Below are positions 1 to 64,000 of a stretch of 64,000 nt of DNA, one piece after another; position 1 is the first letter of the stretch, and every line of letters begins with the position of its first letter. The position numbers were made by a program, and so were the translations under genes. The notes beneath the pieces are model-generated. The model was not told the DNA's origin. It saw only the letters and a program-made list of their open reading frames with translations, and made no database searches. The stretch comes from Rhizodiscina lignyota (taxonomy: Eukaryota): positions 1,736,001-1,800,000 of the forward strand of contig ML978126.1 of NCBI GenBank assembly GCA_010015805.1, read 5' to 3'.

Positions 1-1115
1 GTGATCGATTGGATCCACTGGTCGTTGCTGAAGTCAATGAAATTCGAGAAAGGATCACGTAAGTGCATCTCCTTTGCCAGCTGAGATTGCTGCTGACCGT
101 ATTGGTGTACAGCCTCGAGGCGAAATACAGCGCGACAAGTTGGACTGAGCTTTTCAACAGGCGGAATATTGTCAGGACACATTGTGCCATATTCGCACAC
201 CTGTGGAGCCAGTAAGCTATCGAAAATGGTGTTCAGCCTGTAATGCTAATCAGAATAGATTTTCCGGGGTAAATGCTATGATTTACTACATTGTATACAT
301 CTTCCAGATGGCCGGCCTTTCGGAGAACTCGTCGCTCACTGCTGCCTCAATTCAATACGCGCTAAACGTCGTGATGACTGTTCCTCCTCTTCTATTTGCA
401 GATCGTTGGTCGCGCAGGTGGACTATGATGCTTGGCTCGTTAACAATGGCCTTCTGGTTGTTCACGGAAGGTTCTCTCATGGCGGTCTATGGACATCATG
501 TGCCCCATCTCAATGGCAATAAGACTCTCACGTGGGTGGTCGACAACTCCAAAGCATCCAAAGCCATCATCGCATCGTCATACTTGTTTGTCTGCTGTTA
601 CGCCATGACGTGGGGAGTAAGTGGTACCACCTTGAGAACGTCACATGTACTAATATTTGCGACTAGCCCATGGGTTGGATATATCCACCGGAAGTCGTTC
701 CGCTCTACATTCGAAGCAAGGCGGTGTCTCTTGCCACAGCAGTCAACTGGGGTGGCAACTTTGCCCTCACTTTCTTCACACCGCCCGGGTTCAAAAATAT
801 TCAATGGAAGGTATGTCGGCTTGTCTGGGGTGCAAATATTCGAGTCAACTAACGACTCATCGCGCGTAGGTTTACTTCATTTTCGGTACAATCTGCATGA
901 CCGCGCTCATCCACGTGTTCTTCCTCTTCCAGGAGACTCGCGGAAGGACCTTGGAGGAGATGGACGAAGTCTTCAACCAGAGCATCTGGGCGTTTAAGGT
1001 CCAGTACGTCAGTAAGCTGGATGAGGATATTGACAAGGCGAAAGTGTTGATCAATGAGGGCAAAGCCGCAACCATCGAGGCTGAGATTGTTGAAGGAGCA
1101 CAGCCCAAGTTGTAA
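1..1115 (+). CDS. MFS sugar porter (HGT1-like high-affinity hexose transporter), 5'-truncated, multi-exon
   Basis: Spliced fragments give SGVNAMIYYIVYIFQMAGL, ADRWSRR, WIYPPEVVPLYIRSKAVSLATAVNW and ETRGRTLEEMD. Introns at about 59-111, 211-258, 617-666 and 811-869 have GTAAG/GTATG donors and CTAAY/CTGAC branch sites. Confidence 0.9.
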
Positions 1116-2082
1116 TCCAGCGAGAGCCGTATTTGATGTTAAATAATCTTGTGCGAGTACTTGAATGATCAAATACTGTTCGCAAGAGCCTCACAGCCGA
1201 AGCTGCCGTTGAATCTCATATCATATATGCATGTGGGAGTACGAAAAAAGCTCATCATCCAGGATATGATATACGGTACTCCATATGTAAGCGGCAGACC
1301 AGACGTGTCAGGTCGTCGAGTCATCTTTTGGGTTAGTGTCAGCTTTTAATTCGCAAGGTAAGACTAGGCTGCTTCAAATCTGGTGACCTTGAAAAAAATG
1401 GGCGAGGTTCAAAGCATGCAGACTCTAGGCGAGAACCGGTGTGCAGAGGTTGATCGGATGCTGCAACTCGCAAGTTTTGGGTGTGCAAAATGCAGCGTGG
1501 CAATGTGATGTGGGCGATGTGGGTTTCCTTTATTGGCGCCGCCATTTGCGCAGCCAACCGCACGCAAATCAACTGCCTGAGTCAGTTAGCAACTGCCCCC
1601 TTTCGACCCTTGCGTCCGGCCAGAATTAGCTCCACATCGTCATTTCCAGCTGTCGAACTGACAGCACCGCCCATCTCCAGACGCTGCTCTCGCCTCGAAA
1701 TCCAATCAACCATTCTCCCGAAATGAAGAAGCCGCATCTTCTGATCGTCAAGTCACCGGGAGCACTCGCATCGTCGAGGTTCGACCTCGCAGACAATCCC
1801 CGCAAGTCCCAGATTCGCCATGGTTCATCTTCCAAACTTGGCACATGCGCACTGGATCATCAGCCCTCCATTGGTTGTGCGACTCCAGGAGGACTATAAT
1901 CCCGTCATCGTTTGCAATGATCGCTGCTGCATTGGTCCACATTACCTCTGCGGGTGACTGTTGACGGTAAACACTGCAAAAATTAGTGGTGAGCCCGGAA
2001 TGCATATATTCAGCGTGGAAGCCATGGTCTGCGCCCCACGGGTAGAAGCATTTAGCTGCTCTATAGGGCCTCGGAAAGCAAG

Positions 2083-3135
2083 ATGAAGGCGTTCATATCC
2101 CTGTCTGTATTTTTGCTATTAGGTTTGGGACAGGCTCGGACAGTCCAACTTCATTCCTCGCCTTCAAAGAGAGCGTCTGGGAACCACTTGCCTTTCCCAA
2201 TCAACCGAAATACACCACAGGGCGACAAGAACTACAAGGCGCCGACCTTTCCCATTCTGCCATTTGAAAAGTATTCTGGCAATCCAATCATCGCTCCAGA
2301 TGCGTCGCACAACTGGGAGTCTGCATACACGTACAACCCAACCGCCATCGTGCTGAAGGAGACAATCTTCCTTCTCTACCGCGCCCAAAATTCGAGCAAG
2401 ACCTCATCTATTGGCCTGGCATGGTCAACAGACGGGACGTCATTTACGCGTCTCCCTGATCCCATCGTCTATGCCACAGAGTCGTACGAGCAGGGAGGCG
2501 GCACAGAGGACCCGCGCATCATCCGCGTCAATGGCATCTTCTACCTTACATACACTGGATATGACACCAAGACCGCGCGGCTTTGTCTTGCGACTTCTAC
2601 CGATCTGCTACATTGGAATAAACATGGTCCCCTGTTTCCAAACTCGCCGCATAGCAAATCCGGCGCTATCATCGATCAGAAAGCCAGCGATGGACTGTAC
2701 CACATGTACCTTAACGACTCCAACATGGCTCAGGCGACCTCTCCCGACCTCATCAACTGGTCACTGACAGCAAAAGAACCATTCGCCAAGCCTGCAGACG
2801 ATTGGGACGCTGACTTGATCGAGCCTGGCCCACCGCCTGTGAAGACGTCGAATGGGAGCTTGATTCTCTTCTATAATGGCCGAGCCAACGGAAAGGGCGG
2901 CTATGTGGACACGTCTTACTCTACAGGCCAGATGCTGATTGACCCGACCGACGAGAATGGGCCGCTGAACAGACTGGCTAAACCATTCTTAATTCCGCAG
3001 ACGGCGCAGGAGACCCAAGGGCAGGTCCCTGAGGTGGTTTTTTCTGAGGGTTTGGTGCAGTACAAGGGGAAATGGTACTTGTATTATGGACAGTCGGATA
3101 CGACGCTTGGTGTTGCTATTGCTGATGTTCAGTGA
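2083..3135 (+). CDS. Secreted GH130-like five-bladed beta-propeller glycosidase (beta-mannosidase-like)
   Basis: Intronless 350-aa ORF with a hydrophobic signal peptide. Motifs YNPTAI, EDPRI, YLTYTGYD, KSGAI, EPGPPP, GQVPEVVFSEGL, YYGQSD. Confidence 0.8.
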   Translation: MKAFISLSVFLLLGLGQARTVQLHSSPSKRASGNHLPFPINRNTPQGDKNYKAPTFPILPFEKYSGNPIIAPDASHNWESAYTYNPTAIVLKETIFLLYRAQNSSKTSSIGLAWSTDGTSFTRLPDPIVYATESYEQGGGTEDPRIIRVNGIFYLTYTGYDTKTARLCLATSTDLLHWNKHGPLFPNSPHSKSGAIIDQKASDGLYHMYLNDSNMAQATSPDLINWSLTAKEPFAKPADDWDADLIEPGPPPVKTSNGSLILFYNGRANGKGGYVDTSYSTGQMLIDPTDENGPLNRLAKPFLIPQTAQETQGQVPEVVFSEGLVQYKGKWYLYYGQSDTTLGVAIADVQ

Positions 3136-3570
3136 TCGGGACTAGTGATGAGTTTGGCCTTATGATGGAATGAATGTTTACAGTTTGTTGTTTCGTATAT
3201 AGCAGAGATCTTGGTAGGGTTGTTGAGTTTTGTACTGATACCTGTACAGATTATTTAAGAGCACAGCAAGAGATGAGACTCTAGTCTATCTGTTTCAATA
3301 TAGTCGAATATGTTGACTTCCAGTCGGTGTTCGTTCGAGTATCGGCCAGTGGCCAATCTGAATTTCGGCATCTTCGGTTTCCCCGCGCTCCACCATATCG
3401 GGATTTCCAGATCGCTTCGAGACCCATGATTTTGCGGGGAAAGCTCATCAACGGTGTATTTCGGTAAATACTGTTTTGTTGCTACGTTTGATTTTGGAAC
3501 TCATATTAGCGATGTCTTGCTGACTATTCCACCATCTTGACCCTGTACATCCTCCAGCAAATTCGATACC

Positions 3571-4665
3571 ATGGAGTACACGCGATATCAAGGCATCAAA
3601 GAGACTACAGCAGAACTCGAATGGGCCGATCTAATCACCATCGACCTCTCCAAATTCGACGAACCAGGTGGAAAAGCCAAGCTAGCTGCACAGCTTAAGC
3701 ACGCCATCTCCACGGTCGGCTTCTTCTACGTCACGAACTTTGGACTGTCTGAAGAAGAGGTGGACGAGCAGTTTGCTCTCGCGAAAGCAATATTCGACCT
3801 TCCTGCTGAAGAGAAACAGAAATATCGGGTAGATCCGACGAAGCAAGGTTTCTTCGGATGGAAGCCGAGAGGGTCTCGCAAGCAACAGCACGGTTTAGTC
3901 GATAATCTGGAACTGTACGACGATCCAAAATGGAACGACGTGTACAAATATACGCCACGCCCTCCGCCTTTGGTCGAAGCGCACGAGAAGGCCGAGCAGT
4001 TCCAGCGGCATTTGGCCTTTGTATTGAAACGTTTGTTGATCCTCTCCGCGATCATCATGGAGCTTGATGACGAGGAAGCGCTGTGGAAGCTGCACGATTA
4101 CGAATCGCAATCGCAATGTCACTTACGATATATGCTGTACCACCCACGAACGCCGGAGGAGCTAGTAAAAATGCAGGAGCATGACATCAAGCATAACGTG
4201 TACGGCCACACGGATTTCGGCTCCTTTACGCTGCTCATGCGCCAACCTGTTGCTGCACTGCAAGTCCGTCCATATGGCGAAACAAAGTGGAAGTGGGTCA
4301 AACCGCTGAAGGGAAGCATTACTGTGAACGTTGCTGACACCCTCTCATTCCTCACTGGAGGATATTTGGAGAGCTCGATTCATCGAGTGGTACTGCCGCC
4401 AGAAGACCAGCGAAATGTACCACGATACGGTGTCATTTACTTCTCTGGTCCGGATGATACGACACTGCTGAAGCCAGTTCAGAGTCCGCTGCTGGAGAGG
4501 GGCCGGGTCAAGGAGAACCAGAACAACAATCGATCCATGCCTCCGGATGGAGTGACGGCTGGCGAGTGGGTGAAAGTCAGGTTCGGTAGTATTGATGTGA
4601 ACTATGCCAACAACAAGGACAATAAGGTTGTCGTGAAGAGTGTTGAAGTGGTGAGCTATGCGTGA
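3571..4665 (+). CDS. 2-oxoglutarate/Fe(II)-dependent dioxygenase (isopenicillin N synthase-like fold)
   Basis: LITIDLS...VGFFYVTNFG N-terminus, HTDFGS (HxD), LQV, NVADTL and distal His in SSIHRV. Confidence 0.9.
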   Translation: MEYTRYQGIKETTAELEWADLITIDLSKFDEPGGKAKLAAQLKHAISTVGFFYVTNFGLSEEEVDEQFALAKAIFDLPAEEKQKYRVDPTKQGFFGWKPRGSRKQQHGLVDNLELYDDPKWNDVYKYTPRPPPLVEAHEKAEQFQRHLAFVLKRLLILSAIIMELDDEEALWKLHDYESQSQCHLRYMLYHPRTPEELVKMQEHDIKHNVYGHTDFGSFTLLMRQPVAALQVRPYGETKWKWVKPLKGSITVNVADTLSFLTGGYLESSIHRVVLPPEDQRNVPRYGVIYFSGPDDTTLLKPVQSPLLERGRVKENQNNNRSMPPDGVTAGEWVKVRFGSIDVNYANNKDNKVVVKSVEVVSYA

Positions 4666-5816
4666 AAGGTAACTCAATCTTGATATGGCGGAGTATAATT
4701 AGGAATGATAAGCGAAACTCCTGTTGATGAGACAGGCGAGAAAGGTCTGGAGGAGGCTGGGGACTGTGGAGAAACCAATCTTGGCTCGGGAGCTCCGGAA
4801 TCGGAAATAGCAAGGGAATGGCGTTGGAGCGGAGCTCTTGGCGCGCGCTAACAACCGCCAGGGCCTCCCCATCCTGTCTCCCTGTCTCCTGGCTGGCCCA
4901 TACAGGAGTTTTTGCGATGTCTCTCATTTACATCAAACATGTGGAGCTTTGGTTATACAGCACTTTCCTTTGATGGGCGTCTTCTATACAGTGACACACT
5001 TTTCAGCGGAGCTCCCCGTCATGCCGATGGAAAGTTCTCCCGCCAGCCTCGTATTCTGGCGCCCGAACTAGTCATGAGCTTGATCTCCACAGGGCCACGT
5101 CCAGCTAATGAGAAAATGAACCAGATCTCTACCATGGGCCATCCTATAATTTATGCCTGTCATTCCGCTTTCCCAAAGTCTCCAATTTGCGAGCTGGCGG
5201 CCCTAACCCTCTGTGCTATTCTTAGCAGAACCAAGTGCCCGGAAAACGCCGCTCGTAAAGTCTACGAGAAGGAGTGAGAAATGAGTCGAAACAAAGCTCA
5301 CGCCATTTAAAAATGCATCTATCGATCCGTAACCGCCCCCAATGACATTTCGGCCCTATTCCGAACGACTTTTTCGCCATCAGTTTAGCGCTGCTTCACC
5401 ACGCCGCAAGCATAGGGCTTAAAAGAAGCGTGGCTGGGCACTGCCGTGGGGAAGTCACGATGCGCGAGCTACGTCTTGCCATTACGAGGTCCCTTGGCGA
5501 AGGATTCCATGTATACCCAAGATTCCCCAACTGAATCGTGCTTCCCTTTGAGAGACATTTTTAGCTCATGGGACGCCTGAATGATCTCCACATCTACCCT
5601 CGGGCCTGTCTTTGAAGCTTCTCTCCTCCAAACCTCGCATAATTGCATGATGTATTCAGCTCCAAATCTACGCGAGTCAACTCGAGGGACAATCAAACGG
5701 CCGGATCGGTTGCACTGCAACATACTCCATCTCCTCCAACAATATTCAGACTCCGACTTTAGAACTAAAATATTCGTCATTCTGTCAATAGCAACCTTTA
5801 TCTTCATTCTCTCGAA

Positions 5817-6469
5817 ATGCACACTCCCTGTCTTATTTTGGTATCTCTCGCAACATCTATCGCCGCCACCCACTGCTCTGGATACACTCATGCCATCGGA
5901 AAGGCTATCAACCGGGGGAAGGCTAACAACGAGGAACTCCACACATGTATGCTCCAATCCTCCACTTCCGATACTCAGAGCTCTAACATAACCAGGGCAT
6001 GTCTATGATACGTATTGCAATATCGTGGAAAGCGTAACAACAAGCCAAAATCCATGCTCCGATTCTTCTGGCATCTTTAGCTGCAGTACCAGACCAAACG
6101 CTTTTACTAGCTACAAGAATTCAAAGACTGGCATACGCTACTCGTGCGACAAAGCCTCGCCTTTCGACCGGTGCGGCGGCAAAGCAATGCTTGTTTGTGT
6201 ACGTTTTTCGCCTGTCTTTGGGATATAAACCTAATCCCAATTCATAGTGCCGATCAGAAGCGCCTTGGTTGTACTCGTTGGTCGAACAACACCTTCTCAC
6301 GACTAATATACATCAAATCATCTATCCGGCCGCTCGATACATCTTCGTCTCGATTTCAGCGTGCATTTTGTCTCACTACTTCTTCCGCCTACTATTCAGG
6401 ATTATCATCATCTGCATCAGCGGCATCCGGGCATTCAGATTACGAAGAGACGGCATTTTTACCTATTAA
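5817..6469 (+). CDS. Small Cys-rich putative secreted protein (2-3 exons; 3' end uncertain, 6228 or 6469)
   Basis: Signal-like MHTPCLILVSLATSIAA. Intron 5947-5995 (GTATGC...CTAAC...CAG) joins in frame to WHVYDTYCNIVESVTTSQNPCSDSSGIFSC...SCDKASPFDRCGGKAMLVC. A second possible intron lies at about 6199-6248. Confidence 0.55.
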
Positions 6470-6533
6470 GCAACTTTGGGATGGCCACTTGTACGAATTA
6501 CGCTCTGTATGACTTTGTACAATATCTGCACCG

Positions 6534-7901
6534 TCACAGCCTGGCTCCACTCTTCTCCTTCTCCTTCATCTTCCTCACTCTCGCCAAGGCGGCATCCAGA
6601 CTTCTTCGCGTGTTCTCGAAGTACACGTGGCTAAACTCGCTGCTGGCCTGTCCGCTTATTGTCCGCGCTTGTATGCCATGGCTAATCGTCCCACCGCGGA
6701 CATAGTGGAATATCTGTGCGATCTGCCAGTCCTTCCCTGCGCCGTCTTTCCTCGGATCGAATCCAACAATCTGCGAGTATCTATCGAGCAACTCATCTGG
6801 ATCCGGCATTCCAGACTTCGCACGATTCGCAGGACGATACGGACTTTTAGCGGCTGCAGCACCTTGCTCAGGATGTCCAGCCTTCGTCGCCTCATTCCAG
6901 TACGGCCCAACCACGTACACGGCGTCCATGAGCGGGTGTCCGATGGTCGAAAGCTCCCAATCCAGAATAGCGATCACTCGCGGCTCGGTTGGATGTAGAA
7001 CAACGTTGTCGAACTTGTAGTCTCCGTGCACAATGGCATATCGGTCGCCTGGGAGGTTCTGCAGTACATACTCGACGATCTCTTCATAATGTGGGTGGGC
7101 GCGGCCGAGGAGCTGGCCGGTCTTGATATCCTTGACTTTCGCTTGCTGCGCTTCAATGCGTGAGAAGGTCCTGCAGTGGCGTGCGTAGAAGCCTGTTTTC
7201 TTGCCGTATCCTTCGAGGCCGATAGAGTCAGGGTCGATACTGTGGAGCCAAGCTAGTGTTTCGACGAGGGAGAACCAGCTGTATGAAGTCAGTACCAGGA
7301 TACGAAGTATGAGTGCGGATTTGATGCCGGAGAGTCGGAGCATTGATTAGAGTAAGCGATGCGGCCGACTTACGCCTTTCTTCGGTCTGAAGGTGATAAC
7401 TCTCCAAGGTCTGGGTCGGTTATGATGCGTCCTTTGACAAACTCCATTACATAGAAAGCAGTTCCGATGACGTTCGGATCCATGCATAACGTGTAGACTT
7501 TTGGTACTGGGAATCCTGGGACTTTGCCTAATGCAGCTATGACTCGATACTCTCGGTCTACCTGGTGCGCGACAGGCGATATTATTGTACCGGAGGGCTT
7601 CTTGCGGAGGATAAAACGTGTACCACTGTATATATAATGAGCACGTGCTCCAATTTAACCCGAGGTGGAATGAGCGTTAGGATGAATGGCAAATGATTGG
7701 TCGTGAAATGGTTTTCAGAACATAAATGGAAACATACGCTGCATCGTCAACGAAATATGTAGGATTACTTTGTCCATAGCCAATCTTTGTCGACGTTACC
7801 GGTAGCTTCAGCCCGGGTATTGAGCCCGTAGAGAGAAGGTATTCTCCAAGTGCGGAGTCGTTAAGCTGGTGTCGTTTGCTACCTGGAGGACTCGGATTCA
7901 T
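6534..7901 (-). CDS. APH/phosphotransferase family protein (ACAD10/11 N-terminal-like), 3 exons
   Basis: GYGQSNPTY, ILRKKPSG, AHQVDREYRVI, FYVMEFVKGRI, VHGDYKFDN and ILDWELSTIGHP motifs. GT-AG introns at about 7628-7737 and 7279-7373. Confidence 0.9.
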
Positions 7902-8472
7902 GACGACTGAACTGAGAGATGTGCAATTCTTGAAGAGAGCAAAATAATGAAATGAAAAGGCGACTAAAGGATTCGCATTTGGATATCCGCCTTGAACATA
8001 TCTGCGAATGAGATGGTGTTGAAAGTGCCGGATTCTGCCGAGGAACCGATGCGGAGAAGACCTGGAGAGAGTTGTGGAGTCTCCACAAGTGCCATCCTTA
8101 CGAACGTCGAACCGAGATATAAATCTCTCGAGCGACAAGAGCTCGTCGGCACTGGCGAAAAGTGCAATACACTTGCACCCCGGCAACTGGCAACCATTCG
8201 CGGCTTCACAACCTCCCGCACGGCCCTTGGCTGGTGGATGCGAATTGTCATACCCTAGGCCTACACATCAAACCCCCGCTGTTAAGTGGACATTGTGGAT
8301 TGAATATCTTGCTCGAGTAATACTTGTAGGCTCCGACTTGGGAGAAGTCGTAACTATCGAGCACATTGAACCTCGTTAACTGGCAAATCTTGCTCGACCC
8401 AGCAGGCGGGCTTCACTCCGCGTTTTGGACCAAAACCATCAGAGATCTGTACTCCAAATAACAGACTGCAAA

Positions 8473-9378
8473 ATGACTACAGCATCGAGACCTCTGCCTT
8501 CTGGCATCTGGGACTGCCATTTCCATATCATGGATCCCGACACCTTTCCATATGGGGCGCATCGATCGTACACCCCGGCGGGCGCCACCATGGAGATGCT
8601 CAGGGAATCGACTCCTGCACAAAACTTCCTGCTAGTGCAAGCTTCAGTCGAAGATGGAGAGGCTGGAATTCTGCACCACCTCGAAAGAGCCAAGACTGAA
8701 TGGCCGAACAGCATCTGGCGCGCCGAGATTGAAGTGCCGAAAGATCGCGACTTCAGCAAAGAAGATCTGGAAAAGATGCATGAATTGGGCGTCAGAGTTG
8801 TCCGTCTGCACGGTGAGATTGGCAACACGGGCAGCGATCCCAACCAGTATATCAAGGAGGAATTCGTCAGACTCGCGAAAGTTTGTCGAGAGACAGGGTG
8901 GATTATATCGTCAATGTCTCCGCTTACCGCGTGGATCGAAGTCATCCCATGGCTTGTTACCGATCCTCAATTCATGGGCATCAGGTTCATCATCGAGCAC
9001 AGCGCTCGAGCAGATCCAAAGCGAGACGTCCATGACTACCCCGAGCTCGACAAGTTCCTCCAACTGGCACTGGCCAACAAAGACCGCATCTACGTGAAAG
9101 TATGTGGCATCAACCGCCGAGAACTTCCTAGCGATCCTCCCGGCAAGATGAAGGCGCTCCCTCAGGCCGATATCAAGATCGCCACCACACTTCCGGACAA
9201 TGTCATTTGGGGATCGGATTGGCCTCATACAAATAGCCATGGCCAGCCGAGGGAAGAGTGGACTCCAAACAAGGCAGTTGATCTCCACAATGAGCTGAAT
9301 TTGCTGCAGCAAGCATTGCCTGAGGATTTACTCGACAGGCTTCTGGTTGGCAACGCTGCGAAGCTATTCTCTTCTTAG
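8473..9378 (+). CDS. Amidohydrolase_2 family TIM-barrel hydrolase (LigI/lactonase-like)
   Basis: WDCHFH, LVQAS, IIEH and WGSDWPH motifs. ATG at 8473 (MTTAS). Confidence 0.85.
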   Translation: MTTASRPLPSGIWDCHFHIMDPDTFPYGAHRSYTPAGATMEMLRESTPAQNFLLVQASVEDGEAGILHHLERAKTEWPNSIWRAEIEVPKDRDFSKEDLEKMHELGVRVVRLHGEIGNTGSDPNQYIKEEFVRLAKVCRETGWIISSMSPLTAWIEVIPWLVTDPQFMGIRFIIEHSARADPKRDVHDYPELDKFLQLALANKDRIYVKVCGINRRELPSDPPGKMKALPQADIKIATTLPDNVIWGSDWPHTNSHGQPREEWTPNKAVDLHNELNLLQQALPEDLLDRLLVGNAAKLFSS

Positions 9379-9383
9379 TAGTC

Positions 9384-9645
9384 ATCACAAACAAGAATAT
9401 AAGCGAGTTTACAACCTTTTCCACGCTAAGTGCCAGCATCCCTCAAGAGGCTCCTACTCTACTATCTTTTCTTACCTGCCTTTAGATAGATTATACTTTA
9501 ATTTCCGTTACGTTCAACTTGCTGCTTGATATATAACCCGAGTATCATCTTGAATTAATATAGTATTCTCTAGATTGCATAGCTTCAACGAGCTTGACTT
9601 ATTTAATCGAAGAGCCTGGCTAGGCTCTGTGTCCAAATGACATCA
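9384..9645. repeat. Left copy of a long degenerate inverted repeat (partner 14560-14985), RIP-like
   Basis: 9384-9460 matches the reverse complement of about 14907-14983, 9455-9552 matches about 14770-14866, and 9562-9643 matches about 14561-14645. Differences are mostly CA>TA and TG>TA transitions. Confidence 0.9.
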
Positions 9646-10002
9646 CTAAAGTATTGTGCGAGGAAGCATAACTTCTAAGAGTGATTGCGAATATCTAGAC
9701 AGCATGGAGGAGTTGAAGCGCGAAGGAAGCCTAGTTGTGGCGGGTGCTCAACGCTAGCCAATATTTAGCCGATTGAGGCGCAGCCGGACAAATATGCAAA
9801 CTAGCCGTATTTAGCTATACAGTACAGTTGATATAACCTAATTGGTACCAGCTAAAAGTCCGTTAACGACCCTTTATTTCTTGAACTGCTTCGTGCAGTG
9901 CAACTTTCTCTCCAAATTTCTCTCACACACTGCCTCTGACCTACAACACAAGTGTCTTCTTGGTTCTGATAGCCGTAAAACGATTCTGAATTCGTCTGTA
10001 TC

Positions 10003-10637
10003 ATGACCGATTCTCGCAACGACGGTGGGGCACGTCGCCTCGCGGGGGTTGAAGGTACGATTGAATCCAATCAGTCAAGTATTGCTCATAACATTTCTCA
10101 GCAGCAATGGACCGGCCAGAATTGGCGGCGAGCGAGAAGGCATTGGATAAAGAAATCTATGATTTGAAGAAAATTTTATCAATGGCGGAAGCAGATCTCG
10201 ATGAAGAAGCGTTTGCCGAACGGACCAAAGAACTTGGCTCGCAATTCCTACAGAGAGACTTCTACCTTCATGATCTCCGTTCATCCAATGATCGCGAATT
10301 GCGTTTAATGAAAGATCGGGAGGTTCTCAAGCCGAACTTCAAATTACTCCTTGTAAGCTCGTCCGAATCTCCGTTTCATTGCGTTGGATATAAATGGCTG
10401 ATTGTTACGAAGGGTGTTCTGATTGAACACCATTCAACCGATGGCATAATGGCTGATGGTACCGACCTGAATGCCATTAGACTCCAGTTTGACACCAAGA
10501 TGAAACGATTGCAAAAGTTGGTGGATGCGGGCAAGCAGCAACATGCAGCATACGACCACAATGGTATCGAAGATGGTGAGCGCGAGTCTAACAGAAATGC
10601 GGTCATCGATCAGTCTGAATGGTCGCTGGAGGATTAA
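10003..10637 (+). CDS. Orphan helical/coiled-coil protein, 3 exons
   Basis: ATG 10003. Introns of about 10055-10101 (GTACGA...CAG) and 10353-10412 (GTAAGC...GCTGA...AAG) give a continuous frame of about 175 aa rich in E/K/L/R. Confidence 0.55.
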
Positions 10638-10819
10638 TTCTCGTCTTCAATGGCTCGTTCATTCGCGCAACTCTCAGAGTTTAAAGGCCAGCGCATAACA
10701 CCCGTGACGCTCCTTTTGCAACAGTGCGCTCCCCCACCTTTAAGTTCGACACAACCTCTATTGCAACACACTTCATCACACAAATTCATCATTCATCAAA
10801 CGTATATCCTTTAACGCGA

Positions 10820-11289
10820 ATGTCAATCGCAATGGCATCAGATATGCTTGCCAGACTTAATGAGAAGGAAGCGCAGGCGAAGGCATTACGAGCTCAAGTC
10901 AACGAAAATCTTTCTCCAAGACAGAGGCATATTATCAGGACTCGTATGCGAATTGAAACACTCGAAACCGTTATCGAAAGGGAACAATTCTATTCGCAAC
11001 TGTTCGAAGCGTATGGAGCATACCTCAAAAGTGAGCCACGAGACCTCGCCGGCGGGGGCCAATGGATACCGGAAGGTTTGTCAATGTATGCAATCATATT
11101 AGTGCAAAGCTAATGCGATTATGCAGGCGATCCTCTCGATGAGTACAACAAACTTAAAACCATCCTTACCTCACTCGATCCACGATACGTCAAAGAAGTT
11201 GAGAGTCGTCAAGCCAACGAACGCAAGCTGCTGGATCAGTTGCAGGAGGACAATAAAGCTGGCAACACCACGTCCACCAGCTCTGACTG
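10820..11289 (+). CDS. Orphan coiled-coil protein, 2 exons
   Basis: MSIAMASDMLARLNEKEAQAKALRAQ...QWIPE, then an intron (GTTTGT...GCTAAT...GCAG, about 11076-11126), then GDPLDEYNKLK...NTTSTSSD*. Confidence 0.55.
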
Positions 11290-11742
11290 ATAATACAAAG
11301 GCGCAATCAGGATGCTAGGCAAGGCATAGGAGGCTATGGTGTATGGTTGGGCTTCAATTGGCAGTACTGGAAATTACTTAGCCTCTCTGATTTGATTCAA
11401 TGGCTCTGAATCAATCACCAACCCCGATACGGCTTGAAGGCTCACATGAAATTGTTTGCATCACCGTTACATCAATCGTTATCATCAGAGATCGTGAAGT
11501 CGTGATGCATTTCAATGTTAATGCCATGTAAGAAGAGATTTACCACGCCCCATCGTATGATTATGTGCAATCAATGCCCAGCTCCGTTGGATTATCATGC
11601 AATTGAGCCCATTCAATGCATCATTCAATGCATCATTCAATTGACAACGCCGATCAGTTACCGAATCCATTCCGATTTTAGCCATTGCTGCCATTTCGCA
11701 CAATCGCATCCACTAACGCTATGCAGGACGCAGAATCAGATG

Positions 11743-12636
11743 TCATCCTTGACTAGAATAACAGGAAGCGTCCATGCCCAAAAACTCAAGGATGTCTGCG
11801 CTTGGATCTTCATCGGACTCGGTCAATTGCATGTTAGGATTCACCGATTGTGGCATCGGTTCGCCCAATGTTTCGAATCCAGGTAGACTTTCGATGCCCT
11901 CTGGTGCCTCAACGGGTTCGTTAGGGATGGTGTCAGGGTCTGTCCTAGGCTGCGTCGGTGTGGTGTTTGGTGCCTCGACCCTCGAATTCTTCTTGTCCAT
12001 CACCTCGAATGCCCCTTTCGCCCACACCATCCAGTCGTACATGTTGAATGGAGAACGACAGAGGAGACACGATCTTTCATTGACATCTTGGATGAGCGCT
12101 GCATTGGGCCTGACACCAATTTCCCTCTCAATGGCGATGCATACCCTGGGCACTTCAAAATGCTCAAGGCGGATCTGCTGCTTGAACTTTTCGAACGGCG
12201 TTAGACTGTTGGATGCCACATTCGTTGGTGGGTTATTGGAACCCTGCGTAGCATCATCTCCAGAGGGTCCAGGGATTGATTGATTGTTCATGTCAGTTGG
12301 CTTAACTGCTGCTTTCACACGTGTACCGCTGATTGGATTCGGTGTATGCGGATTGATTTGGTCAAACCAGATCTGCTTCAATTGATCCTTCTGGGCGTCG
12401 ACTTTCTTCGATTTGTCAATGGCATCGATTGGATCAATGAGGTTGAATGCAATGACAGTTGAAGGTTCCTCGCCCGGTTTCTTGCCGACTTGAATATAGA
12501 GTTTGGGACTGCCGCTCTGGTGCGCAACGTAACAGTACACTGTTTCACCAGCATACTGGTCAGCGTCTGCCTTCACCTTGCCCGCCACCATATATTTTTC
12601 AAACACCCTCTTAATACTTCCTGTGTCATTCGCCAT
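11743..12636 (-). CDS. Orphan protein B (copy 1; paralog of 22150-22947)
   Basis: 297-aa intronless ORF. It aligns with the 22150 ORF: RVFEKYMVAG/RAFNEYMIVG, IWFDQINPHTPNPI/LWLQHVDPHTANPI, IAIEREIGVRP/VAIEKIVGVKP, SPFNMYDWMVW/SPFDIPAWISW. Confidence 0.75.
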   Translation of the reverse strand: MANDTGSIKRVFEKYMVAGKVKADADQYAGETVYCYVAHQSGSPKLYIQVGKKPGEEPSTVIAFNLIDPIDAIDKSKKVDAQKDQLKQIWFDQINPHTPNPISGTRVKAAVKPTDMNNQSIPGPSGDDATQGSNNPPTNVASNSLTPFEKFKQQIRLEHFEVPRVCIAIEREIGVRPNAALIQDVNERSCLLCRSPFNMYDWMVWAKGAFEVMDKKNSRVEAPNTTPTQPRTDPDTIPNEPVEAPEGIESLPGFETLGEPMPQSVNPNMQLTESDEDPSADILEFLGMDASCYSSQG

Positions 12637-13140
12637 GGTGGATTGTCGAAAGAGAAAGGATGTACGGGTGTTGAAGATCTCCGACCTGTAAGAGAAGTAG
12701 CACAGTTAGCAGTGAATGAGAGTGATACAATAGGTTCCATACCGGTAGAGCTTCTTTCCAACAACAGCTCTAGATGAAAGTTATAGCCTCTGGGATATGA
12801 AGCCGTATTGGCAAGGGCGAAGGCGTATGAGTAAGAAATGTGATTATTAAGAGATGAAGGTACGTAGTTGTCTGTCAAGTCAAAGAATATATACTGTTGA
12901 GGAAGGTAAAGGCGAAGTGAGCTCAAGGCAGCAGTAAAGAACTGTTGCAGTATATATCGTACTTCGTCCCAATTGGAGAGTGAGGGTGGCTTGTCAAGTT
13001 GCCCGTGTATGATCTTGTGTGAGCAAGTGAAATATTCATATCTAGTCGGCGGCTAATATTTCAAAAATAGCCACTGCTCGGATCCACTACAATAGAAAGG
13101 AGGGAATTATCCACGAGTGAATTGAGTAAAGTGTACCGCA

Positions 13141-14046
13141 TCAATCAATACCCAGCCTACCAGCAATTTTCGCCCTTGCTTCGCCAATCGCATTACCGAC
13201 GGTGATGAACTTTTCATTCTGTTTCATCATTTGCAATGAGATCATTTTGGTGAGTGTTGTTCCCCCAACTGATTGGTCCATTGGGGATGGATCCTTAGGG
13301 TGAGGTTGCTTGCTGGCAATGACCGAATTGGCCAGAAAAGCTGCGTGAGCTCTTTTCTTTCCGGGGTTGTACGTGCTGAATTCAGCGCGCTCTGTGTCCA
13401 GGCAAAGGATCTGATCCATCTCAATTTTTTGAATGTGAGTCCTCATGATCCCATCCACAATGGTCAAAACACGAAGAAGCTCTCCTTCAAACTTGCGCTC
13501 AATTGCCTCTCTTGCTTCCATTGCCCGATGATAACCCAATATCTTATCACGATTGTAGGCTAGGTAGGTGGGCATCTCTTTGTCATTGATCGGAATGGCC
13601 TGGAGAGAGGCGAAGAATTGGTCGGGCTTCGCCTTCAAGAATCGGTTTATGTGAGGCCGGCAATGATTGAGCGGGACTAGCAAAACATGCAGCGCATGAT
13701 CCGCACAACTGTTATTGACTTGTTCTGCTGTGGTGCTAGGCTTGATTGATTGAAGTATCTCGTCGATGTCTGGCGGCGTCGGTATGTCGTCGAAATATCT
13801 TTCATTGGGATATCGCAGCAGAAGCATTCCGCTCGCCAATGAATCATCGACGTATTTGGCGGTATCCTCGAGGAGGGCCAATGAACCCTCAATCAACCAC
13901 ATTCCTTCCTCGAATCCATCCCTACACAACTTAGCGACATCGTGGTGGCCCCTTAAGTTAGGACTGCATAGCGTCAGTGAATGAGTGAAGCAATGTATAA
14001 CAGAAGCAACTTACCGGATTATGCTGTCTGTTTCGTTTGCGGACAT
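13141..14046 (-). CDS. Orphan protein A (copy 1; paralog of 20550-21508), 2 exons
   Basis: MSANETDSIIR, then a phase-2 intron 14014-13964, then PNLRGHHDVAKLCRDGFEE..., about 284 aa. It shares FEE, LAxGM, DDIPxP, FExxLxxVLT and DPSPMxxSV with copy 2. Confidence 0.75.
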
Positions 14047-14559
14047 TTAGAACGATGGATTTGGAGTTATAAGTGAGCCGCTTATCAGTGTGAAGGGTGA
14101 CCATGAGATAAGCATATATTAGTCGTGAAATTGGCCTGATGTTTTGTTTTGGTCATGATGGAGGACCGTATCTACTCTGTAAGGAACAAAAGTCCGAAAG
14201 TAGATTAGCCGGGGATTTCCGGAAGGCACTGTCCTAGTTGAACCGAGGTTTAGCCCGGGTTTAGCCCTTGCCTAAACCTCTTAAGTCGCTTCTACGTCGC
14301 GTTCTTTCCGAAACCTCTACAACTTTCAATATTACTGCCTAAAGCTGTCTAACTCTGCTTTATGCTCCGTTGAGGTTACCTCCTTACCCTTCCTCAACAG
14401 TATATATTCTTTGACTTGACAGACAACTACGTACATTCATCTCTCTACTGCAACAGTTTTTTACTGCTGCCTTGAGCTCACTTCGCCTTCGCCTTCCCTA
14501 CCGAAACTCAATCGATCATACTCTCTACCACCATGCCAGTAGGCCTTGGAAAGGCCCTT

Positions 14560-14985
14560 CATGTCATTTGGACACAGAGCCTAGCCAGGCTCTTCGATTA
14601 ATATAAGTCAAGCTCGTTAAAGCTGTGCAATCTAGAGAAATACTACCTAAAGTATATTGCATTAAACTTCCAGGTATGCTCGCGCTTACATCGAAGAGTA
14701 AATACCATATTTGCTTTGCTATTTCTGTTTTCCTTGGCTATACCAACTTCGAGCGAGTCCATTAAGTAAAGATGATGCTCGGGTTATATAGTCAAGCGGC
14801 AAGTTGAACACGACGGAATCGAAGTATGACCTATCTAAAGGTAAGCGAGAAAAGATAGTAGAGTAGCATCTAAGCAATATAAGGTATGATACTATACTGC
14901 CTGATCAGAGTAGGAGTCTCTTAAGGGATGTTAGTACTTAGCGTGGAAAAGGTTATAAACTCGCATATATTCTTATTTGCGATTG
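14560..14985. repeat. Right copy of the long degenerate inverted repeat (partner 9384-9645), RIP-like
   Basis: Reverse-complement identity to 9384-9645. It carries two extra blocks (about 14646-14768 and 14867-14906) absent from the left copy. TpA-rich. Confidence 0.9.
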
Positions 14986-15320
14986 ATCATATTAGTCAAT
15001 CCAAGGAGATCACCGTGTACTATCTCGTCGCAACAACTTCCATCGAAAACTATCGTGTCCAAGTCCAAGAGTGGAAACAACACATTGCGGATGGGGTTCA
15101 ACACCCTGAGCAACACACACTGCTAGCCGCATAGACGCGCGTGCACGCCCGCCCCAAGCGTAGATCTAAACGCAAGACCGCAAATGACGTTATCGATGAA
15201 ATGGATCATTGGACAGTCGAGGACCTGAAGCCGAAGGTATACATCCACATATTGTAATTAGCATCTGCATCCACACGTACTAACTCATGCCAAGCTTGCA
15301 AAAATTGGTCGCGCCATCTA
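14979..15320 (+). pseudogene. C-terminal remnant of a SNF2-family helicase (copy 1)
   Basis: HISQSKEITVYYLVATTSIENYRVQVQEWKQHIADGVQHP aligns with RIGQKDKVMIHYIIANESIELHRSCVQEMKTTLADGVMRP at 19.3 kb. In-frame TAG at about 15132. Same terminal intron position (HWTVEDLKPK|GT vs FWDVSTVKTR|GT). Confidence 0.75.
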
Positions 15321-16154
15321 ATTATGCGATCCCACGTTCAGAACGGTTCGTGTGGTCCTTCAATCCATTGAGCCATCACGTGCTGCACACAAATTCATTG
15401 AATACTCCCAATCTGAACCCTTCCCAATGCGTTCGGCGATTGATTGTCGTAGGAAGGCTAGCTCTAAAGTGGTGAATATTACGGATTCTGGGGATCAATG
15501 GCAAATGGGTTGGCATCTGGCTGGTGGCGTTCATAAATTTCATTTCTCAAGGTCTCCGGGAAGACGGGTGAAGCTATGAAAGATGATTGAGCTGACCGGG
15601 AAAGTTTTGGGCTAAAAGTATCTTCAGGTGTTTCACCTCGAAGTCATTGAGCTGGCGGCTGGCAATCATTGCTGTTTCCATTGATGGTGACAACAGGCAT
15701 GATATCAGAAGGAAGAGAAAATCGTCATTTTGAATATAGAGATCATTCTATGTCCAGGCCACCATTCAGTGCCTTTGTCATGTCAAAGACTTGCCATTCA
15801 ATTGTGAAACGAACGCAATATGCAATCTCCATTCGAGCTACCGTCATGCCCAATTCATTCCAATTCATCGAATCATCTGTGATACGTGCTCTCGCTGGTA
15901 TGATCACGATCATCGGTACCATTCGGAAGTGGACGAGAACCAAAGAGAAGAGAAGAAACTCCGTTTAACCCATGAAATGTTTTATTGGCCAACCCCAGTG
16001 TATCATTCTCCATATGATTGGCATCGAAACCAATCATTCTGCCACAAACGATGACCTACGGGTAGCTACAATCCATGGATTGCTTCGCTCTCGCAGGTAA
16101 CATTTAATGGCGAGGGCGCGGCCCAATACCCAACCAAGTAAAACGATGATGCCT

Positions 16155-16693
16155 TCATTCTGGTTTCACAGCAAATTTGCGACGCCTTTCCTCGCCCTCC
16201 TTGATTTTGGTAGCGGCGAGATCATCGATTTGCTTCAGAATCGTCCCTTCGTCGTCTGTCCCGCTCATCGCCTTCTCAGCATCCGCTTCAGCCACCATGT
16301 ACCATTTAACCTTGGCGGTGATTCGATCGCGCGCCTTTCGAAGCTGCTCGAGCCGCTCTTCGAGGTTGGTCTCGGCCTCGGTCTATCTGTCAGTCAGTCA
16401 TTGAGCCAATGATTTACGGCAACCCAAGTAAAGAATACACTCACAAGACTAGCGGTTAAGGTAGGCTCGTGCAGCACCCACGTTTTGTATCTTGCGCCAG
16501 CCTCGATAAGCTCCTCCTCAGTGATGAGTGGGTTGTTTTTGTCCAATGTGGCAATGTCTGCCCGGAGATGTGCAATGTCTTCATCCATCGCGGCGCACGC
16601 CGCTTTCTGATCAGCTTTCTGCTGTGCCAATGCGGCATTGAGCTTCACGATTCGTTTCGAAATTTTGGAGGTGGAGGAGTCTGTGCTCGACAT
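16155..16693 (-). CDS. Orphan coiled-coil protein, 2 exons (about 158 aa)
   Basis: Exon 16693-16445, intron GTGAGT...CTGAC...TAG, exon 16382-16155 (TEAETNLEERLEQLRKARDRI...KFAVKPE*). The frame is preserved. Confidence 0.65.
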
Positions 16694-16769
16694 GTTGGGG
16701 GTGGTGGCTTGGTTTATCGCGCTATTAAGGTTTTCTTTGGTTGAGGAAATAAGTTGAGAATGTTTAAAG

Positions 16770-16992
16770 AAAAAGGTTTATATTTACGAATTTCGTAAAA
16801 CGCCAAGACCTGCTGAGCGGCTGCCAAAGATCGTGGCGCCTGATTCTATTGACCATCAGCCACGTGACCCCTCTGTGAAAAAGACTATATTTACGAAAGT
16901 AAAATGCCACCTGCTGAGCGGCTGCCAAAGATCGTGGCGCCTGATTTCTATTGACCATCAGTCACGTGACGCCTCTGTGAATAAGGTATATA
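16770..16992. repeat. Two tandem ~105-bp near-identical repeats in a divergent intergenic region, each with CACGTG
   Basis: TATATTTACGAA...CCTGCTGAGCGGCTGCCAAAGATCGTGGCGCCTGATT(T)CTATTGACCATCAG(C/T)CACGTGAC..CTCTGTGAA occurs twice. Confidence 0.95.
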
Positions 16993-17162
16993 TTCAACAG
17001 CCTGAACTCTCTTTCTCTTGCTTACTTCTTCTTTCTTATAACTTGCGCACTACGATCAATGCGCGGATGATACCGGTACGCTCCCTATCTCTACTCACAT
17101 ATCGGAGCTAATGTTACCTCAGTTTAAAAAACAGAAGAGACCCCATATCCAGCAACGAAGCA

Positions 17163-18124
17163 ATGGCACCAAAGGCGAAGACCGAGGCGGAGAAGAAGGA
17201 AGCAAGGTCAGCGGCGGGGGAAAAAGCTACCGAGACAACAAAGAAGAATCGACAGGCGGCACAGATGGAGGATGAAGGAGAAGCTGATGACGTACACTCA
17301 AATTCAGATACGGATTCCTCTGATGTGCGTACAAAGAGCAGAGGCAAGAAGCGTACAATGACAGAGGAGGATGAAGACAATGGCGAGCCAAAGCAGACGA
17401 AGAAGCAGAAGAAGGAGAAGCATAACCGCAAGAGTGGAGCGGGTCGCAAGAAGCCTGAGACATCAGCGGCGGCGCAAGAGGACGAAGGCATACAAGAAGA
17501 AACAGCGAAGACTTCGAGTAAACGCCCCGTCCTCACCCACCTTAACGAGGCATCTCAATGAGGCAATGAACTCCTGCAAGGCGTGCTGACAATAGTACAG
17601 AGAGCGCCACCCAAACTGTCACCCCAACTAGCACGAAAACCCCCACGAGTTTAGTTGCAAAAGCGACGCAAAAGGTAGCTTCCTCGAAGACAACAACTCC
17701 AACGCCTGCGCCGTATACCGTCTTTGAGCTAGAGCTGAAGCACAAGATGCTCGAGTTGGAACTGGCAGCTGGAAAGAAGCTATTTGATGAAAAGATGGCG
17801 TTGTTGAAACAGGAGAAGGCTTGGTTGCAGAATCGCCTTGCCGAAAAGACTTTTCTTTACGAGATCAGCAAGATGGCTCAAGAAGAAAAGGATCATGGTG
17901 ATCCTCTCGTGACGCTTGTCGCCGAGTTGACTGCGGCAAGGCCGCAACGGGAACAGTCGGCTGCGGAAGAGTTGATAGGAACTGGCATGGGCGATCGCAT
18001 GGGCGCGAACAAAAATAGCGGAGCAACCCCCGTTGAAGAAGCCGGCGAGAAGGATGAGACATCTAGTGACGATGACGATGAAGAAATTGACATGGAGGCT
18101 CTGCATGCGGCTATGAGACAGTGA
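17163..18124 (+). CDS. Orphan K/E-rich low-complexity protein with C-terminal coiled coil (possible extra 5' exon at about 17068)
   Basis: Intron 17518-17600 (GTAAAC...GCTGAC...CAG) joins MAPKAKTEAEKK... to ...SATQTVTP...ELELKHKMLELELAAGKK...HAAMRQ*. Basic NLS-like clusters. Confidence 0.6.
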
Positions 18125-18540
18125 GCAAAAGGCGTTCTGGTATGGCGCAATGCCACATCGAGATGTGGTGGTGTCTGCGCTGGCAAGGGAGAAGGCAGAT
18201 AAATCGACCACACTTAAAGATTCTGGGCATAAAATTGGGGGTTGGGTTTCTAAATAATTCACGGTTGTTTCCATAAACTGCATTATCAAAGACAATCAAG
18301 ATACCTTGCATGAATTGCCTTTCATCCGTAACTTGGAAGAAGTTGAAGCCCTGAATGCAGTGCACAAGGGCCCGCTCGGATGAATCATTGTGTGCACGGA
18401 TCTTTGAGGGAATGTAGCAGAGTGTAATGTAAAATTCTTGGTTTAAAGTACATGAGAGAATTGGTTTCAAAGCTACTAGCGTGCCAAGGCCCACATCATT
18501 TCCGACAGCCCCGGTCAGATTTTGGTGAGTAACTAGGCAA

Positions 18541-18768
18541 GTGGCTAACAGAATAGTTGAGTCGAGGCTGTAATATATCGAACCACAAAGATATATATCC
18601 TCGTGAGTTAATATAGATTATATATCTTAAAGCTATACGATTTTAATAAATATACTTTAGTATTTATATAATCGAGGTTTCAGAGATACTCTCGTATATG
18701 CTGAAGAATAATACTTATTATTACTACAGCCGTTCCAGTCAATCGGGCTCAACTATTTTGTCCCCCTC
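18541..18768. mobile_element. MITE copy 1 (~225 bp, Tc1/mariner-type TIRs, degenerate)
   Basis: Ends GTGGCTAACAGAATAGTTGAG ... CTCAACTATTTTGTCCCCC. Colinear with 23281-23508. AT-rich interior. Confidence 0.75.
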
Positions 18769-18946
18769 GTGCTAGGTTTTCCCTATCTAACCTTTTCAAG
18801 TAAAACCGGATCCGCAACCTTGGCAATGTCCCCGCCACCGTTCAACCACAACTTAACGCCTGCACCCTTTCATCCAACCGACGCCTCCTCTCTGCTTGAC
18901 CAGCAATGATCCATTCGATGTCGTCTCCGCAGCTTCAATGGAACTA

Positions 18947-20337
18947 TCAGGAATGGGTACCCATAAGATTAGCCACGTCGGCCTCTTCGTCCTGCTCGGT
19001 GGCTGAGATGGTCAGCTAAAATTTGGTGAGTAACTGCTCCGCAGACTGTGAAGTTTCGAACTTACTCTGGTTTTCACAGTTGAAACGTCCCAGAATTTCA
19101 TCTGTTGAACAACATGTGCTTTCGTCTTAGGCTTCTTGCGCTTTCCCCATGGGACATACTGCCTCTTCTCGTTCGCCAGTTCAGCATGGTAGCTCGGACG
19201 CATCACCCCATCCGCCAAGGTCGTCTTCATTTCCTGGACACAAGAGCGATGGAGCTCGATAGACTCGTTTGCGATTATATAATGGATCATCACTTTGTCT
19301 TTCTGTCCGATTCGAACAATGCGATCCTTGCATTGCTGCTCGCAAGCAGGATTCCATCCCGCATTCAGGATAATAACAGTGTTCGCCAATTTGAAGATCG
19401 AGCCTGTCACAAGGTTGTCATCAGCTCATTGCCTCAATGGCGTTACCAAACCAGTCCTTACCCATCTGAACCGACTTTCATGCTCGCCAACAGGACCTCC
19501 GGGCCTTATTGTTCTTGGAAGCTCTCCAAAGCCTTCACGCGCTTCTTGTCGCGGCTAGTACCGTCATATCGCGCATGCGTGATCTTGTTTGCTTTCAGTG
19601 CCGCTTCAACGAGGTCGAGAGCATCGGTCCATTCGCAGAAGATGACTACCTTCGAGCGCTTGGAAGTCTCCGATGAGCCATTGATGATGTACAGACATTG
19701 GTCCACTTTTGGGGAATGCCAGTTGGTAGCGACGTAGTTCTGCCATTCCTGATTGCTCTTAAAGGTCCTTCGTCTTGGGAGAACTTAACCTTTGTTGTAA
19801 GGTGCTTGTACCATTGGTCCAAAATACCCAGGGTGCAAACGACGAGCGTATTCGCTGGCGGGCTGAGCGGACGGCTGACGAGCAATGCCAATGCTTGGAT
19901 GATCTTTCCAAGACCCATATCATCTGCCTGGATTCCACCTTTTAATTCAGAATCCTCCATCCTTATCATCTGACCGACTCCTTCGAGCTGATGTGGAAAT
20001 AGCTGGAACATTTGACCAGTGATCGAATCTGGTATTCTCATTCGCTCCGGCGTAGACGGTAAAGCATGGACCGATGTGGTAAGGTAATCAGGCGCCTTCA
20101 ACCCTCGTTGAAGCAATGCTAACAAGCGCTCAGCGACGCCGCTATCTCCATCTTGATCTTTTGCTCCGAGGGCAGGTACGACGAGTTGTTGTGGTTAGGA
20201 TCAGGACTCCTGTATAACCAAGTGCCCTCGTCGTCGTTAGAAAACGCCTGACGGAGATGAGACACCACAAGTTCCATTGCTGCATTGCGCGGCCGTTCTG
20301 GATTCGTCCACTTTCCGGACTTTGGAAGACGAATCAT
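18947..20337 (-). pseudogene. RAD5/RAD16-like SNF2 helicase pseudogene (copy 2)
   Basis: LFPHQLEGV, GGIQADDMGLGK, TLVVC...QW, KVVIFCEWT, RYDG and WNPACEQQCKDRIVRIGQ are present. The motif II/III region is missing. Frameshifts at about 20120, 19700 and 19390, and a stop at 19506. Confidence 0.85.
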
Positions 20338-20549
20338 GGTGGAAGTATTGTTTTGAATAGTATAAGTGAGAAAAGGTGAAGAAGTTCAATCGCATTGGAA
20401 CCCTAACACTATATCCTACCGACCGGAACAGAGGTTGATCCGGAACCTCTTGGCAAATATTCTTTATTTCATGGAGACAGAGCTTGCCGAATACATTTGA
20501 ATATGCTCACGCTCTCCCTTTCGAATTTTAGATCTTGAACTACCCAAAC

Positions 20550-21508
20550 ATGGATTCCAACATTAGAGGGGATACGTACATCGCAGGACCGGATGATTTG
20601 TATGTATCGTCGATGCTGCGATACATAGTTTCAAGACCTTGGTCGGCCACTAACTCAACCACTTCAGTCCAACCCCCGATAAGATTCGAAATATCATCCT
20701 TGGATACCGTGGACAATTTGAAGAATCCGAACGCTCGATCAAGACAATTCTAGAAGTGCTGCAGCGTGCTGCCCAATGGGTCAACAACACATTAGCCCGC
20801 GGCATGGTCGCCCTCGAACATGGCGATCAGCGATTTTAAGACGACATTCCTGCCCCACTGTCCCTATATGAGCTCATCGACGCAGTCCGCCCTGCTGCTA
20901 TTGATTTAGACATCAATCCATTATTAGCTTCTAGAGCACTCTACGACCTACTGGGTGCCATCGACAAAGCGCGCCCTTTCCTGAACCAAACCCTCGCTTC
21001 TGAACCTACATCATATAATAATAGTCTTCAACAATTCGCTATCGATAGCGACATCCCGATCGCGAAGAAGAAACATATGACAACGCTTCTAAATTACAAC
21101 CATGCAATGCACCAGCGACGCATGATCCAGGTTCGGTTTGAGGACAAACTGCGCTCAGTGCTGACAAGCGTTGTCACGGCACTCCAGCCATACCTGGAAC
21201 AAGTCCAATCTGGAAGACAGGACTGTTCAGAGCACCAAGTGTCCGCATACTGTGGAGCCACAGAAGCAAAGCAGCTGGAGATCATTCACGAACTAGGCAA
21301 ATCTCTCGTGGTGTTGCAGCAACCTGATGGAGACCCATCGCCGATGGAGCGATCGGTCTTTGCGGTTGGTCTGCGGCGGATTATGCGACTCAGAATGTGG
21401 GATCTTGACGAGATATTCTTGAAGAACAGAGCCGAATTGGACGACTGTCTTGTTGCATTGAACCAACTAAGCCCACCAGCGCAAGCAGCCGGCACAGAAG
21501 TTGAGTGA
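20550..21508 (+). pseudogene. Orphan protein A copy 2 with one premature stop
   Basis: ATG 20550, phase-2 intron 20600-20667. The frame is open except for TAA 20837-20839 in QRF*DDIPAP (paralog ERYFDDIPTP). It continues through DPSPMERSV to TGA 21508. Confidence 0.75.
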
Positions 21509-22149
21509 AGGGCTAGCTCTCGCCTATCGTCATTATCAAATTCGTTCCACCAACCAAGTGAAGCGTTGCGCTTGTGTAGACCGGATACGGAACTCAAATA
21601 TCTTCACTTACTTGTTGCGCTGCTTCGAAACAATCTATACATCTTTTGATCACGTGATCCGCACTGTAGCAGCAGTACTTAATATCTTCTTTCGGCCCTC
21701 CTCCTTCTCTTTTATTTCTCTCTCTCAGAAACATACTGGGCCGTACTGCAAAGGCTACAAATTGCTATTCCCTCTATGATTACCAATATCGCAATAGGAC
21801 CTTTGGGCACCCCAGGCAACAGCAATTACACGTCTTGACGAATGAATCACTCCTCTACTAAGCTCCAACCAGCAGGACGCATTTGTTTCACATTGGAAGG
21901 GAGTGGGCTGACCCCGTTTCACTTCAAGTAAGTTAACCTTGGCAAAGCCCGTGTTCTAAGCTTATATATCTGACAACTTAGACTCTTCCACTTCTCATGC
22001 TTCATTGACGACGGTGCCGACCTGCACAGCCTCACTCCTCCATTTCACTACCGAAGCCCGATATTGCAGAACGGACTCCAGGCTTACAAGCTTTCATTGC
22101 TTCATTACCAACTATACACCCCCGAATCATCACTATAGCTTCCATTAAG

Positions 22150-22947
22150 ATGGCTGCCGCCGCAAATCAGCCTGTACAACGCGCATTCAACGAATACATG
22201 ATCGTCGGTCATGATAACCAGGACATCAGTCGCATGGTCTATTTTAAGATTGATAGACGCGGGGAGACTGGCTACAAGACTGCTTTCCGAGTGATCGAGC
22301 CGCCGAAGACCTCACCACATGCTGTAATCTCGTACAAGAAGGTTCAATTCTTGCTGCAGTATGCAAATATTGCAGCATCAAAAAGGAATGAAAAGCTGTC
22401 GGAGCTATGGCTACAACATGTCGATCCGCATACTGCCAATCCAATAGCACAGCATATAACGTTTGCAACCAACTCACAGAGTACGTCGACCACTGAAAAG
22501 CTTGCCGCATACGAACGATTCAGGCGCGCCATTGCAGTGGAACCCGACGAACTGCCAATGGTTGCGGTGGCCATCGAGAAAATTGTCGGTGTGAAGCCTG
22601 AGACAACGTTGCTTAAACAGATTCACGAGGAGTCTCGTCTCATCCGATGCTCGCCGTTCGACATCCCTGCGTGGATCAGTTGGCACATTCTCTACGAAGA
22701 CGAAATTCGGGCGAATTTGAGCAAAAAGGTGCTACCAACGCCAATGCCAATGCCGACGCCAACGCCAACTCCAAAGAAAAGGGAGTTAGATGCTGCTACG
22801 GATGCTGCTACAGATGCTGCTACGAAGAAAAGGAAGCCGGATCCTGCTACGGATGCTGCTGCAAAGGAAAGGAAGCCGGATCGTGCTATGGATGCTGCTA
22901 CGATGGAAAGGATGCGGGATGCTGCGTTCATCTCTGCGCTCATGTGA
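22150..22947 (+). CDS. Orphan protein B copy 2, with C-terminal PT and DAAT minisatellite repeats
   Basis: 265-aa ORF homologous to 11743-12636. GATGCTGC repeats at 22789-22925. Confidence 0.75.
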   Translation: MAAAANQPVQRAFNEYMIVGHDNQDISRMVYFKIDRRGETGYKTAFRVIEPPKTSPHAVISYKKVQFLLQYANIAASKRNEKLSELWLQHVDPHTANPIAQHITFATNSQSTSTTEKLAAYERFRRAIAVEPDELPMVAVAIEKIVGVKPETTLLKQIHEESRLIRCSPFDIPAWISWHILYEDEIRANLSKKVLPTPMPMPTPTPTPKKRELDAATDAATDAATKKRKPDPATDAAAKERKPDRAMDAATMERMRDAAFISALM

Positions 22948-23280
22948 TTGACTTAGGAGCTTGTGGCCCGGTGGGGGTAATTTACATTGCACTATCCTTC
23001 TGATAGTTTCATATATAATGAAGAGTTGGGGTAATTTCGAGATGACTTAATGATGGCAGAAAAAAAGTGGTTACGGAGTTCGGGGAAACAGTTTGCTTGG
23101 GCTGGGGCGCAATTGCAATGCCTCATTTCCTACCTCTTGCGCACAATCGCTGGAATCATCCCCCTCTACAAATCAAAACGTTGATGCTGCATTGCCCAGT
23201 TCAGGTACCAATCAATATCGAATTACTGATAACTGACTCGCATTGTTTGTGTATGTTGGTCCATACGGATACGTACTCAA

Positions 23281-23508
23281 GTGGGTGACAAAATAGTTGA
23301 GTCGTGGCTGCAATATACAGAACTACGAGGATGTATATCCTCGATAGTTAATATAAGTTATACACGGTAAAACTGCGTGTTTTAGATAAACGAACTCTAG
23401 TATATAATTTATCGACCTTTTAGAGATGCTCTCGCTAGCGTTGAAGAGGAAACCTCGCTTTTGCTGAATACGTTTAAACTTTGCAGGATTCAACTATTTT
23501 GTCACCCC
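23281..23508. mobile_element. MITE copy 2 (~225 bp) with perfect 18-bp TIRs
   Basis: GGGTGACAAAATAGTTGA (23283-23300) and TCAACTATTTTGTCACCC (23490-23507). Non-coding interior homologous to 18541-18768. Confidence 0.85.
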
Positions 23509-24055
23509 CGCGGTGCTCTATATGTGACTTTGCGCCGAAATGCGCCGAAACGCACCGAAAGTTCAGCCGCCTTTAAACAGCGTGAAGGAAAAGTCAAGAC
23601 CAATGAACTAAAACCAGTACAGAGAGAGGGGGCATTTGCCGCAAGTCATTTTAACTGGCTTTGTGTAGTAAGTCGACCAAACCGAAGCTCATCGTAGTTC
23701 CATATAGAGTAGATGTAGCTGCCCATCTTTGTTGTAGCGCTATGAACTGGAAAAGAGAGATCATCGATACACCACCAACTGTATTCTTAGCGCGAGCGAA
23801 AAAGTGATGTGGTGCGTACTAAAGGAAGACATGAGATCGTCCCGCGCAAAAGCATTGAGTACGCGAAATCACCGCGCGGGGGAGAGGGGGGAGGTGTTGG
23901 GTTGCTAATGGGCAGTATTTCGTAGGACCGATAAGACAGTGTCACATCTTAGTGCTTATAATATACAATTGAAATGCACATTTAAGAATGTTCAATCTTC
24001 TAAATTTAGCCCAAAAAAAAAAAGGAAGAAATAAAAAAGAGGACACAAAAAAAAA

Positions 24056-24155
24056 AAAAAACTGGAGCGTCTCTTTGTTTGCATGTGTCATCCTTAGTGC
24101 AGGGGCCATGCTAATCTTCTCTGTATCGTTTCAAATTGACCAAATGCCCGAAGGC
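24056..24155 (-). ncRNA. U6: U6 spliceosomal snRNA
   Basis: The minus strand reads GCCTTCGGGCATTTGGTCAATTTGAAACGATACAGAGAAGATTAGCATGGCCCCTGCACTAAGGATGACAC...CCAGTTTTT. It has the 5' stem-loop, ACAGAGA box, AGC triad and poly-T Pol III terminator, with TATTTAA about 30 nt upstream. Confidence 0.97.
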
Positions 24156-24764
24156 GTTGATCGAAGGTTGCAACATCAATTAAATAGGCAACAAAATTAA
24201 TTAGCACCACCACCACGATTCTTTCCGCCGGTCTACCCCATCTACCAGACTCAGAAAAATATGCCCAACCAAACCCAAGTATCCAAAATATTTATTTCGC
24301 GTTGCCTAGGGGGCAAGATCGTGATTTGATTATCGCCGTTGGCGTTTGCGACCGCGGGTGGGCAGTTCGGGACACCCTCTGCAGACGAATTGCGAGATCG
24401 AAGGGCTAGTATCCTCCTAAAACCCACGAACAATCGAATCGAATATCTGGAAAAATTTAGGTATATTCTGGCAGTAATTTCACCCGTAATTTAGGCCTCA
24501 TTGGCCCCCTAGAAAGCGAGCGTTTTCGATGGAGAATGGGACGATGAGCGGAGGAGGGACAGAAATTCGTCCCACGCACAAATGCTCTTTATCCGAGGGG
24601 TACCTCTAGACTATTGGCTCCCACGGCTGGGTAAGCGTGCTGAGAAACTGGCTAAGACGGGATACATGTGATCTCATTCCGTAGTTTCACAGAAATCGAG
24701 CGGCCTTCTCGCCCTCTTGGGCTGCTATTGCACTTCCGTCCCGCAAGCAAACCTCTTCAATCCA

Positions 24765-25980
24765 CCTCAACTTAGGGATTCAGGATGTAAATAACTTCTA
24801 CGACTACGCATTTCATGTATCTCCTCGCAGTCCGTCAAGGTTCATCTCTTGCAAGGCGTGCAGAGTATTTTGTCCTTTGAACTGTGCTACAGTAACCTGA
24901 TCAAAGCAGACAGACGCGTCCTCGATGCTTCTTGACCTTCGTCTTTGCCGCAGATTTAGTCCCTTCATCCGTTTATTGCACAGACTTTCCGCTGACCATG
25001 TAGCTCCAATCTTTATTAAGGTTTAATAAACTTCTTCTTCTCTAGAGCTGTCCGTAGTCACGCATTTGCTCAACACCGAACCTTCCTCTGGCCTCTTCAA
25101 CTTAGGAACTCAAGACGGAAAGAACTTCTATGACTACCCATTTCTTATACCTCCTCCTAGCCGTGGAAGGCTTATCTCTTACGAGTCTTGCAGAGCATAT
25201 TACTATTTGAACTGTGCTGCTCTAACGCAACCAATACGGATAGAAGCCTCGTCGATACTCCTTCACCTTCCTCATTACCGCAGATATGCTTCTTGCTTGG
25301 CAAACGATCTCTGCGAGTGCTTTGCCAGATGTCGTCTCCCATGAGTAGCCACAGGCATGAGGACGGCTCCTCTTCGACCCATGCATCATATACCTTGTCG
25401 GACTGCGGTGCAAGCGATTTTATCTCGAAGAACAGCTCGGTAAGATCCTCTGCGCTGCCATCCCAGATCATAGCCAGAGATACCACCGCCCCGGCAATGG
25501 CAGGCATCGGATGTATGGTGACGGACCTTGCTTGTCCCTCTGGATCGCCGTAGGCAGCATCAACCAGGGCTTGCACGTCTTTCGCGAAGCCACCAAACAT
25601 TTTAGCCACGCCCGCCCTGACGTTCTCCATTGTGTTCATTGCGAGGCAAGCTTTCCAGGTAGGCCGGACGTCATCTTAAGGTAGAAAAAGGGGCTCCAGC
25701 AGCTTTCGATGCGAGCTTAGCGAAGTTGAAGCGGGATCGATTTTGTATTGCACGGGCTTTTCGCTGACTGTACAGTTCCTATCTTCTTTGAGTTTATTAT
25801 AGCCTAGAACTCTTCCGCGATCATGCATTTGCTCGAGATCGAAGCCTCCTCGATGCTCCTTAACTTTCTTCTTTACCGCAGATATGCTCATTTCGTCCCT
25901 TTGTTGCACAACCCTTTCATTAAGTACATAATATCGATCTTCTTCAGTTCCCTGAGCTCATTCTCTTCTAGAGCGGTTCT
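24765..25980. repeat. Three diverged direct copies of a ~200-280-bp unit (about 24765-25050, 25095-25320, 25835-25980)
   Basis: Shared blocks CAACTTAGG..TCA, AACTTCTAYGACTAC, TTTGAACTGTGCT, TCGATRCT..T..CYTTC.TC.TT.CCGCAGAT and CTAGAGC. Confidence 0.75.
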
Positions 25981-26252
25981 ACAGTCTTACGTTGGCCCAA
26001 GATCGGAGCCTCCTCCACCCTTACTAACTTGTATACTTACTTCCAATATCCTCTCACGCATTCACTACTTGCACAAAGCTCCGCATGTGGTACACCATCT
26101 ATATGTCATTCACCGAATGATATTCATGAATCATAAGTACAGTATGAGTGGCATCTCATCTATTATCATCAGAGCAAGCCTAGCCACCCATGTCATTTTG
26201 TCGTAAACTCCGCCTGACCGATGCAAATGCTTATTTAATGCTACTGTCCTCA

Positions 26253-29200
26253 TCACAGCTTCTCGTTCTCCCCCTCCGTGACGTCCACCTCCGCCAAATC
26301 GGCAAAGTCCTCGCGCCGAATGCCGCTCCTCTCACACATCCCCCTGAAGATACCACCCGCCTCGTACAAGCGGCCGGGCGTGTCCAGCTCGGCGATCCTG
26401 CCGGCATCCATCACCAGAATACGATCATATCCGATGATCGTCTTGAGTCTGTGTGCGATGCACAGCAGCGTCTTGCCCTTGAAGCCCGCCTGCATCGTCT
26501 TCTGGATCTTCTGATCCGTCTCCATGTCGACGCTGGAGGTCGCTTCGTCGCACACGATGATCTGGCTCCCTCTGACCAGTGCTCTTGCGAGCGCCATTAG
26601 TTGTCGTTGCCCGAGGGAGAAGTTGAGGCCTTCTTCTTCGACGATGCCGTCAAGATGCACGCGTTGGTTCTTGTCGGTCATGTTTGCATCGGGAGCGACG
26701 AGATCGGCCTGGCGTAGCGCGCTCCAGAGTTCAAGATCGGTATGTTCGCCGAAGGGATCGAGGTTTGAGCGGACGGTGCCACGGAAGAGGGTAGGATCTT
26801 GCGGGATGATTGCGAGTCTGCTTCTCAGATCGAGGAGGCCAACTGTGCCAATATCGACGCCGTCGATAGTAATTGTACCACCACAAATGTCCACCAGCCT
26901 GAATAGCGTGCTCATGATACTGGATTTACCCGCGCCAGTTCGTCCGACAACTCCAATGCGCTCTCCGGCCTTCACATGCACGCTCAATCCTTGAAGCACG
27001 AGCGGTAGGCCTGGACGGTACCGCATCTCGACGTTGTCGAAGACGATTTCTCCGTGCTCTGGCCAGCTCGGTCGGACTTGGGCGAGATGTAGCGGCGGCT
27101 CTTCGTCAAGCTGCGTGCCATAATAGTGGATACGTTCTGTGGCATTCATATGGTTCTCGACTTCAGCAAGCTGACGAACAGTGAATTGAATCATCTGCAC
27201 GATAGAGAGAATGTAACTGAGGACAAGACCGCCGATGGATGGCGAGATTGAGAAACGTGAAGTTACGACCAGGATGCCGGTGACGAAAACAAGCATGTTG
27301 CCGATGAGGTCCAAACGTGTGGAAAGCCAGCGTTGATTCGCATATGTGAGGAAGTATGCGCCATCCATACTGTCGATCGCATCGTAGATAGTCCGAGAAA
27401 AGCGATCCTGCAGACCGTACGCGCGAATGGTGGAAACACCAGAGACAGCTTCGCTGAACTTTGCGAAAACGACGCTACGCAACAGCGATTCGTGTCGCTT
27501 AATTTCACGTGCAGAGGCACGATAATAAGCCGCAGCTGCCACGAATAGGATAGCGAGGGGGCCGAGAGCGACAGCAAAGTAGTGGAAGTAGACGATGATG
27601 AGGATGAAGACAGACACGATCATTCCGAGCGTCATAAAGTACATGCGCATCGAGTCAGTCAAATTGTTGTCCATGGTGTCGATATCCTTCGAGAAGCGGT
27701 TTGTGATTCGGCCGAGAGGTGTTGTGTCGAAGAACGACATTGGCGCTCTGAGGACTCGAGTGATGGATTGCTGAAGCATGGTCTTGCTGGCTTGAGTGCC
27801 AAAGTAGGAAAGCGCGAGGGAGAAACCAAAGAGCATCAGAGCCTGGGAAGCACCCAAAGCAGCATATACTCCAATATATGTACCCTGTGAAAATCCCCAT
27901 TTGTTTGATGTCCACCAGGAGAGCCACAGACTGGTCACAATATTCGATCCTTGAGATCCCACGAGGAAGAAGAATATCAATGGAGCAACGAATATAGATC
28001 CGGATGCTCTGACATACGATATCCACACGGACCAGGAAACACTCTTTGTTGCTCTTTCTTCAGCTTGCATCAAAGCTGCGGCCTTCTTTTGCATCTTCTT
28101 CTTCTTGCTGTCCTTCTTCTCTTCTTCTATCTCATCTTCATTGACGTCGTCCTCCTTCTCTTTCTCCTCCTCAACCGCAGTCGTTGCCATGAGATGTTTG
28201 AAATCCTCGCTTCCAGTCATGAGGTTGTCGAACGTGTCAATCGCTTCGATATGTCCATTGTTCATCCAGATGATGCGATCGCATCTGTTCAAAACCCAAA
28301 GCTGGTGAGTGGCGAGAATTCTGCATTTGTTCTTCAGCAGTCCACAAATCGCATTGTCCATGATGTGCCTTCCAACATGAGCATCGACGGCGGAGAGCGG
28401 GTCGTCGAGTAGAACAATATCCGAGTTGAAGTAGATAGCTCTTGCGATATTCAGGCGTTGCTTCTGGCCACCAGAGACAGTAATACCCCTTTCACCAATC
28501 TCAGTTTGATCGCCAGCCGGGAGCATATCGAAATCTGGGCGGAGCGCGCAAGCATTCACGACCGTGTCGTACCAGTCCCTCTTGAACTCGGTTCCGAACA
28601 AAATGTTCTCCTTGACTGTCGCATTCTGGATCCAAGCATACTGTGGACAGAAAGCTCTCGAGGCACCCAGCGTAACCTTGCCTTCAGTCCTCCGCATATC
28701 TCCAGCAAGTGCTGCCAAAAGCGAGCTCTTTCCAGAACCGACGGTTCCAATGACAGCAATAAGCTCGTTGCGTCCAACAGAAAAGTTAATATCCCGAATC
28801 CTAAACGGCTCTTCCTCCGTAAGTGTACTCGAACTATCAACCTCCTGTGCTACACCCTTGTCTGCATCCTTCTTTCGCTGTTTCTCTGCCTTTTCTTCAT
28901 CTTTGACCTGTTTCTTCGTCTTCAATGCATTGTTCGGATTTTGATCCGGATCTTGAGTCGGCGACCGTTCCCAAGTAAATTCGCCATCGACAACAGTTAC
29001 AGCCTGCTTGGCATTGTAATCCCATTCGCAGTCATCACCAGCTTCCTCGGCAAGAAGAAACTCCTGGATTCGATTGATGGAAGAGTATGCGTCAATGGCT
29101 TGACCAATGACCAGGGGCAGGAAGTTAAGCGGCAGGCGCAGAGAATTGAACAATGCTAGCGAGGAGAAGACTGGTGCCGGATCGAGGACGTGCTGCGATA

Positions 29201-30647
29201 GTGAGTAGGTAATGAAGGCCAACATTGAAGCAAACACCGGCATTGTCATCGAGACGGCATTGATACCGTTTCGAATTGCGAGCAATCTCTGGATCGACCC
29301 GATTTCCCGCTTTCTGATCGCTTTGATTCGCTCGAGGAAACTCGTCTCCCATCCAAAATACTTGACGAACCGGACGCCTTGCAAAATCTCTTGGGTCAAG
29401 CTGACTCGCTGGTCGGTGATCTTGTTGATTCCCACTCTTCGCTTGAATAGACTTCGGATAGCGCGTCCCAGAATTGGCATGGCGATAACAAGTAAGGCGA
29501 ATCCGGCCAGAGCGCTATACGTCAGGTTGATGAGGAGAAGAATGAGCGTAATGACGATGGCAACCGGAGAAGTCCATATCATGTGGAACATGCCAAAGGC
29601 CTGGTCGACACGGTAGGTATCAGTAGACATGAGGTTGATAATGCGTCCATTGCTCCACCCACGTCCATCTCCGCTGACTCCTTTTGTCCCAACTTCTTTT
29701 GGTATCTTCTTCTTTCGCAGCATCTTCTTGTACCATTTCTTCTCCTCCTCAGTGCCAGGTTTGATATCAGCAGGTGGCTTCTCGATAGAAGCACCACCAG
29801 CCTTTGCGCGTCCAGAAAGCCTCATTGCCTTGTCGAAAATGACAGCCATGAGCGCTGCTCGAGCTTGACCACCATTCAACATACCGCGGTAGATGAAATG
29901 ATTCGTGGACAAACTTTGCATCATTTGCAGGATCAGGAGGCAAATTACAAGTCCAATTCCTTCCCCTATGGCAGGACCTGGAGTGTGGGAATGTTGAGAG
30001 GCATATGCTCGTCCAGCAAAGGAAATCAGATAGCGCAGGACAAATGGGGCAATGACTTGGACAACGCTGGCCGTCAGCTGACAGATACCGCCAACAATGA
30101 ATTCGAACTTGAGAGTGTCATAGATGGCCATGAGAAGTGGTCGTTTGTCGCCGCGATCAATGCGCATCCGGAAAGACTTGTTCAACTTCGCCGTCAACAC
30201 ATCTACGCTCCTGTCGGGGTTGACAAGCCAGATGTCGTTCACTTCCAGTGTCCTCTTATATCCAGTTGTTATCAGAGGTGCAACCCATTGGAAGTAAAGC
30301 ATGCTGATAAAAGGAGCACGATATTCTCTTGATGGACCTCGCTCTTCGGGCACTGGAGGGGGTTTGCGTTTCAGAGGATCTATCCGATGCCAGAAGCTTC
30401 GCTTCGCTTTGCTGCTTGGATTCGTGCCATCTTCGCTTGCTTCCGTGTATCGGCTTTCAGTCCTGCTCAATGCTTTGCTCATATGTTGCTTCTCTGGATG
30501 CTTCTCGAAATCGACATCCTCGGAGCCAATGTCGTTGTCGTCCACAGGCTCTTCAGCCACAGGCTCGGCCGGCGCGGTGCTGTACGCGGCCGCTGCAGCG
30601 GTATCTTGCTTCAACACCTCTTTTTCATCACCCGGCGGAGAAGACAT
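26253..30647 (-). CDS. YOR1: ABCC/MRP ABC transporter, YOR1-like
   Basis: Intronless TMD-NBD-TMD-NBD. Motifs GTVGSGKSS, VSGGQKQR, LLDDPLSAVD, GRTGAGKSS, FSLGQRQL, CDEATSS and IAHRL. Likely start MSSPPG at 30647. Confidence 0.92.
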   Translation of the reverse strand: MSSPPGDEKEVLKQDTAAAAAYSTAPAEPVAEEPVDDNDIGSEDVDFEKHPEKQHMSKALSRTESRYTEASEDGTNPSSKAKRSFWHRIDPLKRKPPPVPEERGPSREYRAPFISMLYFQWVAPLITTGYKRTLEVNDIWLVNPDRSVDVLTAKLNKSFRMRIDRGDKRPLLMAIYDTLKFEFIVGGICQLTASVVQVIAPFVLRYLISFAGRAYASQHSHTPGPAIGEGIGLVICLLILQMMQSLSTNHFIYRGMLNGGQARAALMAVIFDKAMRLSGRAKAGGASIEKPPADIKPGTEEEKKWYKKMLRKKKIPKEVGTKGVSGDGRGWSNGRIINLMSTDTYRVDQAFGMFHMIWTSPVAIVITLILLLINLTYSALAGFALLVIAMPILGRAIRSLFKRRVGINKITDQRVSLTQEILQGVRFVKYFGWETSFLERIKAIRKREIGSIQRLLAIRNGINAVSMTMPVFASMLAFITYSLSQHVLDPAPVFSSLALFNSLRLPLNFLPLVIGQAIDAYSSINRIQEFLLAEEAGDDCEWDYNAKQAVTVVDGEFTWERSPTQDPDQNPNNALKTKKQVKDEEKAEKQRKKDADKGVAQEVDSSSTLTEEEPFRIRDINFSVGRNELIAVIGTVGSGKSSLLAALAGDMRRTEGKVTLGASRAFCPQYAWIQNATVKENILFGTEFKRDWYDTVVNACALRPDFDMLPAGDQTEIGERGITVSGGQKQRLNIARAIYFNSDIVLLDDPLSAVDAHVGRHIMDNAICGLLKNKCRILATHQLWVLNRCDRIIWMNNGHIEAIDTFDNLMTGSEDFKHLMATTAVEEEKEKEDDVNEDEIEEEKKDSKKKKMQKKAAALMQAEERATKSVSWSVWISYVRASGSIFVAPLIFFFLVGSQGSNIVTSLWLSWWTSNKWGFSQGTYIGVYAALGASQALMLFGFSLALSYFGTQASKTMLQQSITRVLRAPMSFFDTTPLGRITNRFSKDIDTMDNNLTDSMRMYFMTLGMIVSVFILIIVYFHYFAVALGPLAILFVAAAAYYRASAREIKRHESLLRSVVFAKFSEAVSGVSTIRAYGLQDRFSRTIYDAIDSMDGAYFLTYANQRWLSTRLDLIGNMLVFVTGILVVTSRFSISPSIGGLVLSYILSIVQMIQFTVRQLAEVENHMNATERIHYYGTQLDEEPPLHLAQVRPSWPEHGEIVFDNVEMRYRPGLPLVLQGLSVHVKAGERIGVVGRTGAGKSSIMSTLFRLVDICGGTITIDGVDIGTVGLLDLRSRLAIIPQDPTLFRGTVRSNLDPFGEHTDLELWSALRQADLVAPDANMTDKNQRVHLDGIVEEEGLNFSLGQRQLMALARALVRGSQIIVCDEATSSVDMETDQKIQKTMQAGFKGKTLLCIAHRLKTIIGYDRILVMDAGRIAELDTPGRLYEAGGIFRGMCERSGIRREDFADLAEVDVTEGENEKL

Positions 30648-33249
30648 TGTGCTTTGCTGAGAGACCGGAGGCCTCTGCAAAGGGTTTGTGGAATGTATGT
30701 AGGTCTTCGGCGGCAAGAAACTTTTCTCTGCTTGCGGGTTGAAGTGAGTCACAAAGAGCACGTGTGAGTAGCTTTGTTTATTAAAAGAGTATCACAAAAT
30801 AGAAACGGGATCGGCAGAGAATGAAAGCACCGGTAAAGAAGGTTGTACAGCGGCGATAGACTCCGTGAAGAAAAAGTTCGGCAGTTCAGTGAATGCTTGA
30901 CGATTGTCGAATCGGCGTTGTTCCGAGCAAACAGCGTTTGCCACGGGCCGAAGGTTGTCAAAGAACAACAATGGACACGCGGTTGAGTACTCGTCCTGGG
31001 GAGAGCATTTCAGAGGAGGCGGACGAGTGAAAGATGATGTATTTGAAAGGACGGCAGTGGTGATGTATTGTGCGGATGCTGGGTCGGGATTCCGCTGCAA
31101 GACTTGCAGGCGCGAGACGTCGCTACAGAATCTCGAAGTAGCTTAGCTACGCCATTGCCATTTGCGCCTAGCGAAGGAAAGCAAGCAATAGCTTATTTGC
31201 TAGCCGCAGATCCGAACGAGAATTCCTGAGATCACCACCTGCAGATGCGTTGAGAGGCGACTCCGCTCCGCTTGCGAAAATTCCGTTTCCGGGCTCAAAC
31301 GAACGAGGCGAGTCGACGACTTTTCCTCGGTCATCTCCACAAACTTCGTACTTAAGCATTTAAGATTTAACGCCGACGGGCAGCCACGCGGAGTGCACGA
31401 TTCATTGGCACTGTGGCACACGCGGCTGCTGGTGGCCTTATGGCTTCAACCGACACGAGGAGGCGAATTCCGCGCGGGTGATTAGCAATGTGCACAGCAT
31501 TCAACCAGGCCACACTAACGCAGGTCATTGTCGATGTCCGCACGTCGACTCTTGCTGCCTGATCCATACTTGTCGCCCTCCACCTTTTGGCCATTACACT
31601 CTGCAACCATAAGCCACGGCGTGTCCAATCTCAACTCGACGCTGCGCACCTGTCCTCCCGTCTTCACCGACTCTTGCTCCCCCGGCCAGGCCATCCCATT
31701 CCAGGGACGCGTGCCGAATTCCGCATGCGAAGGCACAAAGACGACCTCATCATGCAAATCAAAGCTGCAGGCTGGCAGAGATTCCTACAAGCGCCTTCTC
31801 TTTCTGGGCGTTGGCAGGCCGGTAGCGGGCCGGCGTGGGTCTGAAGCGTCTGGGCGGCCGCGCGACACCTCCACGATGGGCATCGCTGCCGTCGCCTTGC
31901 CGGGTTGCCTTCAACACCATCGGAAACGGGGTTGCCTTCTGCATCGCTCGGATCCGGCAGCAGCACTCCCGTCTGAAGTGCAAAGAAAGTTATCTCAAAG
32001 GTGGACTCCAGATATGTAACGAGCTAGTGCTGATGCCAGGGTGGTCTCGAACAGCATAAGCAGAGCACGAGGCTGCCCCGATCACCCTGCACTCTTTGGA
32101 CTCGCAATGCATTTGCAAAACGGTGATCCACTTTGCGAGTGTCATTGCTCTCTATGTCCAATTGGTACTCCGATGAATTTATAACACATCATGCTTTGAA
32201 ATACTGATACGGCCAAGGAACGGATGCGAGTGCATTGCGAATTCCGTCCCACGATCAAATCTTTCCCGTATTTAGAGCTCAACCATCTGGATGATCGGAT
32301 GCGAAAAGGGTTGTGTGACCTTCATCAGCGTCATGCTCGCCCCCAAACCATGTTCAGACGTCTGAAACATTGAAACCAGATTCTCCACGAGATCTCCATC
32401 TTCCGGTTCCACGGCAGCAGCACGGCCATGAGCTACGTCTGTTCGTGTAAGAATTAACCACTTCGAAAGAGTATAGCTCAATATAGTCATGTTGTACTGC
32501 GCAGAGATTTATCTACATGATCTTCTCATCGGAGTAACCCCTCGCTCCATGCGGCATGCTACACTCCTCAAGTTAGTAGGACCTTTATTGATACAGCTGC
32601 AACCCATCAAAGTCCATGGTACGGAGTATTTCATAACATTTTGACATGAGATACTGCTCTTGTCCTTAATTGACCAGCTATTTACTCCTCGAAACACATC
32701 AATGGAGCCTGGATTTCTTACATGCATTCCGTAGCCTCTGTTTGATAACAAATATCTACCGCGAAGACTTTAATGATGAATCGCAAAACTTGCACTGAAA
32801 TGCCATTCCTCAATCAAGCCACAATTATCTTTTCTTCGCTTTGCCCTGAAGCATCCGTCCTAAACAGGCTAGCGCCCATGTGGTGGGTGCGTCCTGGCGT
32901 GTCCTGGCGTCAAACCACCAGTGAAAACGATCACCTCCTCAGTCTCTGCATGACCTGCCACCTGGCGTTCAGCCTCGTCAAGTCCAATCGACAAAATCAA
33001 GCCCAAGATGAACAATTGGACGTTGAACAAAGCCATGCATGACAAGCTCGAGTTGCGGAGCGAGCTAGCAAGGCTGCGTCCCCGGTCAAACTGTACGATC
33101 TCTAAGGGGCCCTCCAGCGGCTCAGTGTCGACGAACCACGTCGCGAGAGCATTGCTCAGCCGTATCTTAGCTGCGTGGGAGGTTAAGTTCAGAGCTCCCC
33201 TCTTGTAGCTGCTTTTCCGCGCCTTCCCAGCCTGGCTGCAATCAGAGTG

Positions 33250-36200
33250 ATGGCTTCCATTACGACTGGACGACCCGATTCCAGCCCAGAATTTACGGGT
33301 GCGAGCGACTCGGTGGACATTGAGGTCCATAGCAATACCGGCTCCACCATAAAGACATCAGCGCACATTGACACCGGGTCAGCAGTTAATTTCATCAGCT
33401 CATCACTTGCCGAGCAGCTCGGCTTAGGCGCATTCAAAGAAGATGGAAGCCGAGTTCTGTTCCAAACCTTGGATGGTCGCCCTATCAGAAGTAAAGGAGA
33501 AGTGGTACTTTCAATTACAATGCCAGTGGAGCTACTGCTACGGCACGGACGGCGGGAGTTACAGAAGGAAGAGAGCATCGAGGCCCGTTTTCACGTATTT
33601 GGCGATGAAGCGCCACGAGATTTCACCGTCCTTCTCGGTCGAGACTTTATTGAGGGGATGTTCCGGATTGTCTCTGGATCAACCTTTCATGGCGAGAAAG
33701 ATGCGAAAACGTCAGCGCCATCGGAATCAAATCCATCAGACCCAGTCCGAATTACGAAGTCCGGCAGCAGTCCACATGAAATGGAACCTGACGACAATAT
33801 CAAGCAAACGAAATCAACGACCGACGTGAACGACTCATTGCGGCTGGATACGCCCGATCTTCATGTTGTGGACTCTTCTTCTGGCCAAGCTACAGCAGCA
33901 ATCATCTTTGTACATGGCCGAAAAGGCAGTTGGAAGGACATATGGACATCTCCAGGACGCGTTTGCTGGCCTCTGGATCTCCTTTTAGATGCTGTTCCAG
34001 GTGCTCTAACAGTCTTCTCCAAATGGTCGGAATTTGCGAGCTACTCTGACCTGGGTAGTCTTGCTAGAACACTCGCAGACAACCTTCTGAGACTTAGGCT
34101 TCAGAGTACTCTGAAGGTTACTGCTCCTGTAGTCTTTGTCTGCCACGGCTACGGAAGCAAGATCCTCCAAGCGACGATCGAACGTTTAGAACTGGGAACA
34201 GGCTTGAAAGATGATGCCGTCAAGGATCAATCGTTGAAGATCATACAGCGAATTCAGTCTGTCTTAATCTTCGACCCAGTTCCATCCCCGACATCAGTTA
34301 CTCGACGACTCTCTGGAACAGAGCGATCAAAATCAAAGGCTTGGAATCTGAATCCCAGCGTGCCCATAGTCTATTTGAGACCTCTGGGAGGCAATTTTCA
34401 AAGACTTTTCGGTCTTTCCGAGGCATCGCGTGGAGCTGGAGGCTCTCTACGAGCGGAGCCAGGATCCAGTGCCATATATTTGCATGCTCGCAATAAAACG
34501 CTCATGCAATTTGCTGGCAGAGAGGATCCAAACTACAAAATTGTGCTGCAGCTGATCCTTGCGCATCTCGGACAGGTGCCCAGCCGTATAGAAAACTTGC
34601 AATCAGTGGAGATCATTGGCAATTCGACGATATATGCAGCCAACACCGGCCCAATTCATGTATCCGGAAACGCTACTGTTTACGCTTTCCAGACCGGATC
34701 AATCAGCTCCACCGGGGCCGGGGCCGTCTACAGCAATCAGGCAGGCGACGTGTCTCTCCATGGAAATGCTATTGCTCGGATCCAAGGGTGCGGTGATCTG
34801 AATCTCCATGGGAATGCAATGGCAAGCATCGCAAACAGTGCAGATGTGCTTGCAAGAGGCCAGAGTATTGTTCGGACTGACGTCAGCGATGCTGGACACC
34901 ATGATCCGGTCTCGATGCCGTCCACCACCAAATCCACTCTACCACAACTGGGGTTATTTTCATTGCGTCCGCAGTTGGACAAGATCTTGAAGGCCGCGCA
35001 ATCAAGACATGCTAGTTCCACGCAGGCACCAACCGTCAGAATCGATGTGGAATGGAATCTCATGGAGTTTTTAGAAGAAGACTTTGACTTAGATCAGCGT
35101 CTTGAGGACATTTTCGTTCTTGTTGGAAAGGCCGACGCTCCGCAAGGGATGACATGCGGTGACTACGTCAACTCACGATGGCATACAACAGGGAAGAGTG
35201 TGCTCAAGAAAGTACAGAGCGCAATATGGCATCTAAGAAAGGAAGTCGAGGCAGTAGAAAATTACGGACTACCAGAAGGTAAGTTCCCCTACTTGAGGGC
35301 GATGAAAGAGTTGGCTGCGACTTTCCCGGCACAGCACACCTATAACGCACAGTCTCTGCAACAAATAAAGTGTCTAAATTTCGCAGAGGTTTGTTACTGT
35401 TGTAAACTCTGTAAAGAAGGAAGAACCAAGCTTACAGAGGTAGTCTTGCTTCTCTTGAGGAGCAAGAGCTACTCGCCTTTGAGCGTTACAGCTTGCCCAG
35501 TGGCCAGCGATTCTATCATCCTCAGTCATCCTCCGAGTAGCGCTAATGTCTCGTGTCACAGGTCATTCCTCAAGGTCCATCGCAGTACTCGACACCAAAT
35601 GGAGAACCGAGTCACGCGGTAATCGGCGAATCGAACGGTCGTCTTTCAGGTTACGTGGGGACAACCGATCCCTGGGAGATTTTGGAGAGACTATCGCCTG
35701 GCTTGTAGCTGCTTTGAGGCCAACAAACCATACACGCTCGGATTTCTCTATGTCGGACGTTGAATTTTCTGTTTTGTTGACAGACGAAGAAGACTTTGAC
35801 GATGTTAGATGTATCTGCAAGCCAAAACCCATGCGGGCGGTCAAGCCTGACCTAACACAATGCTGGCATAGCTTGTTCAAGAACACCACTATTATCAACT
35901 GTCCCATAATAAACGCAAAGCCGGAGTCGACCGGCGCAAACTCCCACGCGTTGGCTGGAGGATTGCAATCCAATGGTGTCTCTGCTCCTGAGGGGTTTGG
36001 TTTGGGCTTACCATTTGATGGTCTCAACCACTTGGCTGCCTTATCAGGGGCAGACACGCCAGTCGAATACGACGGTGGGCTTGTATTACTAGGGTTTTCT
36101 ACCATTCTCGTTCCTTGCCAACGGCTTGACAACGACGGTCTCCAATGGCATCTGGTTCGGGAGGAAGACGCCAAAAAGATGATTTCACTCAGTAAAATTG

Positions 36201-37873
36201 ACGACGACAAGATCTGCCAAGCTCGAGATCGCAAGTTGATCACCACGGTCGAACAAATTCACGCTGCCAAGAGGCACTTCATTGGTTTGTGGGAAGATGC
36301 AATAATTGCCCTCGGAACGAAACAATATCTATACGAGCTATCACCACAAGATGAATTCGACGAAATCAAGTACGATGAAGTCAAAGCCAGCTTCTCCCAA
36401 TCGATGTCGATCGGGTACAAAGGTGTCACATTAGGGAAAACGAATACCACAGCATATCGCCGGACCCAAATCACCAGAGATCCCGAACTGGAGACCTTAA
36501 GCTCGAAATTGGATTGGTTTGGCAACGAAGCCGTAATAATCTACGAATTCGGCGAACTCCGAAGGTCGTGGCTTGTTCCTAAACTATCATTGATTCTTTT
36601 CGCGACGCAAGCGTATCTTCACTTCAGCAACGAACATCGGGATGATGGGCGTGACAAAATTCTAAATTATGCGGAGCCAGAGGCGGATGGCGCTCGGGCA
36701 GCATGGAAGATTCTGCAGCCACAAGATGGCGGGACCACTGTCAAGGGCTTCACACTGAGCAACGACTCCGATACGGAGAAAGCAGATGCAAGCAAGACAC
36801 TGCTATATGACGTTCTGCAGACTATTACAACCAACCTGAGGAGAGTTTCGGCACGTGCCAGTCCTGGAGGTGGCCCACTAAGTTGGAGTTGCGTGTTCGG
36901 CTACGACCTAGCGAATCTTTGCTCTTCCCCGACCCTGAATTTTCTACGCACACCTTGGACTTTTAACTGGATATCTGGTTCGGGCTCCAGTAGTGGGTGG
37001 ATGTCTCTCACGAAAACCGTTCCGGTGTTCCTCTGCTCCAGGATCCCTCCGCCAGTCCGTCCAGTCACGGAGAAGGAGAATAAGGAGTTCGATCCACCCC
37101 TGAATGAAAACCATATGGTTTGCCCTATATCTGCCCTAGCATTAGTAGATCGCGCTGGCTATAAAGGGCTAGAGAAGGGAAAGGTTACCCAGGACGTTTT
37201 CCTCCACTCTCCCCATACACCTTTCGGAAACTGCGATTGCCAGGAATGCCAATGTCCGGAGGATCACCTACCAGAGCCACGAGTGCAGCGATTTGTTAAC
37301 AGTGATGAACGCCTCGCAAGGTGGAAGAATATTCTGGACCACAAAGGTGCAGCAATTCTCGTCGCACCAGATGGCAAGATTCAAACTCCAGTGAGAAGCG
37401 AAGAGCCACAGTCCAAGCCGACATCTGCCCAATCTGCAGCTGAGAATGGTGCTGCGCCAGGGCCGAGCGTGGCATCTGTTGTATCTGATATCCCAGAGAA
37501 CGTGCAGGATTTGATAGCGGAAATGCTTGCAGAATCCAGCAAGCATGGCACCAAAACCGAACCAGACGATGGACAGCCCGAAGCAAGCGCACAGCCTGCA
37601 CAAGTGAAAGAATTAGAATTGCCCAACCCGTCTAGAGAATCCACTCATTGTCCGCAGAGTAATGAGGACGGCAAAGGGAAACGTCCAATGAGAAAAGCCC
37701 CTGTGTCAAAAGATGACAAGAGCGACCCTGTTGTCAACACAGCGAAGCAGCAACATGGAACGACCGAGCGGCTTCAAAGCACACCGAGTGAAAACCCGCG
37801 TCGGGACTCCAAGAGCAGCCGGTGGCAACGTTTCGGGTTTGGGCAATTCCAGCATCGTTCGGACAATGCCTGA
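33250..37873 (+). CDS. ~1450-aa multidomain protein: retropepsin-like protease, degenerate alpha/beta-hydrolase, beta-solenoid repeats, uncharacterised C-terminal domain
   Basis: Intron 35279-35561 (GTAAGT...GCTAAT...CAG) joins the 791-aa and 775-aa ORFs in frame (PE/GHSS). Motifs AHIDTGSAVNFIS...VLLGRDFI and IIFVHG...WPLDLL...VVFVCHGYG. Confidence 0.7.
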
Positions 37874-38343
37874 CACGGCTGAGTATCTGTATACTGTTTC
37901 GAATCGCCGCTCGAGGGCGACAAGAAGATTGAGCCGCAGCTATGCAGCATGGAATTGTTCCGACGGACTGCCTCTTCAGATTAGACAAGTCATTCTTATT
38001 AAATCTTGCCATTCTGGTTAAGTACTGCCCCGATTACGTTGAATCAGACTTACAGAATTGCTCTCACTCGCCCGAAGAGTCGAACTGAGCATCATTATCC
38101 AATGATCATCATCTCGAAATTACGGGCCCAGTACGACAGGTCTTGCACCACTCGACAATTTGGGGATCTAAAGCTTAGATTGCAAGTTCAGATATATATA
38201 TCCAACACCATGCTGGCTACCAGAAGCCCACTCAGAGTCCAATTGGATACTCCGCACAAGAGCAACGCTTGCAGCCTCCATGCAAGTAGCGACGCGACCA
38301 AATGCTCAGTACACCAAGACTAGAATGACTCATCCAGCAAAAG

Positions 38344-39905
38344 CTAGTTATCAACGCCAATATGCACATTCTTCTCACCCTCCGGCAGGATTTTCTTCTC
38401 CTTCTCCCCCTTCAAACCCGGCAACTCCTCCAACGCCTCCTTAATAATCCTCAGCGACTCCTGAATCTGCTGCTCGCTAATAACCAACGGCGGCGCCAGT
38501 CTAATGATATTCTGATGCGTCGGCTTCGCCAGTAGTCCCTTCTCCTTCATCAGCATGCACAGATCCCACGCGCTGTGTCCGTTGGTTTTCTGCTCATCAA
38601 TAACAATCGCATTAAGCAGGCCCTTGCCGCGGATTGTCGTGATCATGGGGCTATTAATGTCTTTCAGCCCGTCGCGGAAGATCTTACCCAACTTCTCCGC
38701 GCGCTCGACGAGTCGCTCTTCCTGCACGATTTCCAACGCGCGGATGGACACCGCTGAGCCGAGCGGGTTGCCGCCATACGTCGAGCCGTGAGTGCCAGGC
38801 TCAATGGTGAGCATCACGTCTTTCGATGCGAGCACGCATGATACGGGGTACATCCCGCCGGAGATGGCTTTCCCCAGCAGCACCATATCCGGCTTGATTC
38901 CACTCCATTCGGAGCAGAGCAGTTTTCCTGTCCTCGCGATGCCAGTCTGGATCTCGTCGCAGATCAGCAGGACGTTGTGCTTCTCGCACAGCGCCTTCAC
39001 TTCGCGGAGGTAATTGTCGTCTGGCACGATGATCCCGGCTTCGCCTTGTATTGGCTCCACGAGAAACGCAGCTGTCCGCTCGCCGTGCGTTTCTAGTACC
39101 GTTCGGAGGTCATCGACATTGTTGTAGCGGATCGGCTTCTTCGTTACTGGGCAGAAGCTGCCGATGTTGGGGAGGTAGGGGCCGTAGTTATCGCGCGATT
39201 CGGGGTCTGTAGACATCGTTATAGCGGCGAACTATTACACCATTCATCAGCACCCAGCCTCTTCATTATATCATCGAGGGGTATTGGCACGTACCGTCCG
39301 TCCATGAAAGTTCTCCTGCACACTGAAAACCAGCGCTTCATCATGCGGTATGCCCTTCACCTTGTATCCCCACTTCCTCGCAATCTTGACTGCCGTCTCG
39401 ACGGCTTCGGCACCTGTGTTCATAGGTAGAACCATGTCGTATCCAAACATCTGTGTCACGAACTCTGCAAAGCGGGGGAAGACATCGTTGTAGAAGGCGC
39501 GAGAGCTCAGCGTCAGTCGGGAGGCTTGCTCCGTCAAGGCCTTGACGAGCTCCGGGTGGCAGTGGCCCTGGTTGACGGCGCTGTAGGCGGAGAGGAAGTC
39601 GAGGTAGTGCTTGCCTGTCCCGCATGTTAGCATCAGTGTCTCAGTATTGCGACTCAGGGGATGATTGAGGGGAAGGAGAAGATGGAGATAGACAGACCTT
39701 CTGGATCCCATACTGAGACGCCTGATGCCTTCGCGAATACTATGGGTAATGGGTGGTAGTTGTGTGCGGCGAAGCTAGCTTCGGTCTGAACAGCTTGCTG
39801 AGACGACGTCGCGTGGTAACGGTCCGCCTCGAGTTTCGCAGACGCTTTGGAGCCTGGACCGGCTGAATGGCTGCCATTCTGCTGGTCGAATGCAATTGGT
39901 GCCAT
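38344..39905 (-). CDS. CAR2: Ornithine aminotransferase, 3 exons
   Basis: [57 protein letters not shown] and HGSTYGGNP. Confidence 0.97.
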
Positions 39906-40559
39906 GGCGAGTACTATAAGTCAATATCTCGTGCTGTAAACTGTGAATTGTCTTGTTGTAAGATGGCAAGGTGGGGTCGTTGTGTGGATGGTGGGGTAGA
40001 GGACGATGTCGCAGCGACGAGGGATGGAGAACAAAGAAAAGAAAGGAAAAGAGGTGGAGCGGCTGAATATGTACTTATTCTTGTGGGGATTCAGGCGTCA
40101 TCTGTGAGGCAAATTGGAGTCTGGAATCATGTTAGACCGTTTGTATCCTCGACCTGCCATTAGGGATTCTCGTCGCCTCGACCTGCGCATAGCGTGCAAG
40201 TGCCAAATGGCCCTTTCAAATGTGCGACCAATCAGCGTCGCCGCATTTCAGCATGGAGAGGACCGAGTTCGCATGGCGGATCAGCTGACGCTAGTGAGAT
40301 GTTTGCCATGTCTGGGCAAGCAAATGGAAGCTGTATATTGAGCTCTTTCCATGTGATTATCTGATTCTCATCTATACAGTCTCGAAAGTTTGCGACTCTG
40401 CGCGGGTATAGATTCCTCAGCGCCCATGCTGTACGCCGTACGCTCCATGCTGTAAATGCCCCATGATCCTTCCCATGCGTCCCCGAACGACATTAAAGCA
40501 AATGCTCTCATTAAAGTATCATCGCAGAAAAGTCGGAGAAAAGAAAATGCAAAGAACTT

Positions 40560-41619
40560 TTAGAAGTTCCTCGACGGCTGAACTGGCTCCGGTGGTTTGT
40601 ATCCGACTCCATTCGCAGAACCGTTCGCGTATCCATTGTTGCCGTTTGTGTATCCATTAGACGGTGCAGCAGGGGCATAGTACCTCTCACCACCTGGAGC
40701 GCTCGCTGCAGGATTGTAAGCAGTACCTGTTTCGACCATGTCTGGAGCACCTTTCCTTGTATCTTCCTGCCTCGTTCGAAGCGCCGGGATGAAGTCGACG
40801 GCGAAGGACACGACGTAGAAGGTGAAGACGAGGGCAATGACCCACTCGATGACGGCTGCTGCGTTGTATTCGCCCCGGTTTCCGGTAACACCAAATCCTG
40901 TACACGAATCAACATGAGATGCTACTTTACGCTTTGTGGAATAGGATGTACAAACCTATCGCGAGAGCAAGCTCCACAATAATGAATGCGAGCTTCATCC
41001 AGAATGATACACGTAAAATGTGATGTTGGCGGTAGTGGATGCCGAGGCGCTGATATTCCCAGCAGATGAAAACCGCGGAGACAATGTAACCGGCGCTAGA
41101 AAGGGATGTCAGATACGAGTCTGTGGACCACATATGCGGCATGAGACGTACATGAAGAGAACGAGGAAGGCATCATGGAGGTGTGGGTGACGAAGGGTGT
41201 CGAAAATTGTGAGGAGGATAAGGCCGGCGGCGCCAGCAATGCTCGCGAGGATCGAGAGCACCGAAAGGATCTTCTGGAAGCGCGAGGTATTGTGCTGCAA
41301 GCGCCCGGTGTGTCGAAGGTAGCGTTCGAAGATGAAGCTCAGATCGAGAATGACAACAACCACGGCGCTCATCGCAATAAACAGCGGCTTCAGGCCCTGC
41401 GCGCCAACGTCGGATATGTAACTAAAACGCGTCAGAAGATTGATTGACAAACTATCCAGATCCAGGTCCTTACGCGATAGTCTGGTGCTCATTGAACGAA
41501 GGGTAGTGCGGTTCGCCTTTGCAAACCCAATCAAGGAGCAGCGCGAGTAGCATTGCCAGCCATACTACGCCAGCGAAGAGTGGGAAGACCCAGAACGAAA
41601 GCCACGGGACGCCAAACAT
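40560..41619 (-). CDS. SFK1: Frag1/DRAM/Sfk1 family membrane protein, multi-exon
   Basis: MFGVPWLSFWVFP..., YISDVGAQGLKPLFIA, ERYLRHTGRL, IFDTLRHPHLHD and EWVIA. Confidence 0.85.
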
Positions 41620-42427
41620 GCTGGAGGTGCTATTCCGCGGAGAGTGAGTGTCGAATCGAGGTTTTCAAAGTGACGAATTGAGGTTGGAGAGGGTAAACAG
41701 GGCAAGTGGCCTAGCGCGGAGGTGTAACAGTTCTGTGGCGCCTTGGATGCGATGATTTGGGCAGACTGGCACGCGACACCCTTTGCACACCGTTCGACCT
41801 GAATATTTTACAATAAAATCAGAAGGAAAGAGGCTATGAGTCTTCACTCGAGCATATATCGTCACGGCAATAGCGGAGAAAAGGCGATTTGCGCGTCGTC
41901 CTACTGACCTGCCTCGTAGCAATGACATCACGGCCGCACAGCCATGGCAGCGGCGCTATGCTCGGAGTGCGCAACCGCACGCAAATCGCTCGTCTCCGTA
42001 AGCATCCGGCAGGTGGTAGAGGCTGTTCGTCCGTTGCTACGAAGATTGGTCATGGCCGTCTACCTCTGCACCTGTCTGGAAGGTCCTCTCCACTTGGCAA
42101 GTGGGTGTATCCATAAGCAAGCGAAGCCACAGACAGAGTTCAGAGTTTAGAGTTTGGAGTGATAATTCACGCATCAAATCTCTGGGCGCTGCGGCTCGTT
42201 CCTGTCAGCTCAGCCTGGCGATCGCCCTCCCGCCAGCCATCCCGCCGTGCTCGCGAAATGCCCGAGCTTGGCGGGCGGTAAAATCCCACAGCGGTACGGA
42301 ACATCCAGTAGCGCCGACGTCGCTTGCACGCCAATCACACGCCGCTAGCACACCCTCGCAAAATCAGTGAGAGCCACTTCGACTCCAACCACCATTCTTC
42401 ATCGACCTCATCGACACCACCGCCAAC

Positions 42428-43012
42428 ATGCCGAAGGAGGTCAAGCAGAAGAGCGGCATTGCCGTCGGCGCAAATGCCGGACACGTACGTTAATGCAACC
42501 ATCTAAGCTGCTAGCTTAGTAGTGAACGGAGTGCTAACGGTTAATTCTCTGCAGCAAGTCACACCTCGCCAGCCGAAGCCCAGAGTGTCTCGCATGCGGG
42601 GTCATCTGTCGAAGCGCACTGCATTTGTGAGGGAGATTGTTCGCGAGGTCTCAGGGTACGTCGAGTCTATTAGAAAAAATACTGGTCGTTGTTTGATGGG
42701 CACATTTGGGGCGTTGTGCGGAGTGGAAATACAGCAGCAGCATAGGGTACAGTGGAAGATGAACAGGTAGCTAATATACGACCCTGCAGTCTTGCACCAT
42801 ACGAGCGCCGCGTCATCGAACTTCTCCGCAACAGCAAGGACAAGCGTGCACGTAAGCTCGCAAAGAAGAGAGTATGCCACACCACAAAATCTTTTGAGGA
42901 AGCAAAGGACACAGAACTAACGAGAGAGCAGCTCGGCACCTTCGGACGTGCGAAGAGAAAGGTCGACGAGATGACGAAGATCATTGCGGAGTCGAGGAGG
43001 GCTGGTCACTAA
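42428..43012 (+). CDS. RPL36: 60S ribosomal protein L36 (eL36), 4 exons
   Basis: [63 protein letters not shown] and [14 protein letters not shown]. Confidence 0.97.
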
Positions 43013-43298
43013 ACGATGGGCTGACGACTTTTGCGGATTTCTTCTTTGCGAATGGTATCAAGGCAGTTATACCAACGAAACAACGGTGTGCAAAAGGAAT
43101 GGCTTTTCTCAATTCTAGCATTTGCGGAATGGCAATTGTTCTCCGTTAAGGACGTCTTCATTCATGCTACTCAGCTATCAAGTTTTGCCATGCCTTTGAA
43201 GCCAGAAACTTCGTGAAAGTCTATACCGCCAGTGATTCCAGGGATAGCTTCGCCTGGATATCAGTAAACGCCACCCCAAACGCCGTCGTGCAATGCAT

Positions 43299-44857
43299 TC
43301 ACTTCTTTCCGAAGCGCAGGAACTTCTTCAACTTCGCCTCCACGTCTCCACCGCCCGACTTAGGCTTCTGCTGCTGCTCAGACGCATTCCCTATCGCAGG
43401 AGCCTTGCCCTTAACATCTTCTGCTAATGCTGGTGCCTCTACCTTGATCTGTTGCGCTTGCTGCCTATACTGACTCTTCAGCACGGGCTTCTGTCTCGCC
43501 GCAACGCTCGCTTTATCATCCCAAGCGAAGTTCATCAGCACTCGTCCCTGCAGCTTTAAATCCGGGACGAGCCTCTCCTTCCCATCCCTCAGACTCGTTT
43601 GCAGTCCATTTGGTCCCAAATACCGCAGCACGAACGGCTCTCCTTCTGATTCCAGCATCTGCCTTATCTCGTCATAAAGACAGCTAGCGGGCTCCTGCGG
43701 CTTGAACGCCGCCAAGATGCTGGTCTGGTCGGGGAAGCGGACTCGTACTTGGACTTGCGCGACGGTCGCGAGTTTCTCATCTCTGGCTTTCTCTGCGGCG
43801 GCGAGCTCCGCGTCGGAGGGGAGGCGCTTGTTGCGGCTTTCGTTGTTGAGACGGGCTTGGTGGAGTTTGGCGTGATCGAGTGTGGGCTCGAAATCGGAGT
43901 CGTTGAAGGCGAAGCGCGGGTCTTGAGGTGATGGTGCGACTGGAGCGGCGAAAACAGTCATGGGGCGGGCGGTTGGGCTGGCTGTGGAGGCTTGAGGGGA
44001 TGTTGATGATGATGGTGCGGTAGTTGGCTCGTCATGCGCGCTTGTCTCTACTGTGTCTGAAGCTGAGATAGCTGGTACCGGATCTTGTACCTCTGGTACT
44101 GATGTATCCATAGCTTCATCCTGCTCCGACTGCTTCGAGCTCTCAGCCTCTCCGGCATTGACACTTGTCTGTTCACTCTCGTCCGCTTGAAAGTACCGTG
44201 ATATATCCGCCATCGCGTCCTCAAGCGGACTCCCACTGTTCTTGAAGTTTATCCTCAGCAGCGCGCTCCCACTATTCAGTCCAACCTGCGCCAAGCACTT
44301 CTGCAGATCCTCAAAAGTGCTCAGTTCGCGGTTCATGACTTGTATGACTGGCATCTCGTAGTTCAATCGGCCTGCTCCAGACTGGCCGCCATTTGTCTGT
44401 GGTACGCCTCGCTGTGTGAAGTTCAAGTTCCTGGCAGAGCCTGATGTGCTTCCGGCCGCACCGCTCTCGAAGCGACGGAGGATCTGCCAGAAGGATGTCG
44501 TGCTTGGGAACTTGTCTGTGAGGCGGACATTGTTCTCTGACGCTGGTAGTTGTAGAGCAACGTTGACGACGGTGGGAGAGCGAGAAGCTTGCACAAGTTC
44601 GAGTTGCGCGCCGGACGGGAGGCTCGAGAGGCGGTATGTAAGGGAGAGGTCGAGCGCTTTCTTGTTGTATCTAAGGTCTGTTAATTCTTCAACAGCGTGC
44701 ATTGTTCCCAGAAGACTCACTTCAGCCCGTATTGCTCTGGTCTAAGGCCAAGCTTCTTGCAGCCTTCCTCGAGGATATCATTCAAGTGTTTCCCCGGCGT
44801 GGTCTTGACAGTCGCCCGCCTGAAGCTCGAATCGATTATGACTACATGAGACGCCAT
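43299..44857 (-). CDS. UBX-domain Cdc48 cofactor (Ubx4/TUG/ASPL-like), 2 exons
   Basis: N-terminal ubiquitin-like MASHVVIIDSSFRRATVKTTPG...LDLSLTYRLSSL...LEL, and UBX motif VRVRFPD. Confidence 0.85.
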
Positions 44858-45271
44858 ATTCTCCTAACAGTGTCGTAGATGCAAATAGCTGCAAATATCG
44901 TTCTCGACACAATCGTAATGTGGTAGTACTTGCAGGTGGGCGCGTGAGTTCGCTTGGCTTCGATGATTTTCCACACGTTTTGGTAAGCTAAGAAGGCGCC
45001 GGAGCAGGCGCACAGGATGCTCGATTCTCGATGAGTGATGTTCAGAGGGTAGGAAGGGAGAAGTCGCGTTGCCATCATTTGAAGGCGTGAAGTTGGATTT
45101 ATATTGACTCCGTCGGTCACCAAGGCAGCTGCCCCACACTAGGAGGGTAGCAACACTGACGTTGCTCGCCCGCCGCATTTCAAAGCCGCACAAGAACCTC
45201 GCCCCACCAATCCTCGAACGCGACCTTCGCGCATTCGACATCCACGATTTATTCTTCGACAGAGTATCAAC

Positions 45272-46393
45272 ATGTCGAAGACAGTCCTCATCAAGTCGCC
45301 TGACCAGTTTCGGTCCCTGCTTCAGTCTTCACGGATTGTCGTGGTTGACTGTATGTGTCCCCACCATGAGTAAACAACAACGCGCACAACTGCTAACTTC
45401 ACAGTCTACGCGGACTGGTGTGGGCCATGCAAAGCGATTGCGCCCATATTCGAGCAGCTGTCAGGCCAGCTATCGCGGAAGGACCAAATCACGTTCACTA
45501 AAGTCGACACCGAGGAGCAGAAGCAGCTTGCGCAGACCTTCGGCATCACGGCGTATGTGCCACACAATATTTCGGTAGTGTGTATGTGTTGGAATTGAGC
45601 TTGGCTAATATGTTCCTATGCTAGGCTACCGACCTTCCTTGTCTTCAAGAACGGAAGCGAAGTGGAAAGGATACAAAGCGCCAATGCAAAGGCACTCTCA
45701 GACGCAGTGAAGAAGCTTGCGGCGGAGGCTGGAGGCTCAAGTTCAGGCGGCTTCGGCGAGAGCAGCTCCAGCTCGGGAACATGGCGTGGAGCTGGTCTGC
45801 CTCGCGGTTACACTGATGTCACGGATGAAGTGGATGTGCGCGGCCTGGATCTGCTAAACGCCGACAGCTCGTTCGGAGAAGTCAGGACACTATTCAGCGG
45901 AGAGCAACCGAGCGCTGTCACTGGCAAGAGCAAGGCTGGCAGCTCCAACTCAAAGGCAGACTGGATAGAGAGTGACACGGACGAGCAGCTCATGCTCTTC
46001 ATCCCGTTCCAGTCAACCCTCAAAGTCCATACCGTCCAGATCACCTCCATCCCTCCGAAGAGCTCCGACGACGAGGAGATACCCATGCGGCCGCGAACTA
46101 TCAAGCTATACACCAACAGAGCGCACAATCTAGGCTTCGAAGAGGCGGATGACATCCCACCAACGCAGACAATCGAGCTCAGCGACGATGCGTGGGATGA
46201 GAAGACGGGCACTGCGAAGCTCGAGCTCCGCTTCGTCAAGTTCCAGAACGTCAGTTCGCTAGTCATGTTCGTTGTTGACGGAGACGGCGATGGAGAGAAG
46301 GTCAGGGTGGATCGCATACGGCTGATTGGCGAGTCGGGAAGCAAGAGGGAGATGGGCAAGCTCGAGAAGATTGGTGACGAGCAGGGCGAGTAG
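45272..46393 (+). CDS. TXL1: Thioredoxin-PITH domain protein (Txl1/TXNL1-like), 3 exons
   Basis: YADWCGPCKAIAP active site. PITH motifs ESDTDEQLMLFIPF and LRFVKFQNV. Confidence 0.9.
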
Positions 46394-49300
46394 TGCTGCG
46401 AAAAGCTAGTGTACTGATGAGCGAGACAGATGTCCGCGGTATGCGCGCTAGAAAACGCCGGAAGCTGTCGCTCGCCAGTAAGTAGCTGCTTCGCGCTGGA
46501 GCTGGGTGGTTGCATCTCGGCGTTCTCAAGTTCATCGGAGGAGTGGGTTGGTTGGAGGTCAGCGGCGGCATTGAGAAACACGTTTCGCATATCACCAGCG
46601 AGCTGAGCTCGCTCCCAACAATAGACTTGAATTCAAGACGCAAAGCAATGGAAAAGCGCCAATCTTGTGGATGTCTGTTCCGCCACCTACCTGATCGCTA
46701 CCTCATGTGGAGAATCGGCAGCGAAATTGTTTGGTGGCAGAGTATGCAATATGTTCATTCTATGCCGCGCTTGACACTTGTGATATCACCATGGAATAAA
46801 GATGAACAAGCAACACGGGATACAAAGCGCGGAAAGCTGCACGAAGAAGAAAAGAAGATGTTGAGCTCGGATATCGAATTTTTGTAGGTCTGGAAATCTT
46901 GGCTCCGCCTTTCCTGTTTTGGGTTAGCGGGCTGCGGCTCTTGAAATTTTGACGCCGCACAACGACGACTTCCATCAATCAATGGCTGATGATGAGACAA
47001 GTTCAAAATATATGATAGGAAGAGGATGACCTGGCAAACCAGGCATGATCTCAGTGGAAACTGTCTGAGGCCTTTCTTTGCACTTGCTGCATTGTGCTGC
47101 AGTGCATTCTTTATACATCTCTTGTATCAGACGATCTCTTCGTATAATGCAGATATCAAATTCAAAGACAACTTCAACGACATGTTTCTTGTGCAAGCAA
47201 ATTTGCAGTGCTGATGACCAAGTCTTCAACTGAGATTGGACGCAATCATTTCGATCCTCGTAGATGCTGTAGCTTCATGAAATGGTGGTTGGAAAATTGA
47301 ACGAGACAATCTTAATATGCTAGAATAACCAACATCTCCAGCATCTAAAGATGATGGTGCATAGTAGTGTTATGAGAATACTACAGCTCTTCCAAGAGGC
47401 GCATTTGCTCTCGATCTTTTATAGAAGTCGCTAGAGACAAACTGCTTCCATTGTATGCTCTCTTTGCATGACCTGTTTTCACAAGATCTTTTAGCACAAT
47501 CCAGATACTAAAGTTTAACGGCATCTTCACATCTTCCACGAACTATGTCCTTTGCATACGGATATGCAGCGTTTATGTTGAAGTCCTCTACGCTTTTGGA
47601 AGTAGTTATTTCGATTTCGACACGCACTGAAATCTCACGAAAATGGTTACATCTTCAGACGAAAGAGATCGGAGGATAGGGTCAATGTACATTGATACCA
47701 TGGACATCTCCACCATTGAAACGACGATTGATAATAACAATATGAGCGTGCCACAGCTCGTTTAACAGGTTCATTTCCCTCAGTCTCCAAACAAAATCAC
47801 CAGAGACAAAGTTGTTTCCGACATCGCATCTCCCTTTGAGATTAACGTTAACCCCAACCCTACCCTAAAGTACGCTGTTTCTCTCGCCACGCGCCAGACC
47901 TACCTTTTCCTACATCAGGCAACACTTGTTTGCATTGTCATTGCCATTTTGTATCAAGCGCATTAAATTCCCTTTCTAACAAGCCGAGATTGTGATGCCC
48001 GGCCTCATGCGGCATATTTGTTTCGAGCCAGACCTCAAACGGCATGTCAGAGACGATGATTTGAAACATATCTCATGATCATGATGCAACGCTGCCAACG
48101 CCGCCAACGCGGCATTCAACAAAGCAATTGTCAATCTCCAGCAAATCATATGCGTATCCTTTCTGCATTGCATTTTCTGAAACGCCTCTGTCTCCACGAT
48201 GCGTGGCTCTGCCTAACGTCTAAGAAGTAGCGTCGAGCGGTCGCGGCCCGGGCCCGACGATGGGCATTGAACCGCTCAGGCCACAACCAGCCCGCGCAGC
48301 TCGGTTACACCGATCTTCTCAAAGCAACTGCTCTTTGGGACCCAGTCTGTTCCTGCGTTTCTCGCTTGACCTCATCGCGGCTCGCAGGTGACAATTCAGC
48401 CTGTTGCGTCAAGCGCGCCCAGGATCTTGAAACATGGTTTACGTTATCGCGATCCCGGTCCACGACGAGCGACGAGAGAGTCAGTCAGAGAAAGTCAACG
48501 CGTTGCGACGTGCAGTCTGCAGAGTAGGCTCTGCAAGAGATCGTCTTGCGCTTGTTCCACCACCTCCGAGGTGAATCAGACGTTACACGCTCCACTTCAC
48601 GCGTCTGCCTACCGAATTGCGAGGAAGTTCCGTGAGGGTCCGAATGCATTGAACGCTTCTCGCTTCGCCGCTTATGGTGTATTTTGGTGTGCATGACAAT
48701 GGGTTGCAAGGCAGCAGAAAAAGTCTATTAGCAAACGTGTATTATAGTAGGCCTTCTTCGGAAACGCATATGGCAGCGCGGGAGATCTTAATCTACGCGT
48801 CTATGCCGGACAATAGACACGAGAGTCACCTATAGCTTCAAGCAGTTACGTCTTTTTGGGCGAGTGGGGAATGGGACTCAATGGATGAACCCTGGAGGCA
48901 CGGCAGTCAGGTACAGTGGCCAGGGCAAGAAGTGCCGTGCCTTCTCTAGCAGGCTCTTCCAATAGTGCAAAGCTTCTAGCCCCCCATGACGCTGGGAGCC
49001 ATGGGTCATACTCAAAAGAGACTGATCGCTCCGAGCTTGGTATCATGGGCATCAAGCTTCGGGTGCAAGGATTGGGCATTCGAGAATGGATTCGAAGGTT
49101 GGGGCGAACTTTCGAAAAGTCGCTCAAGACCGAAGACTCAAGACTCAAGAGCAGATACCATGATCAACCACCGGGTCAGGGATCAAGGCGAGAGAGGGAC
49201 GGCTCGGGTGCGGCTCTAGTGGTGGAAAGTCCACTCTGAGCGTAGCAGTCTGCCGGCAGATTGACAAAAAGTCAAACAGACTGTCGCATGCGGTGCAGAA

Positions 49301-52300
49301 AGGAGTTTGATATCCGGAAGGAACGACGCTTGTGAAAGCAGAAAAGGAAGAGATGCGTTCGCAATTGTCTCCAGAGGCGAGAAAGGAAAGGCTGGGTCCA
49401 GTGGGACTCAAGACCGCACCAACTTTATGTTCTTAGCTCGACGGTTTGACGGTGCAGCTGGAACTCCCAGAGACTTGGGTCGGTCAAGCCAAAAGACGCA
49501 TCACGCAGGAACACAGGAGCATTTCACTCTGTTGGAGCAGGTGAACAATGCGTGCCGTCAGTGCCTTCACATGTGCTTGGCGAAATTTGGGGCTCCACGA
49601 GGTCCACAGATTCGAGGCCCGCCGGGCAGAGGATCACGATACGCATTGTGGCATGCCTGACGCATGATGGTTCGATAGGAAAAAAATTTGCCTCAAGCAG
49701 CTTCGTGAAGGCGTCGACGGCGGAAGCCATCGTTCACTTCCCCGGTGCCGAGCGAGCGGAAGAAGGCGACGCCAAACTCTTGAGCTCCGACCACGATTGG
49801 GCCCTGAGTTTAGCCCCAACGCGACGGAACTGCGGAGATGCTTCCACCGACGATTCAGTTGGTCCCAGGGTGCGGTTTCGGGCAGGTGGGTAAAAAGATT
49901 TTTTTCTTTGACTTTCTGTAGAAGTCGTTCGATGCTTTCTTTTGCTTTCTCGCGGCAGGCCCATGGGAGACGTGGTGCATCGGCTATGTAATGGCATGTT
50001 GACGATGAAGTCGTATTTCTGCGGGGTTCAGGTCTCTGAAACCTTCGTCGATGAGTTCCTGCATTGTTCCTGCATTAGGCCTCGAAAGACCTTCTGCACT
50101 CTGTGGGGAGCGAGCTGACAAGATCAGAGCGATAGGCTGATCGACAAACTCCACGATTGGCTTGATTCTAGCGCGCTGCTGCTGAGTCGTGACGAGTCGT
50201 GAAGGAAGCGGTAGCGGGCACCGCGGGCCTTTAGCCAGCCTTTTGGAGGCCCTGATGGGTTCTCGAATCCGTCTAGTCGATGACATGGGGACGGCTGAAT
50301 TGTGCACACGAAGGCCTGATAGTTGTGCATTGGCGAAGCAGCAAAGCGGCGAGGACGCCATTCCCAATTCTGACGGACGGCTTCACGGGTAGGCACGCAC
50401 CCATGCCGCGCCTTTCCCGTATAAGAGTTGCAGCCCTGCAGGCCCGAAATAGCAGCAGTGGAAATGATTTATGCCCGCCGCTCGCATGAATTTCAAGTGG
50501 AGGCGATTTTTTTTCCGCGAGACATTCCAAGACCGTAACGGCATCGACCGAAATATCGAACTTTAAAGAAAATTGAAAATAGGCATCGTTATTTGCCTAC
50601 CTACTTCGTTCGGTAGCGTGTCATCGGCATGGAATCAGGCGTGATACAGCTCCCGCGTGTCGTGTCGATAGACGAATGAAAGTCGTTGACACCTGAAACG
50701 TTGGCCCATGTCTGTTGCTGACGCGCCAGATGGGCGGTCGAACCGGGAAGGTGTGGGAAGTGGGACGGCCAGATTTTAGCTGACTTGTGTGTCTTTCTCT
50801 TACATATGAGAAGTTGATGGAGGGTCGCTACTGTGGGAGGCGACGGATGGGTCCCACGCGCTGTTTGAAAACCTTCCACCCCACATCGAGGAAGAATTCG
50901 CCGTGGTCAACGCGCGACCTCCTCGCACGGCAGGTCGACAGATCATCCCGATGTTCAGGTAGAGAAGTACCAGCAGCTGCAGAGAGGCGCGGACGAAAGT
51001 GGCATTGCGCATACAAATCCAGCCACGGTGTGACGGTACCTGCAGCGAGCGAAAAGGCATCTGCAGATTTCGAGGACCAATCTTTTCTCTCGCAATTTTG
51101 CCTCTTCAGCGTGCCGTGGACGGCTCAATAATATTGATGTGATGCGTGACAGGCTTTCATGCAACTCCCACTCGCATTCCATTTGCAACGGGCGCGTCGA
51201 AGGAAGGTGTCGTCCGGTTTCTGCCATTGCCACGACCAAGGTTCGCGCGTCCATGACGCCGCTCGCATGGCTTCTTGACTCGCCGACCTTGCAAGAGTCG
51301 ACTGACAACGGCGATCAGAAGAAAGTCATTTCTCCAGACTATTGTTCCAAATGCAGCGTCAGAGCGGCGGCAATCTTCTATCGATTGCGATAGGCCCGAA
51401 GAAGCAACGAGTGGTGGCACCCTTCCCCATGATCCACCAAGACGGAGCAGCCTCTAGGATTTGAGGGTCGACGAACTTCCGCATAGGGCACAGAATTACC
51501 CGAAAACGGTGTCAGAGCGGCAAAGCCCGACGCGGGCCTGAGCTGGACGGGACCGTATCGATTGCAATTGGTGTAGGGAAAGGGCCTGTAGCTGTGATAG
51601 CGGATGCGATAGGCAGCGTATCGATTGAAGCTGAGCAGGCTGATGGGCAGGCCCGCTGCATGATTCCGTCACATTGTGACATTCATAGCAGCAGCAGCAG
51701 CGAGCGCGAAGCAGAGCGGTTCTGGCCATTTTGCGTGTGGTTGGAGGGCATGCGGAGGCAACGCACTCGATACCTGGCGAATGCCGTACGAGAAGGTAAC
51801 GCTGCTGTCTCGTGTGGAGGGCAAGATACATGCACTGCCTCCAGCGTGAGTAGGCCTATTGGGCAGCTGGCGCGCCGGCGGTACGGATCTATACATGCTA
51901 GCTGGCCTTCTGCCGGCCTCTGTGGAAGATCGGAGCTGCACGACGGTGTCACTCTCGACTCTCGCGCGTCGACCAGACAGGCTTGCGTCCAGCTCGCAGG
52001 GCGTGCGAAAACGTGAGAGCGTGTCTCGATTGGGAGCGATGCAGCGTGCCGGGGTGGGATAGGTGGTGGCAGGATGTGCTGAGGTTGTGCCAGTTGTGCC
52101 TGTCAGCGCCTGCTGCTGCATGCGGCCATGAGACGGTCGCAATCTCGCGGCCAGCTGGCAAAGGTGCTCGCCTCTGCCTCGCCCTCAGTGGATGGGGCCG
52201 GACGAGCGCACCCAGCCAATGTGGGCGAGCGAGGCTCGCGTGGGCGAGGGCAGCATGGGCGAGCATCGAGTTGTGCCGCGCGTCTCGCTGCTCTTACCAC

Positions 52301-53082
52301 GCCCTCGCACTCGCTGCCACCACCCCCGTCCGCGCTGGCCGGGAGGCCCATGGCACAATGGGCCGTGTCGGCGGGCGAGTCATCTCATTTCATCACCGAA
52401 TAAAGTGGTGCATTAGTGCCGGGCGAGGGTTTGCAGGATGCGCATCGATCCTCTCGTTGGGCCCGCTGCTGCGCCTCGTCAGTCCTTCCCGGCGTCCCCC
52501 TCCCACCATAGTTAACCAATTCCACGCCGCGACCACCGCGTGCCTGGCCATCTTTTCTTCTTCAAGGCCATATCGTGTCTCGTCTCTCGCTGATCCTTTT
52601 TTACTTATCCACTGCCTTGTCCCATCACTCGTTTTGGTGCCTTTAAGCTTCTTCACACGCCTCGTCATCTTTCGTTCTAATCCCTCTTTCGCACGTTTCA
52701 TTTATTCCGGATAGCAGGTTGATCGATTGCTCTTTGTGCAACCTCGATCGATTGCTACCAGCCCTTCCTTTGGATATTTGCATCGAGATCCCTCGATCAC
52801 CACATACTAGTAGACAGCATACGGTAATCGTTGCTGTTGTCCAGTCGCTCTCTACAGCATCATCCCAGTACTCGACTATCCGTCCAGAAACCCTTTCTCG
52901 CCGTCCTTAACACGACCACGTTGTACCATACCACCTAGTAATACCACGACACGACCTCGTCGAAGCGAACAGACTTGCACCAACACTTGCAAGCATAACC
53001 CACTAACCTACACAGAACCAATTGGTGTGTACTCATCTTTACTCTTCATCCACGGACTGAACACCAACAATCACCCAACCTC

Positions 53083-55043
53083 ATGGACGCCTGTACTGAC
53101 CCGCATCTTATGCAGCACTGGTCCATCGACTCTTCAACAATGGACGGTCAATACGCTGCACACCCAGCCCAGTTTGCTGGTCAAGCACCGTTTTTCTACT
53201 ACAACCCGGAGAACCAACACGACAACCGCCAACAGCAGCACTTCTCCCATCAAGCACATGGACACCACGGAATGCCATATGCGCATGAGCAGCATTATAT
53301 GCAGCCCGAGATGATGCCCATGTATGCTCCACAGATGCCGTACTCTAGGCCACAGTCGTCCCAGCAGCACCTTCAGCCGATGCCAGCGTACACGCCACAA
53401 CCGATGATGACACCAGTCGCTTCGCCTCAGCCAATGTATCAGAAGCCCACCATTCTGGTTCAGCAAGAGTCGCCATACCTGTTCCCTCTGGATACAGACT
53501 GCTACGCTCCGTCGACGCCGCCTCTTTCCAGCTCCGGAAGTGCCATCAGCAGCCCACCATCGACATGCGACATTCTGCCCACTCCAGTCTCCGGATTCCA
53601 CATGAAGACGGAGATGATCGAGGGTGTTAAGCAGGGCTGTGAAGGCGACGTATGCAGTGAGATTCTCTCCGGTGGCGACTTCACCGGCCCAACTTCACCA
53701 GCACTCACACCTGGTAAGTCCAAAATCCAATTTTTGCTGTGGTGAATGCATCGTGTGTTAAACACTTCGGCTACTACGGTTTTATCCGGCGTGCTGGTGT
53801 TGTGTTCGCGTCACGTTTTCTCGCGTTTTTTTTAAAGTTCTGCATGTGCCAGAAACGGACTAACGCGGCTGCAGTTTTCATCCAGCCGGCACCACTTGCC
53901 TCGCCAGCTCCGCGCCATGGCTCTTACCTTCTTTCCACCTCAGAGTGCCCGTCGCTCTCTCCCTCACCAGCGCCGATTTCCAAGCCCATCTCGTCGGAGC
54001 CCGAAGTCACCTTCTGCGATCCTCGAAACCTGACAGTTGCTTCAAACACTACACTTTGCCCAGGAGACGACGAGGAGCACCAGCTGCTAGTCAGGGGTGA
54101 AGCTTTCGCTAAACCTCAGGAGCAGCACAAGGCGCCAACACCCGCGGATTTCCTCGCAATTTCCGGCCTCCCCACTTTCGAGCCTCTTTTCGAGCTCGAC
54201 GCAGAAGACGAATTCTCTGGCCTCGTTCAATTCCCCACTACCGAGAACATCAACTTCCTCGGCAACAAGCGCCAGCGAACGGATTTGTTAACGGTAGTTT
54301 CTGAGGAAGATTCATTTGTCGACGAGAGCTTCAGCGACTTTGACGACGAACTCGCTACCACTGGCCTGCTCACACCTTGCGACACCGACGCCTCTTTCTC
54401 TGCTGACGATTCAATGACTGAAGCTTCCAAGCCAAAGAGGAGGTCAAGCAAGAAGAGCAACCGGTCTGACGAGAGCTTCGATTCTGACGAATTCATTATG
54501 GCTATGGCCGAGGCACAGGAAAACCAGAGTGCCAGCCAGGCTGCTACCCCATCCGGCAACCCCACTTCGGAACACGCTGTTGCATCCAGCTCGGACGATG
54601 CTGGCCAAACCTCAGCTACTACTCCGGTCAGCCGCCGTGGCCGCAAGCAGTCCTTGACTGAGGATCCATCCAAGACCTTCGTCTGCACTCTTTGCTCGCG
54701 CCGCTTCCGCCGTCAAGAGCATCTCAAGCGCCACTACCGCTCTCTCCACACTCGCGAAAAGCCATTCGAGTGCACCGACTGCGGCAAGAAGTTCTCTCGC
54801 AGCGACAACCTGTCTCAGCACCAGCGTACTCATGGCACTGGTTCGATCGTGATGGGCGTCTATGACGGCACTGAGCTTCGCACGCAGCAGGAGCAACTCG
54901 TCCCTGATGCACAGATCATGGGCCGTGTTCTCTTCGATGCTGCTGCCGCCGTCTCAAGTGGTTCATCAGTCAGCTCCATGTCAGACCGTGCCAGCCCCTC
55001 TTCCGACAAGAAGAACAAGAAGAGGAAGCGAGACAATGAGTAA
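53083..55043 (+). CDS. seb1: C2H2 zinc-finger stress-response transcription factor Seb1/MsnA (Msn2/4-like), 2 exons
   Basis: [40 protein letters not shown]...[18 protein letters not shown]. Intron at about 53713-53874. Confidence 0.92.
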
Positions 55044-56220
55044 ATGCGTGGTGTTGTATGCACACATCGCTTTGGGCGTTTTATGGTGATGGAATTACAA
55101 AAGGGTTTATGAAGTTGCCTCGGGGCTTTACGAATCGACACGAAACCACAAAGCTTGCTGTTGTCATCACAGCATAGCTACAGTACATAATGCATACGTC
55201 GTCACGTTGGGAGGCTGGTCTAGAATGGCTCACTACAAATCAGGTTGTTGAATGCTTTCGGGAAATATGGCGTGCTTGCTGGAGAATGTGAAACCACTGA
55301 AAAGTTGCTTGGGCTTTTAACGGCTGTTCGGGCCAATTTCTTTCGCTGTACCAAACCTTCCACCATTTCCTTTGTCTTGCGCATTGCTTTTTGGGAGGGT
55401 AGGGTTTTGAGCTGCTTCGAGAGTGAGGTTGTTTCAATGTGGAGGCAGAGGCAGAGGTCTTATGGAAAGCAAAATCCACGAGGTCGATCACCTGGAGCCC
55501 GCGCGTCATTACCTTCTTCAACTGTGTTATAACTTGGCTTCTTTTTTAATGTTCCACCGGAACGCGCGCATTGTACAATTTCCCTTCGTGTATTCAGATA
55601 GGACCGACTGCGATTGTGCTGGCACTTAGCTTCAGGTAAACTTTATTCAGATTCGTTCAAATAATACGCTGTGCCAAATCTGCTCTAGTTCGTGATAATT
55701 GATACTGTGGGTGAATTTTAGAGAAGGGTTCGAGGTCGTCGTCGCAGTGGGTTGAAATTGGATGGCCGCCAGCTGCTGGGACAGCACCTTCACCCGGTGC
55801 GGAGTGAGTGTCAGTAGCCTCTGAGGTGAAGTTGAGACTGTCCTTCTTTTCTTCGAAGGTAAGATGAAGGTGGAGGCTCTCGAAAGCAGTGGTTTTCACC
55901 AATTTCAACTACGTACGAAATCGAATGGTTGCGTCTTTCGCGGGTGAACGTGATGGGATCACCGAAGCCAGAGGCACCCACATGGAGCTTTCTGGACGTC
56001 TGTAACCGCCTGCTCTACAGTAGCTGATCTGATATACGCCATCCTTGAGCTCCATCGTGATAAAGATCTAGCCAGTCATGACGTATATAGAGAAGTGGTT
56101 GCACTGTCATATGGTGTAGTTCTGCCATTACTCTTCCCGCCAAACAAACACAAACATCAAAACCCTCTCCTTCATCCACAACCCTTTCTGCTGTCACCTT
56201 ACACATTCCCACATTCGGAA

Positions 56221-58557
56221 ATGGCTACAACCGCTCCTCTCAATGTCATAGCCCTCATATCGGGCGGCAAAGATTCACTCTTCTCCATTCTGCACTGTCT
56301 TGCTCAAGGCCACAAAGTCATCGCGCTTGCAAATCTCTACCCTGAGGCTTCACTGTCAGACAAAAATGACGCGTCAGAAACGTCAGAAAACCCAGATGAC
56401 GAAGACATTAACAGCTACATGTACCAAACTGTTGGCCACACCATCATCCCTCTCTACGAACGCGCTCTCAAAATCCCCTTGTATCGCCAAGCAATCATAG
56501 GATCAGCTGTCAACACTAACAAAGAATACTCCGTCCCTAAATCATCTACTTCAGATGCATCAAAAGAGCAGGGAAACGATGAGACAGAGTCGTTGGTGCC
56601 ATTACTTCAACGTGTGATGGCCGACCATCCAGAGGCCAATGCAATCTCCACAGGCGCGATTTTATCGACATACCAGCGCACGCGTGTCGAGTCCGTCGCC
56701 ATACGACTGGGCCTCACCCCCCTCTCGTACTTGTGGCAGTATCCTGTGCTGCCCCCGTTCGTGCAGAGCCAGCTGCTCGAGGACATGCGGGCTGTCGGTC
56801 AGGACGCGCGGATCATCAAGGTGGCGAGCGGAGGGCTGGATGACCGCTTTCTGTGGGAGAATGTCGCTGATGAGAGAGTCGTCAAGAGGTTGGAGAAGGC
56901 GGTGGCCAGGTTCGGAAGGCCAGGAGATGGGGCGGTGCTGGGGGAAGGAGGGGAGTTTGAGTCGTTGGCTATCGATGGGCCTGGCGTGCTGTGGAAGGGG
57001 AGGATCGAGGTTGGTATAGAGAGGGTGGTTAAGGGCGAAGGTGGGAGTGCTGTTCTCAAGTTGGGAGAGGCAAAGGTGGTTGAGAAAGAGCCGGAGCCAT
57101 GGGACTGGACGAAGTTGAGGCTTCCGGAGCTACTTGAAGCTGAGTTCAAAAAAGTGCTTGACGATATTGATCGGGTAGCTCCTGAAGAAGAAGAGATTAT
57201 ATCTCGCAGCCACGAACCCAACTTGCGTCCGACCATGACACATTCTCGCCTCGACTTCATCACGCGAAAGATCGGAAACTTCGAATACGCCTCAAACATC
57301 ACGGCACCAGGGGAGAAGCCGGAAATCCAGATTGCTGGAATTGTTGATCGGATTAAGGACATTGTTGAACCATCTTCGATAGTATTCAGCACCATTCTCC
57401 TACGGAAAATATCGGACTTCCCAATCGTCAACGCCGCGTACGGTTCCTTGTTCAAGAAGCCCAACCCACCCGCTCGAGTTACTATCTCTTGTGGAGGGTG
57501 CCTGCCAGAACACATCGATGTGGTTATGTCTATTGTTGCTCATTCTCGGGAGGAGCACCGGTCTGGCTTGCATGTCCAAAGTCAATCATACTGGGCACCG
57601 GCGAACATTGGTCCGTATTCTCAGGCAATCTCCGTTCCTCTACAAACAAAGAACGGAGTGCAGAACGGAGAGGCACGATTGGTCCATATCGCTGGCCAAA
57701 TCCCGCTTATTCCTTCGAACATGCAGCTCATCCGCGACTCTGATGTCAAGACTTTCCTGGACACAGATCGTGACTCGCTCGAATACGTTAACCTACAGGC
57801 AGTTTTGGCGCTTCAACATCTCTGGCGGATAGGCCGTACGATGAACGTGGACTGGTGGATCGCAGGTGTCGCTTTCATGGCAAGGGAGCCAGCGTCCGAA
57901 GTGAGAGCTAGGTTGATATTGAAAGCATGGAAGGACATCCATGCAGCGCTGTATGAGCAACAGAAGGCTGAAGAAGGAGATGACGAGAACGATGTCGATG
58001 TGTGGGATATGAAACACGGATTGAGCAAGCAGGGAAGCTCCAGCGCGACAGCATCAGATGTGCGGCCACGAATGCCCCGTTTCGAGAATGTTGACTTCCA
58101 AAACAGCACGCCGGTTCATCCACCATGCCTCGTAGTCAGAGTCGAGAGCTTGCCCCGAGGGGCGGCAGTTGAGTGGATGAGTACAGGCGTCGCCAACTGC
58201 CAGCTGATCCAAACTACACTCGAAATCGATGGGATCCCAGTTCGAATGGTCCAGGCTGTGGACAGATCCATCGCCGTTGCGGTGGTGGAATCGCCTGGCA
58301 ACTCGGCTAATTCATCGCTCCAAGGGCTATATGACGCTGTGGAGGCATTGCTTGGTGAGGACAAGTATCAGCTCGCACACAGTACGATATTCTTGACGCC
58401 ACGACATCTGCCGATAAATCCGGTTCAGCATGGAGCCACCATAATTCCCTGCCAATCGATTTGGGGCGAGAGTGGGTGCGGCATTGGTGCCGCAGCATTG
58501 ATGACTTTTCATGGGAATAGCGAGACGAAGCACGAACAGGATGCGGAAATGATTTGA
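56221..58557 (+). CDS. DPH6: Diphthine-ammonia ligase with C-terminal YjgF/RidA-like domains
   Basis: ALISGGKDS PP-loop, SYMYQTVG, GAILSTYQRTRVE, GEGGEFES, LHVQSQSYWAPANIGPYSQA and LPRGAAVEW. Confidence 0.95.
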   Translation: MATTAPLNVIALISGGKDSLFSILHCLAQGHKVIALANLYPEASLSDKNDASETSENPDDEDINSYMYQTVGHTIIPLYERALKIPLYRQAIIGSAVNTNKEYSVPKSSTSDASKEQGNDETESLVPLLQRVMADHPEANAISTGAILSTYQRTRVESVAIRLGLTPLSYLWQYPVLPPFVQSQLLEDMRAVGQDARIIKVASGGLDDRFLWENVADERVVKRLEKAVARFGRPGDGAVLGEGGEFESLAIDGPGVLWKGRIEVGIERVVKGEGGSAVLKLGEAKVVEKEPEPWDWTKLRLPELLEAEFKKVLDDIDRVAPEEEEIISRSHEPNLRPTMTHSRLDFITRKIGNFEYASNITAPGEKPEIQIAGIVDRIKDIVEPSSIVFSTILLRKISDFPIVNAAYGSLFKKPNPPARVTISCGGCLPEHIDVVMSIVAHSREEHRSGLHVQSQSYWAPANIGPYSQAISVPLQTKNGVQNGEARLVHIAGQIPLIPSNMQLIRDSDVKTFLDTDRDSLEYVNLQAVLALQHLWRIGRTMNVDWWIAGVAFMAREPASEVRARLILKAWKDIHAALYEQQKAEEGDDENDVDVWDMKHGLSKQGSSSATASDVRPRMPRFENVDFQNSTPVHPPCLVVRVESLPRGAAVEWMSTGVANCQLIQTTLEIDGIPVRMVQAVDRSIAVAVVESPGNSANSSLQGLYDAVEALLGEDKYQLAHSTIFLTPRHLPINPVQHGATIIPCQSIWGESGCGIGAAALMTFHGNSETKHEQDAEMI

Positions 58558-58726
58558 AATTCAGGTTTGAATGATAATGTGGTACTAAATCCACGCGTTC
58601 AAAATGGATCTTTTAGGTCACTCTGACCTGTAACGACGGCGGAATCCCAAACGCCCGGCTATGCTAGAAAATGACTGCATCATAAACCTTCATCAATATA
58701 CGTTTCGGCCATGGTGAACGTGAAAA

Positions 58727-59545
58727 TCAAAATCGTTCCTTCATGCGCGATGCCACCGTCCTAAGATTGCCGTACACTTTGCCAGGAGGCGCACCCAGAA
58801 TGAGACTGACGATCGACTCTCGCGCTATCCGAATGTTCTGGAATGCCCCGAGGATGTGTATCTTCGAGTCGGCAAGCACGACTCGTGTGCGACTCGCATT
58901 CTCGATGGCGAATTTCGTCTTGCCGTTCTGCCCAGCTATTCTGCCTATCGCTCGCGACAGATGGTCCCCACTCAGCGTCTTCACGTCTTTGATCTCGAAG
59001 GTTTCGATATAGAGGTCATCGAGTCGGAGTAGGGCGATGGCGTCGTCGATTTCGAAGCCTAGTGTGAAAGCCTTCACGAAATCCTCGCCTTTCTGCAATG
59101 CTCCGGAATCGGTGGTGTACTTGGACGTTCGCAGCTCGACTGCTTTCGACTTGATGTTCATTCGTACTTGTAATTTGAGATGTTCCACCAAGGGTGGGTA
59201 TATCTTCGACCATGATGCCTTCAGTGGAGTCATGCGGTGGGGTGGTACAGGGACTCTGCGAGTTTCGATGCGGTGGATCGTAGTGGTGTCGGTCGATGGT
59301 GCGAATTTGGGTCTTCCTTCTGTGTCGATATCCATTGATGTGTCTGTGGATAGTTGCACTTCATTCGATGGAGCTGGCTCTATATTTGATGCGCCTAACT
59401 CTAGGACAGGTTCGGTGGTATCTAAAGCCTATTAGCATGAATGCACAGTCTGGATTTCAAGTCGCAAACCTTGAGGCGCATCGGTAATGACTTCGTCTTC
59501 TGCCAGCTTTTCTGGTGCGCGCAAAAGCGCCGTAGGAGCCGGCAT
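58727..59545 (-). CDS. PNO1: Pre-rRNA processing KH-domain protein Pno1/Dim2, 2 exons
   Basis: RVPVPPHRMTPLK, DHLSRAIGRIAG and PGKVYGNLRTVASRMKERF. Start MPAPTAL at 59545. Confidence 0.96.
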
Positions 59546-59812
59546 GGTTTGCGCAATTTGAATTACACTAGAAGTTGGAGGTTTGACGTGTTGAAGGCGA
59601 TATTCTTCACAGTGCGTGTGGATTTCGTGAATTTTTTTGGCCAATTTTTGGGCGAATGGAGAGGAGACGGAAATTGCCGAGTCAAGCAAGCGTCATGGTG
59701 TAAGGTGCTTTTTAGTTCCCGGCCGCCGTTTTCCAGCCTCCAAACTCTCTCCTACCTATCTAACTCTCTAGAGTTATCCCACACCACTCACAATGTCCTC
59801 AAATCGAAGATA

Positions 59813-62045
59813 ATGTTTCGCAATGTGGGCTCGAGGGTTGGCGTCGAACTTTGGCGGTCTTCCGCTCAAGGAGCTCCCGTACTCCCTCGACTAATCACTC
59901 GACGCGCCTTTACATCGAGCAATAGGGCAGTCCAGTTATCCAAATACCATGCTCCAGCTCGACCTGTCTCCCTGTCTCCATCGAAGGCCTTCGCTGCCCC
60001 TTCGTATGTCTCCCAGTTTCCGCCGTTACGGTCTAGCGCCCTCCGAACTTGGGACAATGGGATCACTTCAAGAGCATGGAGCAGCTATCGGCCAAAGACG
60101 AGGCTAGAAGATGTCTTCAAACTTGCAAGGTCTGCATGGAGTCGAAATGCACATCACAAAGCTCGCCGGAAGTTGGATGCGACGAGCTTGAGGAAAAAGA
60201 GCTCCAAAAGCAATGCATCAAAAGCAGAATCTGCCCCAAGCGCATCTGCGCCAAAGGCCGAGTTATCCCCAAATGCGTCGGCAGCCTCCCAAACATCGAA
60301 TGCTGCCTCGAAAAGCGTTGCTTCAGGGGCGAGCAAGTCGTTCTTCGACAGGTTACCTCAAATGCCTCATAACTTCCATCGACCTACAAGAGAGGAATTG
60401 CTTGCGGCGGCAACTGGGTTTTGGTCTAGATTGAGGGCACGCTTCAAGTGGTTTACCATCAGGAGCGGGCGCCCTTTCAATGTGGACGAGATAAGCGCTC
60501 TGTTCTCCTGGGTCTTACTTGGCCACGTTGTTTGGATCATTGTTGGAACCACGACCTTCTTTTCTCTCGCTATACTGGTCATCAACACAGTATTCGCTCA
60601 AGAGACATTAGCTCAATGGATTGGCAACTACCTCACACAGTCCTCTGGCATCAAAGTCGTATTCGAGTCTGCTGTCGTTCCGAAATGGGGAAGTGGCGTC
60701 ATCTCGTTTAAGAAAGTCTTCGTTTCGCGGAGGCCCGGCCAAGGAAAGGCGAAAGTCAGCAAGGGTTCGCAGGCTGAAGCAGCTGCAGCTGCAGCTGCAG
60801 CAAAAGCTGCATTGGGTGAAAGACATATCGATGTGGAATTGTCTGAAGAGGAGGATACTAACTATACCCAATTTGACGTCTCTATTGACACAGTGGACGT
60901 GACACTGTCCTTTGCAAAATGGTTTAATGGAAAGGGTTTGCTTAAGGATGTGGACGTTAATGGAGTCCGTGGTGTGGTCGACAGAACGTCAGTTCGTCCT
61001 ACTGGAGTACCGGTGGACCCAAAGACTTACCGGAAGGAACACAACTACGGTGATTTTGAGCTCGATTCGTTCAAGCTGTCAGATCTTTTGGTCACTGTGT
61101 ATCAGCCGCGTGACTTTCGACCTTTCACCGTCAGCATTTACTCCTGCGATCTGCCTCAACTGAGGAAACAATGGCTGTTCTATGACTTTATGTCCGCGAA
61201 TACCATTTCTGGATCATTCGACAACTCGCTTTTCACAATCCATCCGCGTCAAACACACAACTATACTGGCCTTCAACTCGATGAAGGCGCACAATGGAAG
61301 AAGCACAGTCGCATCAGAATTGATGGGCTAAATATTGATCACCTTAATCGTGGCGTGGCAGGACCCTTCTCATGGATCCATGAAGGAAATGTGGATGTTG
61401 TTGCCGACATTTTGCTACCTGCTGATAACGATGGCAGCATTGCCAAAGTCATGTCAGACTTCTACGACCGCATGGAGGCGACAGTGACTGCCAATAATCA
61501 ATCTCAACCCCAGGAGCAAGTTGTTTCTACTGCGGATTATGGGACAACTGCTATCCGCAACGATCAGCTCGCACACCTTAGTGATGAAAAAGAGAGCAAG
61601 CAGTCTCACGACGAGGACGATAAAAACAGATTCCTTATCATGGACATCCGAGTTCATTTCAACAACGTCCGAGCCGCAGTGCCACTATTTACAAACGACC
61701 TCTCATACATCAACAATGCGCTGATTCGTCCAATCGTTGCATACATTAATTCGAAGAGGAGCTTCATTCCGGTGAACTGCCGAGTTGTGAAGCAACTGAG
61801 CGACTTTGACGGAAGTTGGACTGTATTTGACAGCGGATTGATGGACGATCTGTCTCAAGAGGTGAGCTATTCTACCTCTATTACAATTGAACTCTACTAA
61901 TATATATCAGATGTACGAAGCTTTTGCTCGGGACGTCATCAACGACAAACAAGCTCGTAAAAGACGGTTCAGAAAAGTGGGTGTCTGGACTCTTCAGCTC
62001 GCTGCCCAAGCACTGTTCTTAGGTCTAGCAGGCAACGTTGCATAA
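59813..62045 (+). CDS. MDM31: Mitochondrial distribution and morphology protein 31, 2 exons
   Basis: Presequence-like N-terminus, RFKWFTIRSGRPFN, VFESAVVPKW, LNIDHLNRG and VRAAVPLF. Intron 61862-61910, then MYEAFARDV...GNVA*. Confidence 0.93.
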
Positions 62046-62480
62046 GACGGGGTGGCACTTGTATATTCATGCATAACACCAAAAAATGCATTAGCGAGGC
62101 GTTTTTGGGAGCGGTCATTGGGATTACACGACTCGACCTTCGATTGTACTGTACCGTTGACTAGCTGTATATAGGACCGAACAGTGCATTACTTCTACCT
62201 GTGCGACTTGGTGAAGTGGAACCTATTGATAGTATAACATGTCCTAACAACACACATCGCTCTTTCCTTCACAGTTCCCACTTGAATGCTAGTGGTAATA
62301 TGTTACGGGGGCTTAGCTTTTGGCCATCCCTCGGACGTGAACATTCACAGAACACATTGTTCAAATATGGCTTTCAAATCTACGCTCAAATATCAGGGTT
62401 AACTTCAACTTTCAATACCCTTCCGCTCCTTCCAGCGCTATTCCACTTCTTTCAAGCTCCATAACACTATAACAGCAAAC

Positions 62481-62912
62481 ATGCCTCTCAATTCCTCAAA
62501 TGAAACGCTCTACCCCGAACACTTCGCCTACCTAACAGCGCACAATCCAGCCAACCACTCGGGCGTAACCGTCGTCCGCCGCGGTCCCCTCACCGGCAAC
62601 TACACCGGTCAATACGTCTGGGCCGGCCTGCTCAACACTCCGCATCCGTCGTCGGACACATTCAAGGTCCTCAACGTGGACTTCTTCTTCGGTACTGCGG
62701 ACACTTGCAGCGCGCAGGTGTGCACCGACGACGACGTCAACCATATGGATCTCTCTGCGGACCCGTTCAGCGAGATGCTCTTAACGTTTGACAATGCGAT
62801 GGGTGCGGCTTTTGTAGAGCGGGACATGAAGATGGTGGTAGGCTGGTTCAAGGGGTGGGCGAGGACGCTGTTCTGGGCTTGTGAGGTGGATGAGGTGGCG
62901 GAGAGGGGATAG
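62481..62912 (+). CDS. Hypothetical protein
   Basis: 143-aa ATG-initiated ORF with GC3-rich codon usage. No recognised motif. Confidence 0.4.
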   Translation: MPLNSSNETLYPEHFAYLTAHNPANHSGVTVVRRGPLTGNYTGQYVWAGLLNTPHPSSDTFKVLNVDFFFGTADTCSAQVCTDDDVNHMDLSADPFSEMLLTFDNAMGAAFVERDMKMVVGWFKGWARTLFWACEVDEVAERG

Positions 62913-62989
62913 ATCGGCGCTACTGAGGGTGGTGCAGGTGGGAGGGCGTATAGGGATGGGTATGGAGGCGTGGAGGATGGTCAAATGAG

Positions 62990-63600
62990 CGTGAGCACTG
63001 ACCAGATACCTCGGGAGACATGGTGGATGGGCGTAGGTAAGGGGTAGGTGGTCGGTGACGAACATCTCAATTAAATGCTTCAACTCTAAGTAAAGCGATG
63101 CAAAGGAGACTTCTGATGTCACTATACTTGCTGCTGCACGTGCCTTTGAATTCAATTTGCCACCTAATATGGTGGTTTACCTCTACTGTGGTACATAAAT
63201 CGGGATATGGATCGCTTCTTGGCCTGGTGATTTGCTTACATGCTGGGCCGTGGCATTGGAATATGGACAGTATGCACTCTTCCGTATAGTAGTGGTACGA
63301 TGAGATCACTCCAGGATAGTCAGATGGCCACGAGCACCGGAGAGGTATCGGAGAAGAGGTAGCGGATGGATAGGGTTCGAGGAGAGGCTGTGGGTGGCGA
63401 ACATCTCAATTTCCAGCTACAATTTCATGAAACGCAATGCAAAGGAGGCCTCTGCTGTCATCATACTCACTACTTCACGTGATCTTGAATGCAATTGGCC
63501 TCTGGACTTGGTGGTTTGCCTCTATGGTGGAGCATGGGAATAGATGTAGATTGTATCTACTCTTCTGTATAGGCGTGGAACAATGAGAGTCACTTCAACA
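62990..63600. repeat. Diverged tandem duplication (~330-340-bp period)
   Basis: GAACATCTCAATT, ATGCAAAGGAG, TGGTGGTTT.CCTCTA and ACTCTTC.GTATAG each occur at about 63060-63310 and again at about 63400-63595. Confidence 0.8.
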
Positions 63601-63810
63601 AAATGATGGCACTACGTCACTATAGAACGAGTGATTGCGAAGGGAAGTTCATGTGTGATTTGGTATGTATTTACAGTCCATGAACTGCTCCCATCACCTG
63701 CACAAATATGAGCAAGGGGACCACCGCCCCCGACGATAGCTATGTGATGAATCAAGTGGACGCCGTAGGGTATTCCGCCGTCGAAAATTGGTAGAGTGTG
63801 CAGGAAAGAT

Positions 63811-64000
63811 CTAGTGAACCGCGCCCTTCGCCTTCTCACCGAACAGAGGCTTGGTGAGGAAGTCCTCCAGCGACATTCGGTCCTCCACCTCGGACTCGCG
63901 CGGCTTCTCTTGTGCGACGTCCTTGGGTGCCTTGTCCTCCGAGTAGCGCTTCACGCCCCGGGCAAAGATTGCTTGCGCTGGCATGCTCCATGCCTTCGAG
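63811..64000 (-). CDS. 3' end of an unidentified gene extending beyond the window
   Basis: Open frame ...SKAWSMPAQAIFARGVKRYSEDKAPKD...SLEDFLTKPLFGEKAKGAVH* with coding-like codon bias. Confidence 0.55.
   Translation of the reverse strand, partial: SKAWSMPAQAIFARGVKRYSEDKAPKDVAQEKPRESEVEDRMSLEDFLTKPLFGEKAKGAVH

Follow-up and report, generated by a model that had tools for sequence, protein, structure and literature searches.

A decaying mirrored block of an SNF2-type gene and two orphan genes in Rhizodiscina lignyota, probably the remnant of a local inverted duplication of great age

A set of three genes that recurs next to itself in mirror image raises the question of whether the locus is a conserved mobile or selfish cassette with two old members lying side by side, as an earlier note on this DNA had proposed, or the product of duplication in place. 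The block lies within a 17-kb orphan-gene interval of this Dothideomycete, which extends from an amidohydrolase gene to an ABC-transporter gene and has a GC content below that of its flanks. The window, by which we mean the whole 64-kb stretch of DNA analysed, carries across 11743..22947 the mirror order B(-) A(-) SNF2 stub(+) … SNF2'(-) A'(+) B'(+), composed of and bordered by the following features.

8380-9378, amidohydrolase ORF (Amidohydro_2, Pfam)
11743..12636, minus strand, gene B, a single coding exon of 297 aa (ORF and paralogy to B')
13141..14046, minus strand, gene A, 284 aa (sequence reading and paralogy to A')
14982..15237, plus strand, SNF2 copy 1 stub, 85 C-terminal codons from the middle of motif VI to the terminal intron donor
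15240..18850, no strand, palindrome centre with small, mutually non-paralogous orphan ORFs
16155-16777, minus strand, coiled-coil-like orphan ORF in the palindrome centre
16771-16985, 101-nt tandem duplication in the palindrome centre
17112-18124, plus strand, Lys/Glu-rich orphan ORF in the palindrome centre
18853..20337, minus strand, SNF2', a broken SNF2-type gene (Pfam and sequence)
20550..21508, plus strand, gene A' (sequence reading and paralogy to A)
22150..22947, plus strand, gene B', 265 aa (paralogy to B)

Both copies share the same internal architecture, in which SNF2 is divergent from A and B lies downstream of A, and all three mirrored pairs are supported by protein similarity (B/B', E 6e-20; A/A', E 5e-26; SNF2 stub/SNF2', E 2e-16). 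Adjacent paralog sets in mirrored order and with one architecture, the hallmark of a local inverted segmental duplication, are therefore what the locus presents. The ORFs of the palindrome centre have no significant Pfam family and no tblastn cross-match. The mirrored three-gene module described in the earlier note thus stands in its order, its orientation and the genuine paralogy of A/A' and B/B', but it contains no second SNF2 gene, the plus-strand copy being the 85-codon stub. The matching introns that it described are present in both copies: each A gene opens with a phase-2 intron, and the terminal intron sits at a homologous place in both SNF2 remnants.

Gene A consists of exon 1 (14015-14046), a 51-nt phase-2 intron (13964-14014) and exon 2 (13141-13963), while A' comprises exon 1 (20550-20599), a 68-nt phase-2 intron (20600-20667) and exon 2 (20668-21508). 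At their N-termini, the public models P0001 and P0002 agree with this reading of the first intron, the N-terminus of P0001 being identical to the gene A reading. The two proteins align at 28% identity over 196 aa (BLASTP, E 5e-26) and over 273 aa in tblastn (E 3e-32). The A' frame is interrupted by an in-frame TAA at 20837-20839, around which P0002 draws an intron, thereby losing 41 codons alignable with A, including the DDIPxP motif. The product of A is probably a small intracellular protein, predicted to be all-helical.

The B proteins align at 26% identity over 207 aa (BLASTP, E 6e-20). A 57-nt 5'UTR intron of B (12686-12742) is taken from P0001, and a putative counterpart in B' lies at 21928-21981. 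The C-terminal tail of B' is built from 39-nt tandem repeats (22799-22925) encoding KKRKPD-like motifs. B is likewise probably a small intracellular protein, whose N-terminal part is probably folded and whose tail is probably disordered, with NLS-like KKRK repeats in B'.

The A and B pairs are true and very old paralogs that remain gene-like in coding character. DNA similarity between the two halves is absent apart from a single 25-nt match (E 0.21), and at identical residues the two paralog pairs use identical codons at 18/70 and 20/62 positions, where codon usage alone predicts 22.5 and 23.0. Because synonymous sites are saturated and the halves lack DNA similarity, the duplication is old; on the same two grounds, the statement that this is not a recent local inversion holds. 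No RIP signature appears in any of the 32 bins. Codon-frame scores per codon are 0.22 for A, 0.24 for B and 0.21 for B', and those of the four genes A, B, A' and B' span 0.18-0.24, compared with 0.17-0.20 in three control genes.

These values bear directly on the reading that A and B are non-functional, the whole interval being decaying lineage-specific DNA and the open frames mere leftovers. Such an account would fit the failure to find homologs or a family, AlphaFold2 models of very low confidence (mean pLDDT 41.4 and 42.0), the stops in A' and in both SNF2 copies, and the low GC of the interval. It is nevertheless very improbable, since three frames of 265-297 codons have stayed open despite saturated synonymous sites, their codon-frame scores match those of housekeeping controls whereas the SNF2 stub, a true relic, falls to -0.29, and conservation extends to both intron positions and blocks of residues.

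Both SNF2 copies are inactivated. In SNF2', the start of the N-lobe occupies 19646-20194 and Helicase_C occupies 19506-19784 and 19012-19425. The Pfam match to SNF2-rel_dom covers only 1-74/290 (E 9.7e-11) and runs straight into Helicase_C 3-63/110 (E 3.4e-6), so that the DExx-box region is absent, with motifs II-III missing. An in-frame TAA at 19506-19508 lies inside Helicase_C ahead of motif V, and the ATG-led ORF upstream is in another frame. The Walker A consensus is GxGK[T/S]; the P-loop of SNF2' reads MGLGKII, with Ile at the Thr/Ser position. The terminal intron spans 19003-19065, its donor following KTR at 19065. The copy 1 stub aligns to the SNF2' tail at 36% identity without gaps (E 2e-16), carries an in-frame TAG at 15133-15135, lacks the N-lobe entirely and ends at a terminal intron donor after KPK at 15238; its codon-frame score of -0.29 indicates that coding periodicity is gone. 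None of the elements of a functional SNF2-family ATPase, namely a full N-lobe with DExx box and motif III, Walker A and an uninterrupted Helicase_C, is intact in either copy.

The earlier note had called this helicase RAD5/RAD16-like. The RAD5/RAD16 type is defined by a RING finger that separates one helicase lobe from the other. SNF2' resembles these ATPases in having an SNF2-related N-lobe start and a Helicase_C lobe, and differs from them in lacking the part that bears the DExx box and RING and in being non-functional. A Pfam scan finds no RING family in any SNF2' ORF, and the top PDB and database matches are generic or bacterial SNF2 proteins, with RAD5 among the weak PDB matches (E 2.7e-4). 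Since the stretch that would carry the RING is deleted, descent from RAD5/RAD16 is neither shown nor excluded, and the assignment is replaced by SNF2-type without a subfamily.

A blastn self-comparison resolves the following repeats, of which the patch abuts the stub.

9384..9643, no strand, left arm of inverted repeat, beginning 6 nt past the amidohydrolase stop
14358..14983, no strand, patch of inverted local duplications (84-95% identity; inverted repeats I1-I8)
18538..18694, plus strand, 157-nt AT-rich direct repeat with a partner at 23278-23434 (75% identity)

Within the patch, 14358-14497 is an inverted copy of 12850-12952, the region upstream of B, and 14561-14983 is an inverted copy of 9384-9643, which flanks the amidohydrolase gene on its 3' side. 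The missing 5' portion of SNF2 copy 1 would be expected where the patch now lies, and the stub begins at 14982 where the repeat arm ends at 14983. The AT-rich direct repeat pair brackets SNF2'-A'-B'. The repeats around copy 1 are unrelated to those around copy 2 and leave out the SNF2 stub. Rearrangement breakpoints with inverted duplications some hundreds of bp long and about 88% identical, and inversions flanked by them, are documented by Ranz et al. 2007 (PMC1885836). The cases in that study are comparable to the present locus in that the paralogs here are mirrored and some of them pseudogenised, and in that arms of 260-420 bp and 84-95% identity, derived from unique nearby sequence, lie at a gene-truncating breakpoint; they differ in that the principal duplication of this locus is much more ancient, with saturated synonymous sites, the host is a fungus and the patch derives from two sources.

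This arrangement could also suggest that the mirror orientation arose afterwards, when the segment 9644-14560, containing B and A, was inverted; that event would have produced the end duplications and the palindrome while truncating SNF2 copy 1. The inverted arms (84-95% identity) lie precisely at the two ends of this segment, the right arm adjoins the stub, and inversions with flanking inverted duplications of such size and identity are described in PMC1885836. This sequence of events is unlikely, however, because the present order reproduces the architecture of copy 2, which a chance inversion would hardly create, and because the patch holds a second inverted copy from another source (12850-12952), which template switching explains better than one simple inversion.

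With moderate confidence, the locus is best explained as what remains of a lineage-restricted block of three genes that was long ago duplicated in place as an inverted (palindromic) copy and is now decaying. The ancestral block would have consisted of an SNF2-type ATPase divergent from A, with B following A, and would have been duplicated as a palindrome. The SNF2 genes appear to have remained under selection long after the duplication, as their non-catalytic tails still align at 36% despite the saturated synonymous sites of their neighbours, and then to have decayed independently. SNF2 copy 1 was probably cut by a replication/repair template-switch or an inversion-type rearrangement that pasted in two nearby segments. 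As a weak guess, A, B and their SNF2 partner may once have shared a role on chromatin or DNA, and A and B have outlasted that partner. Two observations sit less easily with a local duplication: the 157-nt direct repeat around SNF2'-A'-B' could mark a unit, and an A'-like fragment occurs on another contig of the same species.

That fragment, whose first ~52 aa are ~90% identical to A' (52% over 124 aa), indicates that at least part of the block was recently copied elsewhere; its public model joins it to an unrelated gene. It emerged from an exhaustive profile search with A that returned 4 matches among 1,835,955,588 representative proteins, two of them the window's own models, one this degraded A'-like piece and one a repeat protein that we judged spurious, leaving no genuine relative of A outside Rhizodiscina lignyota among the 1.84 billion proteins. 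For B, weaker searches through 345 word candidates, 281 metagenome pattern matches and 118 viral pattern matches yielded 0 relatives. Pfam scans assign no family to A, B or B' and give only two sub-threshold matches for A', PDB profile searches with A and B return nothing below E 0.28, and the ESM Atlas gives no usable match for either. A and B thus fall into none of the described families, and the earlier note had recognised none for them. The age of the duplication makes the absence of A from all other annotated fungi somewhat surprising, as the two together require a long unsampled lineage or losses.

Whether the block moves, or once moved, was addressed through its gene content and its ends. 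Pfam scans of 57 ORFs from the 64-kb window detect neither a transposase nor a tyrosine recombinase (DUF3435), a reverse transcriptase or a nuclease. These ORFs comprise one set of 22 and another of 35, the latter hand-picked from the 56 ORFs that reach 150 aa, with a few shorter ones added and overlapping antisense frames omitted. No tRNA was found, and no shared termini of the two copies are seen. A TIR DNA transposon would combine a transposase with the same terminal inverted repeats on each copy; here inverted repeats occur only around A-B of copy 1, where they are copies of local unique sequence, and copy 2 has an unrelated direct repeat. Starships are giant cargo-carrying elements of Pezizomycotina whose captain is a DUF3435 tyrosine recombinase. 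The interval resembles them as a lineage-specific, lower-GC stretch of orphan genes in a filamentous ascomycete, and the earlier note had raised it as possible cargo, but the scanned ORFs of the 64-kb window include no captain at one end, and no element boundaries are seen. A literature search for a link between SNF2 and Starships returned a single review.

A conserved mobile or selfish SNF2-A-B cassette, whether a non-canonical transposon, the cargo of a giant element or a drive locus, whose diverged members landed side by side, is accordingly quite unlikely. Such a cassette would explain why the block was copied as a unit with its architecture kept, why an A'-like fragment turns up on a different contig of the species, why repeats surround copy 2 (direct) and A-B of copy 1 (inverted), and why this orphan family diverges fast and includes several dead copies. 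Against this, the 57 scanned ORFs hold no mobility gene, the repeats beside copy 1 are unrelated to those beside copy 2 and do not enclose the stub, and neither copy retains a working version of the one enzyme in the block. A has no relative outside the species among 1.84 billion proteins, B has none among its searched candidates, and a single inverted duplication is more parsimonious than two independent insertions that mirror each other exactly.

A narrower version, in which A-B, once together with SNF2, form an undescribed lineage-restricted selfish or mobile unit with two ancient copies and a recent A'-derived one, the helicase being dispensable and A/B acting for example as a drive or addiction pair, is thoroughly doubtful. 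Spok and wtf are fast-evolving multi-copy selfish gene families of fungi. The A/B paralogs share with them lineage restriction, strong divergence and several dead copies, one at another locus, but show no sequence or domain similarity to them and no sign of drive, toxin or antidote, and the copies known here amount to two plus one fragment. If further copies with defined ends existed genome-wide, A and B would become the core of an undescribed selfish unit and the locus would gain importance.

As it stands, the ancient palindromic duplication favoured here is of little importance beyond being a well-preserved example in a fungal orphan-gene interval. Its decay is stepwise: both helicase copies are dead, one paralog bears a nonsense codon and three frames remain open. 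It also displays a breakpoint patched by inverted copies of nearby sequence. It is of some use for annotation: public models fuse A with B, splice around the A' stop and join the A'-like fragment to its unrelated neighbour.

The mirrored module lies in a 17-kb orphan interval (about 9.4-26.2 kb) between an amidohydrolase gene and an ABC transporter gene of Rhizodiscina lignyota, a filamentous ascomycete placed in the Dothideomycetes, Aulographales. The GC content of this interval is 0.44-0.50 in 2-kb bins, mostly 0.47-0.48, compared with about 0.50-0.56 further right, and all of its ORFs other than the SNF2′ relic are without a Pfam family. ORFs elsewhere in the window encode, among others, a sugar transporter, GH130, a 2OG-Fe(II) oxygenase, an APH-type kinase, a class-III aminotransferase, PNO1 and MDM31/32. 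Three proteins identical or related to translations from the window are named in their source as hypothetical proteins of Rhizodiscina lignyota. The module and its surroundings comprise the following features:

8380-9378, amidohydrolase gene, left neighbour of the orphan interval
11743-12636, minus strand, B, paralog of B′
13141-14046, minus strand, A, paralog of A′
14982-15237, plus strand, SNF2 stub of copy 1, 85 codons aligning without gaps to the SNF2′ tail (36% identity, E 2e-16)
18853-20337, minus strand, SNF2′ of copy 2, matching Pfam SNF2-rel_dom (1-74/290, E 9.7e-11) and Helicase_C (3-63/110, E 3.4e-6)
20550-21508, plus strand, A′, paralog of A
22150-22947, plus strand, B′, paralog of B
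24056-24155, minus strand, full-length U6 spliceosomal snRNA gene (Rfam RF00026, 88.1 bits, E 3.8e-21, model 1-105/105)
26253-30791, ABC transporter gene, right neighbour of the orphan interval

At the level of sequence, the paralogy of A with A′ (28% identity, E 5e-26 by BLASTP; E 3e-32 over 273 aa by tblastn) and of B with B′ (26% identity over 207 aa, E 6e-20) is far above chance. The coordinates of these pairs confirm the mirrored order and orientation described in the earlier note, B(-) A(-) ... A′(+) B′(+), and its phase-2 first intron in the A genes also holds: both A and A′ have a short exon 1 that ends in phase 2, followed by an intron of 51 nt in A and 68 nt in A′. The N-terminal exons of the public protein models P0001 and P0002 are exactly exon 1 of A and A′, respectively. 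Additionally, both B and B′ appear to carry a 5′UTR intron, taken from P0001 for B and from our own reading for B′. A′ contains an in-frame TAA (20837-20839) whose flanks on both sides align with A (...RYF-DDIPTP in A, ...QRF-stop-DDIPAP in A′); the intron that P0002 places here skips the TAA and also drops 41 codons homologous to A, and we read it as an annotation device rather than a real intron. P0001 is a fusion of A and B (600 aa, 11743-14046) in which an annotated intron takes out the A stop, whereas in copy 2 the public A′ model ends at the natural A′ stop. The B′ C-terminal tail (22799-22925) is made up of a 39-nt tandem repeat, present 3.3 times and coding for D-A-A-T/K-K-R-K-P-D-like units, and differs from the B tail, which is non-repetitive and Pro/Glu-rich.

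The two helicase members had been taken as a pair of genes, but both are broken. Pfam recognises SNF2′ only, and the plus-strand SNF2 is confined to 14982-15237. Within SNF2′, the ORFs matching SNF2-rel_dom and Helicase_C overlap and thus leave no space for motifs II-III or a RING domain; GLGKI stands in place of the P-loop motif, Helicase_C is split into two halves by an in-frame TAA (19506-19508), and the upstream ATG-led ORF (20337-20119) lies in a different frame. The stub carries an in-frame TAG and has a codon-frame score of -0.29 per codon, against 0.10-0.22 in the SNF2′ pieces. The alignment of the stub with SNF2′ extends into the non-catalytic tail, and a GT donor occupies the same position in both, which makes them specific paralogs and not just two SNF2 genes. 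Nothing of a complete second SNF2 gene turned up in front of the stub: relaxed tblastn of all SNF2′ pieces over 14050-15700, 9300-10100 and 23000-26300 returned the C-terminal match only, and the best remaining matches (E 0.03-0.04, two overlapping frames at 10003-10089) were taken as chance. The label RAD5/RAD16-like is not demonstrated either, since the best PDB and database matches of SNF2′ are generic SNF2 proteins (E 3.4e-6, 1.1e-5 and 2.5e-7); comparison of its N-terminal piece with longer proteins kept 34 out of 5351 candidates (best E 2.5e-7), all generic SNF2 and many bacterial.

The duplication is old, as the earlier note had proposed, with no DNA similarity between the halves, saturated synonymous sites and no signature of RIP. 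Comparison of the halves, with half 1 reverse-complemented (blastn, word size 7), gives a single 25-nt match at E 0.21. Identical residues use the same codon in 18/70 cases for A/A′ and 20/62 for B/B′, where codon usage predicts 22.5 and 23.0, and four-fold third positions agree at 7/35 and 9/32 sites, respectively. This saturation rules out a recent duplication followed by fast protein evolution. RIP is indicated by thresholds of TpA/ApT and (CpA+TpG)/(ApC+GpT); with values of 0.40-0.79 and 1.14-1.60 in 32/32 2-kb bins, it was rejected as a cause of the divergence or the stops. Open frames of 265-297 codons are retained in A, B and B′, A′ has its single stop, and the codon-frame scores of all four (0.18-0.24) are in line with those of three control genes (0.17-0.20), which together argue for long-term purifying selection. 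As the SNF2 tails are still 36% identical, both helicase copies were probably maintained through most of the time since duplication and would have been lost later and independently.

The space between A and the stub is a mosaic, laid out as a patch of inverted local duplications, and copy 2 is bracketed by a repeat of its own:

14358-14497, patch segment, inverted copy (88-94%) of 12850-12952, which lies upstream of B
14561-14983, patch segment, inverted copy (84-95%, two insertions) of 9384-9643
18538-18694 and 23278-23434, AT-rich direct repeat of 157 nt (75% identity, about 230 nt alignable) bracketing SNF2′-A′-B′

The 9384-9643 segment begins 6 nt past the amidohydrolase stop, and either arm of the inverted repeat may be the original. 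The end of the repeat arm at 14983 coincides with the start of SNF2 homology at 14982, which implies that the event that laid the patch truncated SNF2 copy 1. The patch may be a by-product of an inversion with staggered breaks: PMC1885836 documents inversions of this kind that leave behind inverted duplicates, a few hundred bp long and about 88% identical, of unique nearby sequence. A product of template-switching repair would look similar. The palindrome itself we think to be primary rather than the product of a later inversion, since the order in copy 1, with SNF2 divergent from A and B after A, equals that in copy 2. The direct repeat around copy 2 is unrelated to those that flank copy 1, and no further copy of it occurs within the window. 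At the palindrome centre, a 101-nt tandem duplication (16771-16985, 87-100% identity) lies between two small divergently oriented orphan ORFs.

Relatives of the A family were sought with an A/A′ profile by HMMER over 1,835,955,588 representative proteins (E <= 0.001), which returned four matches. P0001 and P0002 are the window's own A, within the A-B fusion, and A′. P0003, of 1145 aa, is annotated on a different contig of Rhizodiscina lignyota and has an A′-like stretch at its C-terminus, which aligns to window positions 20978-21322 with about 90% identity to A′ in the first ~52 aa, 52% over 124 aa and apparent frame disruptions; the rest of the model is a Ser-rich membrane-type protein, and the A′-like end probably represents part of a pseudogene that was attached in error as terminal exons. 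P0004 has a highly repetitive sequence, aligns at 26 positions and was judged spurious. The clusters of P0001, P0002 and P0003 each have one member. Word-based protein searches gave no relative (0/799 candidates for A and 0/345 for B), at a sensitivity so low that the former overlooked even the window's own A′ model, which the searched collection contains, and the latter would also overlook any B′ model. Pattern scans likewise gave no relative, with 0/281 pattern matches confirmed for B in metagenome contigs, 0/118 for B in viral contigs and 0/58 for A in viral contigs.

Among the proteins searched, the mirrored module is thus confined to one species. It is real and probably a decaying relic, with two dead copies of the helicase enclosed by old paralogs, in two pairs, of a two-gene orphan unit. 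The earlier note had instead seen SNF2-A-B as a mobile or selfish cassette; the A′-like fragment at a second locus does show some recent copying, but no mobility enzyme turned up among the window ORFs scanned, the two copies were seen to have no termini in common, and the collections searched gave no relatives elsewhere, and a cassette is accordingly unsupported and quite improbable. Among the papers retrieved on SNF2 with lineage-specific fungal genes, pseudogenes and inverted duplication, none deals with such a block, and the SNF2 passages of PMC10799480 have no bearing on it; on SNF2 together with Starship captains, a single review was retrieved.

That A and B belong to no described family is upheld by Pfam, in which A, B and B′ have no match at a limit as loose as E <= 1, and by PDB profile searches, with none below E 0.28; A′ has two Pfam matches far below cut-off, HTH_62 (0.042) and ACP53EA (0.049). 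In the ESM Atlas, B has no usable match, and the top score for A (0.81, helical tethering proteins) is a level that shuffled proteins reach one-third of the time. AlphaFold2 models from two-row alignments have a mean pLDDT of 41.4 (A) and 42.0 (B), so that the predicted all-helical fold of A, and the small beta/alpha N-terminal part with a disordered tail of B, are only a hint; Foldseek of the B model at that pLDDT against PDB gave 0 matches at E <= 0.001. The KKRKPD-like motifs in the tandem-repeat tail suggest a nuclear protein for B′. From their linkage, A and B may once have acted with the SNF2 partner on chromatin.

Further features lie beside the module. The U6 snRNA gene, some 1.1 kb downstream of B′, also belongs to the orphan interval. 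At 24749-25312 and 25836-25910 there are three diverged copies (60-77% identity) of a 75-207-nt unit, two of them 330 nt apart, which overlap a coding-like minus-strand ORF (25172-25675) without a Pfam family. On the plus strand at 33187-37873, two long ORFs (811 and 796 aa) overlap each other, and their sole Pfam match, to an aspartyl protease, stays below threshold (E 2.5e-4, 22.1 bits; cut-off 24.3); the pair may be a single large orphan or a retroelement-derived gene.
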